Below the pieces are notes generated by a model that was not told where the DNA came from, made no database searches, and saw nothing but the letters and a program-made list of their open reading frames with translations. DNA of 56,908 nt, taken from IMG/VR virus record IMGVR_UViG_3300027881_000016, positions 1 to 56,908 of that record. One strand, 5' to 3'. The stretch comes from a virus. Its lineage: Duplodnaviria > Caudoviricetes. Numbering within the stretch: position 1 is the first letter of the stretch; the number at the start of each line of letters is the position of its first letter. The translations under genes and the position numbers were made by a program. Of this stretch, positions 1-56,908 are shown piece by piece.

Positions 1-44
1 GGTGTAGTTACTGCAACAAGTCCTGCTAGGGTTGAGTCAGCCAT
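1..44 (-). CDS. 5' end of a gene running off the window edge (MADSTLAGLVAVTT...), possibly virion-associated
   Basis: ATG at 44-42 just after the stop of the upstream ORF; open to the window edge. Confidence 0.45.
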   Translation of the reverse strand, partial: MADSTLAGLVAVTT

Positions 45-47
45 GGT

Positions 48-218
48 TTAGTCCTGTACCTTTCGAACATCCGTGTTCGTGTCGTCAATCAAATAGTGGT
101 CACCGGTATCGCTGACCAGCAAGTTGTCTACGCCGCCGCCAATCACATCGCGGGTGAGCTCCCGGAGGGGCTCCCGTATCAGGTCGCGAAGCAATGGGCG
201 AAGCAGCGCCACTCCCAT
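48..218 (-). CDS. small hypothetical protein (56 aa, MGVALLRPLLRDLIREPL...)
   Basis: Manually translated; below ORF-track cutoff; fills the gap between tightly packed minus-strand genes. Confidence 0.6.
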   Translation of the reverse strand: MGVALLRPLLRDLIREPLRELTRDVIGGGVDNLLVSDTGDHYLIDDTNTDVRKVQD

Positions 219-222
219 GCTG

Positions 223-528
223 TTAGACCCGCGGTGACTTGCCGATCATAGCGTAAACGCTAGCGATCGGTGTCGACGCTCCGCCAGACGTGGTTATGCG
301 AATGTACGGCATAAGCGCAACTGGCTGAATGTAGTTGGCGGTCGCAGCTGCGACGAGTTCGACGTAGCTGGCGTCAGCGTGTAGCTTGCCGAGGATCTGT
401 ACGGTGAACGTACCTGAGATCTCGACTTGCAGGAACGCTTCCGCGTGGACGTCATACGACGTGGCCGGCAGCTCATAGTCAGTGTTCGTGTCAGCGACAA
501 CTGCGTCTGCTAAAGTGAGTACTTGCAT
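223..528 (-). CDS. hypothetical beta-rich protein, possibly virion-associated
   Basis: 101-aa ORF; start overlaps upstream stop (TAATG). Confidence 0.7.
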   Translation of the reverse strand: MQVLTLADAVVADTNTDYELPATSYDVHAEAFLQVEISGTFTVQILGKLHADASYVELVAAATANYIQPVALMPYIRITTSGGASTPIASVYAMIGKSPRV

Positions 529-794
529 TACTTTTTACACTCCCTGTCTTCGGGTTCAATGCGACAGAGATCGTCTATCGCGTCTTCGATGTCTTCACTG
601 AGGAGCACTTTGCCCTCATTGGTCTCTGCTTCCTTCTCGTCCTTGCGCAGATCACGGAGGTCTGATTTGATCATCCTGGCCTCGAGGCGCTCGACGTCAG
701 ACGCCCATGCGATGTTCGTAAACAACCAAAGGCTTGCAGTAGCCGTAACGGATACAACACTCCAGAGGGAAATTAGGTTCCAATTGATTCTCAT
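528..794 (-). CDS. small membrane-anchored coiled-coil protein
   Basis: N-terminal hydrophobic helix followed by a charged coiled coil. Confidence 0.7.
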   Translation of the reverse strand: MRINWNLISLWSVVSVTATASLWLFTNIAWASDVERLEARMIKSDLRDLRKDEKEAETNEGKVLLSEDIEDAIDDLCRIEPEDRECKK

Positions 795-826
795 CTGCCT
801 ATTCTACCCTGCGCCCCTAGGGGCTG

Positions 827-1312
827 CTATTCATATACTTCGACTGTGTCGTCCAAGTATACCACTTCGAATCCACCACCAGAGCCGCCATCCATCTCGA
901 GTGCAGTGCTCATGGCCTTCTTGATTCCACAGCCGGCCATCAAAACTGACCAAGCTATGAGACCGCCAGAGCCGATGCCGTACCAGCGAACATGTATTGG
1001 GTATGGGCGCATGAAGCGGTCGACCAGCTCTATCCCGTTGTGCTCAGAGAGCATGAGCACTGAGAAATCGTGCTCGTCCTCGAGGTTTTCCATTGGGTCT
1101 AATGGCTCGTCCCAATCACCGTCGGTGAACCAGTCTAGGAAGCGGTATCCCGGGCCTTCGTGACCCGAGATACCTATCAAGTATTTGTCACCTCCTATGT
1201 CAACCCGTTCAATTTTTGTCGGGCAAGTCATAATGACCTCCCCATCGTTCGAGGTAACACGGCGGTCGGCTGCCATGTATCCCATTTCCTGGTCAACGAC
1301 AATCGTCGTCAT
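827..1312 (-). CDS. HslV/proteasome beta-like Ntn-hydrolase peptidase
   Basis: N-terminal MTTI (catalytic Thr after Met removal), AADRR, GIGSG and late D-x-x-S-G-G motifs. Confidence 0.8.
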   Translation of the reverse strand: MTTIVVDQEMGYMAADRRVTSNDGEVIMTCPTKIERVDIGGDKYLIGISGHEGPGYRFLDWFTDGDWDEPLDPMENLEDEHDFSVLMLSEHNGIELVDRFMRPYPIHVRWYGIGSGGLIAWSVLMAGCGIKKAMSTALEMDGGSGGGFEVVYLDDTVEVYE

Positions 1313-1494
1313 TTCTTTTGCTTCTTTCGCTTTTTCCTGTTCGCCTTGATAGTACCCTGAATGAGGTTTCGAGCGCCAGCTGCGGAGAGCTTAAGCGCGT
1401 CTTTATTGCTACGCGCAAACGGGCGCAGACTTTTCGGGAGATTGCTCTGCGCAATCTGGTTGAGTCCTATGTGTATCTGACTATTCTTGGCCAT
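1309..1494 (-). CDS. small basic hypothetical protein
   Basis: MAKNSQIH start coupled to upstream stop (TGATG); Lys/Arg-rich C-terminus. Confidence 0.55.
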   Translation of the reverse strand: MAKNSQIHIGLNQIAQSNLPKSLRPFARSNKDALKLSAAGARNLIQGTIKANRKKRKKQKK

Positions 1495-1766
1495 CAGTCT
1501 GTCTCCTGCCATTCTCTGATTCGTACCTTGTCCGTATTGCACGATGACAGAGATGCGATTGCCTCTCCGGCAACTCTCTCGAGATCCCCCGTGGTGACGA
1601 GTGAACCCAAGTCAGGCTCCCGGCAAGGCTCAAGTAGCTCGGCCGGGACGGTGACTTTTTCAATTACCGTCTTCGTTACCGGAACCCGGATTATCTCCGG
1701 ACTGCTTTTGCAAGCGCTCAGCAACACCACTAGGCAGAGGAGTATCACTCCATTCTTTGTATTCAT
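1494..1766 (-). CDS. o-spanin (Rz1-like outer-membrane lipoprotein)
   Basis: MNTKNGVILLCLVVLLSAC lipobox; Pro-rich segment; PAELLEPC...CNTDK; overlaps 3' end of i-spanin. Confidence 0.85.
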   Translation of the reverse strand: MNTKNGVILLCLVVLLSACKSSPEIIRVPVTKTVIEKVTVPAELLEPCREPDLGSLVTTGDLERVAGEAIASLSSCNTDKVRIREWQETD

Positions 1767-2106
1767 TATCCGTCCTTGCTTGTTCGGCCATCGCTCTTTC
1801 CAGATCGCCAACCTGTGTCTCTAGGGCGCTGTGTCGCTCCCTCGCTTCTGCATTCACAACTGCATCTCTGGCTATCCTCGCACGCAGCGTCGTCGCAAGT
1901 GCCTTCTCCGCAGCAAGCGCCTCCACCAGTATCTGATGGGTCTCCTCGTTCACCAGTTGAATGCATTCCTCTGCCCCCTCATCCCTCAGATCCTCTTTGA
2001 AATTATGCCAGTACAGGGCTCCACCACCGAGTAACACAGCGACTAAGCCCACAGTTACGTAGCGACCAAGTACCGTCTTGAGTGCCCATGTAATTATGAA
2101 GTTCAT
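1660..2106 (-). CDS. i-spanin (Rz-like)
   Basis: N-terminal TM helix, coiled-coil periplasmic domain, WSDTPLP near C-terminus; overlaps o-spanin. Confidence 0.85.
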   Translation of the reverse strand: MNFIITWALKTVLGRYVTVGLVAVLLGGGALYWHNFKEDLRDEGAEECIQLVNEETHQILVEALAAEKALATTLRARIARDAVVNAEARERHSALETQVGDLERAMAEQARTDNEYKEWSDTPLPSGVAERLQKQSGDNPGSGNEDGN

Positions 2107-2699
2107 TTTATTCCAAGCCCCTCTTTCGCTTGTGTGAGTTTCCTCTGCAGCAGTCCTTCGTTCGAAGTAATCCCGGGGATAACTTGGTCTGCTACCACAT
2201 CACTGAATTTGCGCTCGAGCAGGCCCTCGCTGTTACGGTCAAATCGTTTGTCGTTCGTGCTGCGTGTAATGGCTGCGCGCCCTACTCTGTTCACGACATG
2301 GGCTGCAACGTCCTTGAGCGCCGCGTTCTGCGCTGCTTGCTCTGCAGCTGCTTTCTTGGCCGCTTGCTCAGCGATCGTCTTGAACGCATCGAACTCTTTG
2401 TTTGTTACTGAGCTCGCCTTCGACGTGCCCACTGCTACTCTGGCAATGTTGCTCGCCAGTTTTGCAGGAGTCATTCCTCTCGTTAAGCGCAGGAAAGGCG
2501 CGTTCATAAACTGCGTCTTCAATATGGTGTCGCGCTGCTCCGGCGGTAAGTCTTGAAGATCTTCGAGACTCAGGCCCCTGAAAGATTCTAGTATGTCAGC
2601 CTTGGTCAGACCCCTTTCACTCGCGCGCTCGCTGCGTGTGCTCTCGTCTTTCTCGCGAACCATGCGATCCATCGCGCCTATCAGGCCTACGTTAGGCAT
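2103..2699 (-). CDS. hypothetical protein
   Basis: 198-aa ORF translationally coupled on both sides. Confidence 0.65.
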   Translation of the reverse strand: MPNVGLIGAMDRMVREKDESTRSERASERGLTKADILESFRGLSLEDLQDLPPEQRDTILKTQFMNAPFLRLTRGMTPAKLASNIARVAVGTSKASSVTNKEFDAFKTIAEQAAKKAAAEQAAQNAALKDVAAHVVNRVGRAAITRSTNDKRFDRNSEGLLERKFSDVVADQVIPGITSNEGLLQRKLTQAKEGLGIK

Positions 2700-2872
2700 T
2701 AGCCTTTGTCCACGTATGCTTGGGTAGCCATGTAGGCACCACCAAGTGTGATCGTCACAGTTACCCAGTGCTCAGCTTCGATCAAACCAAGAGCGAGCAA
2801 GACGCTGGACACGATGAAGAAACCCACTGCGAGCGTGAACTTGCGGCTGTTGAGTTTCTCCTTGGAGAGCAT
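2699..2872 (-). CDS. putative holin (57 aa, two TM helices)
   Basis: Manually translated MLSKEKLNSRKFTLAVGFFIVSSVLLALGLIEAEHWVTVTITLGGAYMATQAYVDKG; SRKF plus two hydrophobic helices; between endolysin candidate and spanins; absent from the ORF track. Confidence 0.7.
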   Translation of the reverse strand: MLSKEKLNSRKFTLAVGFFIVSSVLLALGLIEAEHWVTVTITLGGAYMATQAYVDKG

Positions 2873-3195
2873 TACGCGTCCGAATTTCGTAGGGCTATCA
2901 GCGCTTGGAGGCGACCAGACAGAGTCCGCGCTTGCGCCAGATTTTTGTTCTTGCCCGCCGTGGCCAGCTGCTTCCTGACCTTCTCTATGCTTATGTTGAT
3001 AGATTTGTCGTCTCTTTCGCCTAAGCCGGCTTTCTCAACAGGCTTCTTCACGACCTTCTTCTTTTTCTTTCTCCTTCTGCGCTCGGCCGCTGCAGCATCA
3101 TCCGCTGCGTCTTGAGCCGCGACTGCAGCAACGCCGGACTGAATGTTCGTAGCGGTGCTGGTTATGATGTTGCCGTCTTCGTCTTTCTCAGCCAT
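2872..3195 (-). CDS. hypothetical protein with poly-basic tract
   Basis: Probable start MAEKDEDG; RRRKKKKK tract. Confidence 0.6.
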   Translation of the reverse strand: MAEKDEDGNIITSTATNIQSGVAAVAAQDAADDAAAAERRRRKKKKKVVKKPVEKAGLGERDDKSINISIEKVRKQLATAGKNKNLAQARTLSGRLQALIALRNSDA

Positions 3196-3199
3196 TTTA

Positions 3200-3667
3200 C
3201 TATCCGTGATCGATGTAAGTGATATAGACCCGCTCACCAGCTCCGATCCGGCCGGCAATGATTGGGTAAACGCGTTCGTATGCCTTGCGGGATGCTCCGA
3301 TCGAGCCTTCCTGACCGATGTTCTGGGAGGCTGTGTCTCCGAGGAGTAAGCAGCCTTCCGTGTCGTCGTCAGTGTTGCCGACGTGGATCAGGATGTACTC
3401 GAACCCGGGCACATTCCGTACCCAAAGCATACCATGGTGCATGTCAGGATAGCGAGCAGCATATGCCGCGTGCTTGCCACCCACAGTACGCAGCGTGACC
3501 TCGTAGCACCCTTCCGGGATACGGGTCTCGCCGCTGACTTTGTTGGTTTGGTACTGGTCCTCTAGCGTGTAGCAGAGGAAGGCAGGAACTTCGGGTACAG
3601 AGACAATGGAGAGGAGACCAAGAGTGGTCTCCTTCCCAGAACTGTAGCGTAGGACCTCAAGGTCCAT
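3200..3667 (-). CDS. DUF5675-family protein, probable endolysin
   Basis: TLG-L...CYTLED...RIPEG-Y...VPGFEYILIHVGN...DTEGCLLLG signature; located in the lysis cassette. Confidence 0.8.
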   Translation of the reverse strand: MDLEVLRYSSGKETTLGLLSIVSVPEVPAFLCYTLEDQYQTNKVSGETRIPEGCYEVTLRTVGGKHAAYAARYPDMHHGMLWVRNVPGFEYILIHVGNTDDDTEGCLLLGDTASQNIGQEGSIGASRKAYERVYPIIAGRIGAGERVYITYIDHG

Positions 3668-3672
3668 GGACC

Positions 3673-4134
3673 CTATTCGAAGTAGAGTACGGTGACGCCT
3701 ACAGCCGCTTGTCCAGCGAGGCTAGTTCCAGTTGCGTCAACGCAAGTGACTGTCACCTGATCGCCGGGCTGGATGATTTCTGTGTCGCCGATATTCAACG
3801 TACCGTCGGCCACGCAGAACACTTGGGCCACCGCGGATGCAGCTGCGCCATCGGTATAAGCAAACTCGTCAGCATCTGAGCCGTCGCCGATATCAACACG
3901 AGCAGCACTCGTACCACCACCGAAAGCTTCAGCGTTGTCATACAAGTCGACCTGAATTGGCTTGCCGCGTTTGGTCGCAGGCGTTGCGAATACGAAACCT
4001 TCCGTATCGCCCGTATTACCGAAGTCAACAACTGTCAGAGACTGGTAGTTGACCACATACGGCAACTGATCCAGGTGCCTGAGAGCTCGCTGCGGAATCT
4101 TGCCGCCGAGGGTTGAGATTAATTCTCCACTCAT
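3673..4134 (-). CDS. hypothetical protein, probably structural
   Basis: Beta-rich ORF, probable start MSGELIST; IGDGSDADEF resembles VGDTDVDEY of the 25325 ORF. Confidence 0.65.
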   Translation of the reverse strand: MSGELISTLGGKIPQRALRHLDQLPYVVNYQSLTVVDFGNTGDTEGFVFATPATKRGKPIQVDLYDNAEAFGGGTSAARVDIGDGSDADEFAYTDGAAASAVAQVFCVADGTLNIGDTEIIQPGDQVTVTCVDATGTSLAGQAAVGVTVLYFE

Positions 4135-4205
4135 TTTTCTGTCCTTGGTAAATGCCCCAAAATGGGGAGTCAGTTGATTATCCCGCATTGAACGCGGGGC
4201 TGCAA

Positions 4206-4457
4206 TTACTTATCGAAGAAGGCTAGGATGCTGGCACCAAAGAGCTTGAAGAAGCTCACGACAGCAGTAACCATGAGCAGTATACCGCCAATAAAACCTC
4301 GATAGCGCGAAAGCTCAAGCTCGATCCGGTCCAGTTTTCGGACCACTCCGTCGAGAGTAGCTTCCTCTGTCTCAACGTGGTCATCAAGCTTCTGCTCCAT
4401 CCGGGCGAGTCTTTCTCTGCAGCTTTGGGTTTCAAGATCGTCCTTTTTATCGGGCAC
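4206..4457 (-). CDS. coiled-coil protein with C-terminal TM helix (XhlA/holin-like)
   Basis: GTG start with AAGGA RBS; ERLARMEQKLD coiled coil followed by hydrophobic helix. Confidence 0.6.
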   Translation of the reverse strand: MPDKKDDLETQSCRERLARMEQKLDDHVETEEATLDGVVRKLDRIELELSRYRGFIGGILLMVTAVVSFFKLFGASILAFFDK

Positions 4458-4509
4458 GAAGATTGTCCTTGTTTTGTGGTAACGTAATTGCGTAATTGTC
4501 TCGAGATGC

Positions 4510-7500
4510 TCATTGGGCTGCAACTGAATTATTAGGCGCAATGGTTATCGTTCTATTCTCGATGTCATCAGCCACGGAAAACTTTATCTTCTCCCGGAAC
4601 TTGAGATCATCAGGGTCTTCCTTGAGATCTCTACGCACTAGCGGATGGGTCGGTCGCACGCGCATGAACCCTCCACCATCTTTCAGCGGGCTAGTCATGC
4701 CCTCGTACATCTTTTGGAACTTCTTGTCGCCGTAGGTAACGCTCGTCGCGATACCGTCACCCATGATCAGGTACGGGATCTTCTCCCCACTGGCCATGTC
4801 CTCTCTGATCTTAGCTGCTTTGCGGCGCTTGCGTGCAGTCGGGCTGATCCCTTTACGTACGAGATCGCGTCCACCTTGTAGCTGGCCAACGACAGGGAGC
4901 GTCTTCGGAAGAGTCTGTGTCATTGGCTTGCTGTAGAATTCTGCGAGCTGCGAGAACGTCGGGCCACTGGCACCGGCGAATGCATTACGTCCCTTGGACT
5001 CTGCATCTTCGAAGTCCCAAGCAAGCTGCGTTACTCCGTTGAGACCCGCGCGCGTCCACAGCTCAGTGACATATTCCATCCCATCCATACGGTCAGTCGG
5101 CGGCTGACGGTTGGAGCCGAAGTACTTGACGAGCTCACGGAGTTCCAGCCCGATCGCAGTCAGCGCCATCATCATAACGACCGGGACAACGAGGGCCTGT
5201 GCCGTCTCGTTTACGCCGTTCGCCTCGTTGTAGTTGAACGCTATGCGTCGCAGCACTGTGTTCTGGATGCTGTAGGTGAACGTCTTGAGGTGATAGACGA
5301 GTTGCATCGCTGGGTGTGACGACAGGATCGGGCGCTGTGACGCGTCCGGACGCATGATTGATTCGCTCACCCACTGGTTAAGCGCTTCCGCTACCTTGGA
5401 GTGAGCCGGGTTCTTTTCGTCGTAACCGATGGATCCGTAAACGGGGCGTCCGCTCTCGTTCCATTCAGTGACCATTGCTTCGGTAATACCAAGCTCGGCC
5501 AACATCGCCTGTGCTTCGAACATGCCCTTCTCGGTCGTACGCCCTGGTACCGCCATCTCTGCTTGATGGAGTATGACGTCAATGCCTACTGCCAAGGAGA
5601 GCTTACGTGTGAAGTCGGTGTACCAGTTCAACCCGGTGTATTTGAAGTAGGCGTCGTTCGCCTTCCTCATCGCCGGCGACATGAAGTTGTTGTCTGTGAA
5701 CTCAGTCATGATGTGATCGTTCATCACTGAGGAGATTTCTCCGAGTGCGCGCGCCATATCAGCCAGCCCAGACTCAGTCTTGCCGGCTTCGCGGATGTGG
5801 TTCTTCATCGCTTTGAACGCTATGCCCATTGCGCCGTTCTTCACCCCGGCTCTGACGATGATACCTCCAGCGTCAGGCAACGAAGCGAAAACTGTGTAAA
5901 GCAGGACGCGCATGTTCTGGTAGGCGATCATGTTCGCCATCACTTTGCGAGCCCCGGGGCTTGCCAGATCGTGACCCTTACCGTAGGTGCCGAGGTTGAC
6001 CTCTACGTAGGCTTCCATCTGTTTCAGCTGCTCGTCAGTCGCGCCTTCCTTCTTGGCTTGGGCGAGCATCGCGTTCCACTTCTTCTTCGGATCCCAGAGA
6101 CCCTTCTTGATCAGTTGCTCCTGCGTGAAGTTGACATCAGCCGGCGCATCCTCACCGAGAACGCGGTTGAACTCAACGCGATCCACGAGTGCTCCGACGT
6201 AGTCGCTCACGATTCCATCGATGTTGTCATCAAGGAACTCGTCGAAGAACGGATCATTCTGCGTACGGGAATTCATGGCGTCAAACGCTGGCGTACGAAC
6301 ACCGTCAACCGTAGCACGCCCATCCTTCGCAGATGGATCTGTGATCGCGTCGTAATGAATACGTGCTTGTTTGAGTGTCATCCCCTTCTGGCCATTGCCA
6401 GGGTCCATCAAGTGATCAAGGATACGTTGCTTGTTGTCGACCCACAGCTGGCGCGAGTACTTTTTCGGGAAGTAATTCACGATGTGTCGCACTGGCAGAC
6501 CGTTATCGACTGCGTACTCATGCATCTCGTCGAACAGATCGCGTACCGCTTGCTCATGCTTCGTGAACGTGGCGTCTTTGTTAGCCACGCCTTCCTTACT
6601 ACGCAGCGACTTGACCAGCTTTTGCTTAATCTGCTGCGTGCGCTTCTGTATATAAGCCTGTTCCTCTTTCGTCGTGTTGAAGACCTTAGTGCCCGTCTTG
6701 ATCTCGTTAGCGACCTGCTTGTCAATCGCTAAGAGTATCTTCTTGTAAGTCACTTCGAGGAACTGACCCTTGAACCGTCGTGAGCGCTGGTGGAAGTTGG
6801 ACGCTGCTTTCTTGACTCCCATCTCGCCGCGGCCGAAGATAGCGACCAGCTCATTTGCGATCGGTACTGTCTCACCGATACGGCGCATCACACTCGTCGC
6901 TGGTGAGGCTACGAGATCGTATGCTTTCTGCAGCCATATCTGAGTGGTCTTCGCACGCTTAGCGATCGCCGGGTACTTGTCCGCAAACTGTTTCATCAGC
7001 TTGTTGTATCGCTGGACCGCCAGTCGTGGCGTCGGTGGCACCTCCATGTTATCCACGGATATATCCGGCCAGAATGTATAGCCGGTCATGCCTTCGTTAG
7101 TGAACCATTTCTGCAGCAGCTCATCAACCAACGGGTTAGCGTTAGGCGATGCTGCATTCGCTGCGCGTGCGTGTAGTGCATCTGTGAACTCAGCGAATGT
7201 CTCATTGAGTTTGAAGCGCTTGTTGCCCGCAACGAAGTCGTACAAGCGGCGTATCTTGGATCCGACGTCGTGGAAGAAAGCTTCAACTTGGTTGCGTGGG
7301 CCTTTACGTGACACGGTCCATGCGGCAAGTTGGTCAGCCATCCACTCGTTGAACTCTGGATCCTTCAAGATGGCTTCGTCTTCTGCTACTTCTCTCCTCG
7401 CGAATTCGTTCTCAGCGATATTGACTTCAGCCATGTTGATGTCGTCGTTGAGCGCACGCGATTGGTTGGTTTGACCAAGCTTAGATTGCTTCTCCTTCAT

Positions 7501-10500
7501 CTTCGCCAGACGCTTCTTAGCATCCGCCAGCTGCTTATCGGTCATCTTCTTGAACGTAAACTTCGGCTTAGTGGTCGGGAATTTCTTGAGCGGCCGCTTG
7601 CCTTGAGACTTCCGGAAGGCGTTGTACATGCGAAGCTTGGCGTTGCTGGTCAGCTGAGTCCACACAGTGCGGTACAACTGATGTCCAAGCTCATGGGCCA
7701 GCGCTGTGGTCGTGAGAGATGGATCTCCCAGAATCTTATCCGACAGATAGATGTACGAGACATCATTGAGTCGGATGTTCCGCGCGTCGACGTTCTTGTC
7801 GTCGAGCGTCTCTTGGAAAATAGGATCGTTCACCAAGCCGGTCTCGATCAGGTTAGCAAGACCGGTGTCGTCAATAACCACAACAGGGTTGCCCATGCCG
7901 AGTGTTTTTTGTACGAAGCCGACGATGCTCTTGACGGCCTTCGCAGTCGACCCATCAGGATCAATCCGATCGCTGATCATTACCGACAAAATTCCCTTAC
8001 GGCCCATGATCTTACGCGTCAGTTTCAATCCCTCAGAATGCTTGGCCTCGCGCTCGTCGCGGTGTATCTTCGCGGCGTCTTTCTTTTCTTTGTCGGTCTT
8101 GTACTTCCGACTCTGAGACTCCAATCGCTGCTCTTCCTCAGTCTCAACACCAGGTTCGCTCTTCTTCGGGTCAATCCTGTCCGGGTCAGTCTCTTCGACC
8201 ACTTTTACGTTTTGCGTTCTGCGTTGGTCACCACTAGGGAAGCTGGCTTCTTCTCCTGCGAAGTCTCGCTGGCCGCCCTCGAAGCCCGGTGTCTGCTCGA
8301 GCCGTGTGGTCGTGTCTTCGGCAGGAAGTACTGTCGGCTGCGACACTGGTCCAACCCCACCGGACCTGTCAGGCACTTGAGTGGTAACAACTTCCGTGTC
8401 CCCTCTGCCTGGACCGAACGTATCCGGGTCCCTGTTGCCCTGCTCATTAGCTAGTGCGCGCTGGCGTCGATCGTCTCTCAACTTGTTGAACAGGATCAGC
8501 GCCTCGTTCGGCTTAGTCCGCTGCAGGTAATAGAACGCTTGCTTGTCGTCTATACCAACGATGAACTTCCCGTCCTTCGTCTTCCGTATACCGATGATGT
8601 TCCAAATGGCTTTGTTGTCATTGCCAAGAAGTGCCTGCACTTCCTTGACGAGCATCGCACGCGCACGTTTGGCTTGTGCGTAACTGCCGTACTCGGGCTC
8701 TGGTGCTACAAGGTCAAGTCGGATCTGCGGGTCTCGATGCTCCTTGAGCTTATCGAACTTCTCGATCATGGCCTTGGATTCTTCGTTGGTCATCTTGCCG
8801 CGCAGGACCATCTCCGCGGCCATAGTGAGCAACCCTTCTCGAGTCGTCTTCGCCCCGGCGTCCTTGCCGGCGTGCGCCAGCGTGATCATGTCGATCTTAC
8901 CGTCAGCTGTCTTGCGAGCCTTGTTGGCTACGGTGTTCTTCGTGCGCCGGGCGGAAGCTCTCGCTCGTTTCAGCGCCCTGTTAAACTGGACGTCATTGCC
9001 GAGGACCTTCATGTCGCCCTCAATGACGAACGTACCGTCAGCCTGCTCATTGATGATGAACGGGTCTTCGGCGGTCTCGAAGAACAGGTCGCCCTGCTCG
9101 TTAGTCTCTGGTTGCGCTGCCGGGAACTCCGGACGAACAGTCTGCTCCAGTGCTTGCTCAGCCTGCTCCCGGGTGTCGTAACCGACCACGGTCTCGGTAC
9201 CGTCGGGCTGCAGCTCCGGTTCTTTCTGGAACTTGCCGAGTGTAAACGAAGGCGCCGGCTCAAACGTGTTGTCAACGTCTAGCGTCTCAGGATCTTGTTG
9301 TCGTGCAGACCCTGCATCGTCTTGGTCGGTACCTGTCTCTGCAGTGAGCTCATCTAGGATACCGCTGAGATCCATGTTGTCGACTTCAGCTTCCGTATTG
9401 CTGTCGCGTTGCTTCGCTCGGTCCTTGATCGCGTCAACGACAGGCTGCACCTGTTTCCTAATGGTCTCGACGCCTTGGTCGATGAACGCTTGGCGTGCCA
9501 CAGGGTCAGAGATGTTCTGCGCTGCTGCATACAGGCTGGCTGAGCGCTCGTTGACGAAGCTCTTCAGCCTGGCGAACTCTTGCTTGTGCGTATCGACGAA
9601 CTTGTTGTGCGCGTCGACGATGATCTTTGACAACTTAGTAGCTGCCGAATTCATACCGCCACCCATGTCAGAGTCAAGCACGTCGAGCACCTTCTGTGCT
9701 CCGTCACGCAGCTTGTTAACAACTGGGTCGACGACTGGGGCGACCGTATTAATCACTCGGTCACGAAGTTCTTCGTACACAGTATTGTCAGCTGGCTCGA
9801 ATCCCTCTGGGTATTTGTCTTCCTTGGTCTCCGCAGTCCCGTCTTCCTTAGAGCTAAGTGACCAAGTAGGCATGGTCAGCTTCTTGGCTTTCGCCCTAGC
9901 AAGCCGTGCCCTGATGGAAGGTAGCCCCTTCTGCCCTAATACCTGAGCAGCGCCACCTGTAATTGTACCAACCATCGCGCCGACTGCGTATGCCTCGATC
10001 ATCCGTCCCTTGTTCTCAGCAGAGAACATGTCGAATGTCGGGTCGTGATAGGCCATCGCAGCCAGCTGGATCGCTTCCTGTGCGAGCTCAGTGCCACCTT
10101 CTATCAGGTGCTGTGAGCCGGAGGCGATGAGGAAGTCTTTGATGAAAGCCTTGGCGACGATCTTGTCGACCCCGGGGAACAGCTTGTCAATCAAGCGCAA
10201 GGCAGGGATCGCTTCGAGCGCACCACCTACCACACCGACCATGAGCGAGGTCATGCCTGAGTCAAACCCGGCTTCTGTCAGCTCAAGGTCGGCCGCGCCA
10301 GTCATGGGACCGGCAGCTGCAGCACTACCGCCGAGCGCTCCACCTTTAAGGAATGCCGCTCGAGTTATTTCCTTCGCTGTCTTGCCCTTGATAACTGCGT
10401 TCGCGAGCATCTTCTCGCCTGACGACGTAGCCAAGAGCCGCTTAGCGGACATCGCAGACGCCTCTGCAGAGAAGCCCTTCGCGGTCAAGCGCTTCGTGAT

Positions 10501-11043
10501 CTGTTGCGTGATTGTCTTGCGAATTGCAGTTTCCGCCACTTTCCTACCGAGGACGCCGCCTATTCCACTACCAGTCGCGGCGAGAGCGAGCGAGGGTATA
10601 GCCCCTCCGAACCTGTTAGCTAACCACCTGAAAAACCCACCAGCATCTTCGACTTCGGCGAGATCGGTCGCTCGAGAGGCGCTGTTAGCCGCGGTTGATT
10701 CATCCAAGTTACGGACAGCGCCTTGCATGCCCCATTCCTCGAGGTCGGTAGAGCCGAACTCACGGCCTGTGAGGGCCGCTAAGCCGTACGCGGACATCTG
10801 CAGCGAGTCGATGTTGGACGAGAAGCCCATGGACAGCTCGTCAGCGAAGCCGCGCTCTTTGGGCGCTACGATGGGACCACTGCCGCCAGCGGCGAACCCG
10901 GCTGTGCCCGCTGCGGCTGGAGGCTCCAAGTATTTACGGAGGCTGGGAGCGCCCGGAGGCTGCGCTGACACAGCACCACTCCCGGCTGCATGGCCGACTG
11001 TGTTCGGAGGAACCAAGTATTTAGCCAAACTCGGTGCTGGCAT
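4510..11043 (-). CDS. very large internal virion / DNA-ejection protein (2177 aa)
   Basis: Size, Ala/Gly-rich hydrophobic N-terminal region, helical C-terminal region; last of four ejection-type genes after the tail genes. Confidence 0.7.
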   Translation of the reverse strand: MPAPSLAKYLVPPNTVGHAAGSGAVSAQPPGAPSLRKYLEPPAAAGTAGFAAGGSGPIVAPKERGFADELSMGFSSNIDSLQMSAYGLAALTGREFGSTDLEEWGMQGAVRNLDESTAANSASRATDLAEVEDAGGFFRWLANRFGGAIPSLALAATGSGIGGVLGRKVAETAIRKTITQQITKRLTAKGFSAEASAMSAKRLLATSSGEKMLANAVIKGKTAKEITRAAFLKGGALGGSAAAAGPMTGAADLELTEAGFDSGMTSLMVGVVGGALEAIPALRLIDKLFPGVDKIVAKAFIKDFLIASGSQHLIEGGTELAQEAIQLAAMAYHDPTFDMFSAENKGRMIEAYAVGAMVGTITGGAAQVLGQKGLPSIRARLARAKAKKLTMPTWSLSSKEDGTAETKEDKYPEGFEPADNTVYEELRDRVINTVAPVVDPVVNKLRDGAQKVLDVLDSDMGGGMNSAATKLSKIIVDAHNKFVDTHKQEFARLKSFVNERSASLYAAAQNISDPVARQAFIDQGVETIRKQVQPVVDAIKDRAKQRDSNTEAEVDNMDLSGILDELTAETGTDQDDAGSARQQDPETLDVDNTFEPAPSFTLGKFQKEPELQPDGTETVVGYDTREQAEQALEQTVRPEFPAAQPETNEQGDLFFETAEDPFIINEQADGTFVIEGDMKVLGNDVQFNRALKRARASARRTKNTVANKARKTADGKIDMITLAHAGKDAGAKTTREGLLTMAAEMVLRGKMTNEESKAMIEKFDKLKEHRDPQIRLDLVAPEPEYGSYAQAKRARAMLVKEVQALLGNDNKAIWNIIGIRKTKDGKFIVGIDDKQAFYYLQRTKPNEALILFNKLRDDRRQRALANEQGNRDPDTFGPGRGDTEVVTTQVPDRSGGVGPVSQPTVLPAEDTTTRLEQTPGFEGGQRDFAGEEASFPSGDQRRTQNVKVVEETDPDRIDPKKSEPGVETEEEQRLESQSRKYKTDKEKKDAAKIHRDEREAKHSEGLKLTRKIMGRKGILSVMISDRIDPDGSTAKAVKSIVGFVQKTLGMGNPVVVIDDTGLANLIETGLVNDPIFQETLDDKNVDARNIRLNDVSYIYLSDKILGDPSLTTTALAHELGHQLYRTVWTQLTSNAKLRMYNAFRKSQGKRPLKKFPTTKPKFTFKKMTDKQLADAKKRLAKMKEKQSKLGQTNQSRALNDDINMAEVNIAENEFARREVAEDEAILKDPEFNEWMADQLAAWTVSRKGPRNQVEAFFHDVGSKIRRLYDFVAGNKRFKLNETFAEFTDALHARAANAASPNANPLVDELLQKWFTNEGMTGYTFWPDISVDNMEVPPTPRLAVQRYNKLMKQFADKYPAIAKRAKTTQIWLQKAYDLVASPATSVMRRIGETVPIANELVAIFGRGEMGVKKAASNFHQRSRRFKGQFLEVTYKKILLAIDKQVANEIKTGTKVFNTTKEEQAYIQKRTQQIKQKLVKSLRSKEGVANKDATFTKHEQAVRDLFDEMHEYAVDNGLPVRHIVNYFPKKYSRQLWVDNKQRILDHLMDPGNGQKGMTLKQARIHYDAITDPSAKDGRATVDGVRTPAFDAMNSRTQNDPFFDEFLDDNIDGIVSDYVGALVDRVEFNRVLGEDAPADVNFTQEQLIKKGLWDPKKKWNAMLAQAKKEGATDEQLKQMEAYVEVNLGTYGKGHDLASPGARKVMANMIAYQNMRVLLYTVFASLPDAGGIIVRAGVKNGAMGIAFKAMKNHIREAGKTESGLADMARALGEISSVMNDHIMTEFTDNNFMSPAMRKANDAYFKYTGLNWYTDFTRKLSLAVGIDVILHQAEMAVPGRTTEKGMFEAQAMLAELGITEAMVTEWNESGRPVYGSIGYDEKNPAHSKVAEALNQWVSESIMRPDASQRPILSSHPAMQLVYHLKTFTYSIQNTVLRRIAFNYNEANGVNETAQALVVPVVMMMALTAIGLELRELVKYFGSNRQPPTDRMDGMEYVTELWTRAGLNGVTQLAWDFEDAESKGRNAFAGASGPTFSQLAEFYSKPMTQTLPKTLPVVGQLQGGRDLVRKGISPTARKRRKAAKIREDMASGEKIPYLIMGDGIATSVTYGDKKFQKMYEGMTSPLKDGGGFMRVRPTHPLVRRDLKEDPDDLKFREKIKFSVADDIENRTITIAPNNSVAAQ

Positions 11044-11045
11044 GA

Positions 11046-12983
11046 CTAGAGTCCTTCGGCTCGCGCCATTTCTTCTATTTGTGCGTCACTCGCATTTTCG
11101 AGCCCAGGCTCGCTTCTCCGGACATTATCGTAGAACCAATCGGGACGTGCTTTCAGCGGCTCTAACGGCAGCGCATCGGCTCCGAACATCTGGATCCCCG
11201 GGGATATCTCGTCGATGTCGATGTTCTCGGTATCACGATTGAACATGTAGTCGTACGGACCGCTAGCGTTGTAGTTGTTCGAAAAGCTTGGGAACCATTC
11301 ATCATCAGTGCGGACTTCGCTATTGTACGCGGGGATGATGACGTTGAAGTCGAGGAATCGTTTAGACAACGACGCCATATCGAGAGGGTTACCGTAATCG
11401 TAGCCGGCGTTGATTGCTCTCTGTTCGGTATGAGCAAGCATTCTATAGAATGAGTTCTCTGTATGGAGGCCGCGGTCGGGGTATTCATCCGTGTTGAGGA
11501 CAGAGAAATTGCGCTCGACCTGTCTCCTCCCTTCGGCCGTCAATTTGTTGCGACCATCTTGGGAGTCCTTGTCCGGATCTCTGGCTGCCTGTATGAGTGT
11601 CTGCGAACCATCTTGGTTTTCTTGGTAGTAGTCCATCCTCGGGTTGCGGGGACTTATCTTCCCTACGAACGGACGATGTTGCCCGTTGTTTCGCATGTAA
11701 TACTCGAAATCAGCAAAAGATATGGTCTGGTCCATCATCAGCCGGTAAGCACCGTCAGCTTTCCGCTGCGATAAACGCTTGCCTTTATTGGGTCGGTTCA
11801 TCATCGTGATGTCGGCTCGTACCGCATTCGGCTCGCGACCCGTCGCGCCGACCGGGCCTTGCCTAGCCTGATCGATGACGCTGTCCACCAACACTTCGTT
11901 GTTTGGGGGGAGACCGCGATCGTCGACGCCAGCTAATCTCACCGGGCTGTACTCGATGCTCATAGCGTTAGCGAGCGTGTATCCTTCTGTCAACCTGCGT
12001 TTGGCGTTTCTGTGCTCCGTGGTCCCCGGTTGAGTTTTGGCGAATATTTCAGTTTGTGACTGGATTGTCCGTCTCACATGCGGAGCCATGCGCTTGTCGC
12101 CCCGTGCTTGGAGCTCGGGATCCAAGTCAGCACGCGCGTCGTAATAGGCGCCTACCTGCTGCTCCGGTGCCAACCTGCGCATCGGCTCGCCGGACGGGTC
12201 GTTGATATCGAAGGCCGCTGCCCACGTATTATTGAGGTCATCACGCTTGGCACGCAGGAGCTCGTTCCTGTCATACCAGCTCTTTGTCTTGTCGTTGAGC
12301 TCTCTGCTCTTCTCGGCCGGCGTGCGTGGGTCATTTGCTGCCGCTAGTTGTTTGTCACGCAACGCCATTGCGCCAGCAGGGTCTTCGTCAGCGAGCTTGT
12401 TCAGTTCGTCTGGAGTGAGCGCTGGCCCCTGCTCCTCGATGGGGAAAGGCTCCTGTTCCAGTCGTGCCTCTGGGAGAGGATCAGCTTCAAACTGCTGACT
12501 CAAACCTTCTTCTGCAGGAGGCTCTTCTCCCTCGTAGTTTTCGAGGTAACCTTGGATGTCAGCTCGCTTCTGCTCCTGTGTGAAACGCGCCATCTTGTAT
12601 TCTTTTACTACATCGAGGTCGTCGTACTCATCGAGCATTCGAGGGTCAGCGTTGTTAGCGTGAACTTCTGCTATGATTTCGTTGGCTTTCCCCGTACGTT
12701 CCCTGAGAGTAGCTACGCGATTCCGTTCTTGCTCACGGACCAGATCCTCTGCGTCGTACCGACGCTGGTTCTCAGCACGAATTTCCGCAGATATACCGCG
12801 GTCTTGCAAAACTTGGGCGTCGCGAGTGCGCTCGCGCCCACGCTGATACTCCCGCTCTAGCCTATCCTGTTCGAGGCGCTCTTCGAGCCGCTGTTCATTT
12901 CTTTTGCGGGACTGGATATTATCAATAAAGGAATATCCCTGCATGAAACCGCCCATAAAGGAGCCTGCGTTACGTGCTGGCAT
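11046..12983 (-). CDS. putative internal virion (ejection) protein
   Basis: GSFMGGFMQGY N-terminus plus coiled coil; synteny. Confidence 0.65.
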   Translation of the reverse strand: MPARNAGSFMGGFMQGYSFIDNIQSRKRNEQRLEERLEQDRLEREYQRGRERTRDAQVLQDRGISAEIRAENQRRYDAEDLVREQERNRVATLRERTGKANEIIAEVHANNADPRMLDEYDDLDVVKEYKMARFTQEQKRADIQGYLENYEGEEPPAEEGLSQQFEADPLPEARLEQEPFPIEEQGPALTPDELNKLADEDPAGAMALRDKQLAAANDPRTPAEKSRELNDKTKSWYDRNELLRAKRDDLNNTWAAAFDINDPSGEPMRRLAPEQQVGAYYDARADLDPELQARGDKRMAPHVRRTIQSQTEIFAKTQPGTTEHRNAKRRLTEGYTLANAMSIEYSPVRLAGVDDRGLPPNNEVLVDSVIDQARQGPVGATGREPNAVRADITMMNRPNKGKRLSQRKADGAYRLMMDQTISFADFEYYMRNNGQHRPFVGKISPRNPRMDYYQENQDGSQTLIQAARDPDKDSQDGRNKLTAEGRRQVERNFSVLNTDEYPDRGLHTENSFYRMLAHTEQRAINAGYDYGNPLDMASLSKRFLDFNVIIPAYNSEVRTDDEWFPSFSNNYNASGPYDYMFNRDTENIDIDEISPGIQMFGADALPLEPLKARPDWFYDNVRRSEPGLENASDAQIEEMARAEGL

Positions 12984-13896
12984 TTACTTGCTCACTTAAT
13001 TCTTTCACTGCCCCCAAGGTTACACCGAGCATATCGATTACCGCTATCTTCCCTCGGTCAGCCTGGCCCACACCGAAGGTGTCATTGAACTCTTCAGCAT
13101 AGGGGCCTATATGATCTACTTTCTCGTCGCCATTGTACTTCCACTTCTCGACGCGGATGTTCTTAAGCCGGTCTAGAAGACCGCTCGTTTTGCGTTTGTC
13201 GTGTTTGATATGTTCAGACGAAGCGAACATTGCAATAAGGCCAGCTACCTGACCAACTGCTGCCATTTTATCTCCTTCGTCTGCAACACGGTCAGCTTCA
13301 GCTTGCTGGTGCCGTTGTCCCTCTGCATTCCCCAACGCCGTATAGCTAGCTTGACGGGCTTGACTGAGTTGAGACTCCAAGCCAACCGCGCCGCGCTTGG
13401 CTGTGGAAGCTTGCTGTAAGGATCCTTGACGTGTTGCATCTGACGCTTGCGCTTGCGCGAGGCTCCGCGTAAGTCCCAAGCGGCGAGTTTGTCCTCTCTT
13501 CTGGCGTTCAGTTAATTGGAGGCCCAAGCCCTGTTGTCTGCGTCCGAGAGAAGCCTCAGAGACGTCCATCCCTTCGCCAGTCTCTTTCCTTACTCTAGCA
13601 AGAGACTCGCTGAGCCCAGTTTGGTTAGCTGCGGCAAAGAGAGCTTCGCGCTGACGCTTGCCGCGCCTGCGCGCATCTTGGATCTGGTTGAAGCCACGTA
13701 TCTCGAGCTCTTCCCCGGGGGTCATTGGCTTATACTTCTCCCCGTACCTGTGCTTACCCTTGTACGAGCGCTCTTTACCGTGCAGCCCCATTCGCTGCCG
13801 TGGGTCTATCAAGCCCTGCTCAGTCGCGATTGAAAAATCAGGCGAGTACGGAACGTCGTCCGGCCTATTGAACGGGGAGAGGAATTGACTAGCCAT
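12970..13896 (-). CDS. putative internal virion protein with C-terminal peptidase S74-like chaperone domain
   Basis: Gln/Ala-rich helical body, then SSEHIKHD...WKY...HIGPYAEEF...GVTLGAVKEL. Confidence 0.7.
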   Translation of the reverse strand: MASQFLSPFNRPDDVPYSPDFSIATEQGLIDPRQRMGLHGKERSYKGKHRYGEKYKPMTPGEELEIRGFNQIQDARRRGKRQREALFAAANQTGLSESLARVRKETGEGMDVSEASLGRRQQGLGLQLTERQKRGQTRRLGLTRSLAQAQASDATRQGSLQQASTAKRGAVGLESQLSQARQASYTALGNAEGQRHQQAEADRVADEGDKMAAVGQVAGLIAMFASSEHIKHDKRKTSGLLDRLKNIRVEKWKYNGDEKVDHIGPYAEEFNDTFGVGQADRGKIAVIDMLGVTLGAVKELSEQVNAST

Positions 13897-14690
13897 TAGT
13901 TACTCGGTGGGACCATGCCGCCACCGCCACCAAACGTACTAATTGCTGGGTTGTTCATCTGTTGCTGCCACGGCATCTGAAATTGGTCAGCACTAAAGCC
14001 TCCCTCGGCCGCTGGCATGGCAGGTTGTGACATGTTGCCCTGCCAACCACTAGCCACTCCAGTCAGCGATCCCAGAGCAGCCCAACGTGCGGCACTAATA
14101 TCATGATCTGCTTGTTCTGTTGCAAGCTCCGCACCATAACGAATTCGTTCGCCTGCACTTTCTTGGGCGAGCCCACGTCCTTGTGTAGAGATACCCAAGC
14201 GTGCCATAGAGAGTCGGTCTTTGAGTGCTTGGCTTTTAATCGCGGGTTCGCCGCGTTGGATTATGCCTTGGCGAGCTTTCGCTCCACGCAGCGCTTGCTC
14301 CAATGTCCCGGCTTGGTCTGCACCCCCACCCGCACCTTTTAGCCGCTGTGCAACTGCAGCACTAGCCGTGGCGCGTGTCCTACGAAGTTCAGGATTTACA
14401 TTACCCGACTCGTCTTCAAAGCGCCTCGCCAGTCCGCGGTAATCCGCCTGCTCTCTACCAAGTCGCTCGAGGGCCATTTTTGTGCGACCCATCGGAGTGT
14501 CGTGCGCTTTCGCGCGGCGCGCAGCCGCCCTCTCTTCGTTCTTCACCCCTTCGGCCCGGTACGCGGCGGCGCTACGGATGAACGGTCCAGCGCCCGCATC
14601 CCCAAAACGATCCCGAGACTGCTGTTGCTGCTCCTCCGTTAACGACGGAAACCGATTGTAGTTCTGATAGATAGTGATGGGTTCAGGCAT
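13896..14690 (-). CDS. putative internal virion protein
   Basis: Ala/Gly/Gln-rich helical 264-aa ORF at the head of the ejection cluster. Confidence 0.6.
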   Translation of the reverse strand: MPEPITIYQNYNRFPSLTEEQQQQSRDRFGDAGAGPFIRSAAAYRAEGVKNEERAAARRAKAHDTPMGRTKMALERLGREQADYRGLARRFEDESGNVNPELRRTRATASAAVAQRLKGAGGGADQAGTLEQALRGAKARQGIIQRGEPAIKSQALKDRLSMARLGISTQGRGLAQESAGERIRYGAELATEQADHDISAARWAALGSLTGVASGWQGNMSQPAMPAAEGGFSADQFQMPWQQQMNNPAISTFGGGGGMVPPSN

Positions 14691-14758
14691 TAGTTAGGCA
14701 CATCCCTGTGCATGTAGCTATCCATAGTGATCCTGCGATTTTACCTCAACTGCACGAT

Positions 14759-14998
14759 TTATGCAGCCTTTTCATCTTCGTCTTCCGCTTTCACTTCCTC
14801 TACTACCGGCTGCTCAACAGGCGGTTGCCCAGGAGCACACAACATCAGCTGCCCTTGTATGAGACCACGGAGGATCGACTTGCCTGAAACAACGGCTTCT
14901 AGCAAGTGATTGGGGGTCGAACTGCCCTCATCACTGAGGACTGTTAAAAGAACCTGCACTGCTTGCAGGGCTTGGTCATGATTTGGAATCGGTTGCAT
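14759..14998 (-). CDS. hypothetical protein
   Basis: 79-aa ORF with AAGGA RBS. Confidence 0.65.
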   Translation of the reverse strand: MQPIPNHDQALQAVQVLLTVLSDEGSSTPNHLLEAVVSGKSILRGLIQGQLMLCAPGQPPVEQPVVEEVKAEDEDEKAA

Positions 14999-15026
14999 TG
15001 TTTTTTCCTTTGTTATGAACGGAGAG

Positions 15027-15035
15027 AGTATAGCA
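15027..15035 (-). promoter_or_regulatory. possible extended -10 promoter (TGCTATACT)
   Basis: TGn-TATACT in the gap upstream of the 14998 ORF; no good -35. Confidence 0.35.
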
Positions 15036-15046
15036 TATTACAGCCC

Positions 15047-15826
15047 CTAGTCGTCTACAAGCAATAGCTCGAAGTCGACTACGACTTCAGCGGTGCCTAC
15101 GCCGACCTTGCCCAGAAAACCAAGATCACAAGGTCCAGCGAAAGGACCACTCGGAGAGACTGGTCTTTCCTCAGACATACCCTCCTTGACAGTTACATCG
15201 AAAACCATTCGCATGCCGTCATATGGCGCTGCCGCATCCAAGATACTAGTACGTTGGAAGAAAATAATCGTAGTAATTTTTGTGCTGTCTGAGTGTATTG
15301 TCGCCGCCAGCAAGTAAGCTGTCTTCCCGGCCGGCACTGAGTAAGCACCGATCTCGGTTTGTGCTTTTGGAAAACTTGTAACGTCAATCGTTCCCCAGTC
15401 CTCACTACCAGCAGCATTTTCAATCACGATATCTGCGGCATGACTTCCTGCCGCTACCGATGCATAGGTTCCCGAAGCTGATACCCAAGCACGGAAGAAA
15501 CGAATAAATGTTTCCGAGGTATTAGCCGAGGCAGAAGCGCCAGCCGTGGCAAGGACCGCAGTAACCAAAGCACCCGTTTCATCCAAACCCTGAATCGTGA
15601 TCTCACGCGCACCAGAACCGGCCGCGGTGTCATTTGCATTACCGGCCTTAATACGCAAAGCCGTAGCAGCCGCGGGCTGTGGCGTGCGGTAAACACCACC
15701 TAAAGACATTGGCACAAACGTCGTGCCAGCAGCGGCGTTGCGACCGAACTTATGAATTAGTGAATGGCCAGGAACATTGCCCTTCGCCACTTCAGCATAG
15801 AACTCGTTTGTAGGTTGATAACTCAT
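15047..15826 (-). CDS. putative virion/tail-associated beta-rich protein
   Basis: 259 aa, directly downstream of the tail fibre gene. Confidence 0.6.
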   Translation of the reverse strand: MSYQPTNEFYAEVAKGNVPGHSLIHKFGRNAAAGTTFVPMSLGGVYRTPQPAAATALRIKAGNANDTAAGSGAREITIQGLDETGALVTAVLATAGASASANTSETFIRFFRAWVSASGTYASVAAGSHAADIVIENAAGSEDWGTIDVTSFPKAQTEIGAYSVPAGKTAYLLAATIHSDSTKITTIIFFQRTSILDAAAPYDGMRMVFDVTVKEGMSEERPVSPSGPFAGPCDLGFLGKVGVGTAEVVVDFELLLVDD

Positions 15827-18800
15827 ATGATATTCCAGTTGGATCCGTCGCTAATTACCATGACCGATGCGTACTGCATCGCTATGGTTATTGTCAGAGC
15901 GCCATCGATGGTCTCGGATCCGTTACCATCGATGATTACGTTTGCAGTAGTGCCAAGCTTCTTAATGTGGTAGATCGTATTAGCCGTGGCTGCTGTGGGC
16001 AGCGTGATCGTAACAGTGCTGCCGGCTGTGTCGTCGTCCACTAGGATAACATGGTCGTCGTCTGCCGTGAACGAGGTCCCGGTCACAGTCGTGGTGGATG
16101 CATTCAGCTTGCCAAGTACTGTGAGCGAGTCTAAAGTAATATCCGCAGTGTTCTCCCATCGCTCATCAGCAGCAACCCAATGGAGAAGTTCGTTGTCGGC
16201 GACTGATACGATATGGGTGTCGTGCTGCTCGGCTAGATTAAATGGGTTAGTCGGGCGCACATAGATCGAGCCGTTGATCGCGTGAGCATTTATGACGAAC
16301 GCAGTAGGGATAGTCTGATCCTGCGCGGTAGGCGGGACATTAGTAAGCCCGCCCGCAGTCGTCGGCGAGCAATACAAAAGCGTGCCTTCAGCCCACGTCT
16401 CGATTCCCGGTCCAGTAGTGTCAATGCCGCGAACTACACCAATGACAGTGACGTAGCCGAACTCACCGTTGGCTATGTCTTCTGTTGCTATGCCAGCATA
16501 GACGATAGCCGGAATGGTGGCGTCAGCTATGAACTTTTTAATTTCAATTTTACCAGAAGCGCCGATGGCACCAGAAGCGTACACAGTATCGCCATTTGAA
16601 ATGGCCTCGGTAGCTTTGGCGTAGGCGTTGACTTCTTGCCCCACTTGTAGAACTACCTCACCACCGAGTAACCCTATGTTCACCGTGCCGTCGTCTGGGT
16701 TCCAATGCATATTTCCTACTTCAGCACTGCCCCCGTACGCAAGGTCGAACTGGAAGTGCTCGGCTTCGACGTGACCGTCTACTAAGATGTTTCCGGCAGT
16801 CACCTCTATATCCGTGAAGCCAGAAATGTTCCAGTCGGTTGTGTTGTCTCCGACAGTATTGAAGTCGTTACCGTCGTGCCACTGGTCTACGAAGTACGTA
16901 TCGCTGCTATCGTAGAGACGGAGCTTTACACCAGTATGGAGGTTAAAGCGTTCGAGGTCGTGAATCGTCCAATCGGTTATGCCATCATGATGGATGTAAA
17001 ACTCAGTCTCCGAGACCACATACGCCCACATGTTGTAATTCTCGCTCTGGTCATAGCCCATCGACAGTCCCAGACCATCCTCAAAGAACACCCAGCCGAG
17101 CAAATCCTGAACTACAATAGACCAAGTTGGCGACGCACCATTAGCAGTTACGTAAACATTAAGGCCGGTGTGTTGAAACTGTAGGTTATCTTCGTTTGCC
17201 GCGTCCCATAGGAATAGCGACTTTCCGTCCGTGAGGTGCAGATCAGCGATGACGTCGACTTGGGCTCCATCAATGATAGTGTCATAGGATGCATCACCAA
17301 CGTAAAAGTCTTCACTCAGCGTCGAAGGCTGCGACATCCGGAGCAACGCCATGCCCCACCAACGATGCCCCTGAATAGCATAATTAGCGCCGGGGTTATT
17401 CATCTCAATCTTGAGATCTACGCTGTTACCGGTTGTGTATGTCCGCGTAGACGAGACCATGAGATTACTCTTGGTTTCGTTATCGTGTGTAGTGTAGCGG
17501 TGACCGTGCATGCGATCCCAACCAATGCGAGTCTCGCCGCCGCCGTCTATTTCTTCGACAAGACCAAAACCCGTCATCTCGCCGGTGCCAGTCATGTCGA
17601 CCTGCGCCCAACCAACAGCCACGAAGTCTGAACCGGTAGTAACAACAGTGTGGTTGACCGTATCGAGAATCTCATCAGCATCATCCGCTGCTGCGTAGGA
17701 CAATGAGGCTGATGTATTTTGTTTGGCAGTAGCTTCTGCGAAGTCACTGAGTGGCAGGGCAACCATCGTCTTATGTATTAAGTCACAGTGTGAGATAGCC
17801 GAACCGGCCTTCGCTACGAGCTTAACAGTACCGCCAGCGTAGTTGTCGAGGTAGAACGCACCGGCCTGTATTCCCAAGTCATCGGCGCTATCCGTAGTTC
17901 TGAAACAATCAATCGAGTAGACAGTAGTGCCGCCATCGATATCAATGCCCAGCTCTGTGGTGTTCGCAGTATTATACCCATCCGACTGCAGACACAGATA
18001 AATGATCCAGTCACCAGCGGCGAGTACTACAGAGACATCCGAATCTTGCCAAGTTGTTGAATGATCGATCTCTTGCAAGACAGCCGAGGAGTCTTTCACA
18101 TGGTTCGGAACGTCGGTCGTGAGATTCAGAATTAGCGCGTTCTCACGCTGGGAATCGTGGTATTCTGATCCGCTTCCACCGGGATACATATGCTGCGTAG
18201 TGATGTTTCCGCCGCCGGTGTTAGCTGTGAAATAAGTAACGTAGTTATATGGCACACCGAAGCCGGCTGGGTTCGAAGCAGTGCTTCCCGCCGCGTTGCT
18301 CCACTTCATCTCAGAACCAGTTATCGGCGTACCGCCTATGGCTGTTCTGAATCCAGCTCCGTCAACAGCAGAGGTTTTCGTTATACTGGCCCGCACCACG
18401 AGCAGATATTCGTCGCCATGAACCATACCGGATTGAGCTTGGTCCAACCCATTCGCTGTATCTACGTATGTCGCAGACTGTGTTCTTGAATCCGTAGTGC
18501 CTTCAAAGACGTAATAGTCCATTGCTGGACCAGCGACACCGGTCTGCTCAAACTGAAGCAGCTCAGCCGTAGCACTGGCCGCATTCAACCAATTGATTGA
18601 GTGCGCATTCGCAAGCTGCAAGTACTGGCTGTCCGGGTTCCACTGCAGCAACTGCGCAGTGTGTATCCAAGTGTTCGTATCCCTGAATAGCATGTCGTAC
18701 CGCGACGCCAGTGTGGTATCGAACGGGGGGAAGTTCTGCGGAACGTAATTCGACCCATCCCACACAACGCCCTGACCGCCACTGATCCCAGCGACAGATG

Positions 18801-19101
18801 TATCTAAGAGCTCTGAAAACTTGGTTGCGCCGACGACGGTTGATGTGGTGCCGGCTAGTGCCTCTTGTGCAGCACGCGCTTCGCGATCGAGGATATTAGT
18901 AAAACCAGACTGCGTCTTGGTAACGACCAAGCCAGCTGTCTCGAGTTCCTCGATGGTGACAAAGCGTTCTTTGGACGCACCACTATCACCCTCGTACATA
19001 CGAAGGTGCTCCTTGATGCTCTCCAAGTGTAGGCGCAGCGCTTGGTCTTCAACCTGCGGCGCGTCTATGTTGGGTAGCCTACGCTGCCTAGAACGGCCCA
19101 T
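15823..19101 (-). CDS. tail fibre / receptor-binding protein (1092 aa)
   Basis: Short N-terminal attachment-like segment followed by mosaic Thr/Gly/Asp-rich beta modules; follows tail genes. Confidence 0.7.
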   Translation of the reverse strand: MGRSRQRRLPNIDAPQVEDQALRLHLESIKEHLRMYEGDSGASKERFVTIEELETAGLVVTKTQSGFTNILDREARAAQEALAGTTSTVVGATKFSELLDTSVAGISGGQGVVWDGSNYVPQNFPPFDTTLASRYDMLFRDTNTWIHTAQLLQWNPDSQYLQLANAHSINWLNAASATAELLQFEQTGVAGPAMDYYVFEGTTDSRTQSATYVDTANGLDQAQSGMVHGDEYLLVVRASITKTSAVDGAGFRTAIGGTPITGSEMKWSNAAGSTASNPAGFGVPYNYVTYFTANTGGGNITTQHMYPGGSGSEYHDSQRENALILNLTTDVPNHVKDSSAVLQEIDHSTTWQDSDVSVVLAAGDWIIYLCLQSDGYNTANTTELGIDIDGGTTVYSIDCFRTTDSADDLGIQAGAFYLDNYAGGTVKLVAKAGSAISHCDLIHKTMVALPLSDFAEATAKQNTSASLSYAAADDADEILDTVNHTVVTTGSDFVAVGWAQVDMTGTGEMTGFGLVEEIDGGGETRIGWDRMHGHRYTTHDNETKSNLMVSSTRTYTTGNSVDLKIEMNNPGANYAIQGHRWWGMALLRMSQPSTLSEDFYVGDASYDTIIDGAQVDVIADLHLTDGKSLFLWDAANEDNLQFQHTGLNVYVTANGASPTWSIVVQDLLGWVFFEDGLGLSMGYDQSENYNMWAYVVSETEFYIHHDGITDWTIHDLERFNLHTGVKLRLYDSSDTYFVDQWHDGNDFNTVGDNTTDWNISGFTDIEVTAGNILVDGHVEAEHFQFDLAYGGSAEVGNMHWNPDDGTVNIGLLGGEVVLQVGQEVNAYAKATEAISNGDTVYASGAIGASGKIEIKKFIADATIPAIVYAGIATEDIANGEFGYVTVIGVVRGIDTTGPGIETWAEGTLLYCSPTTAGGLTNVPPTAQDQTIPTAFVINAHAINGSIYVRPTNPFNLAEQHDTHIVSVADNELLHWVAADERWENTADITLDSLTVLGKLNASTTTVTGTSFTADDDHVILVDDDTAGSTVTITLPTAATANTIYHIKKLGTTANVIIDGNGSETIDGALTITIAMQYASVMVISDGSNWNII

Positions 19102-19105
19102 TGCG

Positions 19106-19543
19106 TTAGGCTTCCGCTAAATCAAAGACTGTCTCTCCAACAGAGACGGCGTTAACGACATCAGTGCCGACAAGTTGTATTTCAAAGATGTTCGACGAAT
19201 AGCCGCCGGGTAACCGGAAGGGCTCCCCGTCAGCAACTGTTACTGTGGATTTCAACGTCATCACCCCACTAATGTCAGCGTACAACTTGAAGACCACGTC
19301 GTCGTATGACTCGGCCTCCACTAATGCAGCCCCTAAATTAGTAGGCTGCGGGTACCTGATTTTAGCAGATTTCCATGTGTACGTTTTGTTCGTGCTGCCA
19401 CCTTCCCACTCATAGATAGTAGCACCATCAGTGTAGTACAGCGTGTCCGTGAGAATATCGAGATGCACGCCCACAGCGAGAGTATCGCCGGTCGTCAAAC
19501 CGATGCTTGGATCTTCAGGACTGAATACAAAGTAACCGGCCAT
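19106..19543 (-). CDS. separated C-terminal part of the tail nozzle / tubular protein B
   Basis: MAGYFVFSP...TDTLYY...EWEGG...YTWKS...PFRLPGG, motifs I recall at the C-terminus of this family; start overlaps upstream stop (TAATG). Confidence 0.65.
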   Translation of the reverse strand: MAGYFVFSPEDPSIGLTTGDTLAVGVHLDILTDTLYYTDGATIYEWEGGSTNKTYTWKSAKIRYPQPTNLGAALVEAESYDDVVFKLYADISGVMTLKSTVTVADGEPFRLPGGYSSNIFEIQLVGTDVVNAVSVGETVFDLAEA

Positions 19544-22500
19544 TATGGTGTAGTACACTCCGCGTTTGCGCGGGCTCGTATCACATACGAGACTGAGAGG
19601 TCGTCGTATCCCGCTTTTCTGAATGTGAATTGGGCCGTAACTTGGGCATGAGCAAACTTAACCCCCGGGGTATTGATTACCGGCGCAGTTCCAAAAGAAC
19701 CGTCTTTCACGGCGTGCGCCGATACAGTTATACCCCTTGCAAGACCATTGTCGAGTGTGAAGAACTGCTTAAGTGTAATAAGCTCAAACCTATAGGAATA
19801 GCCTAATCCCATAGCTTCGGCGTAGTACGCATTGTTATTGTAGTCGTACTCCGTTATCGATATACGTATCTCGTCGGGTCTTTCGTTGAGATTGAAAAGC
19901 GCCAGCTCAGTCGGTTCGTTATAAGATCCTTGGTCGATCATGCTGGCAGGATCCGTGTCACCTATCCCATAGATCCCCCGTATGGCCTCTTCGTAGCCAT
20001 CCATTGCAATGATGGCGTCAGTCTCACTGAGCGTAACATATACACTTGTAAACGCCCGAGCCCCGCAATCATCCGGCACGTCGATCGCATAGGTTGCGTA
20101 CGAGTCACCGAGTAACGTAGGCGCCGTGGCACCATTATACGTGGGTGAGAATCCAGACTGCGTAGCTCCCAATATAGCTTCTGGATACTTAGTCGCTAGC
20201 GCGAGGATACCAACTGTCTCAGTCTGTGTGTGTCTAAGTGTCCAAGTTGCTGCGTCGTCACTCGTGTAGATGATGCCCAGCCCGGAGGCGTCGATGACAC
20301 CGTAAGCGATATATTTGAATCCCTTGACGTAGCTATCACCACCACAATACTTGATGCCGGCCATGGTTACGCCAGCAGCTTCGGCGGTGCCAGGTGCTGA
20401 CCACTTAGCGATGTCACTAGCGTCACCGTCTCCGGTGCAAGTGACTATGCGGAAGTCGTCCGAGATAGCAACCCACTGGTTCTCTGCGAAGACCAAGCCA
20501 ACGCAGTTGTACGAGTTAATCGTCCCCACCTTAGCTCCCGATGTGCCGAGGTGCGCGGTGTATGCGATCTCCATGTTCGTAACGCCGGAGCCGATGCTTA
20601 CGATCGCCCCGTCACCAGAAGCGATCAGTTTGCTGCCAGTCGCGGCATCGTAAGTGATCGCGATACCCGTCCAAGTATTCGAAACCGGATTCGTATGGAG
20701 GTCTTGGCTACGTAGCAAGAAATTGACACCAGTGACAGCAGCAAACATATACCGTGCTGCTTCGGGTGCAAGCGCTATACCGACGATGTCAGCTGTAGCA
20801 TCTATCGCCTCATCCACAGGAATGACAGACCAAGTTTCACCATCGGGCGAGTACTGCAGACTCAGGTTATCGCCACCGGCAACTAAGGCACTGAATGCTG
20901 GGTGCCACGTTATTGCGTTGATAGCCTTGGAAGTCTGGAGCGTGTATGCATGCACGCGCGGAGTCCACGTCACACCGTTATCATCCGAAGTTGCTATGTT
21001 CGGCGTGCTTGGATTTGTCACTGCGCCGGCACCATTATTGCTGGTAACTATCCAGCGATCAAGCGAAGGAGCATATATAGCGTCAGTCGGAGTGATCTCA
21101 TGATCGGCAGTTTGGCCGATACCGGAGTAGGAGTCCCAATCGAGTATGTCCAAGTGCGAGCTGATTGCGTAAGCGAGGTCGGTCCCGCCGTTGTCGAAGT
21201 CAGCAAAAGCAACAACGATCGAAGTGTAATCTTCGAGCTGGTTAATGGTAAACGTCTCCGGAGCTATCAAGTCAACAGTTGACGTCACCAACAAATCGTT
21301 AGGAACGGTGCATGTGATCGTTTCTTCTTCAAGAATGCTGTACTCGGCGCGCGCGCTGAGCGTAATGGTTACTTGTGTGGCGCTGTCCCGCGAAACGTCT
21401 GACGTTAAAATATTGTGTCGGATGGCGTTCCACCCAGTATTGTAGTCGCCATCCGATACAAGCCCATTGAGTAAAGCCTGCGTCTGCAACTCAGTCCCAA
21501 GCGCTGCAGCACCCGTCGCGATCCAAGTATCACTCGTAAGCGTGAGTATGATTGTTCGGCCACCAGCGACTATATCGGTCTCTACCGGCCAATCATCCAC
21601 ATTCACAACTGTACCAGTCAGCGCCACAGCGGCTGGCGGTTGCGTTACGTTGTCGGGTCCATCGAAGAACCCGAAGTACTTACCGTCATGGATCTCACCA
21701 ACGATGGTAGTCGGCTCAAACGCGTCCCATTCTTCCTTACCGACGTAGTCTCTAGTGACTATCTTTGCGCCGTTTGCGCTGATCTCAACCAGTCCATCTG
21801 GAGACGCGTATATGACGCGATCCTCTGTGGACGCGATCGACTGTTTGCTCACGCATGCTTGGTTGATCTTGAACGGGCGTATGTTCACGTTGCGGGGATG
21901 CGACCCCGTCAGTATGTACGGAGTGCCCTCAGTCAGCAACACGGCCGAGTTGCCGATTGCTGCTGTTCCGACGATCTCGTAATTGATTGCCTGGTCATAC
22001 TCCGCCGGCCAAGCGTGTGGGAAGTAGGGCTCGCACATATACACATTCTTGCCTTTGACACCAATCATCATGCCGTTGGGCAATGCCAGTATGCTATGCA
22101 TCTCCGGGTCGGGCGGATCCCATGTCTCTGTGTCTAAAATCTTGCCGAGAAGGGCATTAGGCACGCTGTCGGTAGTCCTACCCGAAACGCTTGCTCTAAA
22201 CACGTCCTCTACAGAAACGTCTCTGACAAACCGATACTCCGTGCCGGCTGCTGTAGCAGAAGTGCGGTAGATACGGATTGTCGTTATCTCGCGGTTGTAA
22301 GTGGGCGGCGCCTCTATGCCAGTGATCGTAATTGTGTCGCCGTCAATAGCTTGGACGATTCCAGATACCCGGGATGGCGGGCCTTCTTCGCCGAGATTGG
22401 ATACGTACGTATATAGGTACGTACGATCCTCTAAGACGTTAACGTCTGATGCAGCGCGATCAACGTCGTAGTAAAAGGAGCCCTTGAGTGCTGGGAAATC

Positions 22501-23496
22501 GGACGTGCCGCTTGTGTTTGCCTTAACCTTAGCCGCTGATGTTTGGTAGAACGTCTCCTCGTCAATTGTGACCTCTACTTCGGCATCCCAATCGATCTCG
22601 TAATAGTTCTGCGTAACTCCTGCTTCGTAGATAATCCCAGCGCTATAGTCTGTGCGTGTAATGCGTAGCGTATCTCCTACGCGCAAAAGATGACCTGTAA
22701 TGCGTGCTTCGACCCCATCCGGAATACGCCAACCAACCCCTTCGATTAGTCGGGTCGCGTCACCGTCATTCGTCATCGCTTGCCAGAAATCAGTAGACGA
22801 CTTGTCATTCGCTGCGGTGGACGCGAATACGCCAGTGCCGGTAGTTGATCCGAGCCGTACGCGATCCTCGTCAATAATCTCGGTGACCTTGACTGAGTCC
22901 CCCACCGCTAAATCGAATGCCAGTTGACCAGCGCTAGTCATATTCCATAGCGTGGTAGGAGTGCCAGAGCCAACCGCTGTGAAGTTTCCGTGTACAATTT
23001 CGAATTTTTTGGTCTTGAGAGAGCCAACTTCGACGCGACGGAGCGAAGAATCAACTGCCTCTGGTAGTGGTTGGCCTACCACCGTGGGAGCAGTACCTAC
23101 CACCGGATCCCCCGGCGCTGGGATACCCAAACGGCGATAATTCGTTGGGAACGGACCGAGGCCGGCCTCGGCGATGCCTATGTACGTCATCTTTGGCGCA
23201 CCATCGCCTGTGTAATACGTGCGCTCCAGCGGGTCGCCTTTAACCGAGCCGCGAGCTACATCGACATAGTTGTCCCATTCAAACCACCGCGGATCATCGT
23301 CATTGTCAAACTTGTAAATGGTCTTGTTGGTATAGAGGTTTGCGACCAAGGCCACTTCGGCGTAGTCAATCCACGGCTCAAGATCACCGGATCCGAGCTT
23401 AGCGTTGGATGCTGTTTGGGCTTCGCCTTCAGGGAGTTTTAGCGCCGAGCGATCTGGGCGAATTCCTCTGAACTGACTTACACTAAAGTCCGCCAT
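19543..23496 (-). CDS. tail nozzle / tubular protein B-like protein with ~700-aa C-terminal extension
   Basis: FRGIRP...AQTASN, YLYTYVSNLGEEGPPS, IRIYRT, CEPYFPHAWP, YASPDGLV motifs; extension has S-x-D-x-G-x-T-W Asp-box-like repeats. Confidence 0.75.
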   Translation of the reverse strand: MADFSVSQFRGIRPDRSALKLPEGEAQTASNAKLGSGDLEPWIDYAEVALVANLYTNKTIYKFDNDDDPRWFEWDNYVDVARGSVKGDPLERTYYTGDGAPKMTYIGIAEAGLGPFPTNYRRLGIPAPGDPVVGTAPTVVGQPLPEAVDSSLRRVEVGSLKTKKFEIVHGNFTAVGSGTPTTLWNMTSAGQLAFDLAVGDSVKVTEIIDEDRVRLGSTTGTGVFASTAANDKSSTDFWQAMTNDGDATRLIEGVGWRIPDGVEARITGHLLRVGDTLRITRTDYSAGIIYEAGVTQNYYEIDWDAEVEVTIDEETFYQTSAAKVKANTSGTSDFPALKGSFYYDVDRAASDVNVLEDRTYLYTYVSNLGEEGPPSRVSGIVQAIDGDTITITGIEAPPTYNREITTIRIYRTSATAAGTEYRFVRDVSVEDVFRASVSGRTTDSVPNALLGKILDTETWDPPDPEMHSILALPNGMMIGVKGKNVYMCEPYFPHAWPAEYDQAINYEIVGTAAIGNSAVLLTEGTPYILTGSHPRNVNIRPFKINQACVSKQSIASTEDRVIYASPDGLVEISANGAKIVTRDYVGKEEWDAFEPTTIVGEIHDGKYFGFFDGPDNVTQPPAAVALTGTVVNVDDWPVETDIVAGGRTIILTLTSDTWIATGAAALGTELQTQALLNGLVSDGDYNTGWNAIRHNILTSDVSRDSATQVTITLSARAEYSILEEETITCTVPNDLLVTSTVDLIAPETFTINQLEDYTSIVVAFADFDNGGTDLAYAISSHLDILDWDSYSGIGQTADHEITPTDAIYAPSLDRWIVTSNNGAGAVTNPSTPNIATSDDNGVTWTPRVHAYTLQTSKAINAITWHPAFSALVAGGDNLSLQYSPDGETWSVIPVDEAIDATADIVGIALAPEAARYMFAAVTGVNFLLRSQDLHTNPVSNTWTGIAITYDAATGSKLIASGDGAIVSIGSGVTNMEIAYTAHLGTSGAKVGTINSYNCVGLVFAENQWVAISDDFRIVTCTGDGDASDIAKWSAPGTAEAAGVTMAGIKYCGGDSYVKGFKYIAYGVIDASGLGIIYTSDDAATWTLRHTQTETVGILALATKYPEAILGATQSGFSPTYNGATAPTLLGDSYATYAIDVPDDCGARAFTSVYVTLSETDAIIAMDGYEEAIRGIYGIGDTDPASMIDQGSYNEPTELALFNLNERPDEIRISITEYDYNNNAYYAEAMGLGYSYRFELITLKQFFTLDNGLARGITVSAHAVKDGSFGTAPVINTPGVKFAHAQVTAQFTFRKAGYDDLSVSYVIRARANAECTTP

Positions 23497-24163
23497 AAGC
23501 CATTGTGTCCTTCGGCTGACCGAAATCGGCTTCTGCGCGTGACTTGGCTGCCTTTATTCCCTCGTCAAATTCTCTCAGATAGTACGCGGCCATTTTGGCA
23601 TTTGTCCAATCTTTGCCCTGCTGCTTCATGAGCTGAGCACACACACCGGCCTTAATGACCTCCTCGTGCTCGTAGAACAAAAAGTCTGGCAGCGTGTCGC
23701 TGACCGCCGTAAAGACGGGCGCGATTATTGAACGAATGAGGAATGCGGTCGTTACTGTCGCAGCGACTTGTGGAATTATTAATGCGCCCCCATCGTTGCC
23801 GTGAGTCCAATAACTCGGGCTTGACCCAACTTCGGTGTTCCAGTCGGGGTTCTCGCGATCAAGCTCGTCACGAGTTTTGAATGGGATTTCCTGGTCCCAT
23901 GCATCGCCGCCAGAGTCGTACTTGATCTGGTCCACGCGCTTCACGATACACTTTGTTGGTATGTCCGTACCAGCAACTGGTGCCTCGAGCGCGAGCTGAG
24001 TCAACGTCCAATCAAGTCCGTTGTCATACGTGTACTTCCACGCCTCAGAGCGCCAGAAGAACTGACGGATCACCCGGTAAATAGTATCGTTGAGCGCAGG
24101 CTCGATTATACCGGGGAGCTCGATACGTAGCGAGGGTTGTAGCGTTGAAATTGCAACAGCCAT
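23483..24163 (-). CDS. head-tail adaptor / tail tubular protein A-like
   Basis: Synteny; LPD...E-I--G----LM-Q-GK-WTN motif. Confidence 0.65.
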   Translation of the reverse strand: MAVAISTLQPSLRIELPGIIEPALNDTIYRVIRQFFWRSEAWKYTYDNGLDWTLTQLALEAPVAGTDIPTKCIVKRVDQIKYDSGGDAWDQEIPFKTRDELDRENPDWNTEVGSSPSYWTHGNDGGALIIPQVAATVTTAFLIRSIIAPVFTAVSDTLPDFLFYEHEEVIKAGVCAQLMKQQGKDWTNAKMAAYYLREFDEGIKAAKSRAEADFGQPKDTMAYGGL

Positions 24164-24849
24164 TATCCTTCCTCTGGCGGAACTTTAGCTTCGGGGCTTA
24201 CTTCTAACAGCATCTTTCTGCCGAGTCCGAGTGCCACCAAGTAATTCTGCCACAGCCCTTGCTGGTATGCTGATGGCATAGTGTGGCGACCTTCCTTGGT
24301 CAGCGCCCGGTATGTCATATACTGGACAGTGGCATTGATGTATTCGTCGTCCAAACCAAACGTGTTGCCAACAGCTGTATGCGCCGTGGGCACTGCGCTG
24401 TAGACGATCGCTAACATCTTGTTGACAGCTGCGGGTGCAGGGTAAAGATAGAAAATCTTAGGCTCGTTCGGATCGTGACAATAGTGATCGAAGAAGTTAG
24501 CCCCGTCTGCTTTCGCAGCGGAGTCGTACTCCCAACCCGGAGCATACGTGTCCAGCGCGTCTTTCTCTGCGTACCGAATTACGCCTTGTGGCGTAGTGCC
24601 ATCATCAGCGTAATTCCTGGACGCTTTGAGAAACTTAATGCCCCCCGACGGTAGCGCTTGGCGCGATATGAGCGTAGAGCCCGTATCGTGTATGGTCTCG
24701 GTAGAGTTGGCTTCTGGTACGAGCGTAACGGTTTGACGTATGCCGGCGTTGCAGTAATCAATCAGCTCTGCGTCACTCCAGCGAAACGTCGCACTCTCGT
24801 CGTGGATTACCCTTCGTACTTCAGTAATCAGTACTTGTACCGTAGCCAT
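24163..24849 (-). CDS. head-tail adaptor (DUF6682-like)
   Basis: D...RWSDAELIDY-N-G, FYLYPAP, YMTYRAL-K motifs. Confidence 0.7.
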   Translation of the reverse strand: MATVQVLITEVRRVIHDESATFRWSDAELIDYCNAGIRQTVTLVPEANSTETIHDTGSTLISRQALPSGGIKFLKASRNYADDGTTPQGVIRYAEKDALDTYAPGWEYDSAAKADGANFFDHYCHDPNEPKIFYLYPAPAAVNKMLAIVYSAVPTAHTAVGNTFGLDDEYINATVQYMTYRALTKEGRHTMPSAYQQGLWQNYLVALGLGRKMLLEVSPEAKVPPEEG

Positions 24850-24852
24850 TCT

Positions 24853-25251
24853 CTACTCCGCGAGGTTGATGTTCTCCTGCAGCCTAGCATAGGCGTCAGA
24901 GACCTCAGTCGCTGTTGGGCGGCGGACATCCGGACCCATTTCCGCGATCACGCGATTGGTATTCGGAGTTCCATCCTTCTTAAAATCCGACTCGTCCTTG
25001 CGAGTCAAGATCCGGATAATTGCCTGATCAAGAGCCACATCGAACTCGTCACTCTCGTCATTATCCTTCGTTTCTGCGGGGGCTTCTATAGGCGGAGCCG
25101 CTTCGCCAGTTTCACGCAGCCCGGCCGCTTGGGCTTCCCGCACGATCTCGGGCGGAATCCAAACAGGAACATCCGCCTCGGCGGTAATTGAGTGTCCTTT
25201 GCGGGTATCTACAACGGCTGGGTAATGGGATTTCATCATAGGCATGGCCAT
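24853..25251 (-). CDS. hypothetical protein downstream of capsid genes
   Basis: Start MAMPMMKS (or the next Met) after AGAGGA; DFKKDGTPN motif. Confidence 0.65.
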   Translation of the reverse strand: MAMPMMKSHYPAVVDTRKGHSITAEADVPVWIPPEIVREAQAAGLRETGEAAPPIEAPAETKDNDESDEFDVALDQAIIRILTRKDESDFKKDGTPNTNRVIAEMGPDVRRPTATEVSDAYARLQENINLAE

Positions 25252-25271
25252 GATCCTCTTGTTGTTGTGAT

Positions 25272-25297
25272 AAAAACCCCCCGGGCGAACCCGGGGG
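25272..25297 (-). terminator. Rho-independent terminator after the capsid operon
   Basis: Minus strand CCCCCGGG-TTCG-CCCGGGGGG-TTTTT. Confidence 0.85.
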
Positions 25298-25324
25298 ATG
25301 GGTGGATCTGCACTACGGGAACGG

Positions 25325-25747
25325 CTAGTTCTCGTAGTTGATGGTGTTGTAACTTGGGTCTGCGTAGCACAGCAACATGTTGCCGGCACCAGTCGTGGGT
25401 ACTGCACCAACAGCCGTCCAAATAGCATTGACGGGTCGGTCAGCAGCCGCGACAGCGATACCGAGCAAATTACCGAGTACCTTAGACACACCGGTGGAGG
25501 TCAAGTCATACGCGGTTACGTATTCATCGACATCCGTATCACCGACGGTCATGGAGTCAGAAGTTGCTGAGTTAAACACCGTTGTACAGGCGAATGATCC
25601 GCCGATTACCGTGGCACCCAGAGGCAGGCGAAAAAGTTCAAACGCCGTGGCCGAGGTTGCCGCGATGCAATCAGCATAATCAAAAGTGGCATACGCCGAA
25701 AGGACGAAGCCGCGAGTTTGTGCAGGTCCTACTGCTGCGGTAGTCAT
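25325..25747 (-). CDS. putative capsid decoration/cement protein
   Basis: 140-aa beta-rich ORF directly after the MCP with GGAG RBS. Confidence 0.65.
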   Translation of the reverse strand: MTTAAVGPAQTRGFVLSAYATFDYADCIAATSATAFELFRLPLGATVIGGSFACTTVFNSATSDSMTVGDTDVDEYVTAYDLTSTGVSKVLGNLLGIAVAAADRPVNAIWTAVGAVPTTGAGNMLLCYADPSYNTINYEN

Positions 25748-25759
25748 AATCGCTCTCCT

Positions 25760-26872
25760 CTATACCGCTGTGTCGCAGACGATGACACCGAAGTCTTCAT
25801 CTTGCGCAGCGATTTGTGAACGGAAAACCGGTTTCAAGAAACCGAACATCTTGCCGATGCTGATACCTTGCTGGTTGTCGTAGTCGAAGCCCTTCTCGAC
25901 CCACTCCGGAGCACCGATGTCTGCCATGCCGAGCGATTGCGCGCCGGCGAACAGCATACGTTGTCCATCAATCGCGCTGCCAGCACCCCACTTGGAGCCA
26001 GATGCTGCGCCCTTCGTGTTGTAGACATGACGATATTCGTGAATCATGAGGCCATCAACCATGACCGTATCGGTACCCTTGAACAGTTCGTTGTTTCCAC
26101 CGCGAACTCCAGCGTTCCGTACGTTAGCCAGGTAGTCAGGATCCTGACGCAGTTTAGCCATACCAGCCGGCGTCTGGAAAACATGGAAGAACTCTTGGCC
26201 ACCCGGGCCTTTGATTCCGCGAACATAGTTTTCCTTAGCGAAGGCTTTCAGCTCAACCAACATCGCCCACGAAGGTGTGTCAGCGGCAGCAACACTGCCA
26301 GTCTGGCCAACACCAGCGACGAGACCCGAAGTGGCATCCCAACGGCGATGACGATTAGTCGTGGGAATCGATACGTCGTCTGCGAAGTCGAGGTTAGCAA
26401 AAGTCGTGCTAGCACGAGTTGCACCGCGATTCGTTTTCGAGTAAACGACACCAGACAGCGTCAAGAAGGCAAGCTGGTCAATTCGATCTGCCAGCCAGTA
26501 TGCGAGAACATCACGCGAGTTCGAACGGAACGTCACGACTGATTTCTGTTCTGCGAGGCGACCTTTGTGCCGGTTAGCCTGACGAAGCTGATCAATCTGG
26601 ATTACTTGGTCGTAAGCCTTGATCTCTTCTTCGTTGCCTTCCAACTGGTTGTCGCCTGCGACACCGTCCTCTTCGAGGTCGGCGACCAGGGTAATTACAG
26701 CTCGTGTGCCCTTTTCGTTCTTCGTGAGTTCCGTAATTCTCTGAATCATGGCGTTCGGACCGCTGCCCGTAAACTTGGTGGTGAACGCGTAGTTGCGCGC
26801 AGCCTTCCAAACTTGGCGGGACCATACGGTCTTTTGCTCATCAGTCAGGTTGTTAAAGTTTGTAACAGTCAT
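25760..26872 (-). CDS. major capsid protein (DUF4043 / N4-gp56-like)
   Basis: IQRITELTK..KG..AVITL, GDNQLEGNEE, IDQLR-A, L--W----DQLAF, DY-NQ-GI...G--KP-F...DFGVI--DTA motifs. Confidence 0.92.
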   Translation of the reverse strand: MTVTNFNNLTDEQKTVWSRQVWKAARNYAFTTKFTGSGPNAMIQRITELTKNEKGTRAVITLVADLEEDGVAGDNQLEGNEEEIKAYDQVIQIDQLRQANRHKGRLAEQKSVVTFRSNSRDVLAYWLADRIDQLAFLTLSGVVYSKTNRGATRASTTFANLDFADDVSIPTTNRHRRWDATSGLVAGVGQTGSVAAADTPSWAMLVELKAFAKENYVRGIKGPGGQEFFHVFQTPAGMAKLRQDPDYLANVRNAGVRGGNNELFKGTDTVMVDGLMIHEYRHVYNTKGAASGSKWGAGSAIDGQRMLFAGAQSLGMADIGAPEWVEKGFDYDNQQGISIGKMFGFLKPVFRSQIAAQDEDFGVIVCDTAV

Positions 26873-27018
26873 TGCAGACTCTCCAAAGATTAAAACGAAA
26901 CAAAAAAAGTATGCGCATAATTGCGCGGTTTCCCTACTTTACCGTCGGGCGACGTGTTCCGCTTTTTAGGAGATCGGCTCCGGCGCAGTTTTTACGTCCG
27001 GCCAAGGACGAAGAACTG

Positions 27019-27048
27019 ATTATGCGCCTGTGTTGCCGTATATGTCAA
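27019..27048 (-). promoter_or_regulatory. sigma70-type promoter for the capsid operon
   Basis: Minus strand TTGACA-N18-CATAAT, ~145 nt upstream of the MCP start. Confidence 0.7.
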
Positions 27049-27059
27049 CACAGATGCAT

Positions 27060-27095
27060 AAATTACCTGCACTTATCCACAAGTGCAGGTAATTT
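27060..27095. repeat. perfect 15-bp inverted repeat overlapping a DnaA box (TTATCCACA)
   Basis: AAATTACCTGCACTT-ATCCAC-AAGTGCAGGTAATTT. Confidence 0.85.
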
Positions 27096-27105
27096 TGTCC
27101 ACATT

Positions 27106-27138
27106 TAGCTATACAATCTGAGACAGTTTGTATAGCTA
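27106..27138. repeat. inverted repeat right after the scaffold stop codon (terminator/stability hairpin)
   Basis: TAGCTATACAA-tCTGagaCAGt-TTGTATAGCTA. Confidence 0.7.
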
Positions 27139-28266
27139 TTAGTCTACAAAGTCGCCGCGGAGGCGCGCGAGCGTCTTTTCTGGCAGGGCATCGAGCTCCT
27201 CGTCAGTCATGTTCTCGATATCCGGAACCACGGCACCAGCCGCGTCGGAGGCCAATCCTTCGCCAGCAACCGGCTTGTGTGCGTTCTTGGCTGCTGCCAG
27301 CTTGGCCGGCACATCAGTCTTTTTGCCCTTCGGCTTAGGCTCCACATCATCTTCCGCATCACCTTCCGCTGCGCCTATTTCTTTCAGGCCGTATTGGACT
27401 ATCACGTCGGAAAGAGCCATCACAAACGCATCTCCCGGGTTCTCAGCTTCACCAGACTCGACATATCCGCGGTAATACACCATGACCTTCCTAGTCATGG
27501 CCGGGTCAAAGTCCTCACTGTTCTGGTCGAATACCGGGAACATCTTCTCGGCTTCTGCCGATAAAGTGCCCAGCTCCGCAGCAGTATCAGCCTGATTGCG
27601 CCTGCCCTCCACGGTTTCAGTCGTATCGGCCCGGAAGTCAGCCTTCTCGGCCGCACGAATCTCTTTGCGCTTCGCTAATGCATCGACGGTCTTCCCGTCG
27701 AGCAGAAGATCCATGTACTCGGTTTCAGCAAGGTCGAAGTCGTAGACCTCCGCTTCGCCCTCTTCGGTCGCCGTGTTCTGCGCCTTGAGCGCCTCCAGCT
27801 CAGTTTCAGCTGCTTTGCGGCGTTCGTTTACTTCGTCGAATCGGTGTTTGGGGATTCCTTTTGGCGCCGATTTTTGATCTGCGTCGTCCGCATTTTCACC
27901 AGCGTCATCGGCGTCTGCCTCTTCATCAGATGATTCAGCTTCGTCTTTCCCGCCTTTTTCTTCGCCGGCGTCTTCTTCTTCAGATTCGGATTCGGATTCG
28001 GATTCGGATTCGGACTCGCCGGCATCTGACTCGCCGGAATCATCTTTGTCGTCCACTTCTTCTTCTTCTTCTTTTTCATCGTCCTTCTCCGGGGCTACGT
28101 AGTTCGGGTCTGACCCATCATCAAGGCCGGCTGGATCGAAGTCATCGATGTCATCTTTCTCGCCACCGAAATACGTTAGTTGCTCAGCTTTGCGCTCTTC
28201 TTCATCACCTAAATCTTCCGCAAGCGCTGCATCCGGAGCGAGATCCGGGTCGTCTTTCCTGCCCAT
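27139..28266 (-). CDS. capsid scaffolding protein
   Basis: Very acidic; IPKHRFDEVN coiled coil; MTDEELDALPE...RLRGD C-terminus; between portal and MCP. Confidence 0.8.
   Translation of the reverse strand: MGRKDDPDLAPDAALAEDLGDEEERKAEQLTYFGGEKDDIDDFDPAGLDDGSDPNYVAPEKDDEKEEEEEVDDKDDSGESDAGESESESESESESEEEDAGEEKGGKDEAESSDEEADADDAGENADDADQKSAPKGIPKHRFDEVNERRKAAETELEALKAQNTATEEGEAEVYDFDLAETEYMDLLLDGKTVDALAKRKEIRAAEKADFRADTTETVEGRRNQADTAAELGTLSAEAEKMFPVFDQNSEDFDPAMTRKVMVYYRGYVESGEAENPGDAFVMALSDVIVQYGLKEIGAAEGDAEDDVEPKPKGKKTDVPAKLAAAKNAHKPVAGEGLASDAAGAVVPDIENMTDEELDALPEKTLARLRGDFVD
27983..28018. repeat. 6-bp tandem repeat (GATTCG x5 + GACTCG) encoding (ES)n
   Basis: Directly visible; in frame within the scaffold gene. 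Confidence 0.9.
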
Positions 28267-28283
28267 AATAGTTCCTTCGTGTT

Positions 28284-30566
28284 TTACGCCTTCTTAGGCG
28301 GTTTTTTAGCGCTCTTTTTTCCAGCAGAGCTATCCTGGGCCTTGCTCTCTCCAAGTTTGAGTAAGGACTTCTGCAAATCAGTTCGTCCCTTGATACCGGC
28401 AATATTCCGGCTCGTCATGGACTCGATCTGCGCGATAGTCGTCATTGTACCCTCTTTTCCTTGTGCAATGCGAATTCTCGTCATCAAATCGTCTTGGTTC
28501 GTCTGGTACGCGGCGCCGATCTTCTCCATCTCGACCCGGGCCTCGGTACCGATACGAAGCTGGTCAATCTGCGGCTTAGCCATAGATTCTTGCGCATTGG
28601 CCTGCAATTTCTGCGCATTGGCCTGTCGCTCCATGGCAGACGCTTCTTTGTCCATAACCTCGGCCGCAAGCAGTCGCATCTGCAGCTGTTCCAGCTGTTG
28701 CTGCTTTATGAGCTCTTCTTCGGTCGGCGCGGCCATGCCTTGGATCTTCTTAATGACTTCGACCAAGTCCTTCTTGTCCGGATGCTGGCTGACTTCGACC
28801 AGTGCGTAATCTGGGATTTGCACCCCGATCTCGCGTAGCTGTAGCAACTGATCAAAAAGCGACTCCTGATACGTATCTCGCCGGGGTACGGACGTGATCG
28901 CAATCGAATACTCGCCAAGGGTAAGGTCGTTCTTGATGAACTCGATCGACTCTTGCGTATCTGGGTCCATGCCCTCCATTGGCTGGTTGACAGCTATCTC
29001 GCCTTGGATATCGTCACCGTCTTCATTCTTCTCGAAGACTTGTAGGAGACGCGTCTCTGTGTAGTAGCTCTGGATGATCTCCAGCATGATCTCGGCGCGG
29101 AACCTGCGCGTGAGCTCGAGATTGTCGAAGATGATTTCCTGCTGCGCCAGCCCGCCTTGTTTGCGTGCATCCAGCGCTTTACTCGAGTCCGATCGCTCCG
29201 ATCCGAGCTGTGCTTTGCTGACTCCGGATATCTCGTTGAAGAACATCCCGGCCTTGCTGCCAATCTCAGAAAGCCCGGTGGGGATCTGATTCGGCTGAAT
29301 CTTCTGGGGCATTTCTGCGCCCTGCGCGACTTCGAGCACGAGCCCAGTTTTTGAGCCCTGAGTAACTAAGTCATCACGATCCATGTTAATAAGTGACCCG
29401 GTCTGGAATACCCAGCCGGAGTTCGCAGTCGTATTAACAACGTGCAGCTCTTGCGACGTAACCTTGTTCAGCATGTCCTGCGGAGAGATCAGGTTGCGTA
29501 CAAGGCCGAATGGCCGACCGCGACGGAAGTACGGGAAGAACGGGATGATCGAAACTTGATCGAACAAACTCCATCCCTCGTGTAGGAGGATCTTGTCGGC
29601 CGTGATGCAGATCTTGATCCGGCGTTCCGGCTTCCACATGACCTCCAAGTCGTTCTGCATTGCAAACTCCTGCGAGCGCGCTGGCTCCCAGCCTTCTGGT
29701 ACACGGCGCATATCACCTGTTGGCCTGTCGATGAAGAACGCTGTGCGCGCCAAGCATCTATACTGGCGCTCGATAACACGGATGCGCTTGACCTTCTTGA
29801 TCTCGGGTTCGGACGCTTGGAAAAAGACTTCCGAATCATAGTGCGTGCCGCCGAAGTTCGGTGCTTCCCACTCAAGCGAGTCATGGCCGAATGTTCCGTT
29901 GCCAGCCGCAAGGTCAACCTTGTCTCTGAATTCTGGTCCGTACAACGCGCCGATTTCGTCGGGTGTCATCCAACGCGAAATAAATACTTCTGACCAAGTA
30001 CGCGGGTCGTAATCTTTCGCGCCTGGATCAAGAATGACGTCAGTCGGGTCTATGATCTCTTCCCGAATCTCGCCTTCAATGTTGTCGCTGAAATCTAGGT
30101 AGTAATAGACGTACCCGCGGTCTTGAATCAGACCGTCAGTGAACATCATCTTCTCTTTGTGTTCACTCTTGTTGTTCGTAGCAATTTGCTTGAACAGGAA
30201 GCGCAACGAATTCGCTGTCTCCTGACTAGCGCCCTTGCCCATAGGCTGGAATGAAATATCTTGTCGGGCTTTTATGTACTCGCCGACAACGGCATTCACC
30301 GTCGACAAGACCATATTGATTGTGTGTGCCGGCCGCTTCTGTGCTGCAAGCGTGGACTTCACTTCCTTGTCCCACTGATCGCCGAAATAGTACTCGTCGA
30401 ACTTGCGCGCCTCTTCTACCCAATCAAGGTGACCGGCGTCGCGCGCCCGTGTATACATCGTCCATTGTCTTTCGACTATGGCGTCTTCCTCAGAACCTTG
30501 TACTGGGACGTCAGTCGGTGTGAACTCTTCTACGGCATCTCCGCCGTAGATATTGACTTCTTTCAT
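28284..30566 (-). CDS. portal protein (P22-like)
   Basis: YYFGDQW...RP--TIN, DGLI--RG, PFFPY...G-V--L--PQD--NK, EISGV--A-LG motifs; follows TerL. Confidence 0.9.
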   Translation of the reverse strand: MKEVNIYGGDAVEEFTPTDVPVQGSEEDAIVERQWTMYTRARDAGHLDWVEEARKFDEYYFGDQWDKEVKSTLAAQKRPAHTINMVLSTVNAVVGEYIKARQDISFQPMGKGASQETANSLRFLFKQIATNNKSEHKEKMMFTDGLIQDRGYVYYYLDFSDNIEGEIREEIIDPTDVILDPGAKDYDPRTWSEVFISRWMTPDEIGALYGPEFRDKVDLAAGNGTFGHDSLEWEAPNFGGTHYDSEVFFQASEPEIKKVKRIRVIERQYRCLARTAFFIDRPTGDMRRVPEGWEPARSQEFAMQNDLEVMWKPERRIKICITADKILLHEGWSLFDQVSIIPFFPYFRRGRPFGLVRNLISPQDMLNKVTSQELHVVNTTANSGWVFQTGSLINMDRDDLVTQGSKTGLVLEVAQGAEMPQKIQPNQIPTGLSEIGSKAGMFFNEISGVSKAQLGSERSDSSKALDARKQGGLAQQEIIFDNLELTRRFRAEIMLEIIQSYYTETRLLQVFEKNEDGDDIQGEIAVNQPMEGMDPDTQESIEFIKNDLTLGEYSIAITSVPRRDTYQESLFDQLLQLREIGVQIPDYALVEVSQHPDKKDLVEVIKKIQGMAAPTEEELIKQQQLEQLQMRLLAAEVMDKEASAMERQANAQKLQANAQESMAKPQIDQLRIGTEARVEMEKIGAAYQTNQDDLMTRIRIAQGKEGTMTTIAQIESMTSRNIAGIKGRTDLQKSLLKLGESKAQDSSAGKKSAKKPPKKA

Positions 30567-30568
30567 GT

Positions 30569-32365
30569 TTATGCCGCCATTGCGTTATCGCTGCTTTTGT
30601 TACCGGTTACGTAACCAGCTAGCTTCTTCTTCCACCCTTCGCCTTTGCTTTTCGGCTTACCAGCTCCAGAGTGAGATTTGCCAGCTATCATTTTGCCAAT
30701 CCACGCAGCGGCGTCCACGCGGTCGTCTTTTACACCGGATGGGAAGCGCAACAACTCGTTCATGTAGTCGTCAACCCACAGAGCACCTTCTGGCCAAAAC
30801 ACTTTTCCGTGCGCCATCATGCCCTGAATAATGCGCGCTCGTAGCTCCTTGTCCTGCTTGCCGGGTGGGAGCTCGTCTACGAACAAGTCGTAGATCTTCT
30901 CTTCCCGCATGCGATTCTCAAGGAACGTGTCAATAGTAAGCGATATCTGCCCTTTTTCCAAGCCAAACTGTCGTGGATGGTGTTTCCTGTGGATCTCAAA
31001 CATGACATCGATGATCTCTTTGGCATCCCACCGCCCACGGTATTCTTCTATGATGTAGATGTTTCCATCAGCGGCCAGGCCGGCAACAAGGAACACAGTC
31101 CAGTCAGCGTGGTCCTTCTTAGAGATAGCAAGGTCTCCAGCGCAGTATATGTCCAAAAACTCGGGTGGTGCGCCTTTGTACATCCGGAAGTGCTTCTTCT
31201 GAAAGTAAGCGCCTTCCTCGACCTGCGGATTCTGCTGATAGAGGGCCGCGAAGTCGCGAGGGGCTAGCGCGCGTTTAATTTTGCGCAGCGCTTTGAGCGA
31301 ATAACGCTCTGGATGCAAAGCCTCACCTTTGAGGCGATACGCTTCATCCTGCGTTGCGATCGCGGGAAAATCAATCACCTTCCAGCGGTCAGCGTCTTCC
31401 GGCCACTCGCCATCTTCCGAAGTGAGCATCTCTTTCTCGGCTTCGCGCATCTCATTGAGCAACCAACCGGATAAGTCGTCATCATGCCATCGCGTCTGGA
31501 TAATCAGGATGCCAGCACCGGGAGCCAGCCGGGTGTAGGCCGTTGAACTATACCAAGACTTCGCTGTCTCCCGGATAGTCTGGGACTCAGCCTCGTCGCG
31601 GTTTTTGACGGGGTCGTCGATAAGAAAAATGTGCGCGCCGCGCCCGGTTATCGGGCCGCCGACGCCGGCCGCCAACACACCGCCACCGGTTCGCTTCTCC
31701 TTGTCATAGTCGAAGAGCGACCAGCGCTCAACGGCTTCATTCTTCTTGGTAACACCAAGGTTACCGAACAGTAGGTGGTAATCCGGCGTACGAATCAATT
31801 CCTGGATTTTGCGCGAAAAGTCCATCTGCAAGGACTGCGCGTACGACGTATTAATGAACTCGTGGTGCGGGTGATTCCCAAGATGCCATGCCGGGTAGTA
31901 CTGCGACGCGATCATGGACTTGCCATGCCGGGGCGGCACGGTAATCATCAGTCGAGGCGACTCCTCGGCGATAACATCCTCGGAAAACTGCATCAGGGCC
32001 TCACAGATCATCTTGTGGACCCATCCGGCCTTGTAATTGGGCTCATAGCGCTTGATGAAGGCCAACAAATAGCGTTTTGCGAGCTCGCGCTTGTAAACTT
32101 CCTGCTGAGCCTGCTTTTCCCGGGTCAATGCGCGCGTTTTGGCCCTCTGCGGCTCCCTTTTCTTCGCCGCGCGCCGGTGTGTCGGCGCCTGCCGTGCTTT
32201 TCGGCGCTTCGTCGCGGCCTTTTTGGCGGTTTCTTGGGTGGCCGCGAGCAATTTCTTGCCTTCCCGGTCAATGCACTCGATGCATTCGTCGGTATCGGAG
32301 TAGTGAGACGTGTCCTTCTCACATTTCTCGCATTTAGCTCGGTGCGTCGCGCCCATCTTCACCAT
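30569..32365 (-). CDS. terL: terminase large subunit
   Basis: PPRHGKS Walker A, ITGRGA..IDDP-K, QTRWH-DDL-G, ALYQQ-P, FPSG--DD-VDA nuclease motif. Confidence 0.95.
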   Translation of the reverse strand: MVKMGATHRAKCEKCEKDTSHYSDTDECIECIDREGKKLLAATQETAKKAATKRRKARQAPTHRRAAKKREPQRAKTRALTREKQAQQEVYKRELAKRYLLAFIKRYEPNYKAGWVHKMICEALMQFSEDVIAEESPRLMITVPPRHGKSMIASQYYPAWHLGNHPHHEFINTSYAQSLQMDFSRKIQELIRTPDYHLLFGNLGVTKKNEAVERWSLFDYDKEKRTGGGVLAAGVGGPITGRGAHIFLIDDPVKNRDEAESQTIRETAKSWYSSTAYTRLAPGAGILIIQTRWHDDDLSGWLLNEMREAEKEMLTSEDGEWPEDADRWKVIDFPAIATQDEAYRLKGEALHPERYSLKALRKIKRALAPRDFAALYQQNPQVEEGAYFQKKHFRMYKGAPPEFLDIYCAGDLAISKKDHADWTVFLVAGLAADGNIYIIEEYRGRWDAKEIIDVMFEIHRKHHPRQFGLEKGQISLTIDTFLENRMREEKIYDLFVDELPPGKQDKELRARIIQGMMAHGKVFWPEGALWVDDYMNELLRFPSGVKDDRVDAAAWIGKMIAGKSHSGAGKPKSKGEGWKKKLAGYVTGNKSSDNAMAA

Positions 32366-32825
32366 TCTCGATCAATTTCGGTGGATCCACGACCCGGAAC
32401 TCGCCCTCAAGCGTCAAATCCTCCATATCCGCCAATTTCATAAGCTGCTCCAGCGGCATACGATCGAGCTCGAGCAAATGCTGGTGCTGATGCTCTACCG
32501 TCACCGGTACCGGCTTGGCGAGCCCGTGCAGCTTGATCATTTCCCGCACAGCGGCGATCTGCTCCATGGCAGTGTCGGCGTTGATGAAAGCCTGCATGAG
32601 CATGTCGTGTGCTTCCTTGCGCCCGAAGTCGACCTCCTCAGAGATCTTGTCCATGCGCTTGACCATCTCTTTGCGCACGTTCTCGTTCTTCTCGAATTTA
32701 GCACCGTTCTTGCTCGGATTGGCACAGCCGGCAGCGGCCGCGGACGCGGTTATACTCATGCCACTCAACCGCGAGTCGACGTAGATCTGCTGCTTGGTGG
32801 TGAGCTTAGTTGAGGATGATGTCAC
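32334..32825 (-). CDS. terS: terminase small subunit
   Basis: LTTKQQIYV...AAAAAG HTH-like N-terminus; directly upstream of TerL; GTG start inferred. Confidence 0.7.
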   Translation of the reverse strand: MTSSSTKLTTKQQIYVDSRLSGMSITASAAAAGCANPSKNGAKFEKNENVRKEMVKRMDKISEEVDFGRKEAHDMLMQAFINADTAMEQIAAVREMIKLHGLAKPVPVTVEHQHQHLLELDRMPLEQLMKLADMEDLTLEGEFRVVDPPKLIENGEDGRDAPS

Positions 32826-33096
32826 TGCTCTTCTCTGCTGCAGCTCTGTGCTGCTCCTGCATGTCGAACAGGTCCTGCACATCACTCAACAGCTTCGCCA
32901 TAATAGTGCTGGCAGTCTCATGCTCACCGCGAATGAAAATAGCCAGACGCGTATCGAGCGGCGACTGGTCAATAGTAACCGGCATGACTTGTACAGCACC
33001 GCCGGATATGTCGATGAACTCAAACACCTGGCTTATAGTAGGGTCGTCAGGCAGGTTGTTTTTCTGGGGGGTTGCTTCTTCTTCCGTCATGGTCAT
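32806..33096 (-). CDS. hypothetical protein
   Basis: 96-aa ORF overlapping neighbours. Confidence 0.65.
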   Translation of the reverse strand: MTMTEEEATPQKNNLPDDPTISQVFEFIDISGGAVQVMPVTIDQSPLDTRLAIFIRGEHETASTIMAKLLSDVQDLFDMQEQHRAAAEKSSDIILN

Positions 33097-33662
33097 TCCT
33101 CTATGTCATACTTCTTGAAGAGTTCCTGTAGCTCAGCCTTTACTTCCGGGTGAGAATAGTAGCCTTGTTGTTCTATAGTGTGCAAGCGATGACAGTTGGA
33201 ACACAGTATACGGCACTTACGTACCTCCTGTCGAAGCGCTTCGCTTGACCACGCGTATCCTTTGGACAGTATCTGCGCAATGGTGAAACTCTTAGTGCTC
33301 GGATCCAAGTGGTCAAACTCAAGCAAACGCGGGTCGCGCTCCCCACATTTCTGACACCCCTTGTCGGCGGCGTAGCGCAAACAGAGTATCCGTGCCCGTC
33401 GGCGGGCACACCTTTTTTGTTGTGCGGCGTTCTCATGTATGCGCGGCCGGCCGAGCGTCTTGCCCTCCGGCGCTACCCAATTAGGGTCGGCGACCCGGGC
33501 GTTACGCACGCCACGGCAGTCATTGCATTCCGGTCGGTAGCCGCGGGGGTCGGAGGCAGGGAACGTGCCCCGCTTCACCTTAAGAGTGAAACGGGTCAGG
33601 TTCTTGTTCCCGCGGCAGCGCGAACAGACCTTATAACTGTTCTTGCGCAGCTTACCCGGCAT
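33093..33662 (-). CDS. HNH endonuclease
   Basis: CQKCG...LEFDHLDP...C-ILCSNCHR-HT; extra N-terminal CxxC pairs; near terminase. Confidence 0.85.
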   Translation of the reverse strand: MPGKLRKNSYKVCSRCRGNKNLTRFTLKVKRGTFPASDPRGYRPECNDCRGVRNARVADPNWVAPEGKTLGRPRIHENAAQQKRCARRRARILCLRYAADKGCQKCGERDPRLLEFDHLDPSTKSFTIAQILSKGYAWSSEALRQEVRKCRILCSNCHRLHTIEQQGYYSHPEVKAELQELFKKYDIEE

Positions 33663-33976
33663 CAGGTGCGGCTGTCGATGTCCTTGCCAACCCGGTTCAT
33701 GTAGCCGAAGTCACCACCGCGAATCTGTGCTGATACGGAGTACTCTTCCCACATCTTGATCAGCATATTTATCGGGTGTTGGTCAGCAGCACAGGCGAGG
33801 TGCAAAACTTCTTTCGCCCCCGGCATACTGAACGGCCAGATGCGGTATATGAAGTCGCCCTCGCCTACGACATTTTTACCGGCCGATTCAGGGATAATGC
33901 GCATCCTGCCAGCTTCCGGTCCGCCAATAAATCCGACCTTTCGTCCTACTTTGATATTTTTGCTCATCCGAAACAC
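33662..33976 (-). CDS. hypothetical protein
   Basis: 104-aa ORF with FIGGP-AG motif. Confidence 0.6.
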   Translation of the reverse strand: MFRMSKNIKVGRKVGFIGGPEAGRMRIIPESAGKNVVGEGDFIYRIWPFSMPGAKEVLHLACAADQHPINMLIKMWEEYSVSAQIRGGDFGYMNRVGKDIDSRT

Positions 33977-34001
33977 CCTGATCCTTTTCTCTTTTTAGTT
34001 C

Positions 34002-34367
34002 TTACAGGCTGATTACAAAGTTCGTAGGGGACCCCGGGGTACGTGGCCCCACAGTAAAATTTTCAGTGTTACTTGGCCCCGACTCCTCCCCGTTAAGCGC
34101 TGTGACCGTCAGGTGACAGACGTGCGTGCCCTCGCCGAGCGGCGCAAAGTCCACCACTCGGCTGTGCGTACCGATGATACTGTCGAGAATCACAAACGGC
34201 TCTGCAGCGCCATTGCAGTACATACTGTAAAAGTCCAAGTCCTGCTCCAGCAACTCGTCGCCATTCTCCCACTCCGTGGGTGGTACGAATGATATTGAGA
34301 AGTCCAGCGCAAGCGTTAACGATGCCAGCAGCAACACCACCGCTGTGGCTACCACAGGTTTGTTCAT
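34002..34367 (-). CDS. exported fibronectin type III-like protein
   Basis: Sec signal MNKPVVATAVVLLLASLTLA; PPT---NG--L, VTALNG-ESGPSN, P--P-NF. Confidence 0.7.
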   Translation of the reverse strand: MNKPVVATAVVLLLASLTLALDFSISFVPPTEWENGDELLEQDLDFYSMYCNGAAEPFVILDSIIGTHSRVVDFAPLGEGTHVCHLTVTALNGEESGPSNTENFTVGPRTPGSPTNFVISL

Positions 34368-34588
34368 AGCAGGTTCTCCATGATGCATTGATCCAACTTG
34401 CTATTGTACCATTTGCGTAAGAGCTCCTGATGCTTCGCACGGACGCTATCGGGCGCTGGGCGATATCTTGTCCGAGGTTTTGTAACACTAGCTGTAGCAC
34501 TAGGTGCTATAGCACTCGGTAACTTAGTGACTATGACCGCAGCTACGGAGGCGGCTGCGAGTCCACGCAGAAATCCGCGGCGATTCAC
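34364..34588 (-). CDS. small protein with twin-arginine (Tat) signal
   Basis: GTG start, NRRGFLRGLAAASVAAV. Confidence 0.6.
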   Translation of the reverse strand: MNRRGFLRGLAAASVAAVIVTKLPSAIAPSATASVTKPRTRYRPAPDSVRAKHQELLRKWYNSKLDQCIMENLL

Positions 34589-34676
34589 AACACCATCCAG
34601 AAGAACAGCGCCAGGCACACGATCCAGATGAAGGCTTCGAAGAAGGGACTTGGTGACTTAGTGCTAAGTGACCCTG

Positions 34677-34868
34677 TCACTCAGTGATACCCTTAACGGC
34701 CCACATCACGGCCTCCTCGAGTTTGGCCGCGGCCATATCTGACTCGCGTTTGCCGATGTCGAGCATGCAGTACAACTCGAAGGCCTTGTTCTTGATATTG
34801 TCGATGCGATCTTTCTCGCTGGGATTGAGTTCCCGGTACTCGGGACGGAAGGGGTTGGATCGTGGCAT
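34677..34868 (-). CDS. Acb2/Tad1-like hairpin protein (candidate immune-signal sponge)
   Basis: YRELNPSEKDRIDNIK and RE--MA-AKLEEAVMWAVKGI motifs; AAGGAG RBS. Confidence 0.65.
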   Translation of the reverse strand: MPRSNPFRPEYRELNPSEKDRIDNIKNKAFELYCMLDIGKRESDMAAAKLEEAVMWAVKGITE

Positions 34869-35345
34869 GATAAATGCTCCTTGGCTATTGCGTGGAAATA
34901 GGCGCTTTAACGCACCATAAGTGGGTTAAAGTACGATAAATCAATCACTATAGTGATCTGGGCGTAAATTTTTGTTAGAAAAATATAGCGTTTTTCTAAC
35001 AGATTTCTGTCATTACAGAAATTACTGAAAGGACAGACTTATTCCCGGACGACCAGCGTCGTAGAATGGGGCTATCATACCTGACGGGGATATCATATGC
35101 AAATGTGGAAAAAAGTGACGACCAGCAGGTAGGGGTGGTACTAAGTGACTCCGTCACTTGGCACTTCGTGACTGAAAACTCAGTCACTAAGCGCCGAGAA
35201 TCTGAACCATCAGACTGCCAAGGAACCTTCCCAGCCTGACAGAAATTCTAAGCGCTTTAATGACTTAGGGTCAAGAGCGAAGTGACTCAGTTCCTGAGTT
35301 ACTTGGTGACACAGTAGTACTACGTACTACCGAACCAAAAACAAA
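34869..35345. promoter_or_regulatory. non-coding divergence region between arms with clustered GTGAC/GTCAC motifs (candidate genome end/packaging/control region)
   Basis: Strand switch; no credible ORF; repeated AGTGAC/GTCACT and palindromes. Confidence 0.55.
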
Positions 35346-35346
35346 A

Positions 35347-35369
35347 CGACTGCTTACGCAGTCGGTGCC
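35347..35369 (+). repeat. early-region hairpin repeat 1 (left arm truncated)
   Basis: CGACTGC-TTAC-GCAGTCG-GTGCC. Confidence 0.8.
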
Positions 35370-35405
35370 TAGAGCTCAGTGTCTTTAACGTAAGTGGAGT
35401 ACATC

Positions 35406-35714
35406 ATGAGCATCTACACCGTGTTAGCTTCGATGGGCATCGAGATCGACGGCGAGATCGTGGACATCCAAGAGATGGGCGAGTACGGCACGTTCGACGA
35501 CGCCATGCGCGCATGCGTCGAGTTCTGGAACACGTCGGACGCCATCCATCCTGACATCGGCAGCTGGGTCGAGTCCTCCAAGGGCGACACCAAGTACTAC
35601 CCTGAAGACTACTGTCTTCAGGACGGTGTGCTCGTCATTGGCCGCACCAATGACTCGCAAGAAGCCGAAGACCATGCCGAGTTCCTCGCCATGTCCTACG
35701 GCGCACCGTTCTAG
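35406..35714 (+). CDS. acidic hypothetical early protein
   Basis: GGAG RBS, ATG 35406, C-ending codon bias. Confidence 0.75.
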   Translation: MSIYTVLASMGIEIDGEIVDIQEMGEYGTFDDAMRACVEFWNTSDAIHPDIGSWVESSKGDTKYYPEDYCLQDGVLVIGRTNDSQEAEDHAEFLAMSYGAPF

Positions 35715-35721
35715 TCACCAT

Positions 35722-35755
35722 CTGGGCATCAACCGCTTACGCGGTTGGTGCTCAG
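35722..35755 (+). repeat. early-region hairpin repeat 2
   Basis: CTGGGCATCAACCGC-TTAC-GCGGTTGGTGCTCAG. Confidence 0.95.
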
Positions 35756-35789
35756 TTCTCGGTGTCATTCACCTCAACTGGAGTAAGCC

Positions 35790-36080
35790 ATTACACCTGA
35801 CCGCAACGAGGCGTCGAAACGCTTATGCTCGCCCCTCACACTCGAAGATGGTCTCATCATCGAGCGTGCCGCTTATCGCCGCAATGGCGAGTCCCTCGCC
35901 ATTCTCGCTTCCATGATCTACGCCGGCAACGCCGACGCATACATCATGAGCGAGCGCGTCGAGATTGCTGCCTGCGACCGTTGGTCAGCAGAGCAAGCTA
36001 TGCGCGAAGAGCTCGAAGATCAAGAACGTTGGGATTGCCAGTACGGCTGGGATCCCGCTGACGACTGCTACTCCGAGTAG
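35790..36080 (+). CDS. hypothetical early protein (96 aa) with apparent ATT start
   Basis: GGAG-TAAGCC-ATT; open frame ITPDRNEASKRLCSPLTLEDGLII...DCYSE* with neighbour-like codon bias; in-frame TAA just upstream. Confidence 0.6.
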   Translation: MTPDRNEASKRLCSPLTLEDGLIIERAAYRRNGESLAILASMIYAGNADAYIMSERVEIAACDRWSAEQAMREELEDQERWDCQYGWDPADDCYSE

Positions 36081-36086
36081 CATGCT

Positions 36087-36120
36087 CTGGGCATCAACCG
36101 CTTACGCGGTTGGTGCTCAG
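36087..36120 (+). repeat. early-region hairpin repeat 3
   Basis: Identical to repeat 2 over 34 nt. Confidence 0.95.
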
Positions 36121-36153
36121 TCTTTATTGTCTTTTAACTGAAGGAGTAGCACC

Positions 36154-36441
36154 GTGGCACATTTCTTGAAGATCAGTAGCATCGAACTTTTCCAGTCCCC
36201 GATGCACGAAGAGAACGGCGTGTCTATTGGCGACAATGACACATACCTCTTGTCCAGGACCGCTGCCGCAGTCCTGAACAAAGCTCGCCCAGCTGGCCGC
36301 AGCTTCACTGCTAACAGCTGGACCAACAAGAAGTGGTTTGACAAGTTCGTCAAACACACTTCTTTCCGTCCTGAGTACATTCTCTTTGCCCGTGGCAAAG
36401 TGAATCAGGACCGTTGGTATGCTCGCGCCATCTCGTTCTAA
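36154..36441 (+). CDS. hypothetical early protein
   Basis: AAGGAG RBS, GTG start. Confidence 0.75.
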   Translation: MAHFLKISSIELFQSPMHEENGVSIGDNDTYLLSRTAAAVLNKARPAGRSFTANSWTNKKWFDKFVKHTSFRPEYILFARGKVNQDRWYARAISF

Positions 36442-36448
36442 CCACTCG

Positions 36449-36482
36449 TTGGGTATCGACCGCTTACGCGGTCGGTGCCCAA
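36449..36482 (+). repeat. early-region hairpin repeat 4
   Basis: TTGGGTATCGACCGC-TTAC-GCGGTCGGTGCCCAA. Confidence 0.95.
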
Positions 36483-36516
36483 TGTTCATTGTCTTTCACA
36501 CTGAATGGAGATAGTC

Positions 36517-36807
36517 ATGGATATGATCACCCAAGGATTCATAGCAGCGGCCACAGTCCTGTGGCTCCTTAGCTACATTGGGTTCCGCAAAGTGTTCCAC
36601 TTTGCGTTTCTGGTCGACGTTGTTTGCACCGGCACGTTCGTATTCGCCTTTGCAGGCTCATACGCCGGCATGATGACTGGCGTCATCGCCGGACTCATGG
36701 TCTCGATGTTCATCAAGACCGGTCGTGCCGTTGCCGGCTCGCTCAAGCCTTCGCTTGTGCGCGCCAAAGGCAACGTCCTCCCAACCCTCGTTTGGGTCAA
36801 GAGCTAA
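36517..36807 (+). CDS. small integral membrane protein
   Basis: GGAG RBS; three hydrophobic segments. Confidence 0.75.
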   Translation: MDMITQGFIAAATVLWLLSYIGFRKVFHFAFLVDVVCTGTFVFAFAGSYAGMMTGVIAGLMVSMFIKTGRAVAGSLKPSLVRAKGNVLPTLVWVKS

Positions 36808-36813
36808 CCCCCC

Positions 36814-36851
36814 GATTGGGCATCAATCGCTTACGCGATTGGTGCTCAGTC
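36814..36851 (+). repeat. early-region hairpin repeat 5
   Basis: GATTGGGCATCAATCGC-TTAC-GCGATTGGTGCTCAGTC. Confidence 0.95.
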
Positions 36852-36880
36852 TTTATTGTCTTTTCTACAAGGAGTACAGC

Positions 36881-37162
36881 ATGAACAGCAACGCAATGTT
36901 CCTCATTTACCTCGCAGAGCTAATTCGGATATGGCTGCGTTGGCTCATCATTGGCGCGATCATCATGGTAGTGATGTTCGGCTTTGGGCCTGCCGGCGCC
37001 TTCAGCTCTTGGTTCGCATACCACGGCTTCGTCGCTTGCGCCGGCGCCGCTACCTACACCGGCATGGTTGCCGACGTAGGCTACATGATAGGCAAGGCTG
37101 CCTATCGTGGTATCCGCAAGGGCGTAGGCTTCTTCGGTGAGCTCGTCGAGACGGCCTCGTGA
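36881..37162 (+). CDS. small membrane protein
   Basis: AAGGAG RBS, MNSNAMF start, hydrophobic helices. Confidence 0.75.
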   Translation: MNSNAMFLIYLAELIRIWLRWLIIGAIIMVVMFGFGPAGAFSSWFAYHGFVACAGAATYTGMVADVGYMIGKAAYRGIRKGVGFFGELVETAS

Positions 37163-37386
37163 GCGGCACCGAGAAGCTGATCAATGAGTCGCGTATGCGA
37201 CGCATTGATCTACTCACTGAGATCGCCGGCCTTTCAGACCGTGCGCTCTCAGCTCGTTTCACCGTAGTCAACGGTGCCTACCTTGAGGTAGCCAACGATT
37301 ACACTGACTACGGTGAGCCCGCCCCCCGCGAGCCGGAAGAGCTGCAACTCTTGCTGAACGCAATGGTTGCTCGGCTCGCGAGTTAA
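37159..37386 (+). CDS. hypothetical protein
   Basis: GTGA overlap with upstream stop. Confidence 0.65.
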   Translation: MSGTEKLINESRMRRIDLLTEIAGLSDRALSARFTVVNGAYLEVANDYTDYGEPAPREPEELQLLLNAMVARLAS

Positions 37387-37457
37387 CACGCCGCGTGTCC
37401 CTGCCGGTGGACAATAGCAGGGAAAGTACCCTTTCCACTCACCTTTGGAGGTGATTC

Positions 37458-37661
37458 ATGGCTCATCAAGAGCTGCACGCTTACGTAGAGGGCACAAACC
37501 TCTACACCGACATGCGCATGCGCATAGAACTCGCACAGACTAGTCTGCGCGAGGTCATTGCCGTGGCCGGCAATTTCGACGCGGATGACCGGTTGATTCA
37601 CATCAACGGTAACCCCGTCGGCATGCGCGAGCTACACAAGTGGCACTCCATACTTGGGTAG
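37458..37661 (+). CDS. hypothetical protein
   Basis: GGAGGT RBS. Confidence 0.75.
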   Translation: MAHQELHAYVEGTNLYTDMRMRIELAQTSLREVIAVAGNFDADDRLIHINGNPVGMRELHKWHSILG

Positions 37662-37671
37662 CACCCCCCAT

Positions 37672-37702
37672 AGGCTATCCCCGGCTCACGCCGGGGGTGC
37701 CT
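37672..37702 (+). repeat. early-region hairpin repeat 6
   Basis: AGGCTATCCCCGGC-TCAC-GCCGGGGGTGCCT. Confidence 0.9.
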
Positions 37703-37739
37703 TTACTTCAGTGCCTTTTAACCTGTCAAGGAGACAGAT

Positions 37740-37928
37740 ATGAGCAACACCCCTAAGTACGCTGTATACACCATCCGCGATCGCGGCGAAGACCAGAAGG
37801 CTTTCTGGCTGCGCATCGGCAGCGGCTTCGTGAACAAAGATGGCAGCATCAATGTTCTCTTGGACGCTTTGCCTACTGATGGCAAGCTCCACTTGCGTGT
37901 GCCGGCTCCGAAGGACGCTGAGTCCTAG
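37740..37928 (+). CDS. small beta protein (W-RIG--F-NKDGS-N--LDALP family; possibly ssDNA-binding)
   Basis: AAGGAG RBS; motif recalled from phage/plasmid hypothetical proteins. Confidence 0.7.
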   Translation: MSNTPKYAVYTIRDRGEDQKAFWLRIGSGFVNKDGSINVLLDALPTDGKLHLRVPAPKDAES

Positions 37929-37933
37929 CACAC

Positions 37934-37971
37934 ATATGGGTATCGGCCGCTTACGCGGTCGGTGCCCATAT
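37934..37971 (+). repeat. early-region hairpin repeat 7
   Basis: ATATGGGTATCGGCCGC-TTAC-GCGGTCGGTGCCCATAT. Confidence 0.95.
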
Positions 37972-38000
37972 CTCAGTGTCACTCACAACTGGAGCTCGCT

Positions 38001-38183
38001 ATGAGCAGTACCATTCGTTGTTACCAATGCGAACAGAAGGTCAACTACCTGTTCGCAGACAGCCGCTGCAAAGACTGCACGCGCCTCACCCCCGCTGAAG
38101 TGCGCGGTGATTTCGTCTACTGCAGTTATTGCAGTGACTTCGGCTGTCACAAGTGTGACTCCACTCAACCTAACCTCTCGTAA
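38001..38183 (+). CDS. small zinc-finger protein
   Basis: Four CxxC pairs; GGAG RBS. Confidence 0.7.
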   Translation: MSSTIRCYQCEQKVNYLFADSRCKDCTRLTPAEVRGDFVYCSYCSDFGCHKCDSTQPNLS

Positions 38184-38193
38184 GGAGAACGAC

Positions 38194-38361
38194 ATGGAAA
38201 TTATGTTCATCGTGTACAACATCAAACTGCACATCCGTACGGCTGCTTTTGCCTCTTACGATGATGCTGCTGCATACATACGCACCCGCTCTTATCCCAA
38301 GGGCTATCTCGTCGAAACTGTTGAGGAAGACGAAGACCTCTTCCACACCATTAACCGCTAA
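38194..38361 (+). CDS. hypothetical protein
   Basis: TAAGGAG RBS fused to upstream stop. Confidence 0.7.
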   Translation: MEIMFIVYNIKLHIRTAAFASYDDAAAYIRTRSYPKGYLVETVEEDEDLFHTINR

Positions 38362-38371
38362 GGAGAACGCT

Positions 38372-38689
38372 ATGATGAATCTCAACAACATCTCAATCAA
38401 GATCCACGGGGTCGGCCCAGGCCGACCAACCGTGTCCTTGATTCGCATCTTCCGTGACTTTCACGGATGCTCGCTCACGCAGGCCAAGGAAGTCGTCGAA
38501 GACGTGTTCCCCGTCACCGACGACGATCTCGCCTATCCCTCGATAATGCGCGTCAACCTGCTTGGTGATGACCAAGCACTCGGTCGACTCGCACACCTCG
38601 TTCATAGCTCTTCAATGTTCTCTTTCGAGCTCATTGATCGCTTGAACTTTCACGGCGCTGCCCTGAAAGCAAAAGGTTGGCTCAGCTGA
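38372..38689 (+). CDS. protein with ribosomal protein bL12 C-terminal-like domain
   Basis: VSLIRIFRDFHGCSLTQAKEVVE resembles the bL12 CTD motif VIK-VR--TGLGLKEAK-LVE. Confidence 0.55.
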   Translation: MMNLNNISIKIHGVGPGRPTVSLIRIFRDFHGCSLTQAKEVVEDVFPVTDDDLAYPSIMRVNLLGDDQALGRLAHLVHSSSMFSFELIDRLNFHGAALKAKGWLS

Positions 38690-38693
38690 ACCT

Positions 38694-38730
38694 TGCAGGC
38701 ATTCCACGGCTTACGCCGTGGGTGCCTGTA
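38694..38730 (+). repeat. early-region hairpin repeat 8
   Basis: TGCAGGCATTCCACGGC-TTAC-GCCGTGGGTGCCTGTA. Confidence 0.95.
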
Positions 38731-38761
38731 CTTCAGTGTCACTCATCACAAGGAGACAGTA

Positions 38762-39076
38762 GTGATTACAGTAGGCAACAAGCGGCATGGTGCAACCGGT
38801 GAATACATCGGTCGGCCTTCGCCACTCGGCAATCCATTCCCGGCAGGGCCGGTGCATGGTACCCGCGATGAAGTCATCGCTAAGTATCGCGCATGGCTGA
38901 CTGACATCTGGAATTCAGGTGGCCTGAATCCTCAGATGACAGAACTGTTCAGACTCGCGGACCTCGCCCTGGCGGGCGACGTCACGCTCGTATGCTGGTG
39001 TGCCCCTAAAGCATGCCACGGTGATGTAGTTAAGGAGTTCATTGAGCTCATCAACAAAGGGAGACCCGCAGCATGA
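38762..39076 (+). CDS. DUF4326 family protein
   Basis: YIGRPSPLGNPF...R-EVIAKY...LVCWCAPKACHGDV. Confidence 0.9.
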   Translation: MITVGNKRHGATGEYIGRPSPLGNPFPAGPVHGTRDEVIAKYRAWLTDIWNSGGLNPQMTELFRLADLALAGDVTLVCWCAPKACHGDVVKEFIELINKGRPAA

Positions 39077-39264
39077 AGATCGTTCGTACGAGCCCGTTCT
39101 CGGGCGAAACAAACGTCATGGAGATCGATGTGACACCTAGCCAGCTTACAGCTTGGCAGAATGGCACACTGATCCAAAACGCCATGCCGCACCTGTCGGC
39201 AGATGAACGTGAGTTCATCATGACCGGCATCACTCCAACCGAATGGAATGAAACATTCGGTTGA
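39073..39264 (+). CDS. phage hypothetical protein
   Basis: LIQNAMPHLSADEREFIMTGITP-EW motif; ATGA overlap. Confidence 0.75.
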   Translation: MKIVRTSPFSGETNVMEIDVTPSQLTAWQNGTLIQNAMPHLSADEREFIMTGITPTEWNETFG

Positions 39265-39270
39265 TCGCAA

Positions 39271-39306
39271 TGCAGGTATCCACGGCTCACGCCGTGGGTG
39301 CCTGTA
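39271..39306 (+). repeat. early-region hairpin repeat 9
   Basis: TGCAGGTATCCACGGC-TCAC-GCCGTGGGTGCCTGTA. Confidence 0.95.
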
Positions 39307-39335
39307 CTTCAGTGTCATTAACAAAGGAGATTGAC

Positions 39336-39887
39336 ATGACTGATTACTATGCTGGCATTGGTTCCCGTCAGACGCCCATGAACACGCTCATCATGATGCG
39401 CGAGGCAGCAACAAGCCTCGAGATCATGGGCTTCAAACTGCGCAGCGGTGGTGCTGCTGGCGCAGATTCAGCCTTCGAGCAGGGCGTCACGAACCCAGAT
39501 AATATGGACATTTATCTGCCGTGGTCTAGCTTCAACAAGAACCCTTCATCTCTGAGTGTAATTTCAGGTGAAGCGTTCGTTATGGCTTCGCAGTTCCACC
39601 CTGCATGGGAGCGTTGCAGTGTTGCCGCGCGAAAGTTCCACGCTCGGAACTGCTACCAAGTGCTTGGCTTCACGCTTGACGTGCCGGCCATGTTCGTTAT
39701 CTGCTGGACCCCCGGTGGCGCTATAACTGGCGGCACTGGCCAAGCGTTGCGTATCGCGCAACACCATAACATCCCCATCATCAACCTCGGTGATGGAGAC
39801 TGGAAGCTTGACGATATCATTCAAGCAGTCGAAGGCATTCACATGTCCGCAGACCAAGCTTCCATCACCAAGCACGTTCCGTTCTAA
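39336..39887 (+). CDS. SLOG-superfamily (DprA/Smf-like Rossmann) protein
   Basis: YAGIGSR-TP, LRSGGA-GAD-AFE, ARN--QVLG, VICWT...GGTGQA-RIA. Confidence 0.85.
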   Translation: MTDYYAGIGSRQTPMNTLIMMREAATSLEIMGFKLRSGGAAGADSAFEQGVTNPDNMDIYLPWSSFNKNPSSLSVISGEAFVMASQFHPAWERCSVAARKFHARNCYQVLGFTLDVPAMFVICWTPGGAITGGTGQALRIAQHHNIPIINLGDGDWKLDDIIQAVEGIHMSADQASITKHVPF

Positions 39888-39899
39888 GGAGAGCGCTTT

Positions 39900-40346
39900 A
39901 TGATCCATAAGACCGGCGATATGCTCGCCAACCTCGTTAGTGGTGACATCTATCTCGTCACCACTAACAGCTACATCCGTAAGGATGGGGCTCTCGTCAT
40001 GGGTCGCGGTGCTGCCAAACAGCTCGCGACCATGTTCCCCCGCATACCGTATCTCCTCGGCGATCGCATCGATCACCTCGGAGAGTACAACGTCGGTGTG
40101 CTGACGCAAACCAACGAGCCGTTCCTGTCGTTGGGAGCGTTCCAAGTGAAGTTCCATTTCGGCGATGCCGCCGACCTGGAACTCATCACTCGGAGTCGCG
40201 ATGAGCTCCATAAACTGGCCTGTGAAGATGGACGTGTATTCCACGTCAACTTCCCCGGCATTGGCAATGGTCGTCTGAAGTACGACGACGTGTTGCCAAT
40301 CATGGAAGACCTCCCAGACAACGTGTGTGTCTGGACATTTGCGTAA
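39900..40346 (+). CDS. macrodomain (ADP-ribose binding/hydrolase) protein
   Basis: GD...VTTN...VMGRG-AKQ...FP, PGIGNG-L motifs. Confidence 0.85.
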   Translation: MIHKTGDMLANLVSGDIYLVTTNSYIRKDGALVMGRGAAKQLATMFPRIPYLLGDRIDHLGEYNVGVLTQTNEPFLSLGAFQVKFHFGDAADLELITRSRDELHKLACEDGRVFHVNFPGIGNGRLKYDDVLPIMEDLPDNVCVWTFA

Positions 40347-40356
40347 GGAGAACGAC

Positions 40357-40635
40357 ATGATCGCTGTACCAATCAAGGAAGACTACACTATGGCCCGCGC
40401 CCCATACTGGGGCTGGCTCATAGCCATTATCGTAATGAACGCAATGCTGCCATATGAAGCAGGCATCCTCGCTATATTTCTGCTGGTCGGTCTTGTGTTT
40501 ATCACATACGTTCGAGTGAAGAACATAGGGTGGCATGGAGCTTGGACGCTCTGCTTATTTCTCCCGTTCTTCAGCTTCTTCATCGGCTTCTTCCCTAGTA
40601 AGAAGCCGCTGTCCCTCGTAGGGGAACGCTTATGA
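40357..40635 (+). CDS. DUF805-like membrane protein
   Basis: R-PYW..., RVKNIGWHG-W-L--F-P; hydrophobic. Confidence 0.65.
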   Translation: MIAVPIKEDYTMARAPYWGWLIAIIVMNAMLPYEAGILAIFLLVGLVFITYVRVKNIGWHGAWTLCLFLPFFSFFIGFFPSKKPLSLVGERL

Positions 40636-40808
40636 GCATGCAGCTCGTTCACACTTCCTACCACGTCATTCGTGACGTGGATGGGAAGGTAATGCTCACC
40701 ACTCACGATTTCCATCTTGCAAAGATGACGCAAATCGACCTTTGGATTCACAGCATGGCGTGTCATATCGACACGTCCACTTGGCACAGAGAGGTACCAT
40801 CATCATGA
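40632..40808 (+). CDS. small His-rich hypothetical protein (58 aa)
   Basis: Manually translated MSMQLVHTSYHVIRD...; ATGA overlaps at both ends. Confidence 0.55.
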   Translation: MSMQLVHTSYHVIRDVDGKVMLTTHDFHLAKMTQIDLWIHSMACHIDTSTWHREVPSS

Positions 40809-41119
40809 AAATCTTTATTACGCTCGCTACGCTCGCGCTCTTTACCGTTGTAGTGCCACCGGCTCACGCCGGTGACGCAACAATTCGGCTGCAAGAAATT
40901 ACAGCCGAAAGTTGCGCAGTTGCTGTTGTCCTGGACGGACAACATCAACACTACAACTGGTTCGCTGCGCGGTCCGGGTTTAACGAGAAGCTGTTTGATC
41001 TGCTGCTCGAATTCACAATCGAAGATCTCACTGACGCGAGACTTCGTCTTTCAACCTCCGATTCGAATCATCGTGAGGCTGAAGAGTGCATAACCCTGAA
41101 GACCGAACTTGCAGGGTAA
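40805..41119 (+). CDS. exported protein with Sec signal peptide
   Basis: MKIFITLATLALFTVVVPPAHA signal. Confidence 0.7.
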   Translation: MKIFITLATLALFTVVVPPAHAGDATIRLQEITAESCAVAVVLDGQHQHYNWFAARSGFNEKLFDLLLEFTIEDLTDARLRLSTSDSNHREAEECITLKTELAG

Positions 41120-41135
41120 TCCCTGCAAGAAAGAA

Positions 41136-41171
41136 GGTAGGTATCCACGGCTCACGCCGTGGGTGCCTATT
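41136..41171 (+). repeat. early-region hairpin repeat 10
   Basis: GGTAGGTATCCACGGC-TCAC-GCCGTGGGTGCCTATT; preceded by a separate hairpin CTTGCAGGG-TAAT-CCCTGCAAG. Confidence 0.95.
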
Positions 41172-41203
41172 GTTTTGTGAACCAATAACCAGAGGAGAAT
41201 TAT

Positions 41204-41650
41204 ATGGTTCTAAAAACGGTGTCTGTTGATTCAGGCACAGACAAGCAAGTCGCCTTCATGAAGAATGAAGCTGCGCGGAAATGGCCCTCAACTGCTGATC
41301 CGCTAGACATCATTCTTAAGATCGAAGAAGCGGCATGCAGGTACCTTGAACGAACGCAATACGTCCCACCGGACGAGCGTGAGTTCATTTCTTGTTACAT
41401 TAACATTCGCTTAAATGGAGAACATCATGTTCAACGAAAACACAGCAGTACCCGACGCGCCGGCCGGCGAGTCAGAAATGGATCGCGGCGCCCCGTCCAC
41501 GATCGTGGCACAAGCCGCCTCGGAGATCATCCCGGAGCCAAGTGTCTCCTCGATCGCTCCTCTTCCATGGTACCTCGACATGAAGTACCAGTGGACACCG
41601 AATGCGAACGGTGGGAACCGCTTAGTGCCGCAGGACAATTACGTCCGTGA
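41204..41650 (+). CDS. hypothetical protein (3' half overlaps next gene; extent uncertain)
   Basis: GAGGAG RBS. Confidence 0.5.
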   Translation: MVLKTVSVDSGTDKQVAFMKNEAARKWPSTADPLDIILKIEEAACRYLERTQYVPPDEREFISCYINIRLNGEHHVQRKHSSTRRAGRRVRNGSRRPVHDRGTSRLGDHPGAKCLLDRSSSMVPRHEVPVDTECERWEPLSAAGQLRP

Positions 41651-42200
41651 CGTACTTGTCGAAGGCGACCTGATCATCACCGCGGCAGCGAAGGATTTCG
41701 TTGCCAAGAACAGCGGTGACATGATCGCAGCGAAGCTGCACGTTAAGGCCAAGATCGATGAAATGCAACGGCTTAACGGCATCTTCACCAGCGGTATCGA
41801 AGGCAAGCATGTCCTTCGCGACCAACTCGAACGACTTGTGCTAGCGCGCAAGATCGTCGGCTCATCCGAGATGAGCATGCAACACCGTCTCACGAATGCG
41901 AGACTGCATGGTTGGGATCTCGAGAAGTCCAAGCAGTACGATGGCTACAAGTCAGCCAAGGAAGCCCGCGATCGCTGGGCGGCTGAAGCTTGCTTCTTCG
42001 AGTACGTGGTACGCGAACTGACCGACGGTGAGATCATTCACAATGACCTCGCCGCGCAGATCGCAACGCGCGTAGGCTATCTCATCAAAGATGAGGCCTA
42101 CGAAGAAGGTCGCAACGTCCTTAACCCGAAACCTCGGGTTCAGGAAGGCGTAGCTCAGCCCGAAATGAGCAAGGAAGAGATGCGCCTTGCTACGGCATAG
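41427..42200 (+). CDS. hypothetical protein (257 aa)
   Basis: GGAG RBS, strong codon bias, ends just before terminator. Confidence 0.8.
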   Translation: MFNENTAVPDAPAGESEMDRGAPSTIVAQAASEIIPEPSVSSIAPLPWYLDMKYQWTPNANGGNRLVPQDNYVRDVLVEGDLIITAAAKDFVAKNSGDMIAAKLHVKAKIDEMQRLNGIFTSGIEGKHVLRDQLERLVLARKIVGSSEMSMQHRLTNARLHGWDLEKSKQYDGYKSAKEARDRWAAEACFFEYVVRELTDGEIIHNDLAAQIATRVGYLIKDEAYEEGRNVLNPKPRVQEGVAQPEMSKEEMRLATA

Positions 42201-42233
42201 TCTCTGGTGGTACGTACATTGTACGTACATCTT

Positions 42234-42270
42234 GGGGAGTGGGCACTTCGGTGCCTGCTTCCCTTTTTTT
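42234..42270 (+). terminator. Rho-independent terminator closing the early region
   Basis: GGGGAGTGGGCAC-TTCG-GTGCCTGCTTCCC-TTTTTTT. Confidence 0.9.
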
Positions 42271-42340
42271 GCTCACACAACGGGTGCCTAGCACCCTTTC
42301 TTTTTCTCAACTAACCCGGAGGATTAACCGGCCCGCGCTT

Positions 42341-44197
42341 ATGGATAATTCTTTCATCGATTACGAAACCTTCTGGGGCGTGAAGTACAGCCTCCGTGCC
42401 CAGGGCATGTCCTATACTGATTACATCCTCGACGATCGTTTTCAGATTCATGGCGCCAGCGTCGCCGTGAATAAGGACACCCCTGTTTTTTTACGCGGAG
42501 ATGACCTAAAGGCCTGGGTCAGGGAAATCTCCCAGCGGGAGATGCAACTCGTCTGTCACAACAACCTGTTTGATGGCTTCATCACCAGTTGGGTGATGAA
42601 GGCTCGTTTTACTCGCTATTTCTGTACGCTCGCCATGGTCGACGCGCTCTATCAAGGAGCCATCGGCCGCGGTCTGGACGAATGCATGAAGATGTTGCTC
42701 GGCCGCGAAGGCAAGAGCGACATCCTAGCTCGAACAAAGAACAAACGCTCCGAGGACTTTACGCCCGAAGAGTGGCACGACATGGCTCTCTACGCGAATG
42801 AGGATCTGGCGTCAACGCAAGATCTTTTCTATCAGTATAGTGGGTGCTTACCGCAACTCGAACACGACATCATGGACACCGTTCTGCGGATGTTCATAGA
42901 GCCCAAACTGGAGTTTGACGAACCCACTCTATTGAAAGCCGTGAAAGAAGCCGATGACGACCGCAACCAACGGATCCTGGCCGCGGTCAATCGGGGAGCA
43001 ACTTTGGAAATACTCAAGGGCAACAAACTGTTTCCCGAGTTCTTACGTGAACGTGACATCTACGTGCCGATGAAGCCTAACCCCAAAGGCATCATGATCC
43101 CCGCGTTTGCGAAAACAGATGTTGGCTTCCAACAAATGCTCGAGAGCAAAGACGACGAGATCAGAGACCTAGCCCAAGGCCGGCTAGCTGTGAAAAGTAC
43201 GCAGGCCACGACACGCGCGTACCGATTTAAGAAACTGCACGATCTGATCGGCCTGTTCCCCGTCGCATACAACTACGCTCGAGCTCACACATGGAGACTG
43301 TCTGGCGCCAATAAAGTCAACGCCGCGAACCTCAAACGTAAGAGCCTTCTCAGGCTGTGCATTGTCGCGCCCGACGGCTCAAGACTCGGGGTATCAGACG
43401 CCTCACAAATCGAGTGCCGTGCGGATGGCTACATTGCAGGGCAAGAAACTCTCCTCCAATTGTTCAGAGACAAGAGAGATCCCTACAACGATATGGCCTC
43501 TGACATCTTCGAGAAACCCATCGATCGGAAGGGCAATGCAGATCACTTCTTCGAAGGGTTCCTCGGAAAGACTGCTGTGCTCGGTCTTGGATTCCAGATG
43601 GGAGGAGACAAATTTAAGTGGACTGTGGAGACCAAGGCTAAGGTCGACCTCGAGATAGACATCGACTACGACTTGGATGAAGCACATCGCGTTGTCTCAG
43701 TCTACCGAGGAAAGAACTGGAAGATCGTCAAATTCTGGGGCCACTGCAAGAACATGCTCTACGATATGATTCGCAACCGTGACTCCACTTGGTATTACCC
43801 TGATGGCACGCTCGAAATACGCGGCAAGGAAAACAAAATCTATTTCCCCAACGGCACCTTCCTTTACTATCCGATGCTAGCGTATGATGACGGCCAGTTC
43901 ACATATATAGTGAAACAAGGCAGCCGATACGTTAATAAGAAGATCTACGGTGGCCTGCTCTGCGAGAACATCGTACAGCACTTCGCCAGGAACATTACTT
44001 CTGCCCACATGGTTCAGATTTCGAAACGCTACCCGGTCGTCCTACACACCTACGACGAGAATGTGGCATTGATTCCTGAGACCGAGGCAGAAGAAGGCAC
44101 TCAATGGATGATAGACCTTATGAAGGTTCCGCCTGCATGGGCGGCTTCCATTCCTTTAGACGCAGAGGGCGGTCACGCCCGGGAGTATTCGAAATGA
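42341..44197 (+). CDS. family A DNA polymerase with 3'-5' exonuclease domain (divergent motifs)
   Basis: Exo DYET, HNNLFD, YANED; motif A DASQIECR; motif B GKTAVLGLGFQMG; ENIVQ; motif C TYDE. Confidence 0.9.
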   Translation: MDNSFIDYETFWGVKYSLRAQGMSYTDYILDDRFQIHGASVAVNKDTPVFLRGDDLKAWVREISQREMQLVCHNNLFDGFITSWVMKARFTRYFCTLAMVDALYQGAIGRGLDECMKMLLGREGKSDILARTKNKRSEDFTPEEWHDMALYANEDLASTQDLFYQYSGCLPQLEHDIMDTVLRMFIEPKLEFDEPTLLKAVKEADDDRNQRILAAVNRGATLEILKGNKLFPEFLRERDIYVPMKPNPKGIMIPAFAKTDVGFQQMLESKDDEIRDLAQGRLAVKSTQATTRAYRFKKLHDLIGLFPVAYNYARAHTWRLSGANKVNAANLKRKSLLRLCIVAPDGSRLGVSDASQIECRADGYIAGQETLLQLFRDKRDPYNDMASDIFEKPIDRKGNADHFFEGFLGKTAVLGLGFQMGGDKFKWTVETKAKVDLEIDIDYDLDEAHRVVSVYRGKNWKIVKFWGHCKNMLYDMIRNRDSTWYYPDGTLEIRGKENKIYFPNGTFLYYPMLAYDDGQFTYIVKQGSRYVNKKIYGGLLCENIVQHFARNITSAHMVQISKRYPVVLHTYDENVALIPETEAEEGTQWMIDLMKVPPAWAASIPLDAEGGHAREYSK

Positions 44198-44367
44198 AAG
44201 AGCTACTTGCAGGACTATCAGTACTTTGTATTTGGGTCGGTGGCCTCGCAGCATGGATAACCGCCATCATTCATACAGCCAAGAACGACATGATCGCCAT
44301 GCTGATCATCGACCTCATAATCCCGCCAGTGGGTGTAGTCCACGGCGTCATCATCTGGTTCTCCTGA
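44194..44367 (+). CDS. small membrane protein
   Basis: ATGA overlap; hydrophobic; PVGVVHG. Confidence 0.7.
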   Translation: MKELLAGLSVLCIWVGGLAAWITAIIHTAKNDMIAMLIIDLIIPPVGVVHGVIIWFS

Positions 44368-44567
44368 TGATTTGCTACAAGGATCAGGGCTGGTGCTCCA
44401 GCTCTGATTCATGCAAAAACGTGGAGTGCTTCCGGAATTACACCCCGGAAGAACATCAGCGCAATATAAATGGCGTGAATCTTCCTATTTCAGAGGGAGA
44501 CTTCAAAACAGAGGAATGTGGCTATGAGCTTCGACTTCAGCCGGGTGACGGCGAAAGATCAACCTAG
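44367..44567 (+). CDS. small Cys-rich protein
   Basis: MICYKD--WC...C-N--C-R; TGATG coupling. Confidence 0.65.
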   Translation: MICYKDQGWCSSSDSCKNVECFRNYTPEEHQRNINGVNLPISEGDFKTEECGYELRLQPGDGERST

Positions 44568-45225
44568 GAATAACGCAGAGCTCTCAGTAGATATCGAGTC
44601 ATTCGGTATCGATCAGGGAGCCCCGATAGTTACCATCGGTGCTGTCTTATTCGATCCCTACGCAAACGACTCGAGTGAAGAGCTCGTTCGCCGCTCGATA
44701 TTGATTCGCATCGATATCAGCGATACTCTTAAGTACGCCACCAAGATCAATGGCGGCACGATGCGGTGGTGGTTCGAGCAAGATGATTCAGCGATCAAGG
44801 CACTGGTCGGTGACGCTCTCTCGGCGCAAGAAGCACTCACCAAACTATCGAGGTACTGCAATGAGCGCGGCAAGTTCATGGCGAAAGAATTTTTCGACGA
44901 TATCTGTGACTTTCCTAAGACCTCACGATACTGGGCCAAGGATCCAGACTTTGACTTGCGCCTACTGCAGTACTACTACGACCACCCCAAGCTTAGTGCC
45001 AAGCAGCCTTGGAAGTTCTGGGAAGGCCGTTCGGTGCGAACAGTGCAAGATCTTGCATGGCCTGAAGGCGGGCTGGAACGTCCCGATTTCGAGGTACCAG
45101 GTGTTGCGCACGATGCCTGTTGGGATGCAATCACCCAAGCCATGACGGTCCAAGCCGCAATGCGCCGGCTCGGCCTATCACGCGACCAAGACGTCGACTT
45201 CAAGAACTGGGAAGGCAACGAATGA
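44524..45225 (+). CDS. DEDDh 3'-5' exonuclease (DUF5051/RNase T-like)
   Basis: VDIES, IGAV-FDP, T--WW--Q, W-K-PDFD, R-VRT, HDA--DA--QA. Confidence 0.85.
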   Translation: MSFDFSRVTAKDQPRNNAELSVDIESFGIDQGAPIVTIGAVLFDPYANDSSEELVRRSILIRIDISDTLKYATKINGGTMRWWFEQDDSAIKALVGDALSAQEALTKLSRYCNERGKFMAKEFFDDICDFPKTSRYWAKDPDFDLRLLQYYYDHPKLSAKQPWKFWEGRSVRTVQDLAWPEGGLERPDFEVPGVAHDACWDAITQAMTVQAAMRRLGLSRDQDVDFKNWEGNE

Positions 45226-45422
45226 GAACCGCGACGTACATCGGCGATGGTGTCTACGCCACGAAGCACAGCTTTGGCATCGTCCTGACGACTGGACATC
45301 ACCAAGAATCCGAAGCCGACAACACCATCGTACTCGAGAACAACGTGTACGATTCTTTTACCAAGTGGGTAAATAATGGTTGTCCAGACTACAACACCGG
45401 CGAAAAGTACGCCGACATTTAG
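45222..45422 (+). CDS. phage hypothetical protein
   Basis: YIGDGVYA...I-LTT...NTI-LE motif; ATGA overlap. Confidence 0.7.
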   Translation: MRTATYIGDGVYATKHSFGIVLTTGHHQESEADNTIVLENNVYDSFTKWVNNGCPDYNTGEKYADI

Positions 45423-45654
45423 GTCCAAAAAAAGTGGACCTGGACCCACCGTACCCCTCTCTCTAAAAAAGACATAGCCACATTCATACACATGTTTTAT
45501 AGAGACCCCAAGGTAAAGAAAAATATGGACCTAGTGGACCTAAGCAACTTAGTCCTTACAACTCAGTAACTTAGCGACCAAGTTTTGTGGACCTAAAAGT
45601 GGACCCCCTGGCAAAAGGTCCAAAAAAATATGGACCCTGGGAAAATATTCCCAG
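45421..45654. repeat. iteron-like TGGACC cluster; candidate replication origin
   Basis: TGGACC at 45435, 45441, 45526, 45535, 45588, 45600, 45631; GGTCCA at 45422, 45617; A-tracts; intergenic. Confidence 0.75.
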
Positions 45655-45667
45655 AAAGGAGAATACA

Positions 45668-46024
45668 ATGAGCATTTACCGTTTCGTCCTCGATGTCGAG
45701 GAGGAAGGCTTCAGGTGCGACCGAATGGAGGAATACTGGCCCAATCATGTAAACCAAGATCGGGAAAAGATCAGCTACCTCTGCAAGGTCACGACCATCG
45801 ACGAAGCTGATCTGCCGCGCGATACCACTATGTTCGATGCGGTCTTCACCATCCACCACCAGCCGGGTAGCTTCAAGATTGACTACCACGAAGATAACCC
45901 GGACTGGACCACCATCACCGAGGGGTTCAATGCACCACACTACCTGATGGACACCATGAAGCATTATCTGGCTCTCGAGTATGAGGCCGGCTTCCGCTTC
46001 GTTCACTTGGAGGCAATAGCATGA
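45668..46024 (+). CDS. hypothetical protein
   Basis: AAGGAG RBS. Confidence 0.75.
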   Translation: MSIYRFVLDVEEEGFRCDRMEEYWPNHVNQDREKISYLCKVTTIDEADLPRDTTMFDAVFTIHHQPGSFKIDYHEDNPDWTTITEGFNAPHYLMDTMKHYLALEYEAGFRFVHLEAIA

Positions 46025-46290
46025 AACAGGTCGTACACATCGATACTTTCAGCGGGCACAAGCGCAAGACCGACATCGAAGACTTCATCTCCGAGTCGAC
46101 TGAGCCTGATCAGCTTGACTATAGCGGAGCAGTTGAGAATGCACGGTCGCATGCCCGTGAAGTGGCCGAGATGCTCGGCCGGCTGTGTCAGGTGCTCAGC
46201 GAGAAAGGGCTGCTGACTAACAACGAGCTGCTTGAGATTGGCAACGGCCATAAGTTCAGATCAGTTCACTTTGAAGAAGGAGAGTTCTAA
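46021..46290 (+). CDS. hypothetical protein
   Basis: GGAGG RBS, ATGA overlap. Confidence 0.7.
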   Translation: MKQVVHIDTFSGHKRKTDIEDFISESTEPDQLDYSGAVENARSHAREVAEMLGRLCQVLSEKGLLTNNELLEIGNGHKFRSVHFEEGEF

Positions 46291-46580
46291 TGCATATCGT
46301 AAAGAAGTGCCCGCAAGACTATAAAGGCCCGACCTTGAATGACCTCAGGATCGGCGACATTTTCCAGAGCAAAGTCATTTGGCCAGAGAAGACGTTCATG
46401 TGTACTTGGCATAAAAAGAAGGATCGGATCGCGTTCACTTGCCTCGGCTCAACTGATAAGAACGAAGGTGAGTGTGGACAGATGTTCTCGGTGATAAGGA
46501 CGAACGTTGAGAAAGAACCCGGCAGGTATCCTGTAGAGGTTTTCCGTAGCGCAGCAGTTTGCCTGGATGGTGAAGCATGA
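46290..46580 (+). CDS. hypothetical protein
   Basis: AAGGAG RBS, TAATG coupling. Confidence 0.7.
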   Translation: MHIVKKCPQDYKGPTLNDLRIGDIFQSKVIWPEKTFMCTWHKKKDRIAFTCLGSTDKNEGECGQMFSVIRTNVEKEPGRYPVEVFRSAAVCLDGEA

Positions 46581-46855
46581 AAATCATCGAAGCTAAATGC
46601 CCCGCACACCTTGCGCTCAGCCGTATCGCGGAAGGCGGCACGCTGCGATTCAAGGCAATCCTGAATACGAAGCACAAGGACGATGACGTCTTCATAGTCA
46701 ATGAGGTGTGCAGCTCGTACCGGCCGAAAGATACTTATGGCAAAGACAAATGCACCGGCAAGATGGCGATCACCAATCTTCGTACTGGTGCGCTGTGCTA
46801 CGCCGACAAGAGCCGGCCAGTCTACCCGGTAAACGCGGAGGTACGAGAGTTATGA
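46577..46855 (+). CDS. hypothetical protein
   Basis: ATGA overlap. Confidence 0.65.
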   Translation: MKIIEAKCPAHLALSRIAEGGTLRFKAILNTKHKDDDVFIVNEVCSSYRPKDTYGKDKCTGKMAITNLRTGALCYADKSRPVYPVNAEVREL

Positions 46856-47190
46856 GCACTAACTACTATTGGATCATCGAGGAACCAGCACCCCCCGACG
46901 TGAGGTTACCCTCTGGCGAGTACGTCGTAGCCAGCACACCGACAATAGATACGTATGACGTACATATCGGTAAGCGTTACGGTACACCCGACGGCTGTAG
47001 GTTCATCTGGGCTATCCAGCCGAAAGTTATGCTGCGCCGCTTCGAGATAATGGCGAAGCAGTACAACAACGAAGATGAGATAGTAATCATCGACGAGTAC
47101 GGACGTAAACTCTCTTGGGCAGACTTTGAGGTGGTCTTGTATGACTGCTCCGCATGGGAACTGACCAACATTGGATCGAGGTTTTGCTAG
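46852..47190 (+). CDS. phage hypothetical protein
   Basis: MSTNYY...HIGKR...F-W...IIDEYG motifs. Confidence 0.7.
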   Translation: MSTNYYWIIEEPAPPDVRLPSGEYVVASTPTIDTYDVHIGKRYGTPDGCRFIWAIQPKVMLRRFEIMAKQYNNEDEIVIIDEYGRKLSWADFEVVLYDCSAWELTNIGSRFC

Positions 47191-47278
47191 TGACAAAGCT
47201 TATCGCGTATAGCGGTCTCACATTCTTTGGCGCTCTGTTAATAATGATCGCCCTTTTTTCTTACTTGGGATATTAACG

Positions 47279-47503
47279 ATGAAATATACATTCCGTGGCA
47301 ATGTCGTCTTTGAGTACGACCCGGAGACGAAACAGATGAGCGCTGGTGAGGTATGCAGCGATGGCTTCGAGACGAACGTGTTCAACTTTTGCGGGTTTAT
47401 CCCTGACGACTTCAAGCTATTTTCTGAGTTTTTCAGGCGAGCCCATCGCCATGCGACTGGTCAGCTTAACGCAGCCGATCTCCCTGACATTGAGGTGAAC
47501 TGA
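47279..47503 (+). CDS. hypothetical protein
   Basis: 74-aa ORF coupled to the next gene. Confidence 0.6.
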   Translation: MKYTFRGNVVFEYDPETKQMSAGEVCSDGFETNVFNFCGFIPDDFKLFSEFFRRAHRHATGQLNAADLPDIEVN

Positions 47504-47730
47504 TGGAATGGGACACTTACACGACGCAAGACATTCGCGAGATTATGAAGACCAAAGAAAAATGGGAAGCCCTTGAGCACGATAAATGGAAGCTGCTTTC
47601 GTTCTCGGAAAACGAAGCCCGCTTCGGTTGGTTAGATCGAAATTTGCAGTACACGAAGTACATAACCGTCAGAACCGAACAGGCCAAATTCTTTAGAGGA
47701 GTAGAACCTGATGTCCTTGACATGTTATAG
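47503..47730 (+). CDS. hypothetical protein
   Basis: GAGGT RBS, TGATG coupling. Confidence 0.65.
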   Translation: MEWDTYTTQDIREIMKTKEKWEALEHDKWKLLSFSENEARFGWLDRNLQYTKYITVRTEQAKFFRGVEPDVLDML

Positions 47731-47789
47731 CTTAATGCTGTTGCTCATTTTTTTGTCCGCTATAGGCGTGAGCTTGGTCATGTTCTGGT

Positions 47790-47996
47790 TTGCAGACCGA
47801 CTTCACGATGACGATGGGTGGTGATATGGGCGACGTAGTTGAATTCAAAAAGTCTAGAAGAGACATACAACACGTTGATTCTTCTACGATTGTTGAGAAG
47901 ATTGAAATGACGCCCGAGCTGAAGAAAGAGTTCGAAGAGCTCGGGTACACTGTTGATAAGGAGACGAGAAATGAAGACACAAAGAACACTAGTTGA
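47790..47996 (+). CDS. hypothetical protein (start uncertain, perhaps 47826)
   Basis: MGDVVEFKK-like N-terminus. Confidence 0.5.
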   Translation: MQTDFTMTMGGDMGDVVEFKKSRRDIQHVDSSTIVEKIEMTPELKKEFEELGYTVDKETRNEDTKNTS

Positions 47997-48306
47997 AGGC
48001 ACCATGTTCGTATTCGCCAAGGCGAAGAGCGAATACGAGCTCGATAACCTTGAGCCTGGCGATCTGCCATTCAAGTACGAGCTGAAGTCGTATGACTATG
48101 GCGATGAGGACTGCGTGCGGCTGCACGAGTTTGCAGTCAGCGATTACGTGCCTGATGGCATCGATATCACGCTCAAGTGTATTGAGAACCTGAAAGAGCA
48201 GATCACTGTGATTGAGGAAGATGCCAAGAAGGCGGTCAAGAAGCTGGAAGACCGCATCAAGGCGCTGGCCCTGATCGAATACAAGCCGGAACCGATCGAT
48301 GGATGA
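47971..48306 (+). CDS. hypothetical protein with C-terminal coiled coil
   Basis: AAGGAG RBS; LALIEYKP end. Confidence 0.7.
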   Translation: MKTQRTLVEGTMFVFAKAKSEYELDNLEPGDLPFKYELKSYDYGDEDCVRLHEFAVSDYVPDGIDITLKCIENLKEQITVIEEDAKKAVKKLEDRIKALALIEYKPEPIDG

Positions 48307-48487
48307 TCACACGCTGGCACAGATAGCAGTAACTGTGGCAATAGTTGCCCTTGCCTTCGTTCTTTTTGTTGCTGCACAGCCTCAACCTTGCCCTGAAGTA
48401 CCAGCAAGGCCCATAAGCTTGCCGGAGAAGTGCCGGCATCTGACCGAGGAAGAATGGATGGACTGCATGGGAGTAGGTCGCAAATGA
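48299..48487 (+). CDS. small membrane-anchored protein
   Basis: N-terminal TM helix; EEWMDCMGVG. Confidence 0.6.
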   Translation: MDDHTLAQIAVTVAIVALAFVLFVAAQPQPCPEVPARPISLPEKCRHLTEEEWMDCMGVGRK

Positions 48488-48679
48488 AACCTAAGATTCG
48501 ACTCGGCGCAATCATTACGCTGCTGGAATTAGGGGTCGTGTTCATCCTGAAACTGCTCTCGCACAAGGAGCAGAAAAAACAAAAACCCCGTGCAAGTCAA
48601 GCACTTAGAGTCCGTGGGAAACCCGTTGTAAAGGTAGAGCCACCACGGTATGATGGTAAATCCACTCAAGGATCCCCAA

Positions 48680-51049
48680 ATGCAACTTACCTTCCTCGAA
48701 GCGGAAGTCCCGCTGACAAAGAGCTACGAGAAAAAACAGGATGGTTCCTACAAAGGTGGTGGCTATCCCGGCGTGACAAACTTCACAAGTCACGTCGAAG
48801 AAGTAGATTCTATTGCTAGATTTGCGACAGCGTTGGAGTCACATGCGACCACTGGCCACTGCCTCCTCACAAACAGCCTGACGGAACAGATCACGAACGC
48901 GAGCCGCCGGAGACTCTCTGATAAAGACGAGCTGCGACGATGGATCGTGCTCGACATCGATGGTGTTGAAGGCGTCACATCGATAAAAGAATTCGTCGAC
49001 AAGATGCTGCCCGTGGCATTCCACAACGTATCATATGTGGTACAGCATTCACCTTCGTCGGGGATCAAACATGGCGTACGAGCGCACTTGTTCTTCATGC
49101 TCGAAGATGAGGTAGACGTCAAGTCAATTTCCAGCTGGCTGAAGTACACCAACTTAGCCACTGAGCTACTTAGCGACCAGATCACCCTGTCGAAAAACTC
49201 GATGGCACTGAGCCTCAAGCTCGATTGGGTAGCCAACAATAATGGGCGCATCATCTACATCACTTCCCCAAAATGTATAGGATTCAGTGACTTAGTGACC
49301 GAACGCATCAAATGCGTCGTGCAAAAATACGACACTTTGTCGTTCAACTTCAGCGCAATCGGTGCAGCGCAGATGCGTGCCAAGTATCGCGCGAAGCTCA
49401 CAGAACTCCGCGCAGACGCCGGTCTGTCAGTATCGAAGAAGCAGGAGTTCTTCCGGATTCTGGATGATGGTAAGGAAGCTGTGCTCGACGAACTGGTTGA
49501 GCCTGGACGCATCACCAGCTGGGAAGCTGACAATGACTTGTTCATGCGCTGCAACATCGATGGTGGTGACTCGTTTGGTTACTACTATCATCGCAATAAT
49601 GCGCACTACCTCCATAATTTCAAGGGTGAACCAGCAGTTCGCCTCTCTCTGTTCGACCCTGAGTTCTTCAAGAACGTCGCAGAGCCCGATCTGGTAACGT
49701 GGAAAGCGAAAGACATACAGCCGTTCGTGTTCTATGACCGCATGGTCGACAGGAAGTACATGGGCCTGCGCAAGGGCGACGAGATCATCGCACAGCCGAT
49801 GGCGGTTGGAGCTAAGGACTCGCTGGAGGACTACTTCCTCTTCAACAACGGCATGGTGCCTTCACCGATCCCCCCGTACGAGAAGATCTTCGACCCCACA
49901 GTCGATGAGCAGTTGCCTGAAGGCGAGACACTGGTCTTCAACACATGGCGTCCTAGCAAGTACATGAAGGATTCGTTCACGCGCTCGACCAAGCCAACGA
50001 TCATCGATCGCATCATCAGGCATGTCACCGGGGACGATCAGGAAACGTACGACTACTTCATGAACTGGATCGCGTGGATCTACCAGAAGCGCACCAAAAC
50101 CTGCACTGCATGGGTGCTTCATGGTGTGCCTGGTACCGGTAAAGGCCTGCTGTACAACAACGTGCTCGCTCCTATCTTCGGCCGCGACTACGTCGCGCAG
50201 AAGCAGATCGGCGACGTCGCAGAGAAATTCAACGCATGGATGGAGCGTTGCCTCATCCTCAATATCGATGAGACGAACTTCGCCGACACAGGCCGAGGCG
50301 AATCAAAGGTCGTCGGCAAGGTCAAGAATTGGATCACTGAGCCTGAGACGTCTATCCGCGAGATGGGCGTCACTGCATTCAGCCGGCCGTCGTATACGAA
50401 CTTCATCTTCACAACCAACGACCTCGCCATGCTACCGATCCAAGAAGGCGATCGCAGATTTAATGTAGCCCCTAGACAGGAGCATCCGCTAGCGATCACC
50501 GAGGAGGAGGTCGATTTGATCTCCACGGAGTTGCTGCATTTTGCGCAGTACCTCAATAACTACGAGGTCGACTACCTGAAAGCACACCGTACACTCGAGA
50601 GCTTGGCGAAAACTGACCTCCACGAGGCAACGCTTAGCTCTATCGACGGATTTTTCCGCGCCGCCCGGGAAGGTGACTTGCAGTACTTCATCGACGGGCT
50701 CCAAGAGGACAGCGAGCAGTACAGCTCGATACCCAAGTTCAAGGAGGCTGTGGAAGAATGGGTCAAAGATCTCAAGGCAGGACGCGAGAGCGCAGTCACT
50801 GAACAACAGCTCAAGCACGCACACATTGTCATGTGTCGTGACCGCAGCATGAAGCTCAACGCATTCATGTCTATGTGCAGAAAACGTGGCTTTGCCCCTG
50901 CGCGACGACGACAGGACGAGCACCGCTGGAGAGGATGGAGCATTGAATGGCAGATGTCACAGGAGGAGCTGCGAGACCTGAAAGCGCATCTCACCGTCGT
51001 TCCCAAGACCCAGGAACAGCTAACCGAAGAGATCAAAAGCGATCTCTAA
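48680..51049 (+). CDS. primase-helicase (AEP-like N-terminus + DUF5906/SF3 helicase)
   Basis: WIVLDIDG and RAHLFF primase-like motifs; Walker A GVPGTGKG; KFNAW...NIDE; FIFTTN; GDRRF. Confidence 0.88.
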   Translation: MQLTFLEAEVPLTKSYEKKQDGSYKGGGYPGVTNFTSHVEEVDSIARFATALESHATTGHCLLTNSLTEQITNASRRRLSDKDELRRWIVLDIDGVEGVTSIKEFVDKMLPVAFHNVSYVVQHSPSSGIKHGVRAHLFFMLEDEVDVKSISSWLKYTNLATELLSDQITLSKNSMALSLKLDWVANNNGRIIYITSPKCIGFSDLVTERIKCVVQKYDTLSFNFSAIGAAQMRAKYRAKLTELRADAGLSVSKKQEFFRILDDGKEAVLDELVEPGRITSWEADNDLFMRCNIDGGDSFGYYYHRNNAHYLHNFKGEPAVRLSLFDPEFFKNVAEPDLVTWKAKDIQPFVFYDRMVDRKYMGLRKGDEIIAQPMAVGAKDSLEDYFLFNNGMVPSPIPPYEKIFDPTVDEQLPEGETLVFNTWRPSKYMKDSFTRSTKPTIIDRIIRHVTGDDQETYDYFMNWIAWIYQKRTKTCTAWVLHGVPGTGKGLLYNNVLAPIFGRDYVAQKQIGDVAEKFNAWMERCLILNIDETNFADTGRGESKVVGKVKNWITEPETSIREMGVTAFSRPSYTNFIFTTNDLAMLPIQEGDRRFNVAPRQEHPLAITEEEVDLISTELLHFAQYLNNYEVDYLKAHRTLESLAKTDLHEATLSSIDGFFRAAREGDLQYFIDGLQEDSEQYSSIPKFKEAVEEWVKDLKAGRESAVTEQQLKHAHIVMCRDRSMKLNAFMSMCRKRGFAPARRRQDEHRWRGWSIEWQMSQEELRDLKAHLTVVPKTQEQLTEEIKSDL

Positions 51050-51056
51050 ATTTACC

Positions 51057-51085
51057 TTGCGAGCCCTCGAAAGCCCCCCTATTAT
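51057..51085 (+). promoter_or_regulatory. possible sigma70 promoter
   Basis: TTGCGA-N17-TATTAT. Confidence 0.45.
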
Positions 51086-51091
51086 AGAGGT

Positions 51092-51268
51092 ATGGATTCC
51101 GTGCAACTCACCTTAGATTTCTTCATCCCTGAAGCTCTACCCATAGAGGATATTGATGATTTCGTTGCTGTCGTACGCAAAGTGATCGACAAAGAAATTG
51201 GTGAGATCGACTACATGGTTGAGTCTGTCATTGGGTACGATGTATCCGTTGAAATTCAAGACAACTAG
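51092..51268 (+). CDS. small acidic hypothetical protein (58 aa)
   Basis: Manually translated MDSVQLTLDFFIPEALPIEDIDDF...; start could be GTG 51101. Confidence 0.55.
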   Translation: MDSVQLTLDFFIPEALPIEDIDDFVAVVRKVIDKEIGEIDYMVESVIGYDVSVEIQDN

Positions 51269-51429
51269 GTCGTGCAACGGTCCTTTTCAGCGCGTGGGAC
51301 AATCGTTGCTTCATCCTCACTAATTGACTTCGTTAAAGCTGAACACAACGCATGGGCAGATGCTATGTTGGGACAAGGTTTTGGAGTGCCCAACGAGTAC
51401 CGCAATGCACTAATAACAGGAGACGCCAA

Positions 51430-51864
51430 ATGGCAAGTTCCGAACAAGAGCACCCTTATTATTACCCTGCCGGAGTCCCAATAACGCCCCAAGCTCGACG
51501 CTTCGGGTTTGTTTTCGCAGTCTACGTAGCAGACGAAGTCTGGAGAGACATCTGTGTTTGGTCCTCGGGACCTTCACGGTACAACACCAACACAGACAAA
51601 CGGATCCATGAGTTATTGACGCGCTGCTACGAGGGCATGAGTAAGAAGCTCGCTGTACGGGACGACTTCGTAGCTTATGAGTTCAAAGTGTGGGCATGGC
51701 GGCGCGACCACCCACAAGCAAAAAAGAAAGGCCGCTTTCGTCTTGGAGCACGCTTGTTTCTAACTCCAGAGACCGGAGCACCTTGGTTGTTTATCTATGA
51801 TCCAAAAGTAAACTCACTCTCGGATCTTAAAAAGGGGAATGCCCCAGAGGAAATAGAAGAATGA
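51430..51864 (+). CDS. hypothetical protein (DUF6573-like)
   Basis: AGGAG RBS; IT-QA---GF---V-----VW---C-W pattern. Confidence 0.6.
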   Translation: MASSEQEHPYYYPAGVPITPQARRFGFVFAVYVADEVWRDICVWSSGPSRYNTNTDKRIHELLTRCYEGMSKKLAVRDDFVAYEFKVWAWRRDHPQAKKKGRFRLGARLFLTPETGAPWLFIYDPKVNSLSDLKKGNAPEEIEE

Positions 51865-52538
51865 AATACACGATGATAGCTCTACTGCTCTTTGCACTCC
51901 CGGCTTTTGCTGGGCCGAAAGACAAATGTGACGACCCCAAGCCGAACAAGCATGTCTCGTACGAATGCCTGGATGGAATACTTGACGGTGTAGTCGGTCA
52001 ACCGGGACCAGCAGGACCAATGGGACCAGCCGGCGCTGATGGTGCAACTGGCGCGATTGGTGCAACTGGCGCGACTGGTGCTGCAGGCGTTGATGGCGTT
52101 GACGGTGCAACTGGCGCGACTGGTGCTGCAGGCGCCGATGGCATCAACGGAACCAACGGTGTCGATGGCATCAACGGAACCAACGGTGTTGACGGTGTTG
52201 ACGGTGTTGATGGTGTTGATGGTGTTGATGGCCGCGATGGTATTAATGGAATCAATGGACGCGATGGACGCGATGGCGTTGTACCGAATGATTGGTACGA
52301 GCAACTCAACAGTTACGGTGAGTACCTCGCTGCCACAGAGGCCATTCAAATTCATCTACCTGATGACGCCACATCACGCGTCACCTTTGGCGTAAGCCAT
52401 GTGGACGGCGAGAACGGTTTCGGTCTCGGCTACGCATACAGATGCCATGACTGCGAACGCGACCTTGCCCTCACAATTGGTGTTGGTGCAAGTGGTGACG
52501 AAGTTGCCGGTAAAGCAAGTATCGGCTGGGAGTTCTAA
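51861..52538 (+). CDS. trimeric autotransporter-like protein: signal peptide, collagen G-X-Y stalk, YadA-type anchor
   Basis: MKYTMIALLLFALPAFA; long G-X-Y run; four C-terminal beta strands ending GWEF. Confidence 0.8.
   Translation: MKYTMIALLLFALPAFAGPKDKCDDPKPNKHVSYECLDGILDGVVGQPGPAGPMGPAGADGATGAIGATGATGAAGVDGVDGATGATGAAGADGINGTNGVDGINGTNGVDGVDGVDGVDGVDGRDGINGINGRDGRDGVVPNDWYEQLNSYGEYLAATEAIQIHLPDDATSRVTFGVSHVDGENGFGLGYAYRCHDCERDLALTIGVGASGDEVAGKASIGWEF
51993..52280 (+). repeat. collagen-coding tandem repeats
   Basis: 9-bp and 18-27-bp units such as GGTGTTGAY and GGTGCAACTGGCGCG. Confidence 0.85.
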
Positions 52539-52539
52539 A

Positions 52540-52881
52540 ATGTTTGATTTCATCATGTCGATAGTCTATCTCACGTTTTGGTCGTGGATAGTTCTCGGCG
52601 CCGGGATCCTCGCCTATCCAACAGTCTTGCGGCTGAAAGAGCGCAAGGACGAGTTTGGCTGGGTCGTGAAGGTCCCGGTCTATGTCCTCTTCACCGCAGC
52701 GATCATCGCAGATGTCATTTTCAATGCGATAGTCGGTTCGATACGGTTCTGGGAGCTGCCGAAAGAATGGCTGTTCACCGCCCGCTTGAAACGACATTGG
52801 TATAGCGATAACCCGAAGCAGGTAGCCCGGGCAACCAAATGGGTGTGGAGGGTCAATCAGATCCACGAGGGTCACATCTGA
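52540..52881 (+). CDS. membrane protein
   Basis: Two TM helices; DV-FN---GS--F-ELP-EWL-T-RL-R...GH motif. Confidence 0.7.
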   Translation: MFDFIMSIVYLTFWSWIVLGAGILAYPTVLRLKERKDEFGWVVKVPVYVLFTAAIIADVIFNAIVGSIRFWELPKEWLFTARLKRHWYSDNPKQVARATKWVWRVNQIHEGHI

Positions 52882-53112
52882 ATGATCAGGCTGTTGCCTG
52901 TTCTCTTCCTTTTGAGCTGCTCCTCTATATCACCGAGGCTAAATTATATAGAGGAGCGCTTCAAAATCTTCGTATCTGACTGCCGTCTCATGGATGGCCA
53001 CCTTTACGTCCCGCGGCGGCGAGTGTCAAATGCACCGCCAACCCCGTGGGAAATGACGGATGCTATCTGCTGGTACGACGACGACACACCCACCAGAAGG
53101 ATAATAATATGA
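52882..53112 (+). CDS. putative lipoprotein
   Basis: MIRLLPVLFLLSC lipobox-like. Confidence 0.55.
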   Translation: MIRLLPVLFLLSCSSISPRLNYIEERFKIFVSDCRLMDGHLYVPRRRVSNAPPTPWEMTDAICWYDDDTPTRRIII

Positions 53113-53813
53113 AAGACATTACTTCCTGGTCGTTCAGCCGACTCAAGGACTTCGAAGCCTGCCCACTGAAAGCGTACGTCAAGTACGTCGAGAAACGTCC
53201 GGACACAATGGACAAGACCGCGGCAGATCGTGGCACGATGATACATGATGCGTGCGAGAAGTTTGTACGTGGTGAGGGCGAGTTCATTGCAGAGATGCAT
53301 CGCTTTCGCGATTATTTCGCAGAGCTGAAACCGAAGTACGAGGCCGGCGACGTGGAGCTCGAAGAAAACTGGGGCTTCACTCTCGATTGGGAGATCACCG
53401 GCTGGTGGGACGACGACATCTGGTGTCGTATGAAGCTCGACAACTTCACCGTGGATGAGCGCGACGAACGCGGCCACGTCATCGTAGCCACACCAACCGA
53501 CTACAAATCAGGAAAGAAGTATGGCAACGAAGTCACTCACTCCCAGCAAGGGCAGCTCTATGCCCTCGGATCGTTCCTTCGGTACCCAACGCTGGAAGTG
53601 GCTAATGTGGAACTCATCTATCTGGACCAAGGACAGACCACCAAGCGTACTTACACCCGGGAGAAAATCATGTGCTTCTTCAAGCACTGGAATGACCGGG
53701 GCAAAAGAATGACTGAGGCGGAGGACTTTCCGCCCAAGCCAAACAAGATAACCTGCATGTGGTGTCCGTTTGGTCCCCAGCATGGCGACAAGTCGTGCGA
53801 GTGGGGAGTATGA
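53109..53813 (+). CDS. PD-(D/E)XK RecB/Cas4-like exonuclease
   Basis: WSFSRL--F--CP, RGT-IH, KLD...DYKSGK, Q--LYA, C-WCPF...C. Confidence 0.85.
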   Translation: MKDITSWSFSRLKDFEACPLKAYVKYVEKRPDTMDKTAADRGTMIHDACEKFVRGEGEFIAEMHRFRDYFAELKPKYEAGDVELEENWGFTLDWEITGWWDDDIWCRMKLDNFTVDERDERGHVIVATPTDYKSGKKYGNEVTHSQQGQLYALGSFLRYPTLEVANVELIYLDQGQTTKRTYTREKIMCFFKHWNDRGKRMTEAEDFPPKPNKITCMWCPFGPQHGDKSCEWGV

Positions 53814-54111
53814 ACTATGGCAGATCTCGGGATGGAACTGGTGGAAGCGCCGGTGTTGAAGTTCCTGGCTGCAAGTCGTGGCGATGTAGCGTTGATCAGC
53901 GAAGAAGTCACGGCGGTACCCCCGCATGGTGCGGGGGTCTTATTTATGGTGGTAGCTACGGACGTTCATCCAACGTCGGAAGAAGCCCATTTCGCCGGGA
54001 AGGCTACCGTACTATGGCGACCCTAGCAGCGTGGTGTAATTAGCGGGTAAACGAGTTTTCGGTCTCAAATCCAAAGGCTGTATTTGAAAAAACCGTTCAA
54101 ATTTTAGGTGC

Positions 54112-54204
54112 GGGTGTGAGGCGAATATTGGCTTAAGTCGCTGCGGACTGTAAATCCGTAATCTGCTAGACAGGGTGATGGTTCGATTCCATCCGCACCC
54201 ACCA
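54112..54204 (+). tRNA. tRNA-Tyr(GTA)
   Basis: Acceptor GGGTGTG/CGCACCC, anticodon arm GCGGA-CTGTAAA-TCCGT, long variable arm, T arm GATGG-TTCGATT-CCATC, ACCA end. Confidence 0.9.
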
Positions 54205-54207
54205 AAT

Positions 54208-54283
54208 TGGCGAATAGCTCAGCTGGTTAGAGCACCGGTCTGATACGCCGGCGATTGAGGTTCGAGTCCTTGTTCGCCAACCA
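54208..54283 (+). tRNA. tRNA-Ile(GAT)
   Basis: Acceptor TGGCGAA/TTCGCCA, D arm GCTC/GAGC, anticodon loop CTGATAC, T loop TTCGAGT, ACCA end. Confidence 0.9.
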
Positions 54284-54289
54284 AATGAA

Positions 54290-54490
54290 ACGATCCGCTT
54301 AGTACAAGGCGGAGACATAGGTGCAGCGGTGACGAAAAAGTAGCCGTAATGCGTAATCCAACCCCGGCCGGGCGCCGAAAGTGCCGGGGAGCTAATCCGT
54401 ACCCAGAATGGGTACAAACATACCCAAATAGTAGGTGGAATCAACCTACATTTAGGTATGACCCAATGAACCCTAGTGTGGGCTCTCTAC
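54290..54490 (+). ncRNA. candidate structured RNA downstream of the tRNAs
   Basis: Five consecutive hairpins; no credible ORF. Confidence 0.4.
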
Positions 54491-54512
54491 TAAGCAAATG
54501 AGGAATAAGACA

Positions 54513-55004
54513 ATGGCAAAGATGCTAATGGGTCAAATCGACCACGCACGTAACCGACTGACTGCTATCTCGAAAGAGAAAATCGGACCGTCACCAACAA
54601 GACCGAAGCAGCTCGACGTCGACGATCTCAAGAAAGCTCTTCGCGCTGGAGACATCACTGTATCCCCCGCAAAGATGAAAGCAGCGTTCAATTCTTGGGT
54701 CGTAGGCGAAGAAATCACCACGGTGAACTGCTCTACGAATTACCACTACGGTGGCCGGTCAAACACCTACACGTACACCATCGTGCAGGAGAAACCCGGT
54801 AGCCTCGAGGAGTACATCGCGGCGTTGTTCTACGACAAGCCGAATGCTGCCGAGATCAAGCGCTACACGAAGGACACGGAAACCTTTGAAGCTCGCACTG
54901 CGATCGTCACTGTTGAAGCGACGAAAGTCGAGGACGCGATCGTACTCGGAGACCAGCAAGCTGCGCTCATCGCGCTGCAAGCATTCGCTGCGTTTGAGGT
55001 GTAG
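54513..55004 (+). CDS. hypothetical protein
   Basis: GAGGA RBS; strong codon bias. Confidence 0.75.
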   Translation: MAKMLMGQIDHARNRLTAISKEKIGPSPTRPKQLDVDDLKKALRAGDITVSPAKMKAAFNSWVVGEEITTVNCSTNYHYGGRSNTYTYTIVQEKPGSLEEYIAALFYDKPNAAEIKRYTKDTETFEARTAIVTVEATKVEDAIVLGDQQAALIALQAFAAFEV

Positions 55005-55053
55005 TCATGGGTACTCGAAGCCTGATACATTTCCACGAGGAAGGGAAAAACGC

Positions 55054-55281
55054 ATGAGATTCATAGTCGAAGGGCGACGCTTCAAAAAGCATCTGCACGC
55101 GATCACGTTCGCAAGACATCTGGCTAAGACCCAGGATCGCGCTGTAGATGTGAAGGCCGACATCTCTACTACGGTGGAGAAGGTCGAACGCAAGTGGCTG
55201 GCAACGATGCACCCCCCGGGTGTGAAGCGCACGTTGTCGACCCCTCTTGTTATACCGCAGAAAGAAAAATCCGCGGTATAA
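55054..55281 (+). CDS. hypothetical basic protein
   Basis: MRFIVEGRRFKK start after a purine-rich RBS. Confidence 0.6.
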   Translation: MRFIVEGRRFKKHLHAITFARHLAKTQDRAVDVKADISTTVEKVERKWLATMHPPGVKRTLSTPLVIPQKEKSAV

Positions 55282-55494
55282 ATCACGCAGGATTCCACCA
55301 ACCTGTTCCCACAAACAAAGGGCTCTGGCCCTAAAAGTTGCGGTATAAATCATGAGTATCGACTATTGCGGCGAGTGCGAATGCATCGTCGAAGGCAACA
55401 CAGTGCAATGCCCGTGCTGCGGTAAGGACCACCTGTGCCCTTATTGTGGTGAGCCCGCCAGCGGGCTTGCCGAAGATGATCCAATGGAGGACCG

Positions 55495-55737
55495 ATGAAG
55501 TACAACATCTTCTACTACATGACATACCACACGAAGATCGAGGGCATTGAGGCTGATTCTATGGAAGAAGCCGTAGCTAAAGGGCTAGACGACGCCTTCC
55601 AAAATGGTCACGAAAACCGAAACATTGACTTTGCAGAGGAATGCACCGGCGCCCTCGTCGACGTTCAGGGAGACCCCGAATATACACAGTCAAGGCTCTT
55701 CGACCAAAAGGAGGTTTATGATGCAGAAGGTGATTAA
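55495..55737 (+). CDS. hypothetical protein
   Basis: GGAGG RBS; IEADSMEEA motif. Confidence 0.7.
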   Translation: MKYNIFYYMTYHTKIEGIEADSMEEAVAKGLDDAFQNGHENRNIDFAEECTGALVDVQGDPEYTQSRLFDQKEVYDAEGD

Positions 55738-55942
55738 GTTCGGCGACATGACCATAACAGACTTACCCAGCGGCCGTGTTCATTTCGACTACGGACTCCG
55801 CATGGGCAGTGAGACATTCCCTAACCGTAGGGAAGCCTGTGAAGTCCTCGATAAGTGGGCCGACACGCGCCTGAACATAGTCTCGAAAGAGCTGGAAGCA
55901 ATATGCAAGCTCAAGCGATTCACAAGACGGGGGACGATGTAG
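55718..55942 (+). CDS. hypothetical protein
   Basis: AAGGAGG RBS. Confidence 0.65.
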   Translation: MMQKVIKFGDMTITDLPSGRVHFDYGLRMGSETFPNRREACEVLDKWADTRLNIVSKELEAICKLKRFTRRGTM

Positions 55943-56211
55943 TGGGTGTGCTCAGAGCTGACAGCCCGGGCGACCCGTCGTGCAGCGATTACACGCTCGA
56001 CTGTAATGCAACCAGCGTGTGGATCACCATAGGTAACTTGAGCGTCTACGTCATGCGCACCGATGAAGGTGTAGCCGTGGACCTCATACCGAAAGGGAAA
56101 GAATGGTGCCCGGCAATCGCCTCGACGTGGGCGCTCGACAGTGAAGGAATTGTCGAAGACGATGAGGAGCCGGCGCACCCGTGGTGTACGCGGCCTTCAA
56201 TCCCATCATGA
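55942..56211 (+). CDS. hypothetical protein
   Basis: WITIGNLSVYV-RTDEGV-VDL motif; GTG start inferred. Confidence 0.6.
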   Translation: MGVLRADSPGDPSCSDYTLDCNATSVWITIGNLSVYVMRTDEGVAVDLIPKGKEWCPAIASTWALDSEGIVEDDEEPAHPWCTRPSIPS

Positions 56212-56393
56212 GGTGGAGCATCGGGTACACAGACTTATTCAAATGGCACTCTTGGTATGCATGGCACCCGGTTACTATTGCAGCAACTGATGAGTGGGTT
56301 TGGCTTGAACGCATTCAGCGACGCATGTTCGCCACTTATGGCGGCGGAGGATGGAAATACCGTGAAGACGATAGTTCATATCGAACTGAGTGA
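56208..56393 (+). CDS. small Trp-rich phage protein
   Basis: WH-WYAWHPV...WVWLE-I-RR motif. Confidence 0.7.
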   Translation: MRWSIGYTDLFKWHSWYAWHPVTIAATDEWVWLERIQRRMFATYGGGGWKYREDDSSYRTE

Positions 56394-56790
56394 CGAAGAA
56401 CGAAATGACTTAGCACGACGTCTCGAGCGCCGGGATACCAAGCGCTTAGTGACTCGGCGCGACGTGCAGTGGATGGTAAGCGAGTACATCAATCAGGAGA
56501 TAGAAGATGGGCGCAAAGAAAATTTCGGAGAAGAGACTGGATTCCCCGGGGATACCGAAGCGAATACACCGGTGGAAGAACACAGCCTTGGAGCTGACCC
56601 AAGAGGAGAGGCGCTTACTGAACACGCTGACGAAGCACGAGCAAGTGTTGAAAGCAGTCCGATGCCAAGCTGGTCCGAGCTCAACGATGCCTGTAAGAAA
56701 GTACTAGCGCACATCGACGAGAACAAACCAACAGACACAGTAAACGTAGGCTGGTGCATATCCGTACTGGCTGCAACAGGAGCAATTTAA
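56362..56790 (+). CDS. hypothetical protein
   Basis: GGAGG upstream; GTG start. Confidence 0.65.
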   Translation: MKTIVHIELSDEERNDLARRLERRDTKRLVTRRDVQWMVSEYINQEIEDGRKENFGEETGFPGDTEANTPVEEHSLGADPRGEALTEHADEARASVESSPMPSWSELNDACKKVLAHIDENKPTDTVNVGWCISVLAATGAI

Positions 56791-56908
56791 AGCCACGATC
56801 AAACAAGACTAGATAAACCCGGCGCTGCCGCTGGTCTCGGCTCATTGGAAATGGCGTCCACGGATGACGGTAACCGTGTTGAGGTATAAAAAGTGACACG
56901 CTACAGAA

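Follow-up and report, generated by a model that had tools for sequence, protein, structure and literature searches.

Co-oriented hairpin modules in the early region of an uncultured marine phage: candidate punctuation of the early transcript

Ten co-oriented hairpins, at positions 35347-41171 of the window (the whole 56,908-nucleotide stretch of DNA analysed here), separate early genes in an uncultured marine phage, and the same hairpin family occupies the same place, among mostly other genes, in another phage contig (G001) and in four fragments from metagenomes. The elements have a common structure that folds on the sense strand, are conserved across lineages in sequence and placement, and match no known family; at one junction, sequence comparison indicates that a family hairpin and a canonical terminator are interchangeable. 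From these features we infer how the modules may act in termination and with what efficiency, in RNA processing, in binding of a factor and in recombination. The best reading, to which we give a rough probability of 0.45, is that the modules are intercistronic RNA punctuation joined to a standard leader for translation and serving in addition as joints for recombination. This reading retains the processing or stabilising sites offered as one model by the initial annotation of this DNA.

The array and its modules

The strict pattern GCTYACGCNNNNGGTGC is exact in all ten copies, on the + strand only (35352-41166), in a search of the window. With up to two mismatches it gives 20 matches against 3.9 +/- 2.3 expected, a number reached by none of 100 shuffles, and a reversed control pattern has no match in the window. 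A covariance model scores the ten copies at 57.7-75.4 bits; the next + strand match is an intragenic 7-bp hairpin at 40853-40878 (17.8 bits), and the remaining matches in the window are reverse-strand echoes of the same hairpin sites. The array described in the initial annotation is thus confirmed by pattern, stable folds and covariation, as is its confinement to the early region, the model giving no true copy elsewhere in the window.

Internal copies consist of a 13-17-bp helix, a spacer, a short single-stranded box, GGAG and a start codon. The hairpin-to-box spacing is fixed at 8 or 9 nt, and the stretch from box to GGAG varies from 11 to 18 nt. The 15-bp core begins 6-9 nt after a stop codon in eight copies, in agreement with the 4-10 nt noted earlier, and 17 nt after it in the tenth (h10); the first copy (h1) has no gene upstream. 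The modules and their flanking landmarks are as follows.

34860..35346, no strand assigned: divergent regulatory region upstream of module 1
35347..35405, + strand: module 1 (h1), 7-bp hairpin CGACTGC-TTAC-GCAGTCG at 35347-35364, GGTGCC, 9-nt spacer, box CAGTGTCTTTAAC, then GGAG; 57.7 bits; start codon 35406
35720..35789, + strand: module 2 (h2), 15-17-bp hairpin, core 35722-35755, -31.2 kcal/mol, 69.7 bits; box CGGTGTCATTCACC and GGAG; ATT occupies the start-codon position, 35790
36087..36153, + strand: module 3 (h3), 15-bp hairpin 36087-36120, 71.6 bits, terminator d +10.8; U-rich tail TCTTTATTGTCTTTT and GGAG; GTG start 36154
36447..36516, + strand: module 4 (h4), 17-bp hairpin 36447-36484, 75.4 bits; box CATTGTCTTTCAC and GGAG; ATG 36517 of a membrane protein gene common to relatives
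36814..36880, + strand: module 5 (h5), 17-bp hairpin 36814-36851, 65.8 bits, terminator d +19.3; U-rich tail and GGAG; ATG 36881
37387..37457, + strand: intergenic region without a family hairpin; another hairpin and a G001-type box GGTGGACAAT, by direct reading
37672..37739, + strand: module 6 (h6), 13-14-bp hairpin with TCAC loop, 37672-37703, -24.8 kcal/mol, 63.5 bits; box CAGTGCCTTTTAAC and GGAG; ATG 37740
37934..38000, + strand: module 7 (h7), 17-bp hairpin 37934-37971, -31.9 kcal/mol, 71.3 bits; box CAGTGTCACTCAC and GGAG; ATG 38001
38694..38761, + strand: module 8 (h8), one-bulge hairpin 38694-38730, 62.7 bits; box CAGTGTCACTCATCAC and GGAG; GTG 38762, start of a DUF4326 protein
39271..39335, + strand: module 9 (h9), 16-bp hairpin with TCAC loop, 39271-39306, 74.1 bits; box CAGTGTCATTAAC and GGAG; ATG 39336 of a DprA/SLOG-like protein
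41136..41203, + strand: module 10 (h10), 16-bp hairpin 41136-41171, 57.9 bits; G001-type box (GTGAACCAATAACC) and GGAG; ATG 41204
42234..42270, + strand: canonical intrinsic terminator, 13-bp stem, TTCG loop, seven T; d +45.6

The region at 37387..37457 is possibly a decayed or variant module. Sequence blocks and AAGTGAC/GTCACTT inverted repeats in the divergent region are conserved with G001 and the fragment L162, and the early promoter or promoters presumably lie there. The canonical terminator, which separates the last conserved early gene from the DNA polymerase gene, served as the internal reference for a strong terminator in this phage.

Fold and covariation

As RNA, nine of the ten copies have folding energies of -24.8 to -31.9 kcal/mol, with z-scores from -3.7 to -8.5; h1, consisting of the 7-bp inner hairpin only, folds at -12.2 kcal/mol (z -1.7). 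Among the window copies alone, 91% of cells are paired and double-sided changes occur in seven of 15 pairs, with a covariation score reached by 0/500 shuffles. The family set, comprising 25 cores (24 distinct) from six contigs, is 88% paired with double changes in 12 of 15 pairs, and its score was again reached by none of 500 shuffles, which bears out the earlier claim that structure is selected rather than sequence. Over 13 core pairs in 22 distinct internal elements there are 229 Watson-Crick, 46 G.U, 3 A.C and 8 other pairs. This excess of G.U over A.C, the invariant U-N-A-C loop and the co-orientation with genes place the fold on the sense strand, as had been proposed, and most simply as RNA.

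The tetraloop is U-N-A-C in 25/25 family cores, where position 2 alone varies; UNAC loops have been described as a class of structured RNA tetraloops that mimic GNRA folds (PMC5311481). The template-strand loop GC-GTRA-GC, initially taken as constant, is so in 10/10 window copies but not family-wide, since the second closing pair is U-A in 7/24 cores and the loop can be TGAC. In the conserved lower stem GGYAUC pairs with GGUGCC, including a U.G wobble that is present in 21/24 distinct cores and flipped to G.U in one, so that pair 8 is a wobble in 22/24. The initial arm consensus GGYATC fails in h1, which lacks the arm, in h8 (GGCATTC) and in h6 (GGCTATC); GGUGCC is paired in internal copies and single-stranded in the first. 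Six stem and three loop positions are fixed, and within a single genome pairs 10-14 show compensated variation. Loop and lower stem stay invariant in sequence across lineages whose proteins are 26-56% identical, and the first-copy hairpin covaries in three lineages. Likeness is highest between neighbours: h2 and h3 are identical in the core, and one inner stem is common to h8-h10.

Relatives and gene content

Only five of about 20 early genes, collinear in both, are common to the window phage and G001, in line with the earlier view that the hairpins stand at the joints of a gene-variable region. The hairpin upstream of orthologous genes is kept in 3/3 or 3/4 lineages; the gene at 41204 is retained in G001 and L086, with a family hairpin upstream there too. 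In the window, G001, L095 and L162, the first copy is reduced to the inner hairpin, 3' flank and box, and in the last three this short hairpin is followed by a gene and then a strong canonical terminator. Inner stems are mostly GGTC/GACC in G001 and window-like in L114, L086, L162 and L129. Cargo includes small membrane proteins, as previously noted, together with DUF4326, DprA/SLOG-like and phrog_335 proteins. Gain and loss breakpoints had been expected at the hairpins; G001 and L095, which are near-identical, differ by two whole-gene indels, and these are instead bounded by repeated ribosome-binding/start regions.

Termination signals and transcription start

A lenient terminator rule is passed by 5/10 window copies and 2/8 G001 copies, and the absence of U-tracts first reported therefore applies to about half of the window copies. 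By an approximate discriminant of d'Aubenton-Carafa type, with an energy model other than the original's, 7/26 family hairpins are positive, at +4 to +24 compared with +46 for the phage's canonical terminator; termination thus cannot be what all copies share. Upstream of the 36154-family gene the window carries h3, whereas G001, L095 and L162 have at this junction a canonical GC stem and T-tract that precedes a similar box. In the distant relative KPP25, early genes are separated by ordinary hairpin and T-tract terminators, and no true hairpin copy was found in four published relatives.

The sole sigma-70-like site in the G001 early block lies about 290 nt upstream of the first hairpin, and none of the ten window modules contains a correctly placed one, both of which argue for one early operon. 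In G001-type modules the sole -10-like hexamer ends 1-4 nt before GGAG, which would put a transcript start in or after the ribosome-binding site and counts against a promoter there.

Proposed function and alternatives

In the favoured reading, host polymerase would start at one or more host-type promoters in the upstream divergent region and read the whole early block. Each hairpin would punctuate this transcript: copies with U-rich tails would stop part of the polymerases, and every copy would be a stable 3' hairpin against 3'-exonucleases once termination or an endonuclease had made an end. The box and GGAG would provide the same translation leader for each cassette, whatever the downstream gene, and the repeated module of about 70 nt would offer homology for recombination and hence explain why relatives are mosaic in gene content. 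Conservation in the lower stem and loop suggests that double-stranded RNA is recognised by a specific factor, host RNase III being the obvious candidate. Family stems are similar in length to the smallest E. coli RNase III substrate, which is described as yielding a 28-nt stem-loop (PMC1540722). Typical substrates are, however, given as two helical turns (PMC1540722; PMC6212723); family stems are shorter than this and the first copy is far too short. Three features likewise hint at a specific binding factor: the lower stem that contains the U.G wobble, the constant distance from hairpin to box and the truncated form of the first copy. Both records are about 70% complete, and a partner gene could sit in the absent part.

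Alternatively, the modules could be composite terminator-promoter cassettes, each its own transcription unit, in which the outer stem ends the previous unit and the inner 7-bp hairpin, GGTGCC and box form a promoter for either a phage polymerase that escaped recognition (N4-style) or the host enzyme once a phage factor has redirected it. Though unlikely, this is the strongest competitor. It would account for the covarying block-head copy that keeps just the inner hairpin, 3' flank and box where no gene lies upstream; the fixed and variable spacings are those that a promoter, start site and leader would give; and, with pair 8 a wobble, every copy would be left on the template strand with the same perfect 7-bp stem. 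In G001-type phages, moreover, the first early gene is followed by a canonical terminator, beyond which no promoter can be recognised. N4 promoters have 5-7 bp stems and 3-nt loops, unlike the 13-17-bp stems and 4-nt loops here. Besides the lack of correctly placed sigma-70-like sites in the modules, no T7-type RNA polymerase (PF00940) was found in either record, the 2177-, 1317-, 1092- and 645-aa virion proteins matched no polymerase in Pfam, PHROG or PDB and showed no DxDxD motif, and the 46:3 ratio of G.U to A.C favours the non-template strand; the hairpin-promoter model of the initial annotation is accordingly not supported. T4-type PeSLs (promoter-early stem-loop cassettes), in which a stem-loop overlaps a promoter, are a precedent for the composite cassette (PMC2839356).

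An RNA operator or loading site, at which a trans-acting factor binds hairpin and box, is improbable and ranks next. The factor could be a phage or host RNA-binding protein co-regulating translation or decay of the cassettes as a regulon, or a nut-like antitermination factor with which polymerase would read through internal terminators. Fixed loop U, A and C, a fixed closing C-G and the U.G wobble beside freely covarying pairs, the fixed spacing to a single-stranded box and the GNRA mimicry of UNAC loops (PMC5311481) all suit such a site. So does the order of short leader hairpin, gene and strong terminator in G001, L095 and L162, which resembles the promoter, nut, gene and terminator of lambdoid phages. 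Ten sites are far more than antitermination systems are known to use, and GGUGCC, paired internally but unpaired in the first copy, does not sit easily with one mode of recognition. The search for a candidate binding protein was negative: the 36154 family, the one basic early protein conserved across lineages (predicted model of moderate quality, pLDDT 73.7), has no fold match at E <= 0.001 and no Atlas match. Antiterminator loading in its Nus/boxA form was not upheld, as 0/10 boxes come within two mismatches of the published boxA consensus GYTCTTTAANA (PMC5725501), and G001-type boxes differ again.

Doubtful, and rated below both, is the reading of the hairpins as structure alone, acting as weak terminators or exonuclease barriers that need no specific partner, in which the shared sequence would reflect descent, gene conversion among copies and exchange between co-infecting phages, and the wobbles would do no more than keep the DNA palindrome imperfect. 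The likeness of neighbours, the distribution of inner stems among lineages, which suggests mixing, and the swap with a canonical terminator are in its favour. Gene conversion, however, should homogenise whole elements rather than fix nine positions while pairs 10-14 compensate. A plain terminator or exonuclease barrier leaves the invariant loop and lower stem, with a wobble at the same pair in 22/24 cores, the spacing and the short first copy, covarying in three lineages, unexplained.

In another model of the initial annotation, the hairpins are single-stranded DNA sites of attC, REP or IS200 type at which recombination or a nuclease actively mobilises the cassettes. It is suggested by the imperfect palindromes, whose G.T pairs fall on one strand, and by their position at cassette borders where gene content varies, but it is very improbable, given no Y1 HUH nuclease/transposase or tyrosine recombinase in either record (the same searches were positive in 6/14 and 14/14 control genomes), no true copy among 18 pattern matches in a one-genome-per-species prokaryote collection, arms without extrahelical bases or attC-type core sites, and G001/L095 indels that are not bounded by hairpins.

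Comparison with known systems

Early genes of T7 and T3 are transcribed by the host, with RNase III sites between cistrons whose cutting leaves a protective 3' hairpin on the upstream message. As here, similar hairpins are repeated between the cistrons of an early operon, one of them before the first gene. The T7 sites extend over roughly two turns of helix and contain an internal loop, whereas the present hairpins are 13-17 bp, fully paired apart from wobbles, without an internal loop, and carry a conserved tetraloop. Such a loop is described as not required by E. coli RNase III (PMC1540722).

Intrinsic terminators share the G+C-rich stem-loop directly after a stop codon and, in some copies, the U-rich tail, and one replaces a family hairpin at an orthologous junction; most hairpins here nevertheless lack an adequate U-tract (7/26 positive), and their stems are longer than that of the phage's own canonical terminator and have conserved sequence. 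The N4 virion RNA polymerase uses three hairpin promoters, which are, like the present elements with their perfect 7-bp inner stem, small DNA hairpins before early genes. The present family differs in copy number (ten instead of three) and in loop length (4 nt instead of 3); its wobble pattern agrees with the non-template strand, and no virion polymerase was detected.

The SAS/ESAS elements of Cluster K mycobacteriophages (start-associated sequences and their extended inverted repeats) occur as 11-19 oriented copies in the non-structural genome half, likewise just upstream of the starts of unrelated genes, and an inverted repeat precedes about half of the SAS copies; they are reported as absent from host genomes and of unknown function (PMC3203893). 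The authors saw no support for RNA pairing in the departures of the two ESAS arms and favoured DNA-binding proteins (PMC3203893), in contrast to the strong covariation here. The two families are unrelated in sequence, and it is the ribosome-binding site itself that SAS overlaps (PMC3203893).

The modules resemble the PeSLs of T4-type phages, though without the PeSL promoter. Both are composite intergenic modules of stop codon, stem-loop with G.T pairs, Shine-Dalgarno sequence and start codon, repeated many times in a gene-variable early region before ORFans, and the attenuator or terminator role of PeSLs and their homology for gene indels and swaps parallel the roles proposed here (PMC2839356; PMC4122927). 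The defining feature of a PeSL is a consensus sigma-70 promoter whose upstream region is AT-rich; no such promoter is seen here. PeSL stem-loops are G/C runs, with no conserved loop or wobble reported (PMC2839356), as opposed to the invariant UNAC loop, conserved lower stem and strict covariation of the present family. The initial proposal of an undescribed system thus stands as regards the family, for which the Rfam search was negative, but to call it categorically undescribed would overstate the case, the architecture being that of known terminator-plus-leader cassettes; the hairpins are an undescribed family of an already familiar kind.

Genome layout and the early block

The window is a linear sequence of 56,908 bp with a CheckV completeness estimate of 69%, and its main features are as follows.

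Main features of the window
about 800 to 34,000, minus strand: structural genes
4510-11043, minus strand: 2177-aa virion protein with a HELGH (zinc-peptidase-like) motif; C-terminal part similar to phrog_30152; no Pfam or PDB match
25760-26872, minus strand: major head protein
28284-30566, minus strand: portal
30569-32365, minus strand: terminase
34,860-35,346: divergent non-coding region
35,406 to 41,119, plus strand: small early genes
42234-42270: canonical intrinsic terminator with a 13-bp stem, a TTCG loop and a run of seven T, separating the DNA polymerase gene from the last conserved early gene
downstream of the small-gene block: DNA polymerase, exonucleases, primase-helicase and two tRNAs

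From this gene layout we infer an early role for the 35.4-41.2-kb block. Among published phages the closest are Pseudomonas KPP25 and phiR18, Acidovorax AP1 and Aeromonas phiA008, with portal identities of 34-38%, and a megablast search of GenBank phages found no close relative. The majority of early proteins in the window are ORFans, and the identified cargo, to which we would assign a counter-defence role as a guess, consists of a DUF4326 protein (E 1e-19), a DprA/SLOG-like protein of phrog_768 (E 3e-54), one phrog_335 protein and several small membrane proteins.

The divergent region contains three inverted repeats with AAGTGAC/GTCACTT arms (window ~35133-35310; 7600-7760 in L065 coordinates of the related IMG/VR contig G001; 100-330 in the metagenome fragment L162), as well as the blocks GGTACTAAGTGACTCCGTCAC and CAAGGAACCTTCCnAGnCTGACAGA, which are conserved across three phage lineages; together these look like operators or a structured leader. 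The string TTGGTGACACAGTAG at 35302-35320, which we take to resemble an SP6-type phage polymerase promoter, is probably part of the operator-like repeats, since an SP6-type polymerase gene was not found. At the other end of the block, two ORFs (41204-41650 and 41427-42200) overlap by ~220 nt in different frames, as they do in G001 and the metagenome fragment L086; because the upstream protein is conserved just over its first ~75 residues, its remainder could represent an artefact of the reading frame, a gene overlap or a site of frameshifting. As the GTG listed as the polymerase start (42239) is located within the terminator, translation of the polymerase probably begins at a codon farther downstream.

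The hairpin array

The initial annotation described ten covarying hairpins between the early genes, and this description is borne out: a strict core pattern occurs ten times in the window, on the plus strand only and between 35,352 and 41,166 only. With up to two mismatches there are 20 pattern matches against 3.9 expected, a number reached by none of 100 shuffles, and the covariance model R1 recovers the ten copies at 58-75 bits. Within the window alone, 91% of the alignment cells are paired, 7 of 15 pairs have changed on both sides, and the covariation score was reached in 0 of 500 shuffles, while pairing falls to 29-44% when the partner column is shifted as a control. Nine copies are predicted to fold as RNA at -24.8 to -31.9 kcal/mol; h1, the shortened first copy, forms a 7-bp hairpin only (-12.2 kcal/mol). 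Rfam at gathering thresholds returned a tRNA as the sole match and nothing for the hairpin family, and the highest score in a permissive scan of 34800-42400 was 23.5 bits, where gathering would require 114.

Each stem-loop is placed between an upstream stop codon and a downstream Shine-Dalgarno sequence and start codon, and the arrangement is repeated through a gene-variable region in front of ORFans. The first five modules (35347-36814), each comprising hairpin, spacer, box and leader, are 362-375 bp apart, with one unrelated gene of 93-102 codons in each interval; blastp among these evenly spaced cassettes gave only noise at E < 1, so that no paralogy was found. The sole other plus-strand model match in the window (40853-40878, 17.8 bits) is a 7-bp hairpin with a TCAC loop, located where ORF 40805-41119 encodes its signal peptide; it has either arisen by chance or is a remnant. 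The intergenic stretch at 37387-37457 has no family hairpin, carrying a different hairpin and the G001-type box GGTGGACAAT, and may be a decayed or alternative module.

Relatives and reach of the family

G001 (54,042 bp, 70% complete) has a matching array at the equivalent position, preceded by the divergent region and followed by the DNA polymerase; six copies are model matches at E < 0.001, and inspection raises the count to eight. G001 was also the sole find of a DNA-polymerase-based locus search in IMG/VR. One pattern scan of IMG/VR returned 50 stretches, only one of which, located in G001, had a complementary stem; a second returned 13, of which three were G001 and the remaining 10 lacked a model match. 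A metagenome scan yielded at least 120 stretches; 80 of these were retrieved and 79 searched with the covariance model (L096 was omitted because it overlaps L095), giving matches in seven loci. Among the matches listed, filtering by model and eye kept the fragments L086, L114, L129 and L162 together with L095, a near-identical variant of G001. L085 was dropped since its hairpin falls within coding sequence of a phage-like contig that is unrelated and high in GC, and L132 for having neither box nor ribosome-binding site. In the family alignment of 25 cores from six contigs, from which L095 was excluded as near-identical to G001, changes on both sides occur in 12 of 15 pairs, and again 0 of 500 shuffles reached the score.

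The covariance model matched none of KPP25, AP1, phiA008 and MW202615 at E < 0.1. In a collection of one genome per prokaryote species, none of 18 pattern matches had a complementary inner stem, hence no true copy, so that a REP-type host repeat, which would have many copies in bacterial chromosomes, is not supported there. Within the reach of these searches, then, only one small clade of uncultured marine phages carries the family.

Anatomy of the module and the folding strand

The loop nucleotides U, A and C are present in 25 of 25 cores, and the closing C-G pair and the lower stem GGYAUC/GGUGCC are invariant or near-invariant. In the lower stem an A-U pair is kept in 23 of 24 copies and a U.G wobble at pair 8 in 21 of 24, being flipped to G.U in one, while pairs 10-14 vary freely with compensation. 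As read by eye, GGTGCC is followed by a spacer of 9 nt (window, one L086 copy) or 8 nt (G001, L162, L129, L114), then by a K-T-G box that ends T-M-A-C, and after a further 11-18 nt by GGAG and the start codon. The box is lineage-specific, GTGTCWYTMAC in the window versus GTGRAYAATCAC in the G001 group, although the last window copy, h10, is of the G001 type. RNAalifold predicted the main hairpin alone and found no second conserved helix in the leader. Genes within a cassette are tightly coupled, the stop codon overlapping TAAGGAG. The start-codon position 7 nt past GGAG holds ATT in one window module (35790-36080, where the frame is open for 96 codons) and ATC in G001 (L065 ~8966) and L095 (~2400), with open frames downstream; either the codons are near-cognate starts or the genes are in decay.

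Among the 13 core pairs of 22 distinct internal elements, G.U occurs 46 times and A.C 3 times, which favors the sense strand; on the complementary strand these 46 would be mismatches. Only position 2 of the U-N-A-C loop is free; on the opposite strand the variable position would be the third, a poorer GNRA fit. UNAC is a structured RNA tetraloop class that mimics GNRA loops, according to an excerpt of PMC5311481. Together with the co-orientation of hairpins and genes, the G.U excess and the loop point to a fold in the sense transcript, as far as sequence can indicate, the same strand as single-stranded DNA being a formally possible folded molecule.

Cassette mosaicism

Five of the ~20 window early genes (the 36154, 36517, 38762, 41204 and 41427 families, named by window start) have collinear homologues in G001, and the metagenome fragments display further reshuffling. 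Across lineages, the hairpin is kept directly upstream of the membrane protein in 3 of 4 cases, upstream of the 41204 family in 3 of 3, and upstream of DUF4326 either directly or with one gene between. Between G001 and L095, at 93-98% identity, there are two indels of whole genes, flanked by repeated ribosome-binding and start regions; one of the two lies within a module leader. Contigs of co-occurring relatives have the 3' end of h6 in common, where the joints start, and diverge from there, the matching sides being just 21-34 nt and the evidence accordingly weak; breaks at h3, h9 and h10 in contigs of three DNA runs are a repeat effect.

Function of the module

The best-supported reading of the family is an intercistronic RNA punctuation module. 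In this mechanism, a very stable sense-strand hairpin would form or protect the 3' end of the upstream message and may halt some polymerases, while a standard translation leader would be joined to it within the same module; being repeated, the module would also serve as a recombination joint.

The initial annotation held that the hairpins lack U-tracts, which in an intrinsic terminator directly follow the G+C-rich hairpin; this is half right, as five of the ten window copies fail a lenient terminator rule but the other five pass it, as do 2 of 8 copies in G001. A d'Aubenton-Carafa-type score, with an energy model other than the original one, is positive in 7 of 26 family hairpins (+4 to +24), compared with +46 for the canonical window terminator at 42234-42270 and -3, +19 and +48 for three early terminators of KPP25. 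In KPP25, ordinary terminators stand between the early genes, and ahead of the first of them lies an unrelated hairpin with a window-type box behind it. Ahead of the 36154-family gene the window carries the third hairpin, h3; at the same junction G001, L095 and L162 carry a canonical GC stem and T-tract, behind which a similar box follows. From this swap, the KPP25 layout and the low scores, it follows that the family hairpin holds a terminator slot, though it is a poor terminator in most copies. In the G001 group, a strong canonical terminator stands behind the very first early gene (L065 8121-8141; L162 ~636-665) with no recognizable promoter downstream, which implies read-through, antitermination or unrecognized promoters. 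KPP25 itself has three tandem ~60-bp repeats (CCCGCGTGGCACTAAGGCTCCAGC...GTTACGAAATTTTTT...GATCGTGACAA; L068 ~26600-26830) in a large early intergenic region, and these may be tandem early promoters.

The punctuation reading leaves some features unexplained: the loop and the wobble-bearing lower stem conserved across lineages, the fixed hairpin-to-box spacing, and the short covarying first copy in the leader of the window, G001, L095 and L162. All of these point to a specific reader, for which the candidates are host RNase III, an unrecognized phage protein or, least likely, a polymerase. T7-type early sites, which RNase III cuts, span some two turns of double-stranded RNA helix and mostly contain an internal loop; the family stems are shorter, at 13-17 bp, and have no such loop. 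This length is comparable to a minimal RNase III substrate yet below typical substrates, as described in an excerpt of PMC1540722. The 36154-family protein, considered as a candidate partner, gave a model with pLDDT 73.7, no Foldseek match in PDB at E <= 0.001 and no Atlas match.

Promoter and DNA-level alternatives

The inner 7-bp hairpin, its GGTGCC flank and the box at fixed distance could instead constitute a structured promoter or polymerase-loading signal, whose reader, a polymerase or a factor redirecting the host polymerase, lies beyond present sequence-search recognition; on this reading each cassette would amount to a self-contained, portable unit of transcription, with the outer stem terminating the preceding one. 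We regard this as very improbable, but if true it would provide plug-and-play expression cassettes for host-takeover genes. N4-type hairpin promoters have a 5-7-bp stem and a 3-nt loop and form on the template strand. The perfect 7-bp inner stem of the family is compatible with such a stem, whereas the loop of 4 nt and the preponderance of sense-strand wobbles differ. The hairpin-promoter proposal of the initial annotation was thus not substantiated, a virion polymerase also being undetected in the ~70% complete records. The T7-type RNA polymerase profile PF00940 was absent from the window and G001, a result for which the control was uninformative. Large virion proteins as a hidden polymerase are likewise unsupported: searches of PHROGs, Pfam and PDB sequences with those of 2177, 1317, 1092 and 645 aa matched no polymerase, a DxDxD motif is missing from all four, and the 1317-aa protein is similar to 8jov, a 'virion-associated phage protein'.

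Ordinary promoters fare no better. A sigma-70-like scan of the plus strand over 33500-42500 found no site in any module, and a looser scan (at least 8/12) found sites only at 38745 and 41175, with the -10 on or at the start codon. The G001 early block has a single sigma-70-like site, TTGCTA-16-AATAAT, ~290 nt upstream of the first hairpin, which is also found in L095 and in similar form in L162. In the G001-type box only 1-4 nt separate the -10-like hexamer from GGAG, too few for its transcript to include a ribosome-binding site, and by eye and script no sigma-70, sigma-54-like or extended -10 reading was valid for both module types. A reading of the box as the Nus-factor boxA of a nut-type antitermination site is rejected for lack of a consensus match: none of the ten boxes is among the 71 window matches to GYTCTTTAANA with up to two mismatches, itself a chance level (62.8 expected), the consensus being that quoted in an excerpt of PMC5725501.

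The proposal of single-stranded DNA recombination or HUH-nuclease sites also failed to find support. Profiles for the Y1 HUH nuclease (PF01797) and tyrosine recombinase (PF00589), both found in control genomes, were absent from the window and G001, leaving an integron attC, REP-RAYT or IS200-type site without its cognate enzyme; as each record is only ~70% complete, such gene absences are provisional. A double-stranded operator for a symmetric dimer would need neither the covarying center nor the consistently different half-sites, and CRISPR-repeat mimicry, Chi-like and nick-site readings were set aside, the inner stem varying freely with only 5 nt that would match.

Significance and comparison with known systems

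Early 'host-takeover' regions are the site of the fastest-evolving genes of phages, counter-defence genes included, and to our knowledge the insertion and immediate expression of new early genes are poorly understood outside the T4 group. The present array exhibits T4-like cassette logic in an unrelated clade of marine podophages, on the basis of an RNA hairpin whose invariant UNAC loop, conserved wobble and fixed box spacing suggest specific recognition with unusual clarity. If a dedicated factor reads the hairpin, it would be a compact, portable RNA signal that insulates and co-regulates genes, with a use in annotating the early regions of metagenomic phages and perhaps as a part for synthetic biology; should it turn out to be only a leaky terminator with a leader, what is documented well here is an ordinary feature.

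The T4-type PeSL combines a sigma-70 promoter (-35, -10 and an AT-rich upstream region) with a stem-loop between the stop codon and the Shine-Dalgarno sequence and start codon in front of ORFans. The family modules have the second of these features but not the first. PeSLs further show mini-circles, and indels or replacements between close relatives that break within the modules; the candidate counterparts here are the two G001-L095 indels, one of them in a module leader, and the short-sided joints at h6. By analogy the family modules may work like a T4 PeSL minus its promoter, or like the early RNase III sites of T7 with a different hairpin.
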